From positions 1-54,184 of IMG/VR virus record IMGVR_UViG_3300025168_000114: DNA of 54,184 nt; one strand, 5' to 3'. Source of the DNA: a virus (taxonomy: Duplodnaviria; Caudoviricetes). Under the pieces are notes generated by a model. It was not told the origin of the DNA. It searched no databases and saw nothing but the letters and a program-made list of their open reading frames with translations. Shown in pieces: positions 1 through 54,184 of this stretch. The stretch's first letter is position 1, and each line of letters begins with the position of its first letter. Made by a program: the position numbers and the translations under genes.

Positions 1-155
1 AGAAGAGCTGACTTTTCCTGCGGAGCCAGGGGGGGGGTGGGGGGAAGGGGGGCCTTTACCTTTTAAAGGGGGGTGCCTTTTAACCCTCGGCAATTTTTTC
101 CCACCAAATAACTGCCAGCACTTCTCCGGACCTGATGGGTCAGGGGGTAGGTCAT
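1..155. repeat. Left copy of direct terminal repeat
   Basis: 1-155 is identical to 54031-54184 except for one G in a homopolymer (G9 vs G8). Confidence 0.95.
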
Positions 156-396
156 TTGTTGGGTCGGCTACCTATACAACGGTTTGACCCGACTTGACCC
201 GACGACCCGACGATTTCGGAAAATTCTTAAAACTAAACTTTACTTTTATATATCCTATAGTAACTACCCCTTTTACTGTAAACTACTATATCATTGGGTC
301 ATTGGGTCATAGAATAGTATATAGTAATTAGTAAGGGGTTTTTTTTCGACCCGACCCGATTTGACCCGACTGGTTTTAGTTGGGTCAGTCGGGTCA
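137..396. repeat. Iteron-like GACCC(GAC)/GGGTC repeat cluster around an AT-rich core; candidate replication origin
   Basis: TTGACCCGAC at 184, 194 and 361; GACCCGAC at 204 and 348; GGGTC at 137, 161, 296, 304, 382 and 391; AT-rich 220-345; lies upstream of the primase-helicase operon. Confidence 0.65.
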
Positions 397-452
397 GATA
401 TACATATATATTTTTTCAAAAAAGCACACTACCAGCAAATTATTATTTGCCT

Positions 453-470
453 TAACCCCCAGACGGGTTA
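453..470. promoter_or_regulatory. Inverted repeat TAACCC-N6-GGGTTA, candidate operator
   Basis: Perfect 6 bp arms just upstream of a TAGAAT -10-like element (473-478) and the AGGAG RBS of the RHH gene. Confidence 0.35.
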
Positions 471-497
471 GTTAGAATACTGGAAAGGAGTTAGGAA

Positions 498-794
498 ATG
501 GCACACGATAGTACCCATAAAATCCCCCAGCTTGAACGCGCTGCGGCAATTTTATTAGCACAAGCAAAGATTATGAAGGGCGAATTAGCCGAGTATGACA
601 AGCGAGAAGTCCGAGATCACAAGTTCACTCTAGTCCTGTCCGAGGCAGAATTAAACAGACTTGAAGTTATCGCAGAGGCTACTGGGCAGTCTATGGCATC
701 CGTCCTGAGAAAAGGCATGGACAAGGTCATACCTTCTGAACTAGAACAGTCCGTGGTTGAGCACGCAAACCTTGGGGGGTTCTTCGATGAGTAA
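498..794 (+). CDS. Ribbon-helix-helix (CopG/Arc-like) DNA-binding protein
   Basis: KFTLVLSEAELNRLEVIAEATGQSMASVLRKGM fits the beta-alpha-alpha RHH pattern; AGGAG RBS. Confidence 0.65.
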   Translation: MAHDSTHKIPQLERAAAILLAQAKIMKGELAEYDKREVRDHKFTLVLSEAELNRLEVIAEATGQSMASVLRKGMDKVIPSELEQSVVEHANLGGFFDE

Positions 795-3069
795 TAGGTA
801 TGAACACCTGCCTGCAGTAGAGGACCTCACATCTGAGGAGCACGTCTACCGCACACGGACTTACACGACGGCAGAAGAAACAGACGCAGAATATCTCACT
901 ACCGGACTCTTTGATAAGAATCCTGCAACGACCATCAAGAAGCATGACTGTAAAGTAGTTGGAACGCTACTGCTCGACTTCGACCTGAAGGACTGGCTCG
1001 TTCACAACACCGGCAAGACCGAAGCCACTGTCAAGGAGATACTCAGAAACTCTAGCGAGAAAGCCTTAATGGACAAGCTCATGGAGTTCTGGGAGTTCAT
1101 CCAAGAGAACTTACCCATCCCACCAACCACCGTTGTCTGCTCAGGCTACGGCTTCCACTGCTACTTCTGGCTCGACTACGAGGTAGATTCCTTCCCCGAA
1201 GTTGCCACAGTACAAACCGCAAACCGCAATCTCGTTGAATACATTAACGATGCCGTGGATTTTGAACTGTGCGACACCGCTGTTATAAACCCTGGAGAGC
1301 GCGTGACCCGCGCCCCAGGGTCCTTCAATACCAAAGGCGGCAGCAAACGACTCGTCAAACTCGTCGCAAAGAAAGACTTTAAGTACAAGATGGATGCGTT
1401 CAAAGCGTTCCAGATTAAGAAAGACGGACTTACTAGCGGGGCCAACAAAGTAAAAGCGGCCACTTACGAGCAGACCACTGTCAACTTTGACGAAGTCGGA
1501 GACATCAAGTTCAAAGGAGGAAAGCTTAAAGACCTCGGGGAAGTCGCATCCGCGCTCGTTGAGGCAGTCAAAGAAGGGCGAAGAGACCCTGGTGAACACC
1601 TCCGGTGCGCCTGCCCGTTCCATGCGGGCAAGAGTGATGACTCCGCTTTCCTCAGATTAGGCCGTGACAACCAGCCTATGCTCAGTTGCTCAGGCTGCAA
1701 GACCACTTGGAGAGACAGTAGATTCTCTAACGGTATGAGAATTGATGCAGCAGTTGCGGAACTGCTAGACCGAACCGAGAAAGGTAAGGTCATGCCCTCC
1801 GCCAAGAACGTCACCATAGTCCTTCGGCACGATAAGATACTACGGGATAAGATCTACTTCAACGAAATGGACCACAACCCTTGGCTACTAGACGACTGCT
1901 CGTCTCTGTTTGCCCCTACAGGAGGCAGGCCAGAGGGTAGACCTTGGCAAGATGACGATGAATGCCTCCTTCGGGCCTACATTCGGGACACATATAATGT
2001 AGAAATCAGTTTGACAAAAGTCTTTGAAGGGTGCAAGGAGGTCGCATTGCGGAATCCACGCCATCCTTTACGCGATTCTCTCGTAGCAGCACGCAAACAT
2101 TGGATGGATTCGGGAAAACCTAAGGTAATAAACACTTGGTTCCGAAATGTTTTCCCAGAAGTAGTTGACAATGAACTACATAGGGCTTATGCAAAGCGTT
2201 TTTTGCTCGGAATGGTGTCCAGAATCTTCAAGCCGGGCACTAAATTCGACAATATTTTGATTCTCGTAGGCGAACAGGGGGCAAGAAAGTCCACCTTCGT
2301 CCGTGAACTGGCGGGAGACTCCTATGCAGGCGAGTCCCATCTTGACTTCCAGAACAATCGCAGTTGTGTGGAGCAGATATCAGGTGCATGGCTCTACGAA
2401 GTTGCCGAGTTCGACCGGTACGGCCCTAAGGAGCAGGCATTATTGAAGGGATTCCTCAGTGTACAAGAGGATAAGGTACGTAAAGCCTACGGTAGGCACG
2501 CAACTATCGCACCTCGCACTACCTGTTTCGTCGGAACGTCAAATAAACAAGACATTTTGGTAGATGAGACGGGTTCTCGCCGCTACTGGGTCATCGAAGT
2601 AGGGGAAAAAGTGGACATCGAGTGGTTACGTGCCCACAGAGATGAACTTTTAGGCGAGGCTACGGACTACTATATGCAGAATAAGAACGAAAACTACTTC
2701 CTGCACCTCACTCCAGAGCTTGAACTACAGAGAAACGAGCACAACGAGGACCAATTCAAGGCTACTCACGAACTTGCGCCTACAATTGCACAGGCATTTA
2801 GCGTTAAGTCCATGATTATGCACCGGTTAGACCCCTCTAGGTTCACTGCATCGGAAGTTGCTGACGCTATGGGCATCTCTATCCGAGATCAGAAGCTAAG
2901 AAAGTACGCTATTCCGAATGCTTTGCGTGAACTAGGCTGTACCAAGAGCAAAAACAAGGTCAAACACAAGGGAATCCGCGTAAGAGTGTGGACTTATCAG
3001 GCCGCAGCGGACGCATACACCCCAAAAGAAGGCGAAGGTTTCTCGCTAGAGGGTGTAATTAGTGCTTGA
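787..3069 (+). CDS. Primase-helicase: RepB-like AEP primase + Zn finger + VirE/VapE-type P-loop helicase
   Basis: AEP motifs LLDFD, SGYGFHCY and TRAPGSFN; CACPFH...CSGC zinc knuckle; Walker A GEQGARKST and VapE-like GTSN...DETGSRRYW. ATG at 787 preferred over 757 because it overlaps the upstream stop and has a G-rich RBS. Confidence 0.85.
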   Translation: MSNRYEHLPAVEDLTSEEHVYRTRTYTTAEETDAEYLTTGLFDKNPATTIKKHDCKVVGTLLLDFDLKDWLVHNTGKTEATVKEILRNSSEKALMDKLMEFWEFIQENLPIPPTTVVCSGYGFHCYFWLDYEVDSFPEVATVQTANRNLVEYINDAVDFELCDTAVINPGERVTRAPGSFNTKGGSKRLVKLVAKKDFKYKMDAFKAFQIKKDGLTSGANKVKAATYEQTTVNFDEVGDIKFKGGKLKDLGEVASALVEAVKEGRRDPGEHLRCACPFHAGKSDDSAFLRLGRDNQPMLSCSGCKTTWRDSRFSNGMRIDAAVAELLDRTEKGKVMPSAKNVTIVLRHDKILRDKIYFNEMDHNPWLLDDCSSLFAPTGGRPEGRPWQDDDECLLRAYIRDTYNVEISLTKVFEGCKEVALRNPRHPLRDSLVAARKHWMDSGKPKVINTWFRNVFPEVVDNELHRAYAKRFLLGMVSRIFKPGTKFDNILILVGEQGARKSTFVRELAGDSYAGESHLDFQNNRSCVEQISGAWLYEVAEFDRYGPKEQALLKGFLSVQEDKVRKAYGRHATIAPRTTCFVGTSNKQDILVDETGSRRYWVIEVGEKVDIEWLRAHRDELLGEATDYYMQNKNENYFLHLTPELELQRNEHNEDQFKATHELAPTIAQAFSVKSMIMHRLDPSRFTASEVADAMGISIRDQKLRKYAIPNALRELGCTKSKNKVKHKGIRVRVWTYQAAADAYTPKEGEGFSLEGVISA

Positions 3070-3808
3070 CAACAAACTATATGGCCGCCCTAGGGCCCAC
3101 ACCCCCATATATCTGGAGTACTGCAACCTATACCCCTTCCAAGGTACGCGGTTAGACGAACTCTGCGAGTTTATGGGGCGTTGGCAGGGTAAACCTGCGG
3201 GATATTTGTACTCACATATGCGTTCTAAGGCCTTTTTCATGGTAACTCCGCCCTTCTGGCCCCACTTTGCCAAGGACACGCTGGCCAGGATGGGCAATAT
3301 TGGCTTCGGACCCTACGATGTGGCGTGTGCAACCCTACTATCTCCCCCGCCTGGCAGTGAAAACAAGAAATCCTACTGGATGTGCAGGACTGTGCAGATA
3401 GTTAAGGCCTATTGTTTGGGACTTCCGGTAGCTTGGCCTAAGAAAAGGCAACCACTTTGCCAAGAAGAGGACGTTGAGTACGCATATCAGCGCGATTTCC
3501 TGCTAGGTTTGGAGTTATTGAGCAAATACCTGCCGTTTTTGAGTCACGTCTGGGGAGTAAACTACCGTTTAGTGCCCTCGACCCTAGGTTATCAGGACAG
3601 ATACCTAGAACGGTACAAGTTAAAGCAGCGATTATCCGACGAGCCCCTCTGGATTACCCTAAAAGAGTTGAAAGAACTCCCTGTAATCCCAGAAAAGTAC
3701 ATAGAGTCGCCCCAAAACCTGCGATACTTAGGTGCAAGTCCTCGCGCCACACTCAATAAATTCACTGAAGCAGCAAAACCCTACAAGGAGTTGATACATG
3801 ACACTTAA
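3062..3808 (+). CDS. Hypothetical protein
   Basis: 248 aa ORF overlapping both neighbours in operon fashion; no recognised motif. Confidence 0.6.
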   Translation: MLDNKLYGRPRAHTPIYLEYCNLYPFQGTRLDELCEFMGRWQGKPAGYLYSHMRSKAFFMVTPPFWPHFAKDTLARMGNIGFGPYDVACATLLSPPPGSENKKSYWMCRTVQIVKAYCLGLPVAWPKKRQPLCQEEDVEYAYQRDFLLGLELLSKYLPFLSHVWGVNYRLVPSTLGYQDRYLERYKLKQRLSDEPLWITLKELKELPVIPEKYIESPQNLRYLGASPRATLNKFTEAAKPYKELIHDT

Positions 3809-4208
3809 GAAGCAGAAGAAAAACGCAGTAGCGTCCACAGCGGACCAGAATGAAGAGTATATCACTTGGCTTTCCCTAGTTCCCGCTAAGGAAAGGAACC
3901 GTATGTCGGAGATGGTAAAGAACCACCCGCTAGATTCGTTTGGTGACCTATCAGACCTGACCAAAAAGATCACTGCAGAGGTCCTAGCAGGCACGTTAAG
4001 CCCTTCTGTGGCCAAGACTATACTAGACTTCGTCCAAACGCTATTCACTTGCATAGGGGCCGCCTCAGCGGAGTCTTCTAGGACAGGCGGAGGCTCTGCA
4101 GAGTTGACTGCGCTAGAAACTTTAGCAGAAAGTTCTCAGCAAATACAGGACACTGTCATAGACTTTGCTACAGTAGACGTTACACCATCAATATTTAACA
4201 AGAACTAG
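3798..4208 (+). CDS. Hypothetical protein, possible terminase small subunit
   Basis: 136 aa helical protein with AGGAG RBS directly upstream of the terminase large subunit; the function is positional inference only. Confidence 0.5.
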   Translation: MTLKKQKKNAVASTADQNEEYITWLSLVPAKERNRMSEMVKNHPLDSFGDLSDLTKKITAEVLAGTLSPSVAKTILDFVQTLFTCIGAASAESSRTGGGSAELTALETLAESSQQIQDTVIDFATVDVTPSIFNKN

Positions 4209-4216
4209 GCGGCACA

Positions 4217-5980
4217 GTGGCTAAAAAGACGGAGGATGGGGGGGTACAGACCATTGATTGGGCTACTGCTTCCCCACAAATCATAGATCTTATGAAGGAC
4301 CCTGCCATATCCCTGCCTCGGTACGGATATGTAGTGGACCAGAAGACGAATGGTACGATTCGGTACGACCCCTACCGTATTACGCACAATATGCAAGCCA
4401 CTATCATCAAGTTCTTCTCTGATTCGCCAAAGACACAGCATAATCAGGACGTATGGCTGAATGTGCTGAAATATCGGCAGGGGGGTGCGTCCACCACTTC
4501 CGTATTTGCGGCATTCCCCGAAACTGCGTGGTCACCGGGCTCAGACCTCGTTGTTATTGCGGATAATAAGGAACGTGCAAAGTATCTGCAGCAAAGGCTG
4601 CACCAACTCTACACATTCTGGCCAGATGAGGTAAAGCCTGCGAAGGTCCCACAGTCTGAACGTAACCAGATGACCTTCGACCCCCGCATTGGTGGAAAAA
4701 TTCGCGTGCTTTCAGCAGAACAGGGCGCAGTTGGTATCGGTCAGTCACCATCTGCTATGGTCGCGTCCGAGATTCCCTTCTGGGCCAACGCTGATGAGGC
4801 ACTTGGGCTCATTACTCCGTCAATGATTAACAGGGACAAAGGTAAGATGCTATGGGAGTCCACTCCTGCGCCTGCTAACGCACCTTCGGTAGAGGCATGG
4901 AGAAGACTTTACGAGGACGGCAAGAGAGGTAACGGTCGTTGGCGTTCTGTGTTCTTCCCCTACTGGGATGGGAAGTTGTGTGCCCGAGCATGGAGGGCAG
5001 ACTGGACACTTACCAATGATGAGGCCCGTATGATGGAGCGCTACGGGGATCAGGGATTACAACTATGTAACCTTGCGTTTCGTCGGTACATCATGGACAC
5101 TGTGCCCGAGTTCAGGCGTGTGCCAGAACTGTTTAACGTATACTATCCGTCAGACGATGTCACTTGCTGGATGGCCTCAGACAATGCCGTACTCGGGCAG
5201 CATCTACTTGAACGTCACGCAAAGGCTAAGTTGAAAGAGTGGAAAGGGCCTTACATGGAGTACGAGCAGCCAGAGGCTGGAGCGCAGTACGTTATCGGGG
5301 TTGACCCTGCAGGCCATGCGGCACGAGATCACGCATCATTCCAAGTACTGAAAGTATACGAAGGCGAGTGGACTCAAGTCGCCTGCTATGCTGCACACAC
5401 GGACCCTCTAGCGTTTACTAATAAGCTGCACGACGTAGGACTTAAGTACAATAAGGCTAGATTGGCTATTGAGTCTAATGGTGTTGGCCAAGGGACCATT
5501 ACTTTGCTAAGGCAGTTAGGCTACCCCGAGATTATCTATGAGAAACCCTTTAGGCCTGGAATTACATCCACTCTCCAGAGTAAAGACAAGATGCTCGCAG
5601 GGCTTCAAGACGCATTGCTCGATACCCTTGAGCTTCGGGACCTTGATACTCTCAGCCAACTTCAGACTTACGGCCATGACAAAAAAATCGAAGAAGCGTC
5701 CAGTGCCGTGCAACTAAGAGGTAAGGTAGGGAAGGGCCGACGTGAGCGTCATCACTGGGATAAGGTATCAGCGTTGATGCTAGGCATCGAAGGCGCAAGG
5801 GAGTGGATGCCCCGCAGGTTCAAGCCTAAGGCTCCCGAACCAGAAAAGCAAGTTTTAAAATTTTCTGAATACAGTTATAACCAGATTCAGGAGTTTAAAA
5901 AGCAACAGGGCGACACTGAGATTAAGGATAAGAAGGCATCACACACCAAAACTCGCTATAAGAAGCGAAGGAGAAAATAG
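4217..5980 (+). CDS. terL: Terminase large subunit
   Basis: Walker A-like LKYRQGGAST, Walker B-like MVASEIPFW, ESTP coupling motif, RNase H-like nuclease GVDPAG...IESNGVG...WDKVSA. Confidence 0.9.
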   Translation: MAKKTEDGGVQTIDWATASPQIIDLMKDPAISLPRYGYVVDQKTNGTIRYDPYRITHNMQATIIKFFSDSPKTQHNQDVWLNVLKYRQGGASTTSVFAAFPETAWSPGSDLVVIADNKERAKYLQQRLHQLYTFWPDEVKPAKVPQSERNQMTFDPRIGGKIRVLSAEQGAVGIGQSPSAMVASEIPFWANADEALGLITPSMINRDKGKMLWESTPAPANAPSVEAWRRLYEDGKRGNGRWRSVFFPYWDGKLCARAWRADWTLTNDEARMMERYGDQGLQLCNLAFRRYIMDTVPEFRRVPELFNVYYPSDDVTCWMASDNAVLGQHLLERHAKAKLKEWKGPYMEYEQPEAGAQYVIGVDPAGHAARDHASFQVLKVYEGEWTQVACYAAHTDPLAFTNKLHDVGLKYNKARLAIESNGVGQGTITLLRQLGYPEIIYEKPFRPGITSTLQSKDKMLAGLQDALLDTLELRDLDTLSQLQTYGHDKKIEEASSAVQLRGKVGKGRRERHHWDKVSALMLGIEGAREWMPRRFKPKAPEPEKQVLKFSEYSYNQIQEFKKQQGDTEIKDKKASHTKTRYKKRRRK

Positions 5981-7897
5981 ATGGCTCTTACGGACACTCA
6001 AATAAACGAATTGATTCACGCTCATCGCAAACGGGCGGAGTCAGAGAATACAGCCTTTGACAAGTACCGGTCGTTCTATCGGTCGGAGTACTGGTCCTCG
6101 AATGGGGGCGAGGCACAGAATGTTCTGGGAGGAATGGATGAGAGGGCGGACACACCCGTTACTGAGGTAAACTATGCCTACGCCTACGTCGATACAATGG
6201 TTGCTTCCGTCGTACCGCCAAACCCCGCAGTTACAATTCTACCAAAGAAAGAGTCCTTGCGCAATCAGGCAAAGCGCAGAGAGATGCTTGTCAATGACCT
6301 ATTTGACAGAACTGAGATCGTTGAACAACTCTGGGAAGCAGCGACTCTTGCAGGCGTTTGTGGTCGTGCGTTCTTCAAAGCCTTCTGGTCAGAGCGTCAC
6401 AACCGTCCAGAGTTTTCAGTCGTAGACCCCAAGTTCGTTTGGTTTGACAGAGAGGCCAAGAAGTGGGACGACGTTCGTTATGTCGCTCAGGTTACAGTTA
6501 AGACTAAGGAAGAGTTTGAATCTATCGTAAAGGAGCAGCTGGAGGCGTGTGCTGGGGAACTTCAGAACCTCGAGATGAAAGAGGGCGAGATTGAAAAGGA
6601 TATGGCGGAAGACATCATGGAAGAGATGCCTCAGGTTGATGCTGTTTCTGTTGATATTAAGTCCTCGGAAGAGACTCGGATCTTAGAAAAAATACGTAAG
6701 CTAGAAGATATTCTAGAACGTACTGACTACAACGCCTACCCTAAATGGCTTTCGGACAAGGCTCAGACTGGAAACTATATGTCTGACACAGCACGGGAAG
6801 TCTTTAAGTGGGTAGTTGTATATGAGTTCTACGATTTCGTAGGTGACGGTCGGTTCCACATGATCGTAGACGGGCAGTCCACGCCTTTCTACTCAGAAGA
6901 GTTGCCTTACCGACACCTCAAGAACCCTTTCCGCCTGTTGACTTTCAACTCAAACTTAGAAGATGTTGCAGGGATGAGCGATGTTAAACTCATTGCCCCA
7001 ATGCTAGAGGAATTGAACGAGGTTGAAAGTCTTCGCCTCTGGTTCATGAAGTCTTCTATCCCTGTCATGACACTGAACAAAGGTCTGTGCGATAACTCTG
7101 CTGATGTCAAGTCTGCATTCGAGCGGCTGAATGTCGGAGACTTACTCGAAGTAGAGGGCCGTCAGAGTGCGCCTATCGAGCACATCATCGGCATGATGCA
7201 GACCCCTTCCCTATCCCCTGACTTTGCAAACGTAACTAACAGATTGGAGTCTTCAATTGAACAAACTCTTGGTTTATCTAAGTACTCACGTGGCGGCGTG
7301 GGTAATACGGATGTTGCAACGGAAGTAGCGTTAGCGGATGCGGCAAACCGTACCCGTAATGGTCGCCGCCAAAAGAAAGTATACTCCGCATTAAGTTGGA
7401 TGACTACCAGTGCCCTCAGACTGTGGGAAGAGAATCTAAGTGACGATGATCTTCTGATGGTCAGAGTAGATGAGTTGGCTCCGTATGAGGAAATCAACAG
7501 GGACGGCATGGGTATGGTAGGTGTGGAAGAAGTAGACCACACAGAGTCCGTAGAAATGTATGCATACGAGGCTGTCCCCTACTCAGCGGCAGACAACAAC
7601 CGTGTTGTACAACTGCAGCAGATGCAGCAGTGGATGGCCCCCTTAACAGGTAATCCTGCGATTGCACCTTTTGTAGATGGCGCGAAGTTAGCAAGAAGAA
7701 TGCTAGAACTTTTAGAAGTTCCAGAAGTGTTCGCTACACCGCAGCCTCAGCCACAACAACCAATGGCCCCAGGACTTGGCACGCCACCTGGCGTAGAAGA
7801 AGGTGCCCCCCCAGGCGGACTTGCGGGAGCAGAAGCTCCTTTGCAAGAGGCTCCAGAAGGGTTACCTATTTTAGACGGATCATCACCAGCGATTTAG
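5981..7897 (+). CDS. Portal protein (P22-like)
   Basis: Follows TerL; 638 aa; VNYAYAYVD start helix, GGVGNTDVATEVAL segment and Pro/Gln-rich tail typical of podoviral portals. Confidence 0.8.
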   Translation: MALTDTQINELIHAHRKRAESENTAFDKYRSFYRSEYWSSNGGEAQNVLGGMDERADTPVTEVNYAYAYVDTMVASVVPPNPAVTILPKKESLRNQAKRREMLVNDLFDRTEIVEQLWEAATLAGVCGRAFFKAFWSERHNRPEFSVVDPKFVWFDREAKKWDDVRYVAQVTVKTKEEFESIVKEQLEACAGELQNLEMKEGEIEKDMAEDIMEEMPQVDAVSVDIKSSEETRILEKIRKLEDILERTDYNAYPKWLSDKAQTGNYMSDTAREVFKWVVVYEFYDFVGDGRFHMIVDGQSTPFYSEELPYRHLKNPFRLLTFNSNLEDVAGMSDVKLIAPMLEELNEVESLRLWFMKSSIPVMTLNKGLCDNSADVKSAFERLNVGDLLEVEGRQSAPIEHIIGMMQTPSLSPDFANVTNRLESSIEQTLGLSKYSRGGVGNTDVATEVALADAANRTRNGRRQKKVYSALSWMTTSALRLWEENLSDDDLLMVRVDELAPYEEINRDGMGMVGVEEVDHTESVEMYAYEAVPYSAADNNRVVQLQQMQQWMAPLTGNPAIAPFVDGAKLARRMLELLEVPEVFATPQPQPQQPMAPGLGTPPGVEEGAPPGGLAGAEAPLQEAPEGLPILDGSSPAI

Positions 7898-7906
7898 GAG
7901 GGCACA

Positions 7907-8134
7907 GTGGTAAAGGAATTTGAGATAGAAGAAACGGACAGTCCGGTAATCTACTTAGTAAGTATTCCAGGCGCAGTACTTTATCGTCATTCACAGAAAG
8001 ATAAATTAATTATCGAAGTGAAAGGGCACGTTGTAGGGGAAGTGTCTAGACTCGCTGTAGCGTCTGGGCTCGTAGACCTAGACGAGATGGGGCACTATAT
8101 TGAATCACCCTCTGCTGACATCCCGGAGGCGTAG
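7907..8134 (+). CDS. Hypothetical protein
   Basis: 75 aa, GGAGG RBS, abuts the next gene. Confidence 0.6.
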   Translation: MVKEFEIEETDSPVIYLVSIPGAVLYRHSQKDKLIIEVKGHVVGEVSRLAVASGLVDLDEMGHYIESPSADIPEA

Positions 8135-8569
8135 ATGCCCCTCTATGACACGGAGTGTTCAGGATGTGGCTTGGTGGACGAGTACTTCTGCTCCCTCGAG
8201 GGGCACAAAGAACTCCAAGCAGGAAAAGTCAGTTGCGAGTGTGGAGGTTATCTTAGTATTTTGATACGACCTGTAATGTTCGTAGGGCCTCGATGCGACC
8301 GCCCGCTTACTATACCTAACGCAGGCAAGTCTTTCACAGACCCTGGCCAACTACGGGAATGGCAAAAGGCTAACCCAGAGCAGCAAATCTATGGACCTAA
8401 CGATAAGATTTGGCAGCACGAGAAAGAGAAACTCGAAGACAAAGTAACTAAAAAACTGCAAAAGAAGGGTTACCGAGATAGACATCATTACAGTGAATCA
8501 AGAAAGTCCGAGATGAAGCGCAAGGCCCTAGTTAACTCCGGTGAGGCCGGGGTCAAGAAGTTCTTTTAG
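8135..8569 (+). CDS. FmdB-like zinc-ribbon protein
   Basis: MPLYDTECSGCG...CECGG; such genes often lie between portal and scaffold. Confidence 0.7.
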   Translation: MPLYDTECSGCGLVDEYFCSLEGHKELQAGKVSCECGGYLSILIRPVMFVGPRCDRPLTIPNAGKSFTDPGQLREWQKANPEQQIYGPNDKIWQHEKEKLEDKVTKKLQKKGYRDRHHYSESRKSEMKRKALVNSGEAGVKKFF

Positions 8570-8616
8570 TTTGACAACGACAACCAGCCATATTAGGCAC
8601 AAAGCAGGAGTGAGTA

Positions 8617-9480
8617 ATGGGTGATGCCATTGAGACTAACATAGAGAGCGCACCAGTAGATGCGGCACCAGCCGAGGCAGCACAAGTATCCGCGCCTCCG
8701 GCAGACGCGCCTTCTACTGTGGAGGCTGCCCCTGAGGTGGCTGCTGCACCTGAAGTTCCAGCGGAACCCACCGCTCCCTCCTACTCTTACCCCAGTACTA
8801 AAGACTTTAAGTTTAAGGACTGGAACGGCCAAGTCGAGGAGTTTCCCGAAGACTCGCGTGAGTTTATCTCCGCGCTCTGGGGCCACCACGGCAAGGCGAA
8901 GCAGGCCCACCTAACGGAACTTTCTGATCTCCGTCAGTTGTGGGAGTCCAAAGAAGATGACCCTAGAATTGCAGAACTAACCAACTCCTCAAGTGAGTGG
9001 GAGACTAAGTATAACGAACTTAATACTAAGTCTCAGCAACGGGAAGAATCAATAGAAGCAGCAATTAAGGCTGACGTGGACCGCTACGAAGAGCGTTTCC
9101 GCCGTCGCCACCCAGAATTATTTACTAATGAGAAGTTGGGCAAGACTATGTCTGCGCTTCTCACAGAGGGTTGGGAGCCCGAGGCCGCTGCAGAGTTGGC
9201 CAAAAACCCCGCACTTAAAGCCGCAGCAGTGAACTTTAAGTTACGCGGAACTCCCGATGAGTTGGCAGTGGACCTCGCACGAGGTCAAGTAGAAGGCGGC
9301 AAATCTTCAATAGGTGTTGGCACAAAGCCTACCCCACGTCCCGCAGCCGCAAAGGTTGCAGGGGTGCAGGGTGCGCGGAGTGCTAGTTCTGTTGAGGGAC
9401 TTGGAAAACAACGCAGTTGGGAGACTATGCGCGATGTTGCGCTTAATCGTGCCCAGAAGCGGTTCAACCTTCCAGACTAG
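8617..9480 (+). CDS. Capsid scaffolding protein
   Basis: Acidic Ala/Pro-rich N-terminus, coiled-coil core, directly upstream of the major capsid gene. Confidence 0.7.
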   Translation: MGDAIETNIESAPVDAAPAEAAQVSAPPADAPSTVEAAPEVAAAPEVPAEPTAPSYSYPSTKDFKFKDWNGQVEEFPEDSREFISALWGHHGKAKQAHLTELSDLRQLWESKEDDPRIAELTNSSSEWETKYNELNTKSQQREESIEAAIKADVDRYEERFRRRHPELFTNEKLGKTMSALLTEGWEPEAAAELAKNPALKAAAVNFKLRGTPDELAVDLARGQVEGGKSSIGVGTKPTPRPAAAKVAGVQGARSASSVEGLGKQRSWETMRDVALNRAQKRFNLPD

Positions 9481-9489
9481 GAGACAACA

Positions 9490-10557
9490 ATGGCTATAAG
9501 CCCAGACGTTCTTGCTTCTACCCTAACGGACCTGCTTCCGGGGTATAGTGAGACATTTACAAAGTGGCATCCGCTTCTCGACGCAATCGTGACGGGTGGT
9601 AATCTCAGCAAAAAGAAACTTGAGGGTCCTTCCCGCGAGTTCACCGTCGTAACAGGCGGTCCTGGACAAGTTACTCACATTCAAAGTGGTAACGAGGTCA
9701 TCAACGGTGGTCGTAAGCAGCTTGCTGTTCGCGGTAACGAAGTTGCACCTCGCTTGATCTACGCGTTTGACGTGCCCCGTAAGGACATGGCAGAAGCGAA
9801 TGGTAAGCAAGACCTTGCTAAACTAATCAAAACATACCCAGAGCGTGCTCTTCATGACTTCTACGAGATGCTTTCACAGCAACTCGCAGTTGGTGATGGC
9901 GCAAACGGCGTTGGCGGTTTCTTAACCCTCAATGGTGGTGCTACATACAACCCAGATGGCGGTACAGCACGCCAAGGCCTCCTAGAGGCTTCTGCTACTG
10001 CGACTGCTAACCCAGTTCACGGTTTAGCAGGTACTACAACCCCAGGCTGGCAAAACCAATTCGCAACTACTACTGGTTTCAGTGTAGATGGCGTTCGCAA
10101 GATGCGCGAAGTTTACTTCAAGTGTCAACGTGAAGGTCGTGTGGCTGACGGTACTGTTGACATGATGTTCGGTGATGAGGTTTCTTTCCTCAACTACATG
10201 GACAGCTTGCAAGAGCACGTCCGTACTGGTCACATCGAGTCTACAGACGGTAAGAACTACGGTCGTCAATCAATTAAGTTTGTCGATTCTGACTTCTACC
10301 TTGAAGACTCAATCGATCTAACTAAACTATCCGGCACTGCGGCGGACGGTTGTATTTATATGCTCAACTCATCTTCCTTTGAAGCGTTTACCCTCGGGCA
10401 AAACGCAGCTATGGAAGGAAAGGGCTTCTTCGACCAAGGTGCGCCAATGCGTATTCCTGATCTTGATGCTTACCGCTACGAGCTTATCCTTTATTTCGGT
10501 CTACATACTGTTCAGCGTCGTGCTAACGGTATCGTAACCGGCACAGCACTGAGCTAG
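9490..10557 (+). CDS. Major capsid protein
   Basis: 355 aa after the scaffold; highly expressed-type codon usage; HK97-like layout ending CIYMLNS...RRANGIV. Confidence 0.85.
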   Translation: MAISPDVLASTLTDLLPGYSETFTKWHPLLDAIVTGGNLSKKKLEGPSREFTVVTGGPGQVTHIQSGNEVINGGRKQLAVRGNEVAPRLIYAFDVPRKDMAEANGKQDLAKLIKTYPERALHDFYEMLSQQLAVGDGANGVGGFLTLNGGATYNPDGGTARQGLLEASATATANPVHGLAGTTTPGWQNQFATTTGFSVDGVRKMREVYFKCQREGRVADGTVDMMFGDEVSFLNYMDSLQEHVRTGHIESTDGKNYGRQSIKFVDSDFYLEDSIDLTKLSGTAADGCIYMLNSSSFEAFTLGQNAAMEGKGFFDQGAPMRIPDLDAYRYELILYFGLHTVQRRANGIVTGTALS

Positions 10558-10566
10558 GAGGTTCAA

Positions 10567-11040
10567 ATGCGCGTAGTTTCTGGTATAGAAGTAACATTAG
10601 TAAGAACAGCAGCCGAGGGCGCAGCGTTCCCCGTAGGAGGCAAGTTCTCAGTATCTAGTCCTGCAGGTAGCACTCAAGCCCAAGAATGGATTTATGTATC
10701 CGCAGGGGCTGGCCTTTCCCAAGGGGATGTAGTATCCCGTGCTAACGGTTCCACCACCTGCCTAGCGGCAGTTGTGGCGGGAGCGGATGCTGCAGGAAAA
10801 GTCATAGGCGTTGCGCAACACACCATTGCGTCAGGGTCTTTCGGCTTTATCCAGTGTAAGGGTATTGCAGAGGTTACAGCAAGTGGTGCTGCTACCACTG
10901 CAAACGCTGCAATCATGACAGCGGCTTCTGGAGAAGTCACAACCATGACTGCTGGTAACGAGCATAAAGTTATCGGCTTGGCGACTGAAGCAATAACAAG
11001 CGGCTTGGCCACTTGCTTCATCAACTGCCCCGGTGCTTAG
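10567..11040 (+). CDS. Capsid decoration/cement protein
   Basis: Ala/Gly-rich beta protein following MCP with GKVIGVA...FGFIQCKG...VIGLA pattern. Confidence 0.65.
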   Translation: MRVVSGIEVTLVRTAAEGAAFPVGGKFSVSSPAGSTQAQEWIYVSAGAGLSQGDVVSRANGSTTCLAAVVAGADAAGKVIGVAQHTIASGSFGFIQCKGIAEVTASGAATTANAAIMTAASGEVTTMTAGNEHKVIGLATEAITSGLATCFINCPGA

Positions 11041-11067
11041 TCACTGAGTCTTGGCGTAACTGCCTTC

Positions 11068-11110
11068 GGGGGGTTAGGAGTTATCTAGCTCCTAATCCCC
11101 CTTTTCTTTT
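11068..11110 (+). terminator. Rho-independent terminator
   Basis: GGGGGGTTAGGAG/CTCCTAATCCCCC stem followed by TTTTCTTTT after the capsid genes. Confidence 0.85.
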
Positions 11111-11122
11111 ATAGGTGCAAAA

Positions 11123-12640
11123 ATGAATCTGAGCGACATTTACCAAAGAGTCTTCGACTTGGCAGACTGGAATCCTTCCTCCTCGCCCGAGGCCAAGGCC
11201 AGAGTTATTCGATTCATTAATATGTCGTACTTTCAGATGGCGTTGGATGCACCTTACTTATTCTTTGAAGGTATGGTTGACATGGCTACGGAGCCTGATG
11301 TTGACCGATCTAATCGTAGCGACACGCTATCGGTGTTCACTAGTGGCTCAGACGCGGACCCTTGGGTTCTTAAGCGTAACTTGCCAACTACTCACCATAC
11401 CTCTCCTACGTTGTGGAAAGTAGACGGAACATGGAACGGCAGAAAGATTCAAGTTCAGGATAGCGAAGGTGATTGGCACATTCACACGATCCGAGATGTG
11501 TGGACAGATAGTACTTACCAGTATGTCTCCTTACTACGTCCGTTCACTGATACCACTCAAACGGAAATGAGGTATAAGATCTTCACGGACTACTACTACC
11601 TCCCGCCAGAGGTAATGCGGGTGAATCATGCTCGTACAGTAGACGGGTCTATTCATTCTAACTGGGAGCCTATCTCTCAGACAGAGGCAGAGGCGTACTA
11701 CCTGCCGACTAATCCTACAGATTCAGCAGTATCTGGCTACCCTACTCAGTACTTCCGCAGGCCGCCTGGAAGTTTACCCGCGCCGAACTGGACACCAGTA
11801 CTAAGTTCCTCGGCTGATTCGTGGGTGGGGCCCGAACCCGAAGGTACGTTTGAGTATAAGATTACCTATGCTTGGGGAAAGCAGGACGTAGAGTTAGGTT
11901 CTCCCGGCCCCCTAGCGCAAATTTCGGGGCTTGCCTCGGGGCCAGGCACAAACAGGCTAAAGCCTAGACTAGAGTCTGCACCTAGTAAGGCCTCCGCTCA
12001 GGCGGTTATACAAGGTGCAATAAAAGTATCTTTGCCTGACATAGATTTTATGCAAGGATTTGGGGAGGGAGAAGCTACTCTAGCAAGAGGCGGACACTCA
12101 GGCTGGACTAAGCGTATTTACCGCCGCCGTCTGACCTCTACAGCGAACAATTCACCGTCTTCGATTCCATCCGCTGGCACTAACATAGAGTCTTCAGATA
12201 CTTTCTACTTCTTAACCGAAGTGGCGGGGGCGGATGCTGAATTTGTGGATAATGGGTCACTTACGCCAGACTTTCTTTCTCCCTTGCGAGAGAGTAACTT
12301 ACACGAGGCGATTCAAATACACCCGCGTCCCAACAGTCGCATACGGTTTGAACTGCGCTGCTTAATGCGTCCGACTAAACTTGTAAGTGATACGGATGCG
12401 CCATTACTAAAAGTAGACGGCATTCCCGCACTGATAGAGGCCGTTATTGCTAAGGTACTTCGTGCCGAAGGTAACGGGGCAGAGGCTGCAGTCTGTGAAG
12501 GTAGATATGAAGACTGGCTAACTAGGCTCGCAAAGCGTTATGATAGTTTGCGGCCTCCGAGTAAACCTACTCGAAGACTTGCTTGCTCCCCAAGAAGGGG
12601 ACACCGAGCCTACGCTCGTAATTGGAAGAATGATCTGTAG
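11123..12640 (+). CDS. Head-tail adaptor (tail tubular A-like) with inserted beta domains
   Basis: N-terminal helices MNLSDIYQRV...RFINMSY, YYLPPEV, GYPTQY, IHPRP, C-terminal KLVSDTDAPLL plus helices. Confidence 0.6.
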   Translation: MNLSDIYQRVFDLADWNPSSSPEAKARVIRFINMSYFQMALDAPYLFFEGMVDMATEPDVDRSNRSDTLSVFTSGSDADPWVLKRNLPTTHHTSPTLWKVDGTWNGRKIQVQDSEGDWHIHTIRDVWTDSTYQYVSLLRPFTDTTQTEMRYKIFTDYYYLPPEVMRVNHARTVDGSIHSNWEPISQTEAEAYYLPTNPTDSAVSGYPTQYFRRPPGSLPAPNWTPVLSSSADSWVGPEPEGTFEYKITYAWGKQDVELGSPGPLAQISGLASGPGTNRLKPRLESAPSKASAQAVIQGAIKVSLPDIDFMQGFGEGEATLARGGHSGWTKRIYRRRLTSTANNSPSSIPSAGTNIESSDTFYFLTEVAGADAEFVDNGSLTPDFLSPLRESNLHEAIQIHPRPNSRIRFELRCLMRPTKLVSDTDAPLLKVDGIPALIEAVIAKVLRAEGNGAEAAVCEGRYEDWLTRLAKRYDSLRPPSKPTRRLACSPRRGHRAYARNWKNDL

Positions 12641-12648
12641 GAGGCAAT

Positions 12649-12954
12649 ATGCCAAGTAAGAAGACAGCAAAGACAGCAAAACCAGCAAAAAAAGTAACTA
12701 AAGATATCGTAGAGGTGGTCGAAGAGACTGCTCCTGAAGAGATCGAGGTTGTGGAAGATGGTGATACACCGCTTAGGGCGGGAGGTGTCTACCGGAAAGA
12801 ATTAGCAGGGGGAGCAACCCTAGAGGCTACTGTCCTTTGCACCAAAGAAAGTTCGAGCGGCGGAAAGGAAGGTATTATTAATATCTTCTGGGAAGCACCT
12901 CGCATGATAGTTGAGGGCTCTGACGAACTCAATCAGTGGGAACTGATTAACTAG
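12649..12954 (+). CDS. Hypothetical protein
   Basis: 101 aa, GGAGG RBS, in the tail operon. Confidence 0.6.
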   Translation: MPSKKTAKTAKPAKKVTKDIVEVVEETAPEEIEVVEDGDTPLRAGGVYRKELAGGATLEATVLCTKESSSGGKEGIINIFWEAPRMIVEGSDELNQWELIN

Positions 12955-12962
12955 GAGTAGGC

Positions 12963-15131
12963 GTGCCTAAGAATCGGATTACCACAGGGATACTTCAGCC
13001 TCGGGAAGAGACGGGTAAGTTACTTACCCCAGACAATCTTGCAGGCGAAGTCTTCAATATGCGTATTACCGAGGAGGGCACGCTACGTTCGATAGAGGGG
13101 CCTACCCCTTGGCTGCCTGCAACGTCTGGACTAAGGGACATAACATACCCTTCCCCTACGAAAGAAATGCATGGTATTTACCACCACGCATTCGATAATA
13201 AAGATATGCTCCTCCTACATTCAGGGGCCGCAGTCTATGTATTTGAGGGGTGGAAAAAACGATGGGGCGGGGGGGTTCCCGGTAAAGACGAACTTCTTAA
13301 AGACGATACTTCGGCGTTGCTACAAACTCGCGTACCGAACTTTAAAAGCGTATGTGCGCCGACTCAGTTCGAGGGTGTGCCTAATGGTGTGGTCATCGTT
13401 CCGCAGGAAGGACGGGCTTACTTTTTCGATGGAGAAGCAGTGGGGGCGTTGGGTTACTCTAATGCTCCTAGTTCTCCCGTGGGTAATGGGCCGCCTGCTT
13501 ACAATCATACTACAGCTAATATGTTTGCGGATGAGTTTTCGAGGGTTCCTTTCGGCTTTGGGAGAGTAGGTACAGTATCTCCCTATGGAGGGCAAGTAAA
13601 GGGAGACGACGTAGCCACAGGTATGCGACTTAAGGGCTCCTTCATGGCTGCCACTCGATGGATAGACCGATGGGGAAACATGAGTCCTGTGAGTGCCCCC
13701 TCGTCTGAGGTTCTAATCCCTAGTAAGTTTTCTAGAGGGGTGCCGTGGAATGGGGGCTCCGCTGGGCCTCAGCATATGGACTGGACCGCACCTCATATCC
13801 TTTGGGAAAGTGTTGAGGTAGACGATGCTCCTGATTCTCACACAGTAGGTCGTATTCTTTACCGCACAAAAGATACGAAGAACTCAGGGGAAGCGGGACT
13901 GTTTGAAGTACCTGCGAATGCAGGATCAGGGTCTTTATACTATGCCACAATGCCCGATAACATATCTTCTATGTTCCCAGACAACACTCCAGACGAGCAA
14001 TTACTAACAACACCTACTCAGACCATTGCTATTCCAGAGTTTAGGTACTGCAAGTTGGCGTTCGGCGTACTGTTTATTGCAGATAAGCAGATGGTTAGGT
14101 GGTCGCGACCAGGCCTATGGGGCACTTTTGACGAGAACTCTTGGATAGTGCCTGACGCTAGTGGGGCCGAGATTACAGGTTTTGCTAACACGCCGTCAGG
14201 CCTTATTGTATTTACGGAGTCATCCACCTTCCGTATTAACCAAAACCAAGATGGAACGGGATACACGCATCAGACCCTAAGCTCCTCTGCAGGGTGTGTC
14301 GCCCCTAGTAGCATTCAGGTTTCGGCAGACGGTACTGCACTCTGGTTAGGTAGAGAAGGCTTTTATGCTCTAGCAGCGGGAGGGCAGCCTACGCTTATAA
14401 GCGCAGATATCCAGACTAAAACTCGCTACATCAATTCGGCACGGGCTATTCAAGCCACTTCAGTACTTGACCCTAAGACTGGTGAGTACAGATGCTGGGT
14501 GCCGTTTCAAGGCTCTAGGTCTAACAACAGATGCTTTATCTTTGACGGAGGCAGTTGGAGAGAGTCTCAGGTTATCAATGAAGTAAAGGCCGCTTGTGTT
14601 GTAAAAGACCATAGAGCCTATGTGCTTGTTGCAGGTACAGCCACGGGGGCCACAAGGATAGGTACAACTTCTGATATCGCAACCACTACAGGGGTTTACC
14701 TACTAGACCACGAGGTTTTTTCTTTCACTCCCGCCCAAAGAGAGTCAAAGGTAAGAACGACTTGGATAGGCTCTGCAGATGCTACAAGAAAGAGCCCTAA
14801 GCGGGTCACAATCTGGCTGAGAGAGTGCCATTCCTCCTCGTTAACGGTCACATTGTACCGAGATTGGCGCAAGAAGGCGGTGCAAACGGACACTAGCACA
14901 GTCAAACTCTACAGTACAGAAGATGTTCCGCCGTTCTGGGGCAGTACCTCACTTGATGGGAACGCTAGTTGGAAGAAAAGACGGCCATACTGGACTAAGA
15001 TTGATATCGCTGTGCCTTCGTGCGAAGTATTTTCGGTAGAACTAAGCATGAACTCAAACATTGCTTGGGAATTTGTCGGCCTAGAAGTGGAAGAGGTTAT
15101 ACATAGTTCATCACATCGGATTCCGAGGTAG
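12963..15131 (+). CDS. Tail nozzle / tubular protein B-like (P22 gp10-like) beta-propeller
   Basis: 722 aa beta-rich protein; VRWS...W...EITG...LIVFTES...GCVAPSSI...WLGREGFY...ISADI pattern. Confidence 0.7.
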   Translation: MPKNRITTGILQPREETGKLLTPDNLAGEVFNMRITEEGTLRSIEGPTPWLPATSGLRDITYPSPTKEMHGIYHHAFDNKDMLLLHSGAAVYVFEGWKKRWGGGVPGKDELLKDDTSALLQTRVPNFKSVCAPTQFEGVPNGVVIVPQEGRAYFFDGEAVGALGYSNAPSSPVGNGPPAYNHTTANMFADEFSRVPFGFGRVGTVSPYGGQVKGDDVATGMRLKGSFMAATRWIDRWGNMSPVSAPSSEVLIPSKFSRGVPWNGGSAGPQHMDWTAPHILWESVEVDDAPDSHTVGRILYRTKDTKNSGEAGLFEVPANAGSGSLYYATMPDNISSMFPDNTPDEQLLTTPTQTIAIPEFRYCKLAFGVLFIADKQMVRWSRPGLWGTFDENSWIVPDASGAEITGFANTPSGLIVFTESSTFRINQNQDGTGYTHQTLSSSAGCVAPSSIQVSADGTALWLGREGFYALAAGGQPTLISADIQTKTRYINSARAIQATSVLDPKTGEYRCWVPFQGSRSNNRCFIFDGGSWRESQVINEVKAACVVKDHRAYVLVAGTATGATRIGTTSDIATTTGVYLLDHEVFSFTPAQRESKVRTTWIGSADATRKSPKRVTIWLRECHSSSLTVTLYRDWRKKAVQTDTSTVKLYSTEDVPPFWGSTSLDGNASWKKRRPYWTKIDIAVPSCEVFSVELSMNSNIAWEFVGLEVEEVIHSSSHRIPR

Positions 15132-15133
15132 GT

Positions 15134-15829
15134 ATGGGTTATCGATTTCCTCCAAATAAACTAAAAGACACCGAAGTCGTAGACATCGAAAGGACTAATG
15201 AGAACTTTCAGGCCATTGCGGAAGAGGCTTCCTCAAATCTAAATGAGCACAACTGGGAAGACGGGGCGTTTGTCAGTGCTACTCAAGTTAAGGCTGACAG
15301 AGATGTCTTTGAAAACACAGCAGCCTACAGGCTTTTTAGAGAGTCCGTAATTAGTGAACGGGTACTAGACCCCGCGAACGACACTATAGGGACCTCAGGT
15401 GACGTAGAAGAGTCGCAAGCATGGACTACTGTACCAGGCCTAACAAAGACCTTCACCTCCGAGGGCGGCATGGTCTACGTTATAGGAAGTTGCGGAGTTT
15501 TTAACTATGTAGAAAAGGCTGCCCCTCGCCCCGACCGAGGTAACCATTTCGCTATCCGGATGGACGGGCAAGTAATTAACGAGAGTATTGTAGGAGGCGA
15601 GGAGCCGTCACAAGAGGACCTTAATCGGACGGAGGAATCTTACTTGCATTCTTTTGGTCAACGCAGGTTCTCGTTCCCCGTATGTGCCGAGGCCGTAGTC
15701 ATGATAACTCCCGGCGTACATACGGTAGAAATGGTTATCCGCTCCGACGTTTCTACAAAGAGGTCAGGCATTAATATAAACTGCCGTGAACTTGACGTTA
15801 TTTACCTTACAACTGCGAGGACTATGTAA
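15134..15829 (+). CDS. Putative tail fibre/spike-associated virion protein 1
   Basis: N-terminal NENF anchor-like motif and C-terminal beta-sandwich (PGVHTVEM). Confidence 0.5.
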   Translation: MGYRFPPNKLKDTEVVDIERTNENFQAIAEEASSNLNEHNWEDGAFVSATQVKADRDVFENTAAYRLFRESVISERVLDPANDTIGTSGDVEESQAWTTVPGLTKTFTSEGGMVYVIGSCGVFNYVEKAAPRPDRGNHFAIRMDGQVINESIVGGEEPSQEDLNRTEESYLHSFGQRRFSFPVCAEAVVMITPGVHTVEMVIRSDVSTKRSGININCRELDVIYLTTARTM

Positions 15830-16632
15830 TGAGTACAATAGATTACGATCCCCTCGATGAGGAAGAGGCGTTCACGGACACATCGTTAAACGCAGGATTT
15901 ACCGAATTAGTGAGCGGCATTAATGCGATAGAGGTGGATGCGGTAAAAAGACACTCTTTGCGTAGTGAGCATCAGCCTAGTCTCACACCTGCGGATGAGC
16001 ACCCAGGCCTAACCTGGACAAAACAACTAACAGCAGCACCGGCTACGGACACAGGAACTAAGTTAACCAGTACCTCTAACACGCCTGTAACAGGCCCTGA
16101 AGGGGACTTAGAGGTACTATTCCCAGACGGTATAACTCTAGGGATGACGGGCGCAGATAGGATCGGAGCTTTGTTGGTTCTTGCTAATGTTCGCATCGGC
16201 GGTATGTTTACGCTGAGTACCAAGTCTAAAAATAATCTTATCGTACTTACAATAGCCATAAAAGTTTCAAGCAGCAGTTGGCGCAATATCAGTAGGACAC
16301 GCCGTTCCCTGTCCATGCCTGATCAAGCCGAATTAAGTTATAGAGCCGCTGGGGCAGGTGCGGATGAGTTAAAGCCAGCAGAATCCTTTCAGGAGAGTGT
16401 AAATTTCGACATCCCTTTAAGGACGTTGATAGACCTAAACGATTTGGCGGAAGGGGACTCAGTTGTTTATGGAGTTAAAGTTAATATAAGAGGGGCACAA
16501 GCCAACACTGGAGCCCCTGCGGATACTTGGATAGACAGTTTAAATACGGGGGTTAGCCTTAGTGCCTACTACTCTGTAGCCCAAGCCAACCTTTCTGTAA
16601 TTCCTTTCCATGCACTGGCGGTGATGAACTAA
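15829..16632 (+). CDS. Putative tail fibre/spike-associated virion protein 2
   Basis: Coupled by TAATG overlap; LNAGF anchor-like motif and beta-rich C-terminus. Confidence 0.5.
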   Translation: MSTIDYDPLDEEEAFTDTSLNAGFTELVSGINAIEVDAVKRHSLRSEHQPSLTPADEHPGLTWTKQLTAAPATDTGTKLTSTSNTPVTGPEGDLEVLFPDGITLGMTGADRIGALLVLANVRIGGMFTLSTKSKNNLIVLTIAIKVSSSSWRNISRTRRSLSMPDQAELSYRAAGAGADELKPAESFQESVNFDIPLRTLIDLNDLAEGDSVVYGVKVNIRGAQANTGAPADTWIDSLNTGVSLSAYYSVAQANLSVIPFHALAVMN

Positions 16633-17318
16633 TGGCTGATATTGTACTATCCAATACTTGGACTTCTTCCGATACTCCTACCGGAGATGAAGTCTCTAAG
16701 AACTTCAACACTATGGAATCAGCAAATTCTTTCGCTGAAATTAATGGTGATTTAGGTGCGGAGAATCTTGCAGGGACGGAGACGATTGACACCGAGCATT
16801 TACAGTTAGGCTCCCAGACTTATGCTAAGATGGTAGGGTCTACGGCTAATATGGATTATTTTAAGGATGTGTTTAACCCCGAGAACGACGGGGTCATTCC
16901 TGCAGGAGGCGGCTCATCCATACCCGGCGCAGGCTTAACCTACAACCTTCCTTACTCTCCTCGCTTCCTCCTAGTAACTTGGCAGATAATGGTCACGCAC
17001 GACTCAGGAGATGAGGAGTACATAGGGGGCGACGGTAGTGAAGCACCTAAGAACGCTTATATTCGACTCTACCATGACGGAGTTAAGAATCAATCTTCCC
17101 AAAGGACTATACCCTCGCACCTGTTCAAAACTGTAAATGGCGGTACGGACAACGGGGAGTACGTCAGATTCAGCGCACAAAGACAACGAGCATACTCTGG
17201 GCACGTTCTTATTGAGAACCCTGCAGCAGGCATACACTCAACAGGATTAAGGATTCATTCGGAAGCAGACCAAACTAGGGTGCGAGTTCGAGGCTTTCGG
17301 GTTATCGCGTTTAAATAA
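16632..17318 (+). CDS. Putative tail fibre/spike-associated virion protein 3
   Basis: TAATG overlap; VSKNF anchor-like motif and AGIHSTGL beta-sandwich end. Confidence 0.5.
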   Translation: MADIVLSNTWTSSDTPTGDEVSKNFNTMESANSFAEINGDLGAENLAGTETIDTEHLQLGSQTYAKMVGSTANMDYFKDVFNPENDGVIPAGGGSSIPGAGLTYNLPYSPRFLLVTWQIMVTHDSGDEEYIGGDGSEAPKNAYIRLYHDGVKNQSSQRTIPSHLFKTVNGGTDNGEYVRFSAQRQRAYSGHVLIENPAAGIHSTGLRIHSEADQTRVRVRGFRVIAFK

Positions 17319-17329
17319 AGGATTTTAGT

Positions 17330-19240
17330 ATGGCTATTGACTGGAAAGAACGCGATCTTACGATTGAGAGGAGACTAGCCGAGTTCGAGGCAAAGGCCCA
17401 AGAACGTCGCGAAGAGGCTGCAAGAAAAGTTGAGCAGGAGGCGGCGGCAGCCCAACGGAAAGCCTCGCAAGAAGCAGCACAGCCTGAGGTAGTTGTTGAA
17501 GAGGAAGTGGAAACTCCCGACAGTGATATGCCTTTGGTCCACCCTAACGACCCTAACTACACCAGTGACCCAGATAGCCCTTACTGGGCTGGAATGGTAA
17601 CTGGCGGACCTGCGTACTCAGGAGAAGAAACTGAAGTAAAGGGTAAGGGAGAGGGAGAGGGAGAGGATGGGCCTCTGATGAAGGGGAGTCTGTATGCTAC
17701 CCATGGAATTGCCAACAGTCAAAGAGTCATCGAGGGAGAACCAACTTTAGACGAGTATTTAGCCGCACTAAAGGTAGAGAAGCCAGTTAAGTGGGAGGTA
17801 AGCGGAACTGCAGAAATGCGGGACGCAAAGCACAGAAATCCCAAGTGGGACGAGTACTACAGGGCCCAAAATACCATTGGTAAGTATGAGCAGGAGCGGG
17901 TAGAGGCTGCGGCGGCTAAAGTAGCAGAACAGTACGATGTCAGGGAGGATGGTACGGCGGTTAATTGGATTAGCAGACCTGAACGCCCCGTAGGCTTCTG
18001 GAACGACTGGATAGGAACAATAGCCACTCTTGGTTTTATCAAACGCGAGGGGCCAGAGTGGGATGCATACTTGAATTTTCACAAACGAAAAGGCGAGAGG
18101 TATTGGGCAATACAAAACGCTAAAAAGGCTGAGAGTGAGCGTATAAGAAAAGAGGCGCAGGCTGAGTTCGCATCCGCTAATACAGACATTGAAGGCCTGA
18201 CGGACCACTTCCGTAGGACTACGGAAGCAGGCTATGGTGGGCCTCCGATATCCTATGAAGACCGTATAGACGCTAAAAGTGATTACGAGAAATCCTTAGA
18301 AGAAGCGGCTCAGGGTGCCCCAGTGTCAAAGATGACTCCTGACGTTCCTGAGGGTAGAGCAGACGTAGAATTGGACAAAGATCAGTACATTCGCGGCGGA
18401 GAGTTCGACAAAGATCAGTACGTTTACGACACACGGGCGGGAGTACCTTCTCCCAACCCCAAGACCGATACCCCAGAACAAACAGCCGCTTGGGATACTT
18501 ATATGCAGGCCATCGCTGACGGTGACTTGGACGATCAATTTGAGGCTTCTCATGCAGTACGGAGAGCGTTCGGCAGGCCAGTCTTCTCTCAGGAGAAGGC
18601 AGAGGCGGGGGCTTCTGACAGTCCTACTGAGGAGTCCGAAGCACCAGTCATTGATAAGGCCTCAGAAAGGCCTTATAAGAAGGCTGCAGAGGCTTACATA
18701 GGGCCTATGCAAAAGATAGAAAGTTTCGGAGGAAAGTCCGACGCTAGTAATCCAATATCCTCGGCGTATGGGGCATCTCAGTTCACTAAAGGTACTTGGA
18801 TAGGTATGATCAAGAAGTACCGCCCAGACTTGATGGAAGGAAGAACTAAGGAAGAAGTTCTAGCCATGAGGTCAAACTACAAATTAGACTATGAGATGGT
18901 AACAAGGTTTACAGAGGAGAACGCAGCCAAGTTAGACAGGCTTGGACACCCTCTGACTAGAAGAAATCTCTACTTGATGCACTTCGCTGGCTCTAATGCT
19001 GCACCTAAACTCCTAAACGCCCCAGAGGGAGATAAAGCAAGCAATTATGTAAACTCAAAATCCCAGAAGTCCAACCCTAGTGTATTTTGGTACGGGGCCA
19101 GAAAGAAGGATAAAAATGGGAAAACGGTATACTACTACGAGGGCAAGCAAAAGTACCCGGTATGGATACACGCGCACAATCCTCCTAAGTATAAAAGTGT
19201 TAAGGAAGTATTAGACTGGGCAGAAAATAAAATGGGATAA
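17330..19240 (+). CDS. Virion/ejection protein with C-terminal lytic transglycosylase (lysozyme-like) domain
   Basis: IESFGG catalytic Glu, SSAYGASQFTKGTW and LYLMHFAG motifs. Confidence 0.8.
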   Translation: MAIDWKERDLTIERRLAEFEAKAQERREEAARKVEQEAAAAQRKASQEAAQPEVVVEEEVETPDSDMPLVHPNDPNYTSDPDSPYWAGMVTGGPAYSGEETEVKGKGEGEGEDGPLMKGSLYATHGIANSQRVIEGEPTLDEYLAALKVEKPVKWEVSGTAEMRDAKHRNPKWDEYYRAQNTIGKYEQERVEAAAAKVAEQYDVREDGTAVNWISRPERPVGFWNDWIGTIATLGFIKREGPEWDAYLNFHKRKGERYWAIQNAKKAESERIRKEAQAEFASANTDIEGLTDHFRRTTEAGYGGPPISYEDRIDAKSDYEKSLEEAAQGAPVSKMTPDVPEGRADVELDKDQYIRGGEFDKDQYVYDTRAGVPSPNPKTDTPEQTAAWDTYMQAIADGDLDDQFEASHAVRRAFGRPVFSQEKAEAGASDSPTEESEAPVIDKASERPYKKAAEAYIGPMQKIESFGGKSDASNPISSAYGASQFTKGTWIGMIKKYRPDLMEGRTKEEVLAMRSNYKLDYEMVTRFTEENAAKLDRLGHPLTRRNLYLMHFAGSNAAPKLLNAPEGDKASNYVNSKSQKSNPSVFWYGARKKDKNGKTVYYYEGKQKYPVWIHAHNPPKYKSVKEVLDWAENKMG

Positions 19241-19262
19241 TCCCTTATAAGGAGAAATAATC

Positions 19263-19682
19263 ATGGCACATAAATCATCATTCGACGAAGAAGCAAAGAA
19301 GAAAGCAATAGATAAGGCTATGCCTGAGGAGAAGCCTAATCCGATAATGAAAACTATTCGGAAAGGTATGACTAAGTTCCATGAGGCTACTACTCCGCCT
19401 GAAGAACTTGACGCGCTCAAGCGAGTTAAGGCTAAGAAAGCCAAAGCAAAAGCAGAGGCTAAGGCTAAGGAGCGTACAAAAGGATTAGACGAGCGTATAA
19501 AGAAGAGTTCCGACAAGGCTGAAAAGACTTATAGGAAACGGAACGCGCAGTTGAAGCCTAGGCCTGGGAGCGTGGACGACGAAGGACTACGGGACAAACG
19601 CTATGACTCCGAGCTGGCCCAAGACCAGCGCAAGAAAGAAGGTGATGCTCGTATCGCAGAACTCAAGAAGAAAGGGAAGTAA
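19263..19682 (+). CDS. Lys-rich hypothetical protein
   Basis: 139 aa, AAGGAG RBS, highly charged and helical. Confidence 0.65.
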   Translation: MAHKSSFDEEAKKKAIDKAMPEEKPNPIMKTIRKGMTKFHEATTPPEELDALKRVKAKKAKAKAEAKAKERTKGLDERIKKSSDKAEKTYRKRNAQLKPRPGSVDDEGLRDKRYDSELAQDQRKKEGDARIAELKKKGK

Positions 19683-19684
19683 TC

Positions 19685-20131
19685 ATGGGCATCAATAACT
19701 ACCGCGACATGGAGACGGACCAACTCAAGGCCAACGTAGGTAAAATTGGTACTCCAGGCTTATCCGAACGCCAGAAGTCTCAGCAACGCGCTCAGGCAAT
19801 GCAGGCCGCAGGGCAACAGGCTCAGGTGCAGCAGACAGGCCTGAACCGCCAGATGATGGCGCAAGGCGGCCAGATGCAAGGTGCATATGCGCAACAGGCA
19901 AACCAGTTAGCAAACGCTGGAGCCCAAGCAGGCGCACAGGCGGGGTTCCAAGCAGAGCAAATGAGTCAGCAGATTGCACAGGCTCGTGACGCGCAAATTC
20001 GTGCAGACATGGCTCGTCAATCAGATATCACACGGCAGAACTGGCAAAAGGGACTAGATACTGGAATGCAAATCAATGAGCAGGGTGTACGGGCCGCAGA
20101 GGCTGCAGCAAAACTGACCACAGGTAAATAA
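19685..20131 (+). CDS. Gln/Ala-rich putative DNA ejection (pilot) protein
   Basis: Q/A/G-rich helical composition and position ahead of two large internal proteins. Confidence 0.55.
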   Translation: MGINNYRDMETDQLKANVGKIGTPGLSERQKSQQRAQAMQAAGQQAQVQQTGLNRQMMAQGGQMQGAYAQQANQLANAGAQAGAQAGFQAEQMSQQIAQARDAQIRADMARQSDITRQNWQKGLDTGMQINEQGVRAAEAAAKLTTGK

Positions 20132-20155
20132 TAGTATAGATGACGGAGATTTAAA

Positions 20156-21874
20156 ATGGCTGATCTATCCCAGCAACTTAAGGATGTTGCAGCGCAGAGA
20201 AAGAAAGAGAAGATACAAAGGTTCACTAGGCCCCTACAGGTAGTAGGGGACATTGCAACTGGTGGCGCAATCTCTCGTGGGATAAACACGGTATATGGCA
20301 GAGATCGAGGACTCACAGAAGCACAAAAGCTTACTGCGGAACTTGAGTTAGCCAAGACAGAGCAGACTAGACAACAGCGTCAAAGCCAAAGTGTAGCCAA
20401 CAAGGAAACAGTAAGACTCAGAGCAAAAGATGCCGAAGAAGCCCGAAAGAAGATCGATTCTTTAAAGAGAGCCCAAGCGGGGCAACTAGATGACTCGGAG
20501 CAGAAAGTACTTACCAAGTGGGAAAAATTGCACGGAAGAAAGGCTAAGGGTGAGGAGTGGTCAAATGAACAGCTTATAGAGCTTCTAGGCGACTTACGGA
20601 AGATCCCTAATATAAATGCTGCACTGATTATTAAAAGTATCGATCCCAACCTCTTCCAGCAACTCGCGGGAGAGCAGTTTAGTGAAGTAGTTGCAGACAG
20701 GGCAGACTTGCAAGAGGCTCGTAATACTATTTTAGAGGCCAACTTAGACAAAGATGCGTTGGGTTTACAAATCCAAGAAGCAACGGGGCAGAAAGCAGAA
20801 GCCGACCGACTACTTGCAGAGAGTGAGATGGTAGCCCCTGGCACAGGCATCTCAGGCGTGCAGACGGGTGTCGTTACTGCAGGCTCCGCAGCGTCTTTGG
20901 GACCCTCCCCCGCGTTGTACAGTGCGGGGCAAGCCGTCGCTGACCGGATAGCCCGAGAGCCTGACAACAGGAAAGAGTCCGCCAAACTGATGGGAGAACT
21001 TGCATTAGACGAAGACTTAATCCGAATGGCAGAAGACTTAGGGATAGACCCTAAGAACTCAATAGAGATGAATTTGTTCCTAGAGACAGCCATGAGAGCC
21101 AACAAAAGAGCGGTAAAGGTCGCAGAGTTGGCGGAGAAGAACGGATGGACTGACGAGGAAATCGCACAGTACTTATATAAACTTCCCACGGCTGCGGATG
21201 AAGAGGGGAGACTTACTGCTAAAGTAAAAGAAAACCGAATGGTGTGGAAACTTCTGAACGTGGACAACCCTGACTTTCTCCGAGCGGAAGCTGAAAGGGT
21301 TGCGAAAAAGCACAAGGATAGATTAGAGGAGAGGAAATGGGAGAATCTAGACCTAACTGAAGCGGAGGTGTACGGGGAGGACTATGACCCTCAAGACACT
21401 AGGGACTTAGGTATGCCTGAAGATCTAAAGTGGCTCAATGAGGAAGGGCCAGATGTAGGCCCAGTCGCTGCAGAACCAGAGCCTCTCCCCGAGACAGTGG
21501 CTGCTCCAGAGCCGGGGCCAGAGCCCGAGCCGACCTTTGAGCAACCAGTCCAAGAGTCTCCTCTAACCGACGAAGTTCTTGCAGAACAAGATGCAATGCT
21601 AGAGGCGGAGAACGCTAACGTGCCCAACTGGTCTGCGGGACGTTCGGACAGGCTTCAAAGAGCCTTTACTCCTCAAGCGGATGCTCAACAAAGTCCCAAT
21701 AAAGGGACGGGGTATAGGGCTAACTATGAGGAGGGCCTACCTAAAGTCTCCACCCAGACGACAATCGGTGAGGACCAAGCGAAGAAGAAGCAGCAGTTCG
21801 AAGAGGACTTTAGAAAGAAGATGAAGGGTTTCATGACTCCCCCTCCGACAGGCGCACCTGACGAAGGATTCTAG
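20156..21874 (+). CDS. Putative internal virion/ejection protein
   Basis: 572 aa, coiled-coil rich with Pro/Glu tail; middle member of a small-medium-large ejection gene trio. Confidence 0.55.
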   Translation: MADLSQQLKDVAAQRKKEKIQRFTRPLQVVGDIATGGAISRGINTVYGRDRGLTEAQKLTAELELAKTEQTRQQRQSQSVANKETVRLRAKDAEEARKKIDSLKRAQAGQLDDSEQKVLTKWEKLHGRKAKGEEWSNEQLIELLGDLRKIPNINAALIIKSIDPNLFQQLAGEQFSEVVADRADLQEARNTILEANLDKDALGLQIQEATGQKAEADRLLAESEMVAPGTGISGVQTGVVTAGSAASLGPSPALYSAGQAVADRIAREPDNRKESAKLMGELALDEDLIRMAEDLGIDPKNSIEMNLFLETAMRANKRAVKVAELAEKNGWTDEEIAQYLYKLPTAADEEGRLTAKVKENRMVWKLLNVDNPDFLRAEAERVAKKHKDRLEERKWENLDLTEAEVYGEDYDPQDTRDLGMPEDLKWLNEEGPDVGPVAAEPEPLPETVAAPEPGPEPEPTFEQPVQESPLTDEVLAEQDAMLEAENANVPNWSAGRSDRLQRAFTPQADAQQSPNKGTGYRANYEEGLPKVSTQTTIGEDQAKKKQQFEEDFRKKMKGFMTPPPTGAPDEGF

Positions 21875-21942
21875 TAGTCTAATCTTGGACGTGCATCTAC
21901 TCCCATACTAGGTTACGGAAGTTCCTAGTAGGTGGAGTTAAG

Positions 21943-24900
21943 ATGTCTAAAGCGTTGTCCGACCAGTTAAGGCTAATCCGAAAGCGTCGAAGTGCCCTAG
22001 ACGCTGGGGATATGGACGAATACCGCAGACTTTCTTCGGACTCTTACAAACTCAATGATGAGGAGGAGGTTGATACCGACCTTGATACCGACCTTGATGC
22101 CACAGACGTTGAGCCTACTGATACTGAACCTGTCGTCGAAGAGGTGAGTTCGGAGGAGGTTCCTTCCTCTTTCCCTCCTGCCGAGCCCTCTTCGACGACC
22201 TCTCTTACTCCAGTTCCGCCTCCCTCAGTAGACCGGTTGGAGACAGGTGAGATCCCTGGAGAAGGATCACCTACCTTTACCGAACTAGCGGAGTCTGAGG
22301 GCGCGGGAGCGTTTCGTACCGCCTTCGCAGGGTTCCAAGATTTTTTATTAGACAATGCAAGAGAGGGCGGCGAAAGGTCTGCTAAACCGCTCGATGAGCA
22401 GCGCGGCGAGATAGCCCTAGGGCAGATGGGGAACGCAGCGATTGCAGGCCTGTTGGCTTCATACTCAAATCCTTGGAGTGCAACCGCAATGGCCCTAATT
22501 GCACTTTACCCATCAATGCTAAAACTTTCGGACGATGTACTCGACACGGACTTTGGGGAGAGAGGAGTAGGCTTTGGTGGAGATCCCCTAGACCCTACTC
22601 AGTGGCTCGGGGGTTTGTTCCTTCCTAGGACTGTTGCGCAGGAACTGCAAGACCATAAAGACCATAAGATACTCAATAGTTACCCTTCAGATTCACCCGA
22701 GGCTCTTGCTGCAGCAGAGCGTTTAAAAGTTTCGGAAAGGTCCTCTTTAATCGTAGAGGCTGTGCAATCGAACAACCCTGGAGAGGTTGCCTCGGGATAC
22801 ACGAACGATAGAGCCTACGCGGGGGACTTTTCAAAGGCTGCCGAGAACCAACCTGCAGGCTCAGACCGTCAAATAAAACTGCTGACTATGGGGACGGACC
22901 TAGCCACAGCAAACGAGGCTGTTAGAGACAGATTTTCTGGGCTTATAGACCGAGACAAAATTTCTCCTATCTTCCTGCAGACAGACCTTATGGGACGTGG
23001 GGGAGAGTCTGGAGTAAATATCTCAAAGACTGTACGACAACTGAGGGCCCTAACCATAGACAGAATGCGCAAAGAGGACCCTAGCCTAAGTGCAGATGAG
23101 ATAAGGGAAAAGGCCGCAAGGTTTGTTAGTAAGGAGGTACAGGCAGCATTAGGAGGCCATCCCTTCGCTCAAAGTTACCCCATCATTGATATTGGGAATG
23201 ACGATGCCATAGAAGAACTTATGGAGATGGACGAAGTCTGGGGTGACAACTACGGAGAATTGGGGGCGTTAGTCGCTCAGTCCTTACAGCCTTTCTCGGC
23301 GGTCATGACTCCTACCAAACTGTCCGAAAAGAAGACCCTACTCAGCCCTGAGCAGATTTCTACGGAATCTACACTCATGTCTGGCGCACGCCTTGCGAAT
23401 ATAGCCGCCTCTACTATGATAGCGGCTGGGGCTAAGTTTGACTACTACCCTGTCGTAGGGCCTTGGCTTGCTAAAATGGGAATCATTGATCCCGATAGTG
23501 CTGCGCCTGCTGACCCCGAAGAAGTCCTGCGGTGGCTATCTGAGGGTGGAGATGCGATAGATGCGGCCCCTCACTTCGCTAGGGCTGTGTATGATCATAT
23601 GTATCCCGACTTCGTCCCAGGCTCTGATACATGGAACGAGTATGCGGCAGTAGCGATGAAGAAGTACCCTTTATGGTTCCAAGGTGTACCTATTCTATCC
23701 ACTATGCTCTTTGAGCCAGATCCTATATCAGTGGCGATGGGCCCCTTAGGAAAATTCGCCAAGATGGTAGGAAAAAGTGTGAAGCTTCAGAAGCTCTATA
23801 AGTTTCAGCGAATCCTACAAGAGGATGCTATCCCCAAACTGAAGGCGTTAGAGAATGAACTCGACCCTTATGTTGTAAAAGGGCATGACGCTGAAGGTAA
23901 CCCTATTCAGATGTACAAGGATATACCCCCCGAACTAGAAGCCCAGCAGGCCGAGAAAATTGAGCGTGTAGTCAAAGAAATTTTAGACGGTGCCTCGGAT
24001 GACCCAGAACTTCAGCAGGTGCTTCAACTTAATATCCTAAGGAACCTAAAGGCGAACACGGCTACTGGAGTAAAAGAGCAATGGCAAGCCTCAGTCAAGG
24101 CACGCAGGGCACTTAAGGACCTAAAAGCCAAAACCACTAAGGAGTCGGGGGACGCAGAGAAGGCACTTGGGCTAGAGCTACGGTCGCTAGAGTCAACAAG
24201 TAAGGCGGCGGATGCCGCTTTAGACCTCACCACAAATAAGTTAAGAAGTGTAGCGCAGGGGCTCAGAGGGGTTATGCCCGAGTTTTTTGAGGCAGAAAAA
24301 CTTAATACTAAAGCGGTCAATGCCCTTAGTCGCAAGGGATTGCAGACGACTATCGAAAAGGCCACCCAAAAGGCTTTAGATGCCACAAAAGAGTATGAAG
24401 AAATAATCTTTAATAGCAAACAGGTCCTCGAACAAGAGGCTTCGTTATTCGCACGCCTACAAGCGCAGAAGGCCTTACTAGAACAAGCGCAGCAGATCGC
24501 TAGAGCAGGACTGAGAATAAATGACGAAGTTGTCGTACAGATAGGAGAGGCCCCCATAAAAGGGAAGTTCCTACGGTATGAGGCAGTGGATGCTCTGGAG
24601 AAAGGCCCAAAAAGAGCCTTTATCCAGTTAGCAACAAAAGACGGCCCCGTAGTAAGGCACTACGACCCTAAAGATGTGAGGTTCGATTACGACGGGGTAA
24701 TTAACAGATTAAACCCTAGGCACGGTAAGCCTGTGTCTACGCTGGGCAAACAATTCCGAATACTTGCTAAGGAGTTCTTCTTCGGAGAGATAAAGGGGGA
24801 TTTTAAGGCGGCGGACGGCTCTATCTGGGTTCCAGCTCGCGGCTTAGAGAGCCTAAAAGAGGGTCAAATTGTACGGTGGTTGGACGGCGGAGAACTGAAG

Positions 24901-27900
24901 TCCATCGAAGAGATGACAGTCAAGACCAAAGGAACCTTAGAAGACGGCACTGATACGGCTACCATTTTCGCAGGCAAGAAGAGGAAGCCTAGCATGACGG
25001 TCACTGTGCCGCTAGACCAAGTCTACACCCTCAAGCACCGGGACGTAGAGGCACAACTGGATGTCATAGTCGAACTAACAGAGGCAAGAGCGGTGGCTTC
25101 CGCTATGCACCGAGGCGAAGAAGCCACTGAAGCGGCTATCAACGCATGGTATGCGCGTAACTTCAAGGGCTTCGCAAGAGACTTAAAGGGTGAGGTTAAG
25201 CCATTAGTTGAGGGAGATGAAGTAGCGGCTCAAGGTGACGTACTCGATGATATTATGTATCAGGGGCCTGCCACAGCAGGTGCCGCTACAGCAGAAGAAG
25301 CAGTAGAAGCAGCACGCTTATGGAAAGAACTAGGTACGGAGAGCCCTTACTTCAAGAAATGGTTTGGGGATTCTAAGGCCGTAGACTTCTTTGGAAAGCC
25401 TCTATCGGTGTTTCACGGGACCTCAAAAGGAGGCTTCACTGAATTTGCCAGAGAAGAGGGCATGATCCACTTCTTTACTCGCGACAGAGGTCAAGCCTCT
25501 ACCTATGCCTATGGGGATGCTGCCATAGACCTATCAGAGGGCCGCAGGAAGAAAAGACAACGCGGAATCTATGACGTGTACCTTAGACTTAGGAACCCGC
25601 TAGTAGTAGAGTACTCGGGCAGAAGATGGGACGATCCTCGGAGGCATGACTTCGGTCAGGGCCCAGAGGAGTTCGACAACATAGAAGACTTAGCAGAAGC
25701 GGCCCGTGATGCAGGGTACGACGGTGTTATAGCGCAAAATATCATAGACTACGGAGAGTTTAAGACAAAAGCGGTGGACGAGGCGGTGGACCAAACCAAG
25801 CCTACGACTGAGTATCTTGTCTTTGACCCGGAGAACATCAAGTCTACGGCCAACAGAGGCACCTTCGATGAGACTGGGAGACTGCTCTTCCAAGGCGCAG
25901 ACGAACCCGCTTCTGTAGATGATATCGTTAAGGTACTCTTCCAAGAGGGAGATGAGGGTGCCAGAATGCCGTGGGAGCGCGGTGACCCAACTACAAGGGT
26001 CCCAGAACTAACCGCTGCGGCAAAGAAGATTCTAGCGGGAACTGCAGACGCGCCAACTCGTGCTGAGTACCAAAAGTTAATAGACGAGTACAAACCTGTT
26101 TACCCCTATACATCTGTCCCTGCGCCTGCTACTAGGGCGGACATGGTCCGTGGTTTGAGCGCGTCCGATAAAAAGAAAGTGGAAAAAATAGACGGAGCGG
26201 CTAACCTCGAAGCTGGCACTGTAGTTGGATTGCGCTTGGATATCCCCGCGTATAAGCGTGAGAAAGTGTGGGTCCCTACGATCCATAGGAGGGCTACAGT
26301 CATAGGCCACCAAGCAGCGGCGGCAGTGGACAACGTAAAACTTACTATGGGTGGAACGACTGCGCTAAAGATAGCCGCAGGGGAAATAGCCAAGACACCC
26401 TTTGCGACGATTAAAGGGGGATGGTCCCCTGCAACTACCGAAGATCTCGTAGCAGAGGCTGAGGCAGCCTTAAAGAGTGACGACTGGGTGCAGGTGGGCA
26501 TGGACCCCGAGAGGCATTCTTTCTTCTACGACAGGAAGACACAGCAACCCTTGGGGTCAGCAGACAGGGTTATCCAGATTGGACCTCTAGTTCTTGCGAA
26601 GAATGCGAAGCCCTTAGATCCTAAGCTAGAAGCAAGACTCCTATACCAAACCGAAGAAGAATCAGCCAAAGCCGCTGTTCAATTTGTCGAAGACAACAAG
26701 GCTATCCTGTATGCATTCGAGCAGGCTGATGTATCTTCCCTACTTCATGAGATTGGCCATGTGTTCCGTAGAGACTTGTTGAGGTCTGGTTGGCAGGGCA
26801 AACTGGACTCGGATGTCTTAGTTCGGGCCTTTACTACTAAGGATGAACGCCACATAGGCGACACGGTAACTTTTGATGGCGGTGAGGGTGTCGGTTGGAC
26901 GGACCTAACAAAAGCCGGTAAGACAAGAACCCCAGAGGAAATGGATAAAATTCAGGGTAAGCGGAGCCGTAAGCGGAAAGCCGCGTTAGATAAGAGAGCC
27001 AGAGGGTTAGAGGACCAGAGCGGTCCTGCCACTTGGACAGTGAAATCTGAAGAGCGTTTCACTCGTGCAATGGAGAAGTACCTAGCCACGGGCAGGTCCC
27101 CTTCCCTTGAACTTGACGGCGTGTTTAAGAAGTTCAAGTCATGGATGACTGAGATCTATGTTAAGATTCGAAACTCCGCTATTGGTCGGGACGTACCTAA
27201 GGAAGTCCGTGAAGTCTTTGACCGTATGCTTACAGGGGCAATGACTACTGAAGGCTATAGTTCTAAAAACTTCAATAAAGCCCGACTTAAGGCTATGCTA
27301 GACTCAAGAGGCATCCTCTATAAGAGTAAGGACACTAAAAAAGTCCTTGCTAAGAAACTTGCTGACGATGACCTGAACAGGACTGCAGAATACCGCAGAT
27401 TCAGTAAGCGTCGGGAGGACATGGCCAAGCAGGCCGCAGAGCTGGCTAATAAGACTCCCCAGGCGGTGGCTAAGAAACTCGCCCCCGGCTTGTCTGCACT
27501 GGTCAAGGGTATGGAAGACGAGTTGAAGCCTTTAACTACTGAAAGTAACAAGGTTCAGAATAAAGTCCTGTCCAAACTTGAGAAGTTTGATGCAGCGCGT
27601 AAAAAGCGTAATAAGGCTAAACAGAAACTTGCCCTCCGCGTTGCCTATGAAGCACAAAAAGTAGCAAAGAAACTCGTGAAGGATAAGCATGGAGAACTAA
27701 TTGAGTTTACAGGTAAAGCCTCCACCGCTGAAGCGCACCTAGACAAGCAACTCGCTAAGATTGACGCGGCGAGCAAAAAGATTAACGGGTCAAATAAAGT
27801 TCAAGATGTCAGGCTCGCTGTAGAAGAACTTAACGCACTGGCCGAACTTATGCGGGTGGAGGGCAAACTCCGTCCTGCTAGAAGGAATCTACTGAAGCAT

Positions 27901-30900
27901 CCTATACTTAAGTCAGTAATACGAGATCGGGCTAACGATAACTGGATAGTTGACCCCAAAGAGTTTGTGGACGCTATAGACGAGTTCTATGTTCCAGGAG
28001 CACTGGACGAGTTCTTGGCTACTCCCGAGGGTGCCTACCTCGAACCTATTGTAAAGGTGGCGAGAGAGGGAGGCCCTAGACTAACCTATAACAACGACCA
28101 GATGAAAGCGTTACAGCTAGGCATAAAGAAGATGGAGGACGCTTATCGGGAGGGCCACCTTGCCCAAGGTGCGAGGGCTATGTACGACCAAATGTGGAGA
28201 TCCTTTAGGTCTGGCAACTTCAAGACGGTAAGGGTTCCGGTCCCGTTCTCTAACATGGTAAAGGCTGAGGGAGTTCAAGTAGGAGTGTCTGGTTCCGCAA
28301 CTAGGTTCTTCTGGAATCTGTACAAAAAGTGGGACCCTGCTTACTCTAAGTACGGGGAGTTGTCCAAGCAGTTAGCGAAAAATGCTTCGAGGCATGAAAG
28401 ATTCTTAGAGCACGCTATGGGGGATCTCCATAATGTCAACATGACTAACTTAGACGGAGACTACTTAGCCGCACACATCCGATACATGGACACTACTGAG
28501 GCCATAGACGGCAGGTACGGTAGTACTATGGTAAACACTCTAGGGGATGGGATGTTCAAGGAAGCACAGTCTTTCTTGAAGGCGAACATAACGACAACTC
28601 CTAAGGGTAAATTAATCTTATCCAACGACTTTGCAGGAGATTACACCGAAGGTTTGATTAGGGCCTTGGAGCGTACTTTCCTCCCCTCACCTAAGTTTAA
28701 ACTTCAACCTCGTATCTCAGAGGCAGCGTCCAAAAGGCTAAGACCAAAGGTGTTGGAGTTGCTCTCTGATGACGGCATGACCTACGATAAGTTCTTGCGG
28801 GAGCTTGCGAAAGCCTCCAATAGAACTAAGTTTGGCCGTCAGGATGTTCGAGGCATTACAATGGCATCCCGAGCCCTGATTGACGCGGCGGCATGGCAGC
28901 ATACCATCAGGGCTATAGCGAACACCAGTAGCGCGATGCTAACTCCCAAAGAAGCATTGCAGATGACTAACTTCATGGCAGGGGAGATGGACAAAGTCGA
29001 TGACGTAGCGGCACTATGGGCGGCTGCTGGGAAACTAGGGATGGACTTGTCCGAGGCCACGGTACGCCCCGGTGTCAGGCACGGCCAGTCCGAGCAGGCG
29101 CGTGTCAAGAACCTCGTTAGGTGGAACCTCGATGATGGTAAGATCCTTAATCCTGAAGAACTTGTCGAACACAATGCTAAGTTAGAGGCTAAACTAACGG
29201 CCCAAGGACTCACTCCCGAGCAGATTACCCCGCTGCTCGCAGCTAGCGGAGTTAAGGTCACGGACCCTCGTCAAGTATTTATTCCCGAACAGATGGGACA
29301 ATCTTTGGCAGAGGGTAACGCTAAGTTTATTAAGGAATTAGACGTTTATTACTCAGCCCCTAAAGGGTTCGACCCTCAAAGGTCTATACAAAAGTACGTC
29401 CGTATGTGGAAAGGGCTGATCACCTCAGGCTTAGGCCTGCCTCGCCCTAAATACTATGTTAACAACATGGTAGGTGACTTCAGCCAGATATGGCAGACTC
29501 ACGGCCTTTCCACTGCGGTTAAGGTAAGTAGTCAAAATGTAGTGACAAATATACCCTACGTCGGCCCTCGTATTCAGAATGTCACATCTAAGATGTCCGA
29601 GAAGTTTGGAGGAGTTCCAGTACTGGGGACTGCAGTAGAGGCCATATTCAATCCAAACATTGGCCGCATCTTCAAGGGCGAAGAGGGCGTTATTAAGGTC
29701 GGAGACGAAACTATCTCGCTGTCTACTCTAAGGGAGCGGCTTGCCCTAGACGGAGTGCTCGATACGTTCACTGCACGGGAGGTGATGGCTAATATAGATG
29801 ATGCTGCGTCAGAGCTTATTGGGGTTATGCAAAAGCAGTCAGGCCTAAAGATGTCGGATAAAGTAAAAGCACATTTTACGAGAAAGGTAAAATCTGACCT
29901 AGATGCGTTTGCTATGCAAGTGCAGCAGCGTCAACGTGTAGGACTGTACCTCGAACTGCGCAAGCAGGGACTAAACCATGACGGCGCGGTAAAGGGAGTG
30001 AAGGACGCTTTGTATGACTGGAGTGGAGGATTTTCAAAATGGGAGCAGGGCTGGGTGATGGGCCTCTTTATGCCGTTCTACCGCTTCTGGAAACTCGCAG
30101 CCAAACAAATGCTACAGGCTGGTATGGAACCTTTTGTCATGGACAGCGGGGAGTATATGCTAAAAGCCATGACTGGACAAACTCAACTAGCGCGAATGAG
30201 AGCACAGTCTCGGATTCTCGCGGGAGTGCCGACATGGGCTGCCTACCAAGAGGCAGAAGAGGCTGAGGAAGGAAAAGCAAGCGCGGCATTCGAGGCCTCT
30301 ATACTATCTAGCCCTTGGTGGAAACGTCCCGGTATGACATCTTGGGGCAAGGCTATGACCGAAGATCAAAAGTACTTTATGCTAAAGCACACAGGCCGTA
30401 AGACAGATACTATTGCAACTGCGATGTCTTCTCCTATGACATCCGCAGAGATGTACTCTATAGCTGGATACGTTTCAACCTCGCTGCTTGCGGCGGCTAG
30501 GGCTGCCGGATCCGAGGATGAAGTGTTTAATGGGCTACGCGCTTGGGAGCAGTTTAAGAAGTACTCAACGGACATAGGCGGACCAGTGGTAGAGGGGCTC
30601 ATTGGCGAGAGGCGTACAGCAAAGTCTGGGTATAGGCGCATAAGTCCTGGCCAAGAGTCAGCACTTAAACTCTTCGGGGACTTCGCTCAAATCCACCATG
30701 ACGAAGACGGAAGGCTGGTAGCCAATAACATGGCTGTCACTATACTTGACCATCTTCCCATACTCAGTTCTCAATGGTCTGATACTGCGAACGGCTGGAA
30801 ATGGAGCCAACTGTTCCACGGAGAGGAGGAAGTTCTTAAGCGTTTCCTCTACACACTAGGCCACATCTCAGGCCCTGTCCGCGACTATCCTTCGGATACA

Positions 30901-31020
30901 CAAGCCACATTGTACTACGCCCTCAAAAAGATAGACGACAAATTGAAGAAGGCTACGGAAGAAGCCAAAGTAGGGAAAGACCCGATGGATAGGTACATTA
31001 AACTTAACGAACTTGATTAA
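21943..31020 (+). CDS. Giant polyvalent internal virion protein (ADP-ribosyltransferase domain, zincin metallopeptidase-like domain, HeH motif, helical C-terminal ejection region)
   Basis: 3025 aa; FKKWFGDSK...FHGT...FFT...GYDGVI...EYLVFDPENIKS (ART-PolyVal-like); LLHEIGH...EERF...FKKFKSW zincin; C-terminal ALYDW...MPFYRFW. Confidence 0.8.
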   Translation: MSKALSDQLRLIRKRRSALDAGDMDEYRRLSSDSYKLNDEEEVDTDLDTDLDATDVEPTDTEPVVEEVSSEEVPSSFPPAEPSSTTSLTPVPPPSVDRLETGEIPGEGSPTFTELAESEGAGAFRTAFAGFQDFLLDNAREGGERSAKPLDEQRGEIALGQMGNAAIAGLLASYSNPWSATAMALIALYPSMLKLSDDVLDTDFGERGVGFGGDPLDPTQWLGGLFLPRTVAQELQDHKDHKILNSYPSDSPEALAAAERLKVSERSSLIVEAVQSNNPGEVASGYTNDRAYAGDFSKAAENQPAGSDRQIKLLTMGTDLATANEAVRDRFSGLIDRDKISPIFLQTDLMGRGGESGVNISKTVRQLRALTIDRMRKEDPSLSADEIREKAARFVSKEVQAALGGHPFAQSYPIIDIGNDDAIEELMEMDEVWGDNYGELGALVAQSLQPFSAVMTPTKLSEKKTLLSPEQISTESTLMSGARLANIAASTMIAAGAKFDYYPVVGPWLAKMGIIDPDSAAPADPEEVLRWLSEGGDAIDAAPHFARAVYDHMYPDFVPGSDTWNEYAAVAMKKYPLWFQGVPILSTMLFEPDPISVAMGPLGKFAKMVGKSVKLQKLYKFQRILQEDAIPKLKALENELDPYVVKGHDAEGNPIQMYKDIPPELEAQQAEKIERVVKEILDGASDDPELQQVLQLNILRNLKANTATGVKEQWQASVKARRALKDLKAKTTKESGDAEKALGLELRSLESTSKAADAALDLTTNKLRSVAQGLRGVMPEFFEAEKLNTKAVNALSRKGLQTTIEKATQKALDATKEYEEIIFNSKQVLEQEASLFARLQAQKALLEQAQQIARAGLRINDEVVVQIGEAPIKGKFLRYEAVDALEKGPKRAFIQLATKDGPVVRHYDPKDVRFDYDGVINRLNPRHGKPVSTLGKQFRILAKEFFFGEIKGDFKAADGSIWVPARGLESLKEGQIVRWLDGGELKSIEEMTVKTKGTLEDGTDTATIFAGKKRKPSMTVTVPLDQVYTLKHRDVEAQLDVIVELTEARAVASAMHRGEEATEAAINAWYARNFKGFARDLKGEVKPLVEGDEVAAQGDVLDDIMYQGPATAGAATAEEAVEAARLWKELGTESPYFKKWFGDSKAVDFFGKPLSVFHGTSKGGFTEFAREEGMIHFFTRDRGQASTYAYGDAAIDLSEGRRKKRQRGIYDVYLRLRNPLVVEYSGRRWDDPRRHDFGQGPEEFDNIEDLAEAARDAGYDGVIAQNIIDYGEFKTKAVDEAVDQTKPTTEYLVFDPENIKSTANRGTFDETGRLLFQGADEPASVDDIVKVLFQEGDEGARMPWERGDPTTRVPELTAAAKKILAGTADAPTRAEYQKLIDEYKPVYPYTSVPAPATRADMVRGLSASDKKKVEKIDGAANLEAGTVVGLRLDIPAYKREKVWVPTIHRRATVIGHQAAAAVDNVKLTMGGTTALKIAAGEIAKTPFATIKGGWSPATTEDLVAEAEAALKSDDWVQVGMDPERHSFFYDRKTQQPLGSADRVIQIGPLVLAKNAKPLDPKLEARLLYQTEEESAKAAVQFVEDNKAILYAFEQADVSSLLHEIGHVFRRDLLRSGWQGKLDSDVLVRAFTTKDERHIGDTVTFDGGEGVGWTDLTKAGKTRTPEEMDKIQGKRSRKRKAALDKRARGLEDQSGPATWTVKSEERFTRAMEKYLATGRSPSLELDGVFKKFKSWMTEIYVKIRNSAIGRDVPKEVREVFDRMLTGAMTTEGYSSKNFNKARLKAMLDSRGILYKSKDTKKVLAKKLADDDLNRTAEYRRFSKRREDMAKQAAELANKTPQAVAKKLAPGLSALVKGMEDELKPLTTESNKVQNKVLSKLEKFDAARKKRNKAKQKLALRVAYEAQKVAKKLVKDKHGELIEFTGKASTAEAHLDKQLAKIDAASKKINGSNKVQDVRLAVEELNALAELMRVEGKLRPARRNLLKHPILKSVIRDRANDNWIVDPKEFVDAIDEFYVPGALDEFLATPEGAYLEPIVKVAREGGPRLTYNNDQMKALQLGIKKMEDAYREGHLAQGARAMYDQMWRSFRSGNFKTVRVPVPFSNMVKAEGVQVGVSGSATRFFWNLYKKWDPAYSKYGELSKQLAKNASRHERFLEHAMGDLHNVNMTNLDGDYLAAHIRYMDTTEAIDGRYGSTMVNTLGDGMFKEAQSFLKANITTTPKGKLILSNDFAGDYTEGLIRALERTFLPSPKFKLQPRISEAASKRLRPKVLELLSDDGMTYDKFLRELAKASNRTKFGRQDVRGITMASRALIDAAAWQHTIRAIANTSSAMLTPKEALQMTNFMAGEMDKVDDVAALWAAAGKLGMDLSEATVRPGVRHGQSEQARVKNLVRWNLDDGKILNPEELVEHNAKLEAKLTAQGLTPEQITPLLAASGVKVTDPRQVFIPEQMGQSLAEGNAKFIKELDVYYSAPKGFDPQRSIQKYVRMWKGLITSGLGLPRPKYYVNNMVGDFSQIWQTHGLSTAVKVSSQNVVTNIPYVGPRIQNVTSKMSEKFGGVPVLGTAVEAIFNPNIGRIFKGEEGVIKVGDETISLSTLRERLALDGVLDTFTAREVMANIDDAASELIGVMQKQSGLKMSDKVKAHFTRKVKSDLDAFAMQVQQRQRVGLYLELRKQGLNHDGAVKGVKDALYDWSGGFSKWEQGWVMGLFMPFYRFWKLAAKQMLQAGMEPFVMDSGEYMLKAMTGQTQLARMRAQSRILAGVPTWAAYQEAEEAEEGKASAAFEASILSSPWWKRPGMTSWGKAMTEDQKYFMLKHTGRKTDTIATAMSSPMTSAEMYSIAGYVSTSLLAAARAAGSEDEVFNGLRAWEQFKKYSTDIGGPVVEGLIGERRTAKSGYRRISPGQESALKLFGDFAQIHHDEDGRLVANNMAVTILDHLPILSSQWSDTANGWKWSQLFHGEEEVLKRFLYTLGHISGPVRDYPSDTQATLYYALKKIDDKLKKATEEAKVGKDPMDRYIKLNELD

Positions 31021-31100
31021 TTATGTGAGGTGGGTTACACCTTCAGCAGCCCCTAAGGGCAAAATCACTCAATAGGCCATAGGCCACCAGGAGTCACGAG

Positions 31101-31724
31101 ATGGGATCAGTCAATCCAAAATGGATAAACGCAGTTCAAAACCTTCCTTACGCGGAACGTCAACGAGTCACTAACTCTTCAGGATCAGAGATTGCCAAGT
31201 ACGCACTTGTCGAAATTGCTCCTAGTGGAACTGACGGAAACTATGGCAAGATCGCTGCAGCAGACCCTACTGCGCCCTCAGGGCACGGTAAACTCGGCAT
31301 CTGCCTTTACAAAACTATAGACGGCGCACGTACTGACATTGCTCCTTGGGCAATCATTCGTGACGTTAACACATCAGCCGCAACTACTGTTGGCGACCCT
31401 ATCTACCTTGCCGCATCTGGCGCATGGTCCGTTACCGCCACGGCTGCGCGGCGTGTCGTAGGCAGAGTACTTAAGAAGGACGCTACTGAAGGCGTGGTTC
31501 TACTTTCCCCGAGCACAGAGCAATCATCACTTATCGTAAGCGGTAAGGTGACCCTTAGCACTGGGGCAGCAACCGTTGCCCTCGGCACAGCGATGGCAGG
31601 GGCAACCGTTATTACCTCTGCTGCTACAGCAGGTAGCACAGCGACAGTCCACGCCTCAACAGGTGTGATGACGGTTGCGGGCACTGGCTCAGAAGTTGTT
31701 AGTTACATTGCTGACGGACGCTAG
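31101..31724 (+). CDS. Putative capsid decoration/fibre protein
   Basis: Ala/Thr/Gly-rich; VGDPIYLAASG...VVGRV pattern like cement proteins; AGGAG RBS. Confidence 0.55.
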   Translation: MGSVNPKWINAVQNLPYAERQRVTNSSGSEIAKYALVEIAPSGTDGNYGKIAAADPTAPSGHGKLGICLYKTIDGARTDIAPWAIIRDVNTSAATTVGDPIYLAASGAWSVTATAARRVVGRVLKKDATEGVVLLSPSTEQSSLIVSGKVTLSTGAATVALGTAMAGATVITSAATAGSTATVHASTGVMTVAGTGSEVVSYIADGR

Positions 31725-31726
31725 AA

Positions 31727-32167
31727 ATGCCCGTTGCTTTAGCAAAACGTACTTATGTGCTGACTCGGAGTGCTAGTACAATTGGGGAAACTGACTCAGT
31801 TGCCCTGACTGGACTAGGCCAAACGGGCAACATCGTTAAGTTCTCGATTAGACTGGACGTTACTAGCGACCGCGCTAGTGCAGGCATACTGTACATCGCA
31901 GACGCTCCAATCGCGTCCACAGCCTCCATAGCCAGCAAGGACCTTGTCTACCAGTCTGGGACTATAACCAGTCTTGTAGGCAGTGCTACTGCTGTGGCTT
32001 CTGCAAACGCATCGGGTGGTCTGGCAACGACGGAACTACCTAAGGGCCAGCCTTATGTGCTTAAAGGTACTCTACCGCTTAACGCTAAATTTAAAATCAC
32101 TGCGAGGACTGGTAGTGCATCAGCCTCCGTACTTTACTTAACTATATGGGCGGAAGTTCGCTCATAG
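31727..32167 (+). CDS. Putative virion beta-sandwich protein
   Basis: Ser/Thr/Ala-rich 146 aa ORF in the late operon. Confidence 0.5.
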   Translation: MPVALAKRTYVLTRSASTIGETDSVALTGLGQTGNIVKFSIRLDVTSDRASAGILYIADAPIASTASIASKDLVYQSGTITSLVGSATAVASANASGGLATTELPKGQPYVLKGTLPLNAKFKITARTGSASASVLYLTIWAEVRS

Positions 32168-32176
32168 GAGAATGAT

Positions 32177-32524
32177 ATGCCAGGATTAAACGAAATGCGA
32201 GACGAGGCTCTCAGCAAGTATGATGATGACCTCAATGAGATTGAAGCCCCAGAAGGTATGCACGAGATGCCTGACGGCGAGATGATGGCTGATGCCGAGA
32301 TGGAGGGCATGGAAGAAGAGGGTGCACCTGCTGCTGGCCCAGAGGGGATGGTCTCCGACATGATGATGAAAGCCGGTATCGAAGCTTCTCCAGAGCAAAT
32401 CTCAGAGTTCATGGGCCTTCTACAAGGTGCTGCTGAAGAGGCTATGGCCGCTGAAGGTGGCGGTGCTATGGAAGCTGAGGGTGCTGAGATGGGTGCTGAG
32501 ATGGCCGAAGAGCCTATGGTCTAG
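32177..32524 (+). CDS. Acidic Met/Glu-rich protein with HEMPDGEMM motif and degenerate shared tag
   Basis: AGGAG RBS; low-complexity M/E/A/G composition. Confidence 0.65.
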   Translation: MPGLNEMRDEALSKYDDDLNEIEAPEGMHEMPDGEMMADAEMEGMEEEGAPAAGPEGMVSDMMMKAGIEASPEQISEFMGLLQGAAEEAMAAEGGGAMEAEGAEMGAEMAEEPMV

Positions 32525-32535
32525 GAGGCTAGACT

Positions 32536-32787
32536 GTGGACCCTTTATCCACTGAGACACTAGAGATCCTCAGAATAATCGATACGTTCGGTTATTCTGG
32601 GGTTCTGGCCGTTGCCGCGATCTGGATCTCCCGTGTAGGCAAGAAAGCCTGTGAGCACATCCAGAACTTAGACCTAGGCCCTATCACCTTAGATGTCAAC
32701 CTGCGCCTCGAAGAGAGTGAGATTGACCAACTGCAGCGCAGGCTGAGTGAGGCTGAAGAGCGTCTTCTAGGTAAGAAGGAAGACTAA
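32536..32787 (+). CDS. Small membrane protein with C-terminal coiled coil
   Basis: Hydrophobic FGYSGVLAVAAIWI segment followed by heptad helix; GGAGG RBS. Confidence 0.55.
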   Translation: MDPLSTETLEILRIIDTFGYSGVLAVAAIWISRVGKKACEHIQNLDLGPITLDVNLRLEESEIDQLQRRLSEAEERLLGKKED

Positions 32788-32803
32788 ACCCGAGGGAGTT
32801 ACT

Positions 32804-33229
32804 ATGAGTGAGAAAGAAAACAATCCTAGGTTCTCCGCCGCGTTCTTGGCTGAGGAGGCGGAGGCTAAGAAAGACCCCGGCTGGGCCAAGGCGCACTACC
32901 AGATGAACCTTCTGGGTCCGAGAGAACCCAAACGCTTTAACTCCTATAAAGAACTGTCTCCACAGGAAGTTAGTCGAATAGCGCAAACGTGGGTCCTGAA
33001 TGACAATGACCGCCACCTGTATACCGAAATTACTGATTGGCCTAGCCTTAGGCGGCGGCTCGACGCTGAACTAAGGCAGCGGAGCGACCCACAGGCCGTG
33101 GAAAAAGCTGGGATGTTTGAAGAAGAAACTCCTATGAAGAAGGACAAGGATAAGCGTACCCTCTCCAGCCAGAGAAATGAGTACATAGACAAGACCTACG
33201 ATGAGGACTTGAACAAGAAGGAAGACTAA
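32804..33229 (+). CDS. Hypothetical protein with C-terminal shared tag
   Basis: Ends TLSSQRNEYIDKTYDEDLNKKED; GGGAG RBS. Confidence 0.7.
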   Translation: MSEKENNPRFSAAFLAEEAEAKKDPGWAKAHYQMNLLGPREPKRFNSYKELSPQEVSRIAQTWVLNDNDRHLYTEITDWPSLRRRLDAELRQRSDPQAVEKAGMFEEETPMKKDKDKRTLSSQRNEYIDKTYDEDLNKKED

Positions 33230-33576
33230 TGGCAACGCTTGCTAACAAACGCAATAAGTATCTCGACAAGACTTACAACAGTGACTTAAGCAAAAAGGTT
33301 AAGTCGTCAGTCAAACGGGCGGGAGTGTCGGGAGTTAATGACCCTAAGCGTACACCTAGTCATCCTAAGAAGAGCCATGTCGTCGTTGCAAAAGAAGGCA
33401 GCAAGGTCAAGACCATCCGGTTCGGGGAGCAGGGAGCCAGTACAGCAGGCAAGCCTAAGAAGGGGGAGTCCGACAAAATGAAGAAGAAGCGCAAGTCCTT
33501 CAAGTCCCGACATGGTAAGAACATCAAGAAGGGTAAGATGAGCGCAGCCTACTGGGCAGACAAAGAGAAGTGGTAA
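33229..33576 (+). CDS. Highly basic putative DNA-binding virion protein with N-terminal shared tag
   Basis: KKSHVVVAKEG...IRFG...RKSFKSRH...SAAYWA pattern recurrent in small basic viral proteins. Confidence 0.7.
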   Translation: MATLANKRNKYLDKTYNSDLSKKVKSSVKRAGVSGVNDPKRTPSHPKKSHVVVAKEGSKVKTIRFGEQGASTAGKPKKGESDKMKKKRKSFKSRHGKNIKKGKMSAAYWADKEKW

Positions 33577-33585
33577 GGAGTTATC

Positions 33586-33699
33586 ATGAAGTCCCTCTCC
33601 AAGAAAAGAAATGAGTACTTAGACAAGACCTATGACAAGGACTTGAAGAAAAAGAAGAAGTCCTCTAAGAAGAAGAAGTCTTCTAAGAAGAAGTACTAG
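33586..33699 (+). CDS. 37 aa poly-Lys peptide with shared tag (absent from the ORF track)
   Basis: AAGGAG RBS; MKSLSKKRNEYLDKTYDKDLKKKKKSSKKKKSSKKKY*; fills the gap between neighbours exactly. Confidence 0.8.
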   Translation: MKSLSKKRNEYLDKTYDKDLKKKKKSSKKKKSSKKKY

Positions 33700-34734
33700 A
33701 TGCCTACTCTCGCCAACAAACGTAACGAATACTTAGACAAGACTTATGATAAGGACTTGAAGCCTTTAGGTCCTGTAGAGGAAGAGGAAGAGCACACTGG
33801 TCCTCCGTTCACCTCCTTTGATCCCGAAGGCGAGGGCTACGATTACAAGACTGCTGAAGCGGCTGGACTTTCAGCGGACGAAACAGGGCATTGGCCGAGC
33901 CGAGTCCCAAGCACAGGTCAGATCCTCAAGGGGCAGAGTCATCCTACCTACCACCTAACCACCCAGGGGGAGGCAGACGCAGGGCACACCATTACTAAGG
34001 GTGCTGACGGGAAGTACTACTCCTACTCCTCAGTGGAGCCCGAGGAGTATAAGGCTGACGCTCCGGTTAAGGGGGTAGAGTCCCATCAGCGGTCGGGGGC
34101 GGCAATAATCGACCCCAATGACTCACTCCAGAACAGGACTGCCATCGATGGGAACACTTACGGAGTAGGTGACTACGTTGAGGGCCTCGGGAACATAGAA
34201 GACATTGACCAGTATGGTAACCCTACCATCCTCCCTGATGACCCAGAGCAGCCTGCCTACAGGCTAGGGCAGAGCGAAGTGGGACCAGAGGGTAAAGCGG
34301 AAGAGCCTGAGGAAGAGATAGCGGCAGGTAAGTTCCATGATGACGAAGAGATTGGTCTAGGGGAGTTGATATCTTGGATGCTGCCTTCCCCTGCTTGGAT
34401 GAAGCCTGGAGTGTCCTATCAGGGAGAGGAGCCTGATGAAGAGGACGCGCTGGCATGGATTAAAGACAACAGTCGTCCCATAGAGCCTGAAGAGGAAGAG
34501 CTACAGCATATGGTCGATAACGTGTATGCGGGCCTAACAGACGATCAAGTGAGTGATGCAGTAGAGAAAGACCATAACGACTCCACCGCCATTGACGGTA
34601 CATACTCTTCCAATGAAGATGGGTCGTGGACTCAGGACTATACTCGCCCCGATGGGCAGACGATTACTCTAAAGGGCTACGGTGAGGGAGACGACGAGTA
34701 TGCCACAGCGAATGTCACTGGGCTGTACCAGTAA
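33700..34734 (+). CDS. Acidic multidomain hypothetical protein with N-terminal shared tag
   Basis: MPTLANKRNEYLDKTYDKDL, then a GYDY...HWPSR...ILKG..HPT domain and acidic regions. Confidence 0.7.
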   Translation: MPTLANKRNEYLDKTYDKDLKPLGPVEEEEEHTGPPFTSFDPEGEGYDYKTAEAAGLSADETGHWPSRVPSTGQILKGQSHPTYHLTTQGEADAGHTITKGADGKYYSYSSVEPEEYKADAPVKGVESHQRSGAAIIDPNDSLQNRTAIDGNTYGVGDYVEGLGNIEDIDQYGNPTILPDDPEQPAYRLGQSEVGPEGKAEEPEEEIAAGKFHDDEEIGLGELISWMLPSPAWMKPGVSYQGEEPDEEDALAWIKDNSRPIEPEEEELQHMVDNVYAGLTDDQVSDAVEKDHNDSTAIDGTYSSNEDGSWTQDYTRPDGQTITLKGYGEGDDEYATANVTGLYQ

Positions 34735-34737
34735 GAA

Positions 34738-34791
34738 GACTAGGGGCTCAAGTGAGCGGGAAGGCAGGAAAACGCCCACGAACCCCTAGTC
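34738..34791. terminator. Long hairpin at the convergence of the two arms; probable terminator
   Basis: GACTAGGGG (34738-46) pairs with CCCCTAGTC (34783-91) with further imperfect inner pairing; U-tracts are weak. Confidence 0.55.
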
Positions 34792-34800
34792 ACTTGTCTT

Positions 34801-35874
34801 CTAACTCTCCCGAGCAGCAAGGGCAACGTGCTCCCACCCTTTTGGCAAGCCTTTTTTAAACTCACACGTTTGGATAATCACCATACAACGTGCGTGGTCT
34901 AGGCTTTTCGCTATACCGGCAGCCACTTCTGAGGTCAGCCCCCGGTCAGGAAGTACTACAGCAATGCGACTGTTACGCTGTATTTCTGCCACGGCACAGC
35001 CAATGGCAGCCGCGATACGGGCAGTCTCAGAGCCGCTAGAGGCAGGCACCAGTACCTTATCCTGCAGCCACCTACCGATAGTAGGAGTCTTGCCTGCTTC
35101 GATACGAACGCAGAGGTCAGGCACACCTTCAATCTTAGTGAGGTAACTGTTGATAGTCTCCTCTGCATGGTTCAAGTAAGTGCGGCAGTTCTCTGACATA
35201 GTATTTACCGCGTCGGCTAGAAGACTCTTAGCCTGTGCGCCCTTGGATACCTCAGCCGCTCTCCTCTCTAGCAGTAGGGGGCGGTTCTGGGAGAACTCAT
35301 CGAACTCATCGATAGTATCGATGGCAATCTCTAGGTTCTTAACCTTAGTAGATGACTCTCTCTTCAGTGAGCTCAGCATAGTTACAGCAGCGAAGAAGCG
35401 TTCGTAAGCGGTCTTCTGAGGCATACGCGACACAAAGGTCGCTAACTCCCCCCGAAGGTCGCTCAGGAGCCTCTCAGCGTCTTCCTGAGGCAATAGGTTC
35501 TGGTACAGGAATGTGTAGAACTTAATAGGAGACGAGGCCATGAACCCGTATACCTCAGGCACGATGAATCTGTACAGAGGGGCAGTGCCCTCACGCTTGC
35601 CGTCTCTCCACACAGCCTTGGTTCCATCCTCGAAGTGCAGGATAGAGTGTGCGTTCGCTGCACTCGGATGCTTCAGGGACATGACCATGCGCTTGGCCTT
35701 GGCCGCATCCCGTGCCCCGAACTCGTGGGCCTCCCCGCTTAATGCCAGTTGCATAGCGTGGATGATTGTTGTCTTGCCCGAAGCGGGGGGTCCGCTGACG
35801 ACCAGCTTATCTTCTACCGTGTAGGTTTTAGATGCGCTTCGGGTGAGGTTAGTTACTAGTTGAGTTGCCTTCAT
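34801..35874 (-). CDS. SMC/Rad50-like ABC ATPase with short coiled coil
   Basis: Walker A GPPASGKTT...ALSG, signature-like SSGSE, degenerate Walker B VVLPDRG. Confidence 0.65.
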   Translation of the reverse strand: MKATQLVTNLTRSASKTYTVEDKLVVSGPPASGKTTIIHAMQLALSGEAHEFGARDAAKAKRMVMSLKHPSAANAHSILHFEDGTKAVWRDGKREGTAPLYRFIVPEVYGFMASSPIKFYTFLYQNLLPQEDAERLLSDLRGELATFVSRMPQKTAYERFFAAVTMLSSLKRESSTKVKNLEIAIDTIDEFDEFSQNRPLLLERRAAEVSKGAQAKSLLADAVNTMSENCRTYLNHAEETINSYLTKIEGVPDLCVRIEAGKTPTIGRWLQDKVLVPASSGSETARIAAAIGCAVAEIQRNSRIAVVLPDRGLTSEVAAGIAKSLDHARCMVIIQTCEFKKGLPKGWEHVALAARES

Positions 35875-35875
35875 A

Positions 35876-38419
35876 TCAAGTCTCCTTCCAAGATTTACCT
35901 ATCTCGGCTTCTGCTGTGAATGTTACGGGGATACCTTCTATCTTCCGTGTCAAAGTGTCAGTGATTATTTCCTTAGCCCACTCCGCTTTGTCCTCGTCTA
36001 CGACGAACAGCACGGAGTCATGCATCTGATTGATGATGCCAGTTCCTTCCTTGAAGTTGAAGGGTAACGGAGGAGCCTCGCGCCGTCCATTAACTTCTTT
36101 ACCTAGGACTAGGTCCATCATGCCTTGGTGAACGACTGCTCCACCGGAGGACTGGACGGGGTAATTGACGATAGCGTTCTTGTCTTCGCCATTCTCAAAG
36201 AACCGCTTAAGGCCCCAGACTGGGTCAGCAATGTATCCTTGCCTTCTGTAATCTTTAATACACTTATCCCAGAAGACCTTGAACTCGCTGGCCCCGCCCA
36301 ACCACTTACGGTGCATGGCCGCAACCTCCTTAAGTTTCTTCTTAAGGTAGATGAGGTTGCCTTCTGCGTCCTCCGTCTTGGTGATGATAGAGTGAATGGT
36401 CGGAGGGTCAGCCATGTAGAGCGCAGCGTACACAAAGGTTTTTGTAAGATCCCTTACCTTTTTGAACTGGCCAGTCCCCTTCTCTCTTGGGTCACTTGGG
36501 GCACCCTCCAGTTTCCAGTACTGGTCACCGAAGATGAACTGCCCCGATAGGTTGTGGGCATCGATGGTGTTGTTCTCGAATGCATCGAGGTAGTAGTCTG
36601 CCCCTGCAAGCGCAGCCATCATGCGGAGTTCCAGTTGGTCCATGTCTGCCCCTACGAGGGCCTTACCTTCAGGAGCAATGAAGCAGTCCCGCAGGCGGTA
36701 GGGCACCGTCTGGAAGTTGGGGTTGGAACTACTGAACCTCCAGCCTACAGTACCGGTGACGTTGTAGTTGGGATGGACGTAACCCTCTGGTGTACATACA
36801 TACTGGTTCTTCTTGTAGTCAAAGGTGCCAGGCTTCCAGCGTCTGACGAAGGTGCCGAGCATCTTGTCTGCCCGTTTGAAGAAGCGTAGGTGATTGAGGA
36901 ACGCTCGCTGCTCATCATCCAGTAGGGGGTTGGACAGCAGTTTACGCAGCGAGGGCATTGCTACCGAAGGCTCACCTGCATCCGTAATGTCCTGAACAGG
37001 CAGGCCCCACTTGTCGAACAGTAACTTGGATAACTGCACAGGGCTGTTGGGGTTCAGCTTCGGGGCCATCTGCTTTATCTCAGCGAAGTGTCGGGAACTC
37101 TCATCAACGAGATTGGCCTCCCACTCCTGTCGCTTCTCTTCGTCCACACGTAGCCCTAGACGCTGCATCCCGAAGCAAATGGACTGGAGGTCGTCGAACT
37201 TCTTATACAAGCCGTAATGGCCGTTTTTGCGCACTCTAGCCAGCATTGGGGCAAGTACCCTCTTGGTTACTGCAGAGTCCCGAGCGTTGTATACCCAGAG
37301 TTCCATGTCAGAGCCTGCTCCAGTAGCAGCGTGTTCCGACTTCCAAGCAGGGGCATCGGTCATGGTGCTGCCTGCGAACCACAGGTTGTGCCTGTTCTCT
37401 GGCCATCCCAATCTGTGAAGTAGAATACCATCTATGTGCGGGGCAGGGGTCACACCGAAGTTGGCCTCGATGGACGCACGGTCATACATCCCGCTGTTCC
37501 AGCCATACTTGCGTATACCCTCCTGTACGAAGAACCAGCGCAGTATGCTCTTGACTCTACCTAGTTCCTTAGGTGGATAGAACTTAGTCTTACCGTCAAT
37601 AGACAGGAAGGGAACGACGACAGAGAAGTCTTCGTCTGCGATAGACAGGCACCGCAGCCGAGCAGTCCACGGGTCTAGGCCGTCAGTCTCAACGTCGTAG
37701 GCAAGTACTGGCTTCTTGTCTGGATGCCAGCGTGTATCGAATATCTCCTGTAACTGGTCAGCCGAGGGAGTGTAGACTATCTCAGGCTCCTTCCACTCTA
37801 GCCGATTGTTGAAGTAGCGGAAGGCCTTCTTGATGTCGGAGCGGAATACCCACCGCCACATCTTAGCCATAGCCACAAGGCGTACACCCACAGTAGGCAG
37901 CACCTTGATGTCCTCTCCATCATGCACTTCGAGGACAGTCGGTCCGCCCCTCACGTCCATTAGGGACGGGCGGCCTGGCATTAGTTTAGCAGCAGTGCCT
38001 AGGAGGATGCGGTTCTTGTAGGGCTTTAACTCTGCCCGTAGCCTAGGAGCACAACACTCCTCTGGGGTAGGGAGCAGGTCCATCTTGCGGCCTTTGCGGA
38101 AGCGGTTCTTATTGCGTAGCTTGGCGTTGAAGCCTTTGACATCATCCGCATGGTAGCGGCAGGCAACGACGTAAGTCATCGCGACTTCGGTACGGTCTAC
38201 CCCTGCCTCCTCAAGCGCGTCATGCAGTTCAGTCTCCTTAGGGCCTACGAACGGCATCCCTAAGATGACCTCGTGCTTACCGGGGAAGTCCCCTACGATG
38301 ATAGCGTTCGCCTTATTGGGCAGTTGCCCTAGTACTGGGGGTGCCCATGTACCGCGTTTCTCTAGGTCTGCCTTCAAGGGGCATATGTCACAGCGAGCGC
38401 AGTTGCCTTCATTGCTCAT
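35876..38419 (-). CDS. polA: Family A DNA polymerase with N-terminal family-4 UDG-like domain and 3'-5' exonuclease
   Basis: CARCDICPL/GDFPG/PFVGP UDG-like domain; YDVET and YNARDS exonuclease motifs; polymerase motifs GADMDQLELR, RDLTKTFVY, MHDS. Confidence 0.9.
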   Translation of the reverse strand: MSNEGNCARCDICPLKADLEKRGTWAPPVLGQLPNKANAIIVGDFPGKHEVILGMPFVGPKETELHDALEEAGVDRTEVAMTYVVACRYHADDVKGFNAKLRNKNRFRKGRKMDLLPTPEECCAPRLRAELKPYKNRILLGTAAKLMPGRPSLMDVRGGPTVLEVHDGEDIKVLPTVGVRLVAMAKMWRWVFRSDIKKAFRYFNNRLEWKEPEIVYTPSADQLQEIFDTRWHPDKKPVLAYDVETDGLDPWTARLRCLSIADEDFSVVVPFLSIDGKTKFYPPKELGRVKSILRWFFVQEGIRKYGWNSGMYDRASIEANFGVTPAPHIDGILLHRLGWPENRHNLWFAGSTMTDAPAWKSEHAATGAGSDMELWVYNARDSAVTKRVLAPMLARVRKNGHYGLYKKFDDLQSICFGMQRLGLRVDEEKRQEWEANLVDESSRHFAEIKQMAPKLNPNSPVQLSKLLFDKWGLPVQDITDAGEPSVAMPSLRKLLSNPLLDDEQRAFLNHLRFFKRADKMLGTFVRRWKPGTFDYKKNQYVCTPEGYVHPNYNVTGTVGWRFSSSNPNFQTVPYRLRDCFIAPEGKALVGADMDQLELRMMAALAGADYYLDAFENNTIDAHNLSGQFIFGDQYWKLEGAPSDPREKGTGQFKKVRDLTKTFVYAALYMADPPTIHSIITKTEDAEGNLIYLKKKLKEVAAMHRKWLGGASEFKVFWDKCIKDYRRQGYIADPVWGLKRFFENGEDKNAIVNYPVQSSGGAVVHQGMMDLVLGKEVNGRREAPPLPFNFKEGTGIINQMHDSVLFVVDEDKAEWAKEIITDTLTRKIEGIPVTFTAEAEIGKSWKET

Positions 38420-38427
38420 GTCGTCTC

Positions 38428-38637
38428 CTATTGCAAGGCCAAGCCTGCTAGTTTGAGTGCGTCCTTAACGGACTTTAGTTCCGTAGGGGCTGAAGCGTGG
38501 ACCGTCCTCATCTGGACGTTCCGGTAGCACCAGTACGAGGCAGCAGCCAGCCATGTCCCGTCTGGTTGAAGTTGAGTATCCACAGGTATCTCGCCAGTAG
38601 CACGAAAGAACTTGCGAGTAATGGGATGCTTCTTCAT
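38428..38637 (-). CDS. Hypothetical protein
   Basis: 69 aa, GGAG RBS, co-oriented with polA. Confidence 0.55.
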   Translation of the reverse strand: MKKHPITRKFFRATGEIPVDTQLQPDGTWLAAASYWCYRNVQMRTVHASAPTELKSVKDALKLAGLALQ

Positions 38638-38735
38638 TGAAAGTCTCCGTAGAAGAGTGCCGCCGCCATATAGAGGAAGGCTGATAGAAGAATTAAATAA
38701 GTATAGTAGTCAGGTTCATCAAACATCTCTACTCC

Positions 38736-38770
38736 AAAAAGAAACCCCACCCCCCGTGAAGGAGGTGGGG
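38736..38770 (-). terminator. Rho-independent terminator
   Basis: On the - strand CCCCACCTCC-TTCAC-GGGGGGTGGGG followed by TTTCTTTTT, just after the SSB-like gene. Confidence 0.8.
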
Positions 38771-38786
38771 CAGGTTGCTAGTTGGC

Positions 38787-39326
38787 CTACAAGCCGTCTA
38801 ACGGATCGCTGTCAGTTGACTCATTGTTACCAGCGTCAGTTACAGTGACTCCAGTGTTCGCAGGCTTCGCAGCAAACACAGGGCTGAGAGCCCTATGCTG
38901 CGATTCTGAGATCCACTTAGTTTCAGCGTAGCTGTCCTTGGTGCCTGGGATATGGTGGCAGTATACCACCTTGTCGCAGAAAGACTTTGTAGTAAAGCCT
39001 TTCTTGCTCTTCAACTTGTCGAGGCCAATGCCTGCTGAGTTGAAGAACCCTGCGATTTCTCCGAGTTGCAGACGAGCACCCATAGAGGTGTCTTCTGACT
39101 CAGGGAGTCCCATGTTTACAGTAATGAACATATGCTCCATACCTTCCTCTTGCACTTGAAGAGAGAGCCATGCACGGGGGTTGCCTGCCTTGCTAGTGTA
39201 CGGTTCAAAAGAGGTGGACTTGCAACGGAACACACCCTCCTGCTTTACCTTAAACTGAGCGGTTTGCGGGCGGACTGTGTCCCCCTTGTCATCTGTCATA
39301 CCAAAGTTGAGTTCAAATTTATCCAT
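38787..39326 (-). CDS. Putative single-stranded DNA-binding protein (DUF669-like)
   Basis: EGVF...TSKAGNP OB-fold pattern, acidic tail DSDPLDGL, downstream of the Sak4-like ATPase. Confidence 0.65.
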   Translation of the reverse strand: MDKFELNFGMTDDKGDTVRPQTAQFKVKQEGVFRCKSTSFEPYTSKAGNPRAWLSLQVQEEGMEHMFITVNMGLPESEDTSMGARLQLGEIAGFFNSAGIGLDKLKSKKGFTTKSFCDKVVYCHHIPGTKDSYAETKWISESQHRALSPVFAAKPANTGVTVTDAGNNESTDSDPLDGL

Positions 39327-39537
39327 CGTATTGTCCTAGTGTCTGAGTGTTGTCAAATGGCAACCGAAGTTGCCGGTTCTCCTCGGAGGATTCCTCGGAA
39401 AGTAATAGCAGTTGAACCTCTTCGCCCTTTAGGACGTAAGTGTCTCCTGCTGTGGTAAGCGGTCTAATGTGAATCACCTTACCCGCGCCGTCTTTATCTA
39501 TCGCTACTGTAACGTGGGCTACTAACTTAGAAGTCAT
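39319..39537 (-). CDS. Hypothetical protein
   Basis: 72 aa filling the gap with short overlaps on both sides; GGAGG upstream. Confidence 0.5.
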   Translation of the reverse strand: MTSKLVAHVTVAIDKDGAGKVIHIRPLTTAGDTYVLKGEEVQLLLLSEESSEENRQLRLPFDNTQTLGQYDG

Positions 39538-40456
39538 CCTCTACCTCCGCGTCTGCAGCCATGAAGTCGATGAACGAATCCACCATGTCAGTCTCGGCCT
39601 GCTTGAGGTAGGCGCGGTCAAGGGCATCTGCGATAGTCCAACGAACGTGCCGGTTGTTGTCTATCTTAGAGGCAAGCTCCTTAGCAGACTCTTTGAGGAA
39701 AACCTTAAGGTCTTCGTTAGTCTTCAGGAGAGGCACGGCATCACAGGCAATCTTCTCGACCGCTGCTTCCATCCACTCCAGACCCTCAGGGCGGGGAAGG
39801 TCCATACCAGCCACGCGAAGTGCCTCACCGAAGTTCATAGGAACCTTACCGGGCAGGCCAATAGCAGTGCGGTCTTTAGCCAACCAGTCTACTGATGCCA
39901 TAGTGTTGAGCAAGAATGGCCAGCCAGGTAGGTCACTAGGTACAACGTGAGCCAAGTAACTGAAGTAGGATGGGAACTTGTTAGTCAGGTCATAGCCCGG
40001 AACAAGGGGTTGGCCTGGCACTGTGACCATCGACCCCTTCTTCTCCTTGATGACGGGTGGGCGTTCGTGCATCGTTAAGAAGATAAGAGAGGGGCACTCA
40101 AGGCAAGCATCTCGGAAGTCCATTATCAGGTCCGCGAGTTCATTCCATTGAGCCCAGCCAGTCTTGATACCACGGATACGGCGTATCTCGTAATCAATCT
40201 GTAGGTTAAAGTCATCGAACACAATAGCAGGGAACTTCTTCTTCGCTGCAGCACGGACTACCTTAGTAGCCTCGATAACGCCTTTGGCTTCCAAGGACTT
40301 AACTTCAATGCCAAGCCATTGCTGAGTAGTAAGTGCGCCAGGGGCAGCAACGAACACTCCAGTGGGAAACGCTCTTAATGCTCCTAAGGTCTTTCCAGAA
40401 CCTTGGGGGCCATACACACAACCCAAGAAACTCTTGGGGTCAATCCTTCCTTTCAT
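39527..40456 (-). CDS. Sak4-like (AAA_24) P-loop ATPase/annealase
   Basis: YGPQGSGKT Walker A, IVFDD Walker B, LTMHE, WLAKDRT. Confidence 0.75.
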   Translation of the reverse strand: MKGRIDPKSFLGCVYGPQGSGKTLGALRAFPTGVFVAAPGALTTQQWLGIEVKSLEAKGVIEATKVVRAAAKKKFPAIVFDDFNLQIDYEIRRIRGIKTGWAQWNELADLIMDFRDACLECPSLIFLTMHERPPVIKEKKGSMVTVPGQPLVPGYDLTNKFPSYFSYLAHVVPSDLPGWPFLLNTMASVDWLAKDRTAIGLPGKVPMNFGEALRVAGMDLPRPEGLEWMEAAVEKIACDAVPLLKTNEDLKVFLKESAKELASKIDNNRHVRWTIADALDRAYLKQAETDMVDSFIDFMAADAEVEDDF

Positions 40457-40590
40457 GTCTTCTCCTTAAACGTCTAACGTCTAATGTCTGTGGTAAGTGT
40501 CTTATCGAAGTCAGCGTTGCCGCCGCTCCAATCCTTCTATTTAATCATCGTTATTTTTGCAAACAACTTTTCTAGTTTCTGTGCGATACC

Positions 40591-41457
40591 TCACAGTGTG
40601 GGGCCATAGTTACAGATGTGAGCCATCTCGCAGGGGGAGTTGTACCTCCAGCAAGAGTACTCAGTATGAGCCCCAGGCCACTCGGCAGCAGGGAGTCCTG
40701 TCTTCTTGAACATCTCGATAGCGCGGTTCGCCCACTTGATAGTACGGGTGAACTGCTGGTCACCATAAGGGGCAGCCTTAACGTACTCCCTACGAGTTGC
40801 GACCTTACCTGTCTTGTTATCAAACGAGACTAGGTTGAGCATCACTCCGCCGAACTCCTCACCCCAGATGGACTGACCGAGAACACGGTAGCCTAGGAAC
40901 TGACCAGACAGTTGTCGTCTGGCCCCGCTACGATGCAGGGTAGCCACACACTTGTGGTCCCAGATGTAGACCTTACCGTCACTACGACGACGAGCCACCA
41001 AGTCAGGGCGTTGTGTGTACAGGTGCTTACGTCCTGCGTCCTCGATGTAGACCTCTATCTCATCCTCTACGTTGAGAATCTCCCAGTCTGTATCATCTCC
41101 CCATGTGACGTTGTAGTGGGTGATGATAGACTGACACCGCTCCGACCAGTCTTCCCAGATAGGGTCACCGGATGCAGCAGTCTCCTTCTTAGCGAGGGCA
41201 CGGATAGCGGAGTAAGGCCTCATGTACTCATCCGCCTCACGGCCTTGGGCTTTGAGTTGAATCCGCTTGTACACATGAGCTAGGCCGCAGTGCACCAGAG
41301 TACCACGGACGAGTGGGTCACTCATCTTACGTGGCTCCTTCTCCTTATCCGGCTCAAGGTAGTGCAGTGCCCATAGCCTAGGGCATACCATAAAGGTCTG
41401 ATGCCAGTGCCACCCCTTACGAGAGGGGCCTCTGTCTATAAGTTTACCTCCAGTCAT
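40591..41457 (-). CDS. PD-(D/E)XK exonuclease, Cas4/RecB-like with Fe-S cysteines
   Basis: CPR...RGTLVH...VE...RPDLV...WDHK...QFLGY...CWRYNSPCEMAHIC; ATG at 41457 has a GGGGGTGA RBS. Confidence 0.8.
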   Translation of the reverse strand: MTGGKLIDRGPSRKGWHWHQTFMVCPRLWALHYLEPDKEKEPRKMSDPLVRGTLVHCGLAHVYKRIQLKAQGREADEYMRPYSAIRALAKKETAASGDPIWEDWSERCQSIITHYNVTWGDDTDWEILNVEDEIEVYIEDAGRKHLYTQRPDLVARRRSDGKVYIWDHKCVATLHRSGARRQLSGQFLGYRVLGQSIWGEEFGGVMLNLVSFDNKTGKVATRREYVKAAPYGDQQFTRTIKWANRAIEMFKKTGLPAAEWPGAHTEYSCWRYNSPCEMAHICNYGPTL

Positions 41458-41618
41458 TGCATCACCCCCATCCCTAAGAGGGCGGAGGCAATTAGTATTG
41501 CCATACCTGCTACTACACATCCTGCTACAAGGGCTTCAAAAACCTCTAGCCAGACCACTCCATAGCGGATTCCATCTTTGTACATATTGCCTTCCAGTGC
41601 GGGGTATACCCGCGTTTG

Positions 41619-41924
41619 TTAGTTACTTGACTTCTCGAAAAAGACTACAGTCTCAACGATACCCGACAGAATCATGTCGCGCTGTACTTCGCTGAGTGCT
41701 GACCAGAACGGGATAGAGTCTAAGTTATCATCAATGAACTTAGTAATCTCAGTGACAACCCAGTGCTTCTTCTCTGCGCCAGAGATGTCCATATCGGAAG
41801 CTTCGGACACAAGGCTGGCTGCCCATGTAATAATCTTGATGATGAGCATGGTGACAGTCTCAGGTACTGAGGGCCACAAGCGTTTGAATAGACTTTCTAC
41901 AACAAAAATAAGTATTGCGTTCAT
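41619..41924 (-). CDS. Putative holin-like protein
   Basis: Hydrophobic N-terminal half and SGAEKK..V motif; coupled to the endolysin-like gene by ATGA. Confidence 0.5.
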   Translation of the reverse strand: MNAILIFVVESLFKRLWPSVPETVTMLIIKIITWAASLVSEASDMDISGAEKKHWVVTEITKFIDDNLDSIPFWSALSEVQRDMILSGIVETVVFFEKSSN

Positions 41925-42535
41925 GAGGATCTCCTAAGATCTTTTTCTTCTATAAGGGTGTAGGTGAAATTGTGCCACCCATGAATCCCAGTTTGTGCCT
42001 CACATAATGCCAGCACCCGCTCCATTGCCTCTTCGTCCCTAAGAACTTGGCAGCCAGCAGATGCAGATTTCTCTCCGCCTTTCCAATCATGCAGGTTAAT
42101 ACCGAACATTCCCTGCTCAACGTGCTTCCCTTCTATCTCAGGTGTAGGGTCACGGTCGTCATCCCTAGCCACATATACCGGAGCCACTTGTACCAGAGCC
42201 GGACGGCCACGGTGCTTGCCCACTCGGTAGCACTGAAGGTACTGGCCAGGCACGAGAACTGCGGCTCCCTTGGAATTGACAGGGTTGAGCAGGTACTTCG
42301 TCGTAGGCACTGTCGTACACTCGAAGAACTCTATGCGCCACATACTGTCGTACAGGTAGACAACATAGAAGTCGTCACAGAACACGTCGTCCCGTACCTC
42401 CTTACGTACTCCTATAATGTTCAGGTCATAGATGCCGTACTCGAAGACCTTGTAGCCTAGGTTACGTACTGCCTGTAGGATGGGAGGCAGGTGCCTTCCA
42501 TGCCCTTCCTTATAACTCTTGTTGCTCTTTATCAT
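41921..42535 (-). CDS. Putative endolysin with YkuD/L,D-transpeptidase-like His/Cys motif
   Basis: LNIIGVR...TTVP...PGQY...GINLH...SAGCQV; ATG at 42535 has an AGGAG RBS. Confidence 0.65.
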   Translation of the reverse strand: MIKSNKSYKEGHGRHLPPILQAVRNLGYKVFEYGIYDLNIIGVRKEVRDDVFCDDFYVVYLYDSMWRIEFFECTTVPTTKYLLNPVNSKGAAVLVPGQYLQCYRVGKHRGRPALVQVAPVYVARDDDRDPTPEIEGKHVEQGMFGINLHDWKGGEKSASAGCQVLRDEEAMERVLALCEAQTGIHGWHNFTYTLIEEKDLRRSS

Positions 42536-42710
42536 CCTGCTCTCCTGCGGGTAAGAAAAAATCACACTTGGGGGTGTCTCCGTACTGGCGTACTCTAATG
42601 TTATCGAACATCGCGTAACTCTGCATCTGGCCAGCGGTAACCGTGAACCTTCTGCACTCACGCTTCAACAGGCACTTCTCCCCTAAGCATTTTGTTGTGA
42701 CTGCCATCAC
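42510..42710 (-). CDS. Small Cys-rich protein
   Basis: C-x4-C-x5-C-RR...CDFF, likely metal binding. Confidence 0.6.
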   Translation of the reverse strand: MMAVTTKCLGEKCLLKRECRRFTVTAGQMQSYAMFDNIRVRQYGDTPKCDFFLPAGEQDDKEQQEL

Positions 42711-42712
42711 TC

Positions 42713-43093
42713 TTAAGCAGAGATGAAGAATGCTACGTTGACACTAGCCCCAGGGTTGGTAGCACTAAAGGCTGACGCTGCGAAGTTTGTCGAACCAGCC
42801 ACACTCAGGCCTGTGCCGAACACCATGTTGCGTGGGAAGACGTAGGTCTTGGACTTAGCGGCAGGGCAGTACAGAACTGCTTGAGGCTTTGTTGTCCCTA
42901 CTGTTACACCGCTTGTGACATTGTACAAGAACACATAGATGGCTGAACCTGCGTTGCTCGTGTTATCAATGAAGACCTGCTGGACGTTAGCCGCGCCTCC
43001 ATTGATGTTGAGTTCAATAGAGGTGTCACAGTCAGTATCTCTGATGAGTTTAGATACAGAACTTGAACCATAGAGGGAGGTAATGATTGCCAT
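42713..43093 (-). CDS. Beta-sandwich protein, paralog of 43103-43465
   Basis: FLYN...VGTTKP...PA...FGTGLS pattern shared with its neighbour. Confidence 0.65.
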   Translation of the reverse strand: MAIITSLYGSSSVSKLIRDTDCDTSIELNINGGAANVQQVFIDNTSNAGSAIYVFLYNVTSGVTVGTTKPQAVLYCPAAKSKTYVFPRNMVFGTGLSVAGSTNFAASAFSATNPGASVNVAFFISA

Positions 43094-43102
43094 AGGCTGC
43101 TC

Positions 43103-43465
43103 CTAAGTGGTGTAGATGTAGATGGTGGAATCGTGGGCAGGATTCGTGGTAGTCGCAGGGTCGGAGTCAGTCTGAGTCGCGTTGTATGATAAGCCACTTG
43201 TAAAGGGGATACCATCAGGCAGATTAACACTGAATGTAGAAGAGGCTGGGACTAAGAATGAGAAGAGAGGAACCGTAGTCCCTGCTACAGCAACGGTAGA
43301 ATCGTAGAAGCGGAGCATGATAGTAGTACCACCTGCGACACACTCGACTCCGTAAAAGGTTCCAGACCCTCCAGTCACGTCCACTACCATTGTGTTCCTA
43401 ACTGCTGTATCCGTACTAACTTTAAAGGTTCCTGCGCGGCGTTGACCGCCTCTTGTTACCGCCAT
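43103..43465 (-). CDS. Beta-sandwich protein, paralog of 42713-43093
   Basis: RFYD...AGTTVP...PA...FTSGLS. Confidence 0.65.
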   Translation of the reverse strand: MAVTRGGQRRAGTFKVSTDTAVRNTMVVDVTGGSGTFYGVECVAGGTTIMLRFYDSTVAVAGTTVPLFSFLVPASSTFSVNLPDGIPFTSGLSYNATQTDSDPATTTNPAHDSTIYIYTT

Positions 43466-43509
43466 TGTTCTCTCCTAAACTCGTGATTCATTAAGGTATA
43501 ACCGATTCC

Positions 43510-44976
43510 TTACTCTTCCTCTAGTACGGGTTCGACGTGTTGTCCAATAACCCCTCTATCTTCTGAAATCATATAGCCTATAAGAGCCTTGCGAGACTTG
43601 TACCCTTTGCGCTGATGCCATGCATCATTGCCTGCTAGGCTGGGCATCCGGTACACAGTGACATTGCCATAGGTAGGCAGTTCACGTTCAGTGTGGAAGT
43701 GGCCTGTAAAGATGAACCTCCAGTGGGTCTGACCCCACAGTACGGGCACCTCGCCTGCGATGATTGCAGGCCAGTCCTTCACCTTGCCTACGTCACCATG
43801 TAGGAATGTCACTAGGCTGTTGCCGTACTTGATGTACTGTCGGTTACTGTAAGACTCACAGACCGTCACGTCCTCAGCAGTAGAGAACCAACCTGCCATT
43901 GCTGCTCGTACCAGTGTGGCCGAGTAGCGGTCATGGTTGCCGGGTATGACGAAGACTTCAACAGGTGCGAACTGCCTGACCAAGTCAACGTAATCGCGAC
44001 ACATCATGACGTAAGTCCACGCCAAGTCTTCGGGTGAGCCGTCACAATCCTGAGGCGTACCGTGCGTAGTGGTGGAGTGGGCGTTGTCAATGTGTAGACC
44101 GTCGCCACCTAGGGCAAGCATAATCTTGGTAGGGGCACCGCCTACACTGACACGGGATAGAAGCCTCTTGGATACTTCCATGAGCCGTGCTTGTGCTATC
44201 TTCCGGTTGTACTTCTCGCCGCGCTTACCCCAGTGGAAGTCAGTAGGGCTGACCACCAGTGCGTAAGGCTCCTCGGCTTTGGGTAGGTTAAGGCGTGGCA
44301 CCTCATGGTCAGGTGCTACCTCTCCGAACCTACCAGCGATACGACTAGCGAGCAGGTCAATCCTTCGGTAGGACTCCGCATCCTTCTTGACCTTGCGGTA
44401 CTCCTTGCGCTCCGCCTTAACGAGCACGCGCTCTTCCTTCCTACGGAGTAGGTCCTCTACCAGTTCCCGTTCATCGGTGTCCCGCAGTTCCTCTTCAGAC
44501 CAAGGGGAGGAATCATGGGTAGTTCCCATAGCGCGGAACAACTCAGTGACAGTGCTGCGAGCCAGTCCAAACTTACGGGAGAGTTCGTTCACACTGGAAG
44601 GGGCACCATCCCAGTTGGAGTAGGCCAGTTTCATTGACCGCCACATATCTCCAGGGATAGTCATCGGCATCTTCTTTGATTGCAGGTGGACTATGTATAG
44701 GTCTTTAGTCTCGTCGTAGTAGTAGCCAACCTCATGGGCATAATCCACGGAGTCTCTTTCGATTACCTCGATGTGGCTTTCTTCCCTCTGCGTAATCTTC
44801 TTGTTGGCTCCGAGCTTGGTTCGTGCCCAGTAGCAGAACTCACGGAACTCATGAGCATCCATGCCGCTTGCTTCACCATACCAATCCCATAGTCGGTTGT
44901 ACTTTGATTGCCTTAAGGAACCAATGAATCTATCCGACCTCAATTCTTCCATTAACTCTGACCATTCGGTAGCCAT
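43510..44976 (-). CDS. HTH-containing calcineurin-like metallophosphoesterase
   Basis: DFHWG, GGDGLH, PGNHD, HGD and GHFH motifs; SVNELSRKFGLARSTV HTH. Confidence 0.85.
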   Translation of the reverse strand: MATEWSELMEELRSDRFIGSLRQSKYNRLWDWYGEASGMDAHEFREFCYWARTKLGANKKITQREESHIEVIERDSVDYAHEVGYYYDETKDLYIVHLQSKKMPMTIPGDMWRSMKLAYSNWDGAPSSVNELSRKFGLARSTVTELFRAMGTTHDSSPWSEEELRDTDERELVEDLLRRKEERVLVKAERKEYRKVKKDAESYRRIDLLASRIAGRFGEVAPDHEVPRLNLPKAEEPYALVVSPTDFHWGKRGEKYNRKIAQARLMEVSKRLLSRVSVGGAPTKIMLALGGDGLHIDNAHSTTTHGTPQDCDGSPEDLAWTYVMMCRDYVDLVRQFAPVEVFVIPGNHDRYSATLVRAAMAGWFSTAEDVTVCESYSNRQYIKYGNSLVTFLHGDVGKVKDWPAIIAGEVPVLWGQTHWRFIFTGHFHTERELPTYGNVTVYRMPSLAGNDAWHQRKGYKSRKALIGYMISEDRGVIGQHVEPVLEEE

Positions 44977-45036
44977 ACTATTCTCCTTCTTAGTTTAATC
45001 GCGGGTAATGTAACTTGTAATTGGATTAAGATCCAT

Positions 45037-45111
45037 TTACAGCACCTCGTTCATGAGTAGAATGAGGAGCGCAGCACTTATAATTCCTAGCAGTGTAGTA
45101 ACCATCATCAT
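45037..45111 (-). CDS. Possible 24 aa membrane peptide (absent from the ORF track)
   Basis: MMMVTTLLGIISAALLILLMNEVL*, AAGGA RBS. Confidence 0.4.
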   Translation of the reverse strand: MMMVTTLLGIISAALLILLMNEVL

Positions 45112-45125
45112 CAATCCTTGGTCTT

Positions 45126-45722
45126 TCATAGTTTAAGCCCTCGGAGGAGTCGGTCTTCCCTATACCACGCCATGCCTGCTTCTGTCATCCTGTACTTCTT
45201 GACGTGGGACTTCTTGTCACAGGAGTAAACCAGTTCACGTTCGTCTAAGCCCTTCACAAAGTTACGAGAGGTGACGCACCCCAAGCCCAACTCTTCGGCT
45301 AACTCCGGTGCAGTGTACGCCGCAGGATACCTACGCCCTAGCCCTCGCAGGATGCGCCGAGCATTGAGGTAGATGCCAGTGTAACTCCGCTGTTCTGGTG
45401 ATAGGGTTACGTTCCTTAGTAGGGCTGTCACCCACTCCTTCGCTAGTTCACTACCTTGCACAGCAGGTAGCACCTTGCCCGCCTTGGCTCTTGCTCCAGC
45501 CCTCTTCTGCACATAGCCTCTCTCCTCTAGGGCACTGACTGCATTGCAGACAACACCACGGGTACAACCAATCTTGTTAGTCAGTCCCTCCTGTCTCCAA
45601 GTACGGCTCAAGTCCCAGCCTAGGGACAGCAGAACTATCCGTTGGTTACGTCCCTGCACACGAGGCACCCCGTAAGGATGTCGGTTAAGTTTCTCTTCAA
45701 TCTCTGTCTGATACTTACTCAT
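45126..45722 (-). CDS. Tandem winged-helix DNA-binding protein
   Basis: Two wHTH-like units: QEGLTNKIGCTRGVVCNAVSALEERGYV and APELAEELGL...LDERELV...YRMTEAG. Confidence 0.7.
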   Translation of the reverse strand: MSKYQTEIEEKLNRHPYGVPRVQGRNQRIVLLSLGWDLSRTWRQEGLTNKIGCTRGVVCNAVSALEERGYVQKRAGARAKAGKVLPAVQGSELAKEWVTALLRNVTLSPEQRSYTGIYLNARRILRGLGRRYPAAYTAPELAEELGLGCVTSRNFVKGLDERELVYSCDKKSHVKKYRMTEAGMAWYREDRLLRGLKL

Positions 45723-45723
45723 A

Positions 45724-45924
45724 CTATTCTCCCTTCTTTGAATTAGGTCTTAGGCCGTAGCCATCTCGATACCATCCGCTACCCGACAGTGAGAACGAAC
45801 CTGCGCTTACCTGTTTGGTAGGCTTAGGGTCACCACACTTAGGGCACGGAGGAGTATCCGCGCTCATCTTCATCAACTTCTCGAATGCGTTTCCGCACTT
45901 ACACTTGTACTCATAGATTGGCAT
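45724..45924 (-). CDS. FmdB family zinc-ribbon protein
   Basis: MPIYEYKCKCG...CPKCG...FSLSGSGWY. Confidence 0.85.
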   Translation of the reverse strand: MPIYEYKCKCGNAFEKLMKMSADTPPCPKCGDPKPTKQVSAGSFSLSGSGWYRDGYGLRPNSKKGE

Positions 45925-47540
45925 TACATCTCATCCATTAGGATGCTGGCGAGTATCTCATCCTCAGCATCTTCTAGTCCTAGCGAACTAACGAGTTCAC
46001 CTACGTCTGTATCACCACTGATATCAACGACATCCTCCAGTCTCTCCAACAGGACAGAGGCAATGTGCTCATCCACTGTACCCTCTGCTACTGGGTAGAG
46101 GATGAGGCATCCGTTACCTCCCAGCCGTCTGAACCTACCCCGCGCTTGTATCGTCTCACGGGGCGTACTAGGCAGCATTGCCTGCACGGCTAGGTCAGTG
46201 CATTGGAAGCCGTCGTAAGCCTCACCAAACGCCTGATAGGAGCCTACAAATAGACATGGTCCATCATGGTTGACATAGTCCTGCAGCACTTGGTCACGGG
46301 CATTGTCTGTGTACCCACCATGAGCCACGAAGACAGGTATGGTCTTGTCCTTGACCTTGGCTGCTGCCTTGGTCATCTCGTCCCCCACCCTCTCAACTAT
46401 CTCGCGCCGTCCGAAGAAGGCGACCACCTTCTGGTCATGACTCCATGCTTCAGTCACTACCTGTTTCAACCACAGTCTCTTACGAGATGCGGCCTCGGCC
46501 AGCTTGGCTTCGCGCAGTGCCATCGCACCAGACTTAGCAGCCTTACTGAATATCTTCTTGAAGCCTCCCACTGGGCGGCACTGGTCTTCCGCACCTAGGT
46601 ACACTGTCTGTGTACGCAGGGCAGGTAGATGCTTGGCAGCCTCGCGCTGGTCAACGATGGACATCACTGTCATCAGTCGAGCCTTGAACTCTACGCTCTC
46701 CGACTTACCTCCAGTGTCCAGGCCACCCCAACTGTTCTCCGCTGCATCGCAGTAGCGCATGGCGAAGTCCTTGAACTTACCCCAACCATCTGGTTCGAGG
46801 AAGTCTAGTTGTCCCCACAGGTCTGACCTGTCCTTGGCTATAGGTGTGGCCGTGAGGCCGAGTCTGTACCTGCACTGTCGAGACAGGGCATAGGCTGCTG
46901 CCACTCTGTTCTCCTTGAGTTTCCAATAAGGTCTGCCTTCCTCATTGATGAGGCGTTGCCACCTGCTCTTGTTCTTGCCGGTATGAATCTCGTCCAGTAC
47001 CAGTACGTCAGGCTGCCACGCTTGTAGCGTAGTCAACCAGTACGGGAGTATCTCCCACGAGATGACTGCCCATGAGTCTGTCTCGATGTCAGTAGGTGTC
47101 TGACCTCTGAGTATCTGCACCTTGTGGTAGGTGAGTTTCTCTATCTCCCTGCGGAACTGAGCACGGGTTCCAGCCTTCGTCACGGCCAGTACCCTACGTG
47201 CTCCCTGTGTACGCCACTGCTCAACCGCTGCCACTGAGCCGACAGTCTTCCCGACACCACACGGCCAGTACAACATGAAGTTGTTCTCGACCGCTGCTCG
47301 GTTGACCGCGTCCTGTTGGTACGGGGTGAGGTAGTCTGCCACCCACGGGCGCAGGTGCTGCTCGGAACAGGGCACGTGCACCTTAGGGTATCTCCGCTTG
47401 CTGATGTTACAGGAGCGGGGCGGAGGCAGGTGTCTCCAGTAGGGGTGACGATACCCTGCCGCCTCTGTGCTGCAATACTGTGAGTGCATCATAGGGGCAG
47501 GGCGCGTCCGTTGTACTGCCGAGTAGTCATCACTACTCAC
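45924..47540 (-). CDS. SNF2-like superfamily 2 helicase
   Basis: LTPYQ Q-motif, GVGKT, LDEIH, LTATP, DLWGQL, QARGRFRR; exact start uncertain. Confidence 0.85.
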   Translation of the reverse strand: MSSDDYSAVQRTRPAPMMHSQYCSTEAAGYRHPYWRHLPPPRSCNISKRRYPKVHVPCSEQHLRPWVADYLTPYQQDAVNRAAVENNFMLYWPCGVGKTVGSVAAVEQWRTQGARRVLAVTKAGTRAQFRREIEKLTYHKVQILRGQTPTDIETDSWAVISWEILPYWLTTLQAWQPDVLVLDEIHTGKNKSRWQRLINEEGRPYWKLKENRVAAAYALSRQCRYRLGLTATPIAKDRSDLWGQLDFLEPDGWGKFKDFAMRYCDAAENSWGGLDTGGKSESVEFKARLMTVMSIVDQREAAKHLPALRTQTVYLGAEDQCRPVGGFKKIFSKAAKSGAMALREAKLAEAASRKRLWLKQVVTEAWSHDQKVVAFFGRREIVERVGDEMTKAAAKVKDKTIPVFVAHGGYTDNARDQVLQDYVNHDGPCLFVGSYQAFGEAYDGFQCTDLAVQAMLPSTPRETIQARGRFRRLGGNGCLILYPVAEGTVDEHIASVLLERLEDVVDISGDTDVGELVSSLGLEDAEDEILASILMDEM

Positions 47541-47629
47541 ATTATCCCCACGATTGCGTAGAGGAACATGAAGACGAAGGGCGAGCCGCCAATGAGTAGG
47601 CCAGCCCAGAAGTAATCTTGATTAGTCAT
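47537..47629 (-). CDS. 30 aa membrane peptide (absent from the ORF track)
   Basis: GGAGGT RBS; MTNQDYFWAGLLIGGSPFVFMFLYAIVGIM*; stop overlaps the helicase GTG. Confidence 0.6.
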   Translation of the reverse strand: MTNQDYFWAGLLIGGSPFVFMFLYAIVGIM

Positions 47630-47641
47630 GCTTACCTCCCC

Positions 47642-47962
47642 TTAGAATGAGTTGACGGACATATCGAATGGCATTCCGAATGCGACTTCGTCTTCGCGGA
47701 GTTCGTCGTAGTCGAAACTGGACATCTCGTCGTCCACAGCAGCCTGCATCTCCTGATTGATTAGCCAATCGTCATAGAATTTGGTGTGGTCAATGACCCT
47801 ACCTCTCTCATCGAGGGCTTCGTGGACTTCCCACTCGGAGTACTCATCCTCTCCGGGCTCGACGGTCACTACAAACTCTACGCTTGCAATGAGATGTGAT
47901 AGAATAGATAACTTCGACACGTCAATTTTAGTCGTGAAGTAGTGGTGGTGTGTTTCGCTCAT
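47642..47962 (-). CDS. Acidic hypothetical protein
   Basis: 106 aa, AGGAG RBS. Confidence 0.6.
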   Translation of the reverse strand: MSETHHHYFTTKIDVSKLSILSHLIASVEFVVTVEPGEDEYSEWEVHEALDERGRVIDHTKFYDDWLINQEMQAAVDDEMSSFDYDELREDEVAFGMPFDMSVNSF

Positions 47963-47964
47963 GA

Positions 47965-48120
47965 TTAACTCCTGTTCTTGATAAGATTACTGTTGAGCAT
48001 GATGAACATTGTTGCTTGCTCAGTCATGCCGTGCTTGTCGAATAGCGCGGAGACGATAGCATCGAATGCCATCCCCTTCGTGTTCATCTCTTCGATGTCC
48101 TTCTTGATTCTTTCGTTCAT
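47965..48120 (-). CDS. 51 aa hypothetical protein (absent from the ORF track)
   Basis: GAGG RBS; MNERIKKDIEEMNTKG...IKNRS*. Confidence 0.55.
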   Translation of the reverse strand: MNERIKKDIEEMNTKGMAFDAIVSALFDKHGMTEQATMFIMLNSNLIKNRS

Positions 48121-48158
48121 AGTACTGCCTCTTTTGTGCCCCTTCGGGCGGTGAATGT

Positions 48159-48494
48159 TTAATGCCAGCCCAGCTTATCCCAACCGGCATTGATATCTAT
48201 GTCTCCCTCTTCCTCAGCGCGTCGCTGCATCTCGGATACGAGAGCCTCCTCTGCTGCTTCTGACCACCAGTGGTCAGCCTGTAGGTTGATAGGCTCACCA
48301 TCGTTGAGCGCACAGATGAGTGAGTCCATCTGAGCCACGTCGAAGTCCAGTGTTCTACCGTTGAGCGTCCACTCCATGAGGGAGTTGAGGTGTACCTCGA
48401 AGGTTACCTCTTGACCTGCCACCCCAAGTGTAACCTTGAGGTGACCGTGCATCGGGCAGAGTTTGCCCATTACTTCTATTGTTTGCTTCATCAT
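48159..48494 (-). CDS. Hypothetical protein
   Basis: 111 aa, AGGAG RBS. Confidence 0.6.
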   Translation of the reverse strand: MMKQTIEVMGKLCPMHGHLKVTLGVAGQEVTFEVHLNSLMEWTLNGRTLDFDVAQMDSLICALNDGEPINLQADHWWSEAAEEALVSEMQRRAEEEGDIDINAGWDKLGWH

Positions 48495-48495
48495 C

Positions 48496-48774
48496 TTACT
48501 CTCCTTTCACAGCGGCAATCATTAGCCTATTTATTTCACGCTGAGTAGCCAGCATCGCGAGGTAATCATCCATAGACGCACCATACTGGTTGAGTGCCGC
48601 CCGATACCCCTCAATCATCGCCTCTGCTTTCTTCAGTGTCTGATACTCTGCTGAGTGAAAGACACTACCCACCTCACTAGCGTGGATGGTGTGAGTGCGC
48701 TTACCTACCTTGACAGTGGCTATCACTTTCGCGATGCGACCATCAACAGTTACTTCAATATTACCTTCTCCCAT
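48496..48774 (-). CDS. Hypothetical protein
   Basis: 92 aa, abuts the downstream gene. Confidence 0.6.
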   Translation of the reverse strand: MGEGNIEVTVDGRIAKVIATVKVGKRTHTIHASEVGSVFHSAEYQTLKKAEAMIEGYRAALNQYGASMDDYLAMLATQREINRLMIAAVKGE

Positions 48775-48860
48775 TCTTACCTGCCTTCGCCGCTACTGCG
48801 ACTGTTCTTCTACCTATTAATCCAATTATTACATCATGCCACAAATTAATTACATCATTG

Positions 48861-49328
48861 CTATGGCACCTCGTGGTCGAGCCTCCTCTCAACTGCTGCC
48901 AACTCTGGCCACTGGCGTATGCCTTGCTGGCCACAATACCCTAGACCCTCACACCTCATCTCGTAGTGGCGAGAGTTCCTGCCCAGTGCTTTCTTGTAGG
49001 TAGAGAGTTCGGTGTCGGAAGGTGGCCGACCTAACCTCTCTGTCAGCAGTTCCGAAGCACTCTTCTCGTCTGCTTTCCAGGTCATCATCTCCTCTAGGAA
49101 TCTAGGGATACTGGACTGACACTTGCGTAGATTCGCATGAGCCTTCTGTCGTCTCGTGACTCCGCGTTGTCTCGTCTTGAAGACCTCTGCTATCTTGGCC
49201 AGCAGGAAGATAGTATCTCCTGTGCTGAGGGTTGGTGTCTCACCAGCCTCTACCTGCCGCCACACTGCTGCGGCAGCAGCCAAGTAGGCATCTTCAAGAG
49301 CCTCGTTCGCTTGCTTTACTGAAGCCAT
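48861..49328 (-). CDS. Hypothetical protein
   Basis: 155 aa, GGAG RBS. Confidence 0.6.
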   Translation of the reverse strand: MASVKQANEALEDAYLAAAAAVWRQVEAGETPTLSTGDTIFLLAKIAEVFKTRQRGVTRRQKAHANLRKCQSSIPRFLEEMMTWKADEKSASELLTERLGRPPSDTELSTYKKALGRNSRHYEMRCEGLGYCGQQGIRQWPELAAVERRLDHEVP

Positions 49329-49492
49329 AGTAGACTCCCTAGCGTAGCCGAGTAGGAGACTAGGCTCAAGCAGAACACTAGCAGTATTGCTCTGAACCGA
49401 GCCTTCTCATCCCTTGCCGTGAAGAAAATGAAGAACGCAGGGAACAGGGCAATTAGGGTCACGATTTCTACTATCCATATGAATGTAATCAT
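49316..49492 (-). CDS. Two-TM small membrane protein
   Basis: MITFIWIVE... with two hydrophobic stretches; ATGA overlap with the upstream gene. Confidence 0.55.
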   Translation of the reverse strand: MITFIWIVEIVTLIALFPAFFIFFTARDEKARFRAILLVFCLSLVSYSATLGSLLWLQ

Positions 49493-49716
49493 CTCACACT
49501 CCACGTCAGACTGAAGGGAATGTCGCAGGTGTTGCACTCCATCTCAGTGATGTCGTCATCTGCTGCCGCGTCCCCGTGGTCAACGAAGGTGAAGGACTGC
49601 AGGTGATGACGCTGCTGGTCAACTGGTTGTCCCTCACACTCACCACACGCTGGGCAGGTCACGTACACGTAATCACCACCCCAAGGCATCCTCTCTACTT
49701 GTATTGTACTTCTCAT
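49489..49716 (-). CDS. Small zinc-finger protein
   Basis: CPACGEC...CNTC; GGAGGT RBS. Confidence 0.6.
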   Translation of the reverse strand: MRSTIQVERMPWGGDYVYVTCPACGECEGQPVDQQRHHLQSFTFVDHGDAAADDDITEMECNTCDIPFSLTWSVR

Positions 49717-49717
49717 C

Positions 49718-50386
49718 TCATACCTCCTTCAAGGTTTGTTCATTGTTCAACTGCTCTTCAATCTGTAGGAGCCTCAGCCCCCACTGGACGGCCATGCCCT
49801 GGGCAATACCGCGAAAGGTCTTGCTACTTTCTTTGGCATTCTTACTTATACCTCGGCTGTAACTCTGACCTCTTCTCTTACCTCCTGTATTACTAGGTAG
49901 GTAGGGGGTGTACTCCTCTACTATGTCTGTAGGCTGTAGTGGCTCTAGGTTCTTGAGCCAGAGCAGGGTACGCTTACTATACGGGTGACCGTACTCGTAG
50001 GGCTGTACTACTTGAGTATGAGGTGGCAGACCTACCGCTTTCAACGGTGTCGGATTCTCGACGGCAATATGTTTGATGGGGGCGTTCAATAACTTCATGA
50101 AGAATGCCTTCGCCTCTTGCGATTTATTGAACCTGCTCTGACACAGATTACCTGCTGTCGGATACATCCACCTAGCCCCTGCTTTGCTCATGAACTGGCA
50201 GGGTGGATGGGCAATCATCATGTCATACTTACCGCTGTATGCTTCGAGTACCGCATCACCTTGGATGTGCCACTCTGGGCGACCCCCACTACAGGCTTGG
50301 ATATCGCAGGAGTAAGCCTCCATCCCAAGCCGCCTAAACTCTTTCGCTATCGTCTGAGACTCTTCACAGGCTATCAATACTCTCAT
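49718..50386 (-). CDS. Short C5 DNA cytosine methyltransferase-like protein, paralog 1
   Basis: MRVLIACEES, SCDI, IQGD, catalytic HPPC, ENP, K.T.LW; ATG at 50386 has a GGAGGT RBS. Confidence 0.75.
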   Translation of the reverse strand: MRVLIACEESQTIAKEFRRLGMEAYSCDIQACSGGRPEWHIQGDAVLEAYSGKYDMMIAHPPCQFMSKAGARWMYPTAGNLCQSRFNKSQEAKAFFMKLLNAPIKHIAVENPTPLKAVGLPPHTQVVQPYEYGHPYSKRTLLWLKNLEPLQPTDIVEEYTPYLPSNTGGKRRGQSYSRGISKNAKESSKTFRGIAQGMAVQWGLRLLQIEEQLNNEQTLKEV

Positions 50387-50387
50387 T

Positions 50388-50609
50388 TCACACCTCCTCT
50401 TTGTACATGGATGTCCACGCATGGCGAAGTACAATCTTCTGCGTGTAGTCCTCTTGGTTAACATCTCCCCAAACTATGACCTGCCACTGCCCATCATGGA
50501 ACTCGATGTAGACTACGTCGTCATCATGCGCCGTACTCAGTCCGTCGAGTTTGATTACGAGCCTGTCGGTCTGGTGCAGTTGCACCTCTTTACATCTTGC
50601 GTCCTTCAT
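50388..50609 (-). CDS. Hypothetical protein
   Basis: 73 aa, ATGA-coupled. Confidence 0.6.
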   Translation of the reverse strand: MKDARCKEVQLHQTDRLVIKLDGLSTAHDDDVVYIEFHDGQWQVIVWGDVNQEDYTQKIVLRHAWTSMYKEEV

Positions 50610-50860
50610 TCCTCACCTCCTTCGATGCGCTCTGGCACCAATAGTATTTCTGTTGCCTGTCTCATCGACCTCGCCTCCCACACTTTGTGAGGTTGGACTT
50701 CGATAAACAGACCATTAGCCTTCACGAACAGGCCGTAAATGGTGACGCTGTATTCCTCCCACTCAGCGAACGGCGCACCAATTTTAGCCTCAATCAGCTT
50801 GATGTCGTACATATGTTCTGTCGGGAACACTGCTATCAGTGTGTTTGTGTCGTCATTCAT
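50606..50860 (-). CDS. Hypothetical protein
   Basis: Start reassigned to GGAGGCAGT-ATG at 50860. Confidence 0.6.
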   Translation of the reverse strand: MNDDTNTLIAVFPTEHMYDIKLIEAKIGAPFAEWEEYSVTIYGLFVKANGLFIEVQPHKVWEARSMRQATEILLVPERIEGGEE

Positions 50861-51135
50861 ACTGCCTCCTCGTTGATGTCCGCACACAGTGCGCGGACGT
50901 AAGTTGTTATCGGTTGCTTCGCCCACTGGCTCAGACCGTGGAGTTCCTCCAGTGTGACCTCCTCGCCTGCAATCGTGCGGATGCTATCCACACCCACTGC
51001 TCGGTAGAACTCATAGCCATCCAGGGATGTTGTCAACTCCCCATCGGTGAACTCTATGCCGACCTCTGTTGCTGCCAACCTGTGACCTGCTGGTAGGTTG
51101 AACTCCACTGCCAAGTTAATTTCTAACGTACTCAT
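50857..51135 (-). CDS. Hypothetical protein
   Basis: Start reassigned to GGAGGCAGT-ATG at 51135. Confidence 0.6.
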   Translation of the reverse strand: MSTLEINLAVEFNLPAGHRLAATEVGIEFTDGELTTSLDGYEFYRAVGVDSIRTIAGEEVTLEELHGLSQWAKQPITTYVRALCADINEEAV

Positions 51136-51290
51136 ACTGCCTCCCAAGACCTAACGATGTGTTGCCTTATTTTCTCTGCCTCTTTGTAGGATTTGACCTC
51201 TGCCACTTTTGCGGGGACGCTTACGTCCTCATAGTGGCCAGCCTCCTCGTCTACCTCTTCGATTATTATCCATACGATATGTTTACTCAT
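51132..51290 (-). CDS. 52 aa hypothetical protein (absent from the ORF track)
   Basis: GGAGGCAGT-ATG start; MSKHIVWIIIEEVDEEAG...SWEAV*; ATGA overlaps at both ends. Confidence 0.65.
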   Translation of the reverse strand: MSKHIVWIIIEEVDEEAGHYEDVSVPAKVAEVKSYKEAEKIRQHIVRSWEAV

Positions 51291-51463
51291 ACTGCCTCCT
51301 TCAAGACCTGCTCTAGTGATTCTATCTCTCGCGCTAGTGTGATGTCGTAGTCCCTCATCTTGCCGTCGTACTCGTCACTGTAGTGGACTAGTGCCCCGTT
51401 GCTGCTCAAGTGTTTGAGTTTCCTCAGCACCTCGTTCAATAGTCTGCGTTGCTCTTCATTCAT
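51287..51463 (-). CDS. Hypothetical protein
   Basis: MNEEQRR..., ATGA overlap with the methyltransferase stop. Confidence 0.55.
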   Translation of the reverse strand: MNEEQRRLLNEVLRKLKHLSSNGALVHYSDEYDGKMRDYDITLAREIESLEQVLKEAV

Positions 51464-52104
51464 TCTGCACTTCCCTTGTCGCATTGCGACGGTTTATTAA
51501 CTTCACTCCACTGGGCTGCCATCGCGTCTGCGATGCCTTGAAATGTCTCGCTTCTAATCTTCCACCTGTCTGCGCTAGGCGGCAGGTAGTGGAGGCGATG
51601 CTGTTTGTTTCTAGGCAAGGCAAGCATCTCCTCCTTGACGTTGTCAGTCTCGGTCAGTTTGGGCAGACCCTTAAGCCACAGACAGGTAGCCTTGCGCTCG
51701 GCGTGTCCGAACATCCAAGGCTGTACTATCTGTGAGTACTTGACCCCTCCGATACGCTCCACTGCGTACTTGTGGGGTATCGGATTCTCGATGGCGATGC
51801 GCGGGATGTCCGCGTCCATGAGAGCCTTGAAGAACGCCGCGCCGTCGTCCAGTTTAGCCCACCTGCTAGGGTCAGTGTGCAGATGACATACCCCAGAGTT
51901 GCTTAAAAAAGTACAAGGGGGGTGGCCAATCATCATATCCCAGCCCTGCCCGATGACCTCTAGCACGTCACCTTGGATGTGGTGGGGGCTGTCGTCATCT
52001 GCGGGTAGCAGGTCACATGACCACGCGTCATGGCCTAATGCTCGGAACGCCTCGCGCACCTTGCCGCTGTACTCACACGCTACTAGTACTCTCATTTTTT
52101 CCAT
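51460..52104 (-). CDS. Short C5 DNA cytosine methyltransferase-like protein, paralog 2
   Basis: MRVLVACEYSG, SCDL, IQGD, HPPC, IENP, KATCLW, RSETFQGIA. Confidence 0.75.
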   Translation of the reverse strand: MEKMRVLVACEYSGKVREAFRALGHDAWSCDLLPADDDSPHHIQGDVLEVIGQGWDMMIGHPPCTFLSNSGVCHLHTDPSRWAKLDDGAAFFKALMDADIPRIAIENPIPHKYAVERIGGVKYSQIVQPWMFGHAERKATCLWLKGLPKLTETDNVKEEMLALPRNKQHRLHYLPPSADRWKIRSETFQGIADAMAAQWSEVNKPSQCDKGSAE

Positions 52105-52397
52105 CAGATACCTCCTGTGGCTAGCATGAATTGTTTGTATTGCTCGTCCTCGTCGTCCTCTGTCACGGTTACGTTCTCGGTTTTGATTACTTCGAGTCCG
52201 CAGAAGAACAGCACCTCTATCTCATCCATAGGCAGCCACCCGCGCCATCCATCGGGCGCGGCGAGTAGTACCGACTTGCGCCCGTCGAAGCATTTCGGCG
52301 TACCGAAAATTGCTCTCTCGAATATGTGCCCATGCTCGCGGATGCGATTTTTGGTGCGCGATTTCGCGTTGTTGTTTGCCTTAATTTCTATGTCCAT
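52104..52397 (-). CDS. Hypothetical protein
   Basis: 97 aa, AAGGAG RBS. Confidence 0.6.
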   Translation of the reverse strand: MDIEIKANNNAKSRTKNRIREHGHIFERAIFGTPKCFDGRKSVLLAAPDGWRGWLPMDEIEVLFFCGLEVIKTENVTVTEDDEDEQYKQFMLATGGI

Positions 52398-52460
52398 GAT
52401 TTACTCCTTGTCCGATGTCGGACGGTGATTGGTGCCCCCATGATGGGGGCGTTGATTGAT

Positions 52461-53288
52461 TTAGATGCTGTGCCGTTGTACGAATCCGCTCGTATCGGCT
52501 AGTGCTTTTTTTCCTTTCGCGTAGAGGACTACGAGAGAGCCTGCAGGGTCAAGCGGTCGGTGGTCGTGGGCATCGCCGTCGATGGCGTGTGGTACAGTCT
52601 TGATGATGTGCGCGGCTACTCGCTTGGCCTCTGCTTTTTTCGTGCCGTGTTGCGCGGCTACTACAACGGCTGCAGAGTATCCCGCGTCAATCCATTGTTT
52701 GGTGCGCTCGGCGCTCTTCACGTCTTCGGATACGCTAAAGGTTAGATGGTAATTCGTGATACCGTCTAGCCGTCTAGCGTGTAGCGGTGCCTTCGTGTAG
52801 TCATAAAATTCACATTGTGGGAAGAGTCTAAACAGGTTGGGGAAGATGCGTTCCCATGCGATATCGCTTGACCCGTTGAGGCGGATAGCGGGAATCATTC
52901 CGAGTCGTTCGGCCTTTTTTACGTGCTTGTAAATGTCGCGAACTAACAGCGCGAAAAACAGGTCTTTAGATGCTAAGAATAGGCCAGTTTTCCACGTCCG
53001 CGCCTGTTTACTTGAATCCAATTTCAAGCGCCCTGTTGAATGACCGAGACAAGCAGCGATGCAACCGAGTGTTGCGAATGCGCATAACAACGCGGGCGTC
53101 AAGTACATGACTGCAGTCAACCGTCCCACCTTGCCCGATAGGATAACCTTGACTGAGTTGCCAAGTAGTGGCTTGTATACTTTCCCCTCGTGCTTTTTTG
53201 TACCGTTGACGTGGTGTTCGGTAGATGGTGCGAATGTTGCAATACTTGCAACGATAGCGTGAATTTCTCTGATTATTTTTGGATTCAT
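52461..53288 (-). CDS. Gp88-like protein (putative Fe-S/radical-SAM-like)
   Basis: C-x6-C-x3-C (LCAFATLGCIAACL), IRLNGSSDI.WE, FYDYTK, NYHLTFS, DGDAHDHR, GFV; ATG at 53288 has an AAGGGG RBS. Confidence 0.75.
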   Translation of the reverse strand: MNPKIIREIHAIVASIATFAPSTEHHVNGTKKHEGKVYKPLLGNSVKVILSGKVGRLTAVMYLTPALLCAFATLGCIAACLGHSTGRLKLDSSKQARTWKTGLFLASKDLFFALLVRDIYKHVKKAERLGMIPAIRLNGSSDIAWERIFPNLFRLFPQCEFYDYTKAPLHARRLDGITNYHLTFSVSEDVKSAERTKQWIDAGYSAAVVVAAQHGTKKAEAKRVAAHIIKTVPHAIDGDAHDHRPLDPAGSLVVLYAKGKKALADTSGFVQRHSI

Positions 53289-53330
53289 TTTTTCCCCTTC
53301 TCTGATTTGAATGCATCCCACGTTAACGAA

Positions 53331-53359
53331 ATTATCAACGCCCGATACAGTCAAGACAA
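53331..53359 (-). promoter_or_regulatory. Sigma70-like early promoter
   Basis: TTGTCT-N17-GATAAT on the - strand, ~43 nt upstream of the first early gene. Confidence 0.5.
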
Positions 53360-53538
53360 AAAAGAGGCAGCGGGCTAGCGCCTTACATTGACGCGCCCGC
53401 TGCCTATTGTCGCAAGTGGTTAGTTCCACTTTTAAGGCTCGCAACACCTAGCCCCTCATAGATAGCCGCTACGCTATCGTATGCGCTCTACTAGCAGCGC
53501 GTGACTCTCTCTCGAGAGCGGGTCAATCATCCGTATTC

Positions 53539-53566
53539 AATATGTAAAAGACGAGGCACCCGTCAA
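53539..53566 (-). promoter_or_regulatory. Second sigma70-like promoter candidate
   Basis: TTGACG-N16-CATATT on the - strand. Confidence 0.35.
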
Positions 53567-53777
53567 CGCTCTTTACGTCGGCCGACCTCTTCGGTGATGC
53601 CAAGATAGTCGATCTGTTCGGGACGTGCGGACAAATTGTGTCAAGGAAATGTAAAGTCTCTGTAATAGCGTCTCTGTCTAGCGTTTATTTATTTTTAGAC
53701 TGATTTGGGGTGAATCCATCCGCCGCGCTACGTTAGAGCCTGCGCGTATACGCGTGCGCGTTATTGTGGTGGCCTGG

Positions 53778-53918
53778 TACTGAATGGATGTTCAGCCTGG
53801 ATATCCGTACAGTACTGCACACTTGTTCAGTACTTCATCGCTCTCTACCTAGCAATCCACTACTACTGTACACCCGTTCAGTGGCTACCCCTAAACGCTG
53901 TACTGCGAGCCTGTTCTC
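53778..53918. promoter_or_regulatory. Array of LexA-box-like operators (Myxococcus-type)
   Basis: CTG-N10-CAG at 53780, 53797, 53815 and 53866, plus a degenerate copy at 53903; three carry GTTCAG. Confidence 0.65.
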
Positions 53919-54030
53919 CATAGAGGCACCTCACAGGCCGCTGAGGACGTTTGACCCCCCTATCTATATCTGGACATGGCCTACCCCTTATTTGAAGATG
54001 TCGAGGATCGTGCATATGTAGGTGGCCAGG

Positions 54031-54184
54031 AGAAGAGCTGACTTTTCCTGCGGAGCCAGGGGGGGGTGGGGGGAAGGGGGGCCTTTACCTTTTAAAGGGG
54101 GGTGCCTTTTAACCCTCGGCAATTTTTTCCCACCAAATAACTGCCAGCACTTCTCCGGACCTGATGGGTCAGGGGGTAGGTCAT
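54031..54184. repeat. Right copy of direct terminal repeat
   Basis: Matches 1-155 with a 1 nt homopolymer indel; indicates a complete or circularisable genome. Confidence 0.95.

Follow-up and report, generated by a model that had tools for sequence, protein, structure and literature searches.

An 18-residue peptide is common to four adjacent late genes on the + strand at 32804-34734 of the genome of an uncultured marine tailed phage. It is found at the C terminus of the product of the first gene (g1) and at the N terminus of the products of g2, g3, and g4. The window considered throughout is the whole virus record of 54184 bases, which is 99% complete by CheckV. The repetition of this tag, selection acting on it as a peptide, its portability between cargos, the tagging of both split and fused forms of a protein, and recombination within the tag are all observed. 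We further infer that the tagged proteins bind a common partner and are destined for the virion. In the reading favored here, to which we give even weight for and against, the tag is portable and docks accessory late proteins onto a single partner, probably so that they are built into the virion, and its DNA serves as a homology patch for cassette shuffling.

The tag and its four cargos

The four copies of the tag are TLSSQRNEYIDKTYDEDL at 33158-33211, 5 residues before the stop of the open reading frame (ORF) at 32804-33229; TLANKRNKYLDKTYNSDL at 33235-33288, residues 3-20 of ORF 33229-33576; SLSKKRNEYLDKTYDKDL at 33592-33645, residues 3-20 of ORF 33586-33699; and TLANKRNEYLDKTYDKDL at 33706-33759, residues 3-20 of ORF 33700-34734. 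These coordinates and frames were first given by a sequence-only reading of the window, and direct reading, six-frame scans, and profile scans all reproduce them. The consensus is T-L-A/S-N-K-R-N-E-Y-L-D-K-T-Y-D-E/K-D-L. Ten columns of the alignment are invariant across the 4 copies, and the invariant positions include the charged or polar residues R, D, T, and D as well as Leu and Tyr. Hydrophobic or aromatic residues occupy 5 of the 18 positions, and a heptad pattern is absent from the alignment.

Only the 4 copies match a six-frame regular-expression scan, and a profile search of the whole 54184-base record returned 4 candidates, all of them the known tags (4/4); neither route produced a further clear copy in the 54-kb genome. 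When the tag profile was run with unfiltered hmmsearch over 1559 six-frame segments, the copies gave E values of 4.1e-20, 1.5e-16, 1.2e-15, and 3.4e-14, while the next-best segment gave 0.74 and the remaining segments 3.9 or more. With E values of 4e-20 to 3e-14 against 0.74 for the next best, the repeat is far beyond chance. Nucleotide identity among the copies is 63-83%. Pairwise comparison gives a pS of 0.31-1.08, near saturation, and a pN of 0.09-0.22, with pN/pS at 0.11-0.44 in 6/6 pairs. The tag is therefore selected as a peptide, because synonymous sites are near saturation while pN is low, and the synonymous codon variation noticed in the original reading is upheld. A literature search with the 7-residue core of the tag retrieved no paper, a result for a single string that does not prove the motif undescribed.

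The cargos are very different, as had been supposed, and comprise acidic, basic, and poly-Lys proteins with pI values of 5.6, 10.5, 10.3, and 4.1 for g1 to g4. The g1 gene (32804..33229, + strand) encodes 141 aa, and its C-terminal tag at 33158-33211 is followed by NKKED and the stop codon. Its homologs P0018 and P0019 are 67% and 74% identical to it overall, and the three proteins are invariant from about the last 40 residues (beginning GMFEEE) to the K-K-E before the C terminus. Searches of g1 against PHROG gave no match, nor did tblastn among cultured phages. The g2 gene (33229..33576, + strand; 115 aa, basic) joins an N-terminal tag to a widespread basic phage protein of ~94 aa. Residues 22-115 match phrog_7595 with an E value of 9.3e-40, and residues 43-115 weakly match positions 534-604 of phrog_220, annotated "minor head protein and DNA pilot" (E 1e-4). 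The poly-Lys g3 product (33586..33699, + strand; 37 aa) is a tag with a Lys/Ser tail, its ATG is preceded by an AAGGAG string, and its homolog P0005 has 38 aa.

The acidic g4 product (33700..34734, + strand; 344 aa) carries its tag at the N terminus. Of the tagged genes, only g4 recurs in all relatives seen at the locus apart from L014, which has a deletion of g4. An inserted domain of ~70-90 aa containing GHWPSR (33770..34035, + strand) immediately follows the tag and its short linker. It is missing from the homologs in L010-L013, for which the blastn alignment jumps from window position 33769 to 34036, and it is also present in L004 and L005. A search of IMG/VR with g4 gave 2 loci, which share the inserted domain only. 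In the T7-like phage MedDCM-OCT-S45-C18, the same domain forms an ORF of its own, flanked by the scaffold and capsid genes. Neither g1-g4 nor the related proteins P0001-P0009 match Pfam. The cargos model poorly. An AlphaFold2 model of g2 built on 44 sequences has a mean pLDDT of 55.4, with tag residues 1-16 below 50, a quality too low for a fold search. The ESM Atlas models of g4 and g1 have pLDDT of 0.42 and 0.45; the structure comparisons all gave TM below 0.5 and offered no usable feature match.

Relatives and the late operon

A profile search of 1.84 billion representatives found 9 tagged proteins at E <= 0.001, and a second found 17 at E <= 0.01 among 7998 scored candidates. The tag is at the N terminus in 13 of the 17 and at the C terminus in 4. 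C-terminal tags are found on two unrelated cargos, and N-terminal tags likewise on two. For P0003 and P0004, the tag is the only shared part. P0001, P0003, P0004, P0006, P0012, and P0014 match the six-frame translation of the window only through the tag with at most its short linker, over 36 residues or fewer. When g4 residues 1-40 were used for a word-based search of shorter proteins, P0001 was the only one retrieved.

Residues 1-130 of P0012 correspond to the whole of P0001 at 88% identity, and its residues 124-329 correspond to residues 44-262 of P0003, a protein with its own front tag, at 58% identity. One tagged protein (P0012) thus equals two tagged proteins elsewhere, and every separate polypeptide keeps a tag. 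The contigs of P0001 and P0003 have 1234 and 873 bases, and adjacency in one genome cannot be read from them. In L012 and L013, where only one tag is clear and any other is degenerate, that tag is still conserved. The claim of a portable peptide thus stands, as the tag is selected, is kept in relatives on cargos that share nothing else, and is borne by split and fused forms alike. The profile scan likewise found the tag on further cargos in relatives, and the recent neutral duplication that the sequence-only reading had named as its refutation fails on this result. All of the carriers found belong to a single narrow lineage of phages, and for that reason the partner cannot be singled out by co-occurrence.

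The tagged genes follow closely on one another on the + strand and form the end of an operon that runs from terminase and portal to a giant protein, and matches to terminase, portal, cement, and transglycosylase fall in this same operon. The giant protein gene (21943..31020, + strand; 3025 aa), of the "polyvalent protein" type, lies ~1.8 kb upstream of the tagged genes. Residues 1151-1307 of its product match Pfam ART-PolyVal PF18760 (E 2.1e-15; 58.2 bits against a cut-off of 31.2), and a HEIGH motif is visible in the translation, although no peptidase family matched. At the same locus in L014, an ORF cut by the contig end resembles ART-PolyVal at E 2.9e-6 and 28.5 bits, below the 31.2 cut-off. 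P0004 was considered as an ART and rejected, as it has no significant similarity to the ART region of the giant protein (best E 0.022). Neither of two back-translated tag patterns had a match in IMG/VR, where the giant protein C terminus and the 207-aa upstream protein also gave 0 confirmed matches each; the convergent ATPase gave 3 loci, which end within about 400 bases of the tagged locus. Tblastn among cultured phages found no match for the candidate scaffold or for the candidate capsid protein, the latter (ORF 9490-10557) being assigned by gene order only. An initial impression of an HMO-2011-type phage was dropped because it rested only on the widespread basic domain.

Two further small genes precede the array. 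An acidic protein (32177..32524, + strand; 115 aa, pI 4.1) is encoded two genes upstream of g1, with an 83-aa gene between. Its first 24 residues, beginning MPGLNEMRDEALSKYDDDLNEI (32177-32248), match the tag profile with an E value of 0.74 and 6.2 bits, which is not significant alone. The match is full-length, begins at the Met, needs a one-residue gap, and is the best nontag match of the 1559 segments; this N terminus is also conserved in L012 and L013. It may be a degenerate fifth copy of the tag. The 83-aa protein (32536..32787, + strand) has one hydrophobic, transmembrane-type segment and a coiled-coil-like tail and ends in ERLLGKKED. A similar C-terminal ERLTGKKE(D/N) closes the tagged proteins P0003, P0012, and P0014, and in L012 and L013, which have one tagged gene, the start of that gene overlaps the stop codon of the 83-aa gene.

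An exact direct repeat of 15 nt, AAGAAGGAAGACTAA (family D3, spacing 442 nt), flanks the g1 cassette. The left copy (32773..32787, + strand) encodes KKED and the stop codon. The right copy (33215..33229, + strand) contains the sequence AAGGAAG, which resembles a Shine-Dalgarno site and stands 5 nt ahead of the g2 ATG; the TAA of this copy overlaps that ATG. Past g4, an inverted repeat (I2; 34738..34791) with 12-nt arms of 92% complementarity lies in the space that separates the late operon from the convergent genes on the - strand, and the terminator scan did not call it. Across the region, promoter-like sites number 1 against 2.8 expected and terminator-like sites 3 against 3.7 expected.

The tagged locus is a hyperplastic array of cassettes that closes the late operon, and its tags double as crossover points. 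The locus would be hyperplastic because a tag at each cassette boundary supplies homology for gain, loss, and swapping. In L014, a crossover falls inside the tag, with a 5' part identical to the g3/g4 junction of the window and a 3' part identical to the g2 tag, and blastn shows that insertions and deletions among relatives are bounded by tags. Contigs of relatives also tend to break off at the tagged locus. Neither the array with its tag crossovers nor the possible fifth copy figured in the original reading.

Role and destination of the tagged proteins

If the tag is a docking peptide, each accessory late protein would bear one copy at a free terminus, joined to its cargo by a flexible linker, and one common receptor would read all of the copies. 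The receptor would most likely be a component of the assembling particle, and the small basic, acidic, and other cargos would be incorporated and delivered along with the DNA and the giant polyvalent protein. The coding DNA of the tag at cassette boundaries would offer homology for exchange between related phages. The case for the capsid as the destination is circumstantial and draws on the position after the polyvalent gene, the families of cargo found in head clusters, and a parallel leader in other phages. The tag was also modelled in complex with two late proteins, the capsid candidate (9490-10554) and the scaffold candidate (8617-9477); this prediction, run without controls, scored 0.00 against a mark of 0.32 and speaks neither for nor against binding. 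Searches of the 99%-complete genome gave no match of the Peptidase_S78 or ClpP type, and there was no protease among the PHROG matches of the 29 late ORFs scanned; a Peptidase_S77 search also gave no match, but its control was likewise silent. The tag is probably not cleaved off, because no prohead protease family was found, although a divergent protease is still possible.

By analogy, the tag resembles the T4 capsid-targeting sequence (CTS) in logic but not in sequence. Foreign proteins fused to the CTS are encapsidated, according to the passages of PMC8442874 on that signal. Both are short terminal peptides that form the sole shared element of diverse small proteins encoded together at a variable locus, and small basic and acidic cargos occur in both. 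The sequences are unrelated, however, and the tag has 18 residues rather than about 10 and is also used at the C terminus (1 of 4 copies). The phage considered here has a portal-scaffold-capsid order without a T4-like core, and a leader of the T4 kind is seen only in the loci of other phages and not on g1-g4. Encapsulins provide another parallel, as their cargo-loading peptides are short, terminal, and found on unrelated cargos, and dock inside an HK97-fold shell. The likeness is that of a short terminal peptide on unrelated cargos, and the difference is that encapsulin shells have no portal, terminase, or tail, whereas the present case is a tailed phage with a terminase and portal.

With phage P1, the relevant part of PMC9024508 indicates that an N-terminal stretch of DarB longer than 9 but no longer than 30 residues suffices to send a reporter into the capsid. 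The signal is in a similar length class, and the DarB cargo is an injected antidefense protein. That signal is described on one protein, whereas the tag marks a cassette array, and the two are likened by description rather than sequence. According to the polyvalent-protein passages of PMC5512222, which mention no such tag, polyvalent proteins are injected along with the DNA, and the large gene can have small ORFs beside it that encode domains of the polyvalent type. The locus here is similar in having a giant ART-PolyVal late protein with small neighboring ORFs, one of them ART-PolyVal-like in L014 (below the cut-off). In polyvalent proteins the domains are covalently joined, whereas here separate proteins share a peptide, which would make them a noncovalent equivalent. 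A final comparison is with the PeSLs, intergenic promoter and stem-loop elements of T4-type hyperplastic regions that are described in part of PMC2839356. There too, repeated elements of ~50-100 nt flank variable ORFs and serve as crossover points. The tag differs in being coding sequence that is kept as a peptide, and promoter-like sites in the region do not exceed chance.

The tag could instead dock its cargos onto a partner outside the virion, either a host chaperone, protease, or nucleoid or a late phage complex such as the lysis machinery, and so set their timing, location, or stability. The adjacent gene for a membrane-type protein of 83 aa would fit such a partner, as would the basic cargo beside endolysin genes in other phages, and the invariant R, D, T, D, Leu, and Tyr would suit a specific linear motif of any kind. 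A host-factor motif might, however, be expected to spread beyond one narrow lineage (9 proteins among 1.84 billion), and the polyvalent-gene context with the head-cluster context of two cargo families favors the particle, making a nonvirion partner unlikely, though one to be taken seriously. It is improbable that the tags associate with each other, forming a homo- or hetero-oligomeric bundle that joins the cargos, perhaps with the acidic protein. Several tagged proteins do come from one operon, acidic and basic cargos coexist, and the tags lie on flexible ends, yet hydrophobic or aromatic residues are few (5/18), no heptad pattern is present, and L012 and L013 conserve a single clear tag with at most a degenerate one.

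A decidedly improbable account makes the repeat mainly a recombination linker, a coding counterpart of the T4-type PeSL with the peptide as a tolerated by-product, which would direct cassette exchange to safe sites. It would accommodate the in-tag crossover of L014, the insertions and deletions bounded by tags, the exact 15-nt direct repeat around g1, and the relatives' contigs that end at the locus, and it has a precedent in the PeSL passages of PMC2839356. A DNA function predicts conserved nucleotides, whereas the copies have diverged to 63-83% identity with their amino acids kept, and the tag stays in frame and terminal at the C terminus of two unrelated cargos. Since amino acids rather than nucleotides are conserved, recombination is more readily taken to follow from the repeat. 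A functionless recent duplication or chance low-complexity similarity is scarcely credible: The tandem arrangement speaks for it and nothing else does, while the profile E values of 1e-14 to 1e-20 against 0.74 for the next segment, a pS of up to 1.08 with a pN of 0.09-0.22, and the retention of the tag on other cargos in relatives all speak against it.

The preferred reading of a docking peptide for the particle leads to a broader and more tentative conjecture, which we would sooner expect to fail than to hold. Protease-free tailed phages may use an addressing peptide at either terminus to load a changeable set of separate effector and DNA-binding proteins as a "split polyvalent protein," with the tag DNA as a recombination site for the trade in cargo. 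Lineage-specific tags, such as the unrelated leader that neighbors of the basic protein share in other phages, may then be a general and as yet unrecognized mark of packaged orphan proteins. An addressing peptide would provide a handle, from sequence only, on orphan genes whose proteins travel with the DNA, and such proteins are the likeliest first actors against host defenses. If true, the capsid-targeting principle of T4 and P1 would extend to a podovirus-type genome with a different, either-end peptide and apparently no cleavage, and the same element would allow cargos to be exchanged through recombination. Such a short tag, being transferable, would also be a candidate for use as a tool to load phage particles with proteins. 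Should the partner not be the particle, the tag would still be a clear linear motif common to a cassette array and a route to that partner.

The basic cargo family and a leader in other phages

The basic family of g2 has at least 8000 members at E <= 1e-5 (8000/8000 scored candidates). Among the matches listed, most have 93-105 aa and no tag or leader, so the family needs no tag in general. In cyanophage KBS-S-2A, the genes for the minor head protein and the coat protein flank that for the basic domain. The basic proteins of Lentibacter phage ICBM2 and Roseobacter phage CRP-207 are untagged, and their genes adjoin lysis genes where the late operon ends, outside the head cluster. Tag regular expressions found nothing around the basic-protein genes of CRP-207, CRP-1, and HMO-2011, and the main text of the cobavirus paper contains no virion proteomics of the basic protein.

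At 5 loci of other phages, the basic protein has a different N-terminal leader, which is like the T4 CTS as quoted in the CTS passages of PMC8442874. That leader is found on 12 of 158 other mechanically called ORFs at the 5 loci and on 2 of 1327 at 59 loci with a leaderless basic protein. For a leader-bearing phosphohydrolase of L021, the tblastn homologs align only from residue 16-19 on and are uninformative on the leader. The loci that share the leader are fragments of much larger marine phages.

The tag and its carriers

The tag, an 18-residue peptide, is carried by four adjacent plus-strand late genes of a record (54,184 bases) estimated to be 99% complete, where the sequence-only reading had located it. 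In g1 (32804-33229), it lies at the C terminus, five residues ahead of the stop, and in g2 (33229-33576), g3 (33586-33699), and g4 (33700-34734), it occupies residues 3-20. The ATG of each open reading frame (ORF) is preceded by a Shine-Dalgarno-like string or a stop/start overlap. Ten columns of the four-tag alignment are invariant. Scanning all six frames by pattern and searching the record by profile returned these four copies and no more. When 1559 six-frame segments were searched by profile without filtering, the four copies reached E 4e-20 to 3e-14 and the next-best segment E 0.74. That segment, a full-length match starting from the Met of a 115-aa acidic protein whose N terminus is conserved in the related contigs L012 and L013, is no more than suggestive of a fifth, degenerate tag.

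Nucleotide identity among the four copies is 63-83%. There are 0.31-1.08 synonymous differences per synonymous site and 0.09-0.22 non-synonymous differences per non-synonymous site, with pN/pS at 0.11-0.44 in every one of the six pairs. It follows that the copies are old and that what is kept is the amino-acid sequence; this bears out the earlier claim of protein-level conservation despite synonymous codon variation.

The same tag is found with other cargos. A four-tag profile compared with 1.84 billion representative proteins gave nine proteins at E <= 0.001, and a second search, which used a 9-row alignment and covered longer proteins, found 17 at E <= 0.01 among 7998 scored candidates. The tag is N-terminal in 13 of these 17 and C-terminal in four. 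The tagged set includes homologues of g1, g2, g3, and g4, along with the further cargos P0001, P0003, P0004 (tagged at the C terminus), and P0006/P0014; P0003 and P0004 have nothing in common except the tag. When six of the proteins (P0001, P0003, P0004, P0006, P0012, and P0014) were compared with the six-frame translation of the window, the match was confined to the tag and at most a short linker, with no alignment exceeding 36 residues. The proposal that one peptide sits at either terminus of very different proteins thus holds beyond the window, with relatives conserving the tag on new cargos too. All of the carriers belong to one narrow phage lineage.

The most telling case is P0012. Its residues 1-130 correspond to the entire P0001 (88% identity), and its residues 124-329 correspond to residues 44-262 of P0003 (58% identity), which has its own tag in front of the matching region. 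A single tagged polypeptide in one phage is therefore two elsewhere, each tagged, a pattern that an addressing function would predict. The contigs of P0001 (1234 bases) and P0003 (873 bases) are too short to show whether the two are neighbours.

A tag variant pairs N to K at position 7 with K to E at position 12 (KRKEYLDETYD versus KRNEYLDKTYD) and is seen in L013, P0007-P0009, P0012, P0014, and P0016; P0006 has the first change alone. The paired changes could be charge compensating.

Cargos and a second shared leader

The g2 protein is a 20-residue tag grafted to a very common basic phage protein of ~94 aa (window 33292-33573, g2 residues 22-115; phrog_7595, E 9.3e-40). All 8000 of the 8000 scored candidates matched this family at E <= 1e-5. 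Most of the matches listed have a length of 93-105 aa, with 70-90% identity, and their source contigs range from 0.5 to 160 kb. The variable part of the family is its N-terminal extension. The g2 protein also matches positions 534-604 of a 1338-position PHROG, "minor head protein and DNA pilot" (E 1e-4). Gene context varies among phages: in cyanophage KBS-S-2A, the basic-family gene has the gene for the minor head protein on one side and that for the coat protein on the other, and in Lentibacter phage ICBM2 and phage CRP-207, it adjoins lysis genes where the late operon ends. An HMO-2011-type identity for the window phage was rejected, its sole basis being this widespread domain.

The g4 insert is a small domain. 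In the T7-like phage MedDCM-OCT-S45-C18, it has an ORF to itself, located between the genes for scaffold and capsid, and in contig L004, it is the N terminus of a 622-aa protein in a structural cluster. At its start, the 622-aa protein has a ~14-residue motif (F-N/D-P-L-D/K-Y-G-T-P-V.., L004 3953-4050) twice in tandem. The g3 protein is the tag plus a Lys/Ser tail. Homologues of g1 have bodies that are 67-74% identical, and their alignment shows no variation over the last ~40 residues (GMFEEE..) as far as the K-K-E that precedes the C terminus. No family match was found for g1, g4, or the other tagged cargos, and structure models of the cargos were poor.

In another lineage, the basic protein carries a leader of another kind at its N terminus (type M-K-x-F-K-x-F/Y-x-x-E). 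The leader occurs at five of 80 surveyed IMG/VR loci holding the basic protein (L015, L016, L018, L020, and L021; records estimated by CheckV as 9-23% complete), which are fragments of much larger marine phages. Among the other mechanical ORFs (50 aa or longer), it is present in 12 of 158 at these loci and in 2 of 1327 at the 59 loci whose basic protein is without it; 16 further loci, where the basic ORF was not recognised by pattern (19 of 317), were left out of the contrast. At L021 (3376-8175), five consecutive genes have the leader, including a cytidyltransferase and a phosphohydrolase; the unrelated consecutive genes bearing it also include the basic protein and a 606-aa orphan. The occurrence of the same cargo family in tag-sharing arrays of two lineages, with two unrelated tags, favours an addressing role. 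The leader resembles the T4 capsid-targeting sequence (CTS) quoted in an excerpt of PMC8442874. A search for an S77 protease in the leader phages found none, and its control was silent too.

Genomic setting and tags as joints

The plus strand from ~4.2 kb to 34.7 kb is a single tightly packed late block. It encodes the terminase large subunit (4217-5980), portal (5981-7897), a candidate scaffold-like acidic protein (8617-9480) and a candidate capsid-sized protein (9490-10557), whose assignments come from position alone, a cement-type protein (PF09956), a transglycosylase-domain protein (17330-19240), and a 3025-aa giant protein (21943-31020). The capsid candidate, scaffold candidate, and g1 had no match among cultured phages. 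Between the portal and the scaffold candidate, a 144-aa ORF (8135-8569) has several Cys-x-x-Cys-type pairs near its N terminus and no family match. The giant protein contains an ART-PolyVal domain (residues 1151-1307, E 2.1e-15) and is therefore placed among the polyvalent proteins, which are described as being injected together with DNA (PMC5512222, excerpt). A HEIGH motif lies downstream of this domain, and most of the sequence is without a family match. The giant gene is followed by genes for a 207-aa protein, a 146-aa protein, the very acidic 115-aa protein, and an 83-aa protein with a single hydrophobic segment, then by g1-g4; convergent minus-strand replication genes lie beyond g4. Promoter-like and terminator-like sites in 30900-35000 show no excess over chance. 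From packing and strand, we infer that g1-g4 are cotranscribed with the late genes.

The tags are the joints of a hyperplastic locus, which is present in five metagenome contigs (L010-L014). In L012 and L013, g1, g2, and g3 are absent, and the g4 homologue directly follows the gene for the 83-aa protein, stop and start overlapping. L010-L013 are without window 33770-34035, the insert immediately behind the g4 tag. In L014, g4 is deleted, and the tag at the junction is a recombinant whose 5' part is identical to the window g3/g4 junction and whose 3' part is identical to the window g2 tag. An unrelated ORF ahead of g2 in L014, cut by the contig end, matches ART-PolyVal at E 2.9e-6, just below the cut-off. 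An exact 15-nt direct repeat on both sides of g1 (32773-32787 and 33215-33229) encodes K-K-E-D plus stop and holds the Shine-Dalgarno-like string (AAGGAAG) of the next gene. P0003, P0012, and P0014 end in the same ..GKKE(D/N), and this overlap of ending and ribosome-site-like string may explain the alike ends of unrelated proteins. The exchange unit can be read as ribosome site/stop, ATG, tag, and cargo. The impression is that contigs of close relatives repeatedly end inside the tagged locus or beside it (L010-L014 and L099-L101), as if its variability broke the assemblies, and this would be expected of a variable, repeat-bounded region.

Proposed role and known systems

The preferred reading, to which we give about an even chance, is a docking tag read by one putative receptor, most likely for particle packaging and delivery. 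Each separately translated accessory protein would display the peptide on a free end, with a short linker between tag and cargo; the linkers read ..KPLGP.. after the N-terminal tags and ..KKDKDKR.. before the C-terminal one. A single common receptor would read every copy. The most likely destination would be the assembling particle, the proteins being packaged there and delivered along with the giant protein and the DNA. Searches of the window genome matched no S78- or ClpP-type protease, so the tag is probably retained, not cleaved off, unless a divergent protease is encoded. Cassette shuffling at the tags would follow from the repeat.

The partner could also be a non-virion component, which is unlikely though the most probable of the rivals, and assembly of the tags with each other is improbable. 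Slightly less probable still is a recombination linker with no role as a peptide: the tags do lie at joints, and the pN/pS pattern speaks against an element that acts only at the DNA or RNA level. The same pattern, found in every pair, excludes recent neutral duplication of the tag. Chance or neutral duplication in general is left with almost no probability.

For the docking tag, the closest systems in logic are the CTS of T4 internal proteins and the N-terminal packaging signal of P1 DarB (PMC9024508, excerpt). T4 internal proteins are diverse with the CTS alone conserved, and foreign proteins fused to it are encapsidated (PMC8442874, excerpt). By sequence, length, or position, the tag does not belong with the T4 CTS. 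No mention of its 7-residue core was found in the literature searched for that string. As a crossover point, it is like the promoter plus stem-loop (PeSL) cassettes (PMC2839356, excerpt), but, unlike these elements, it lies in coding sequence and is kept at the peptide level.
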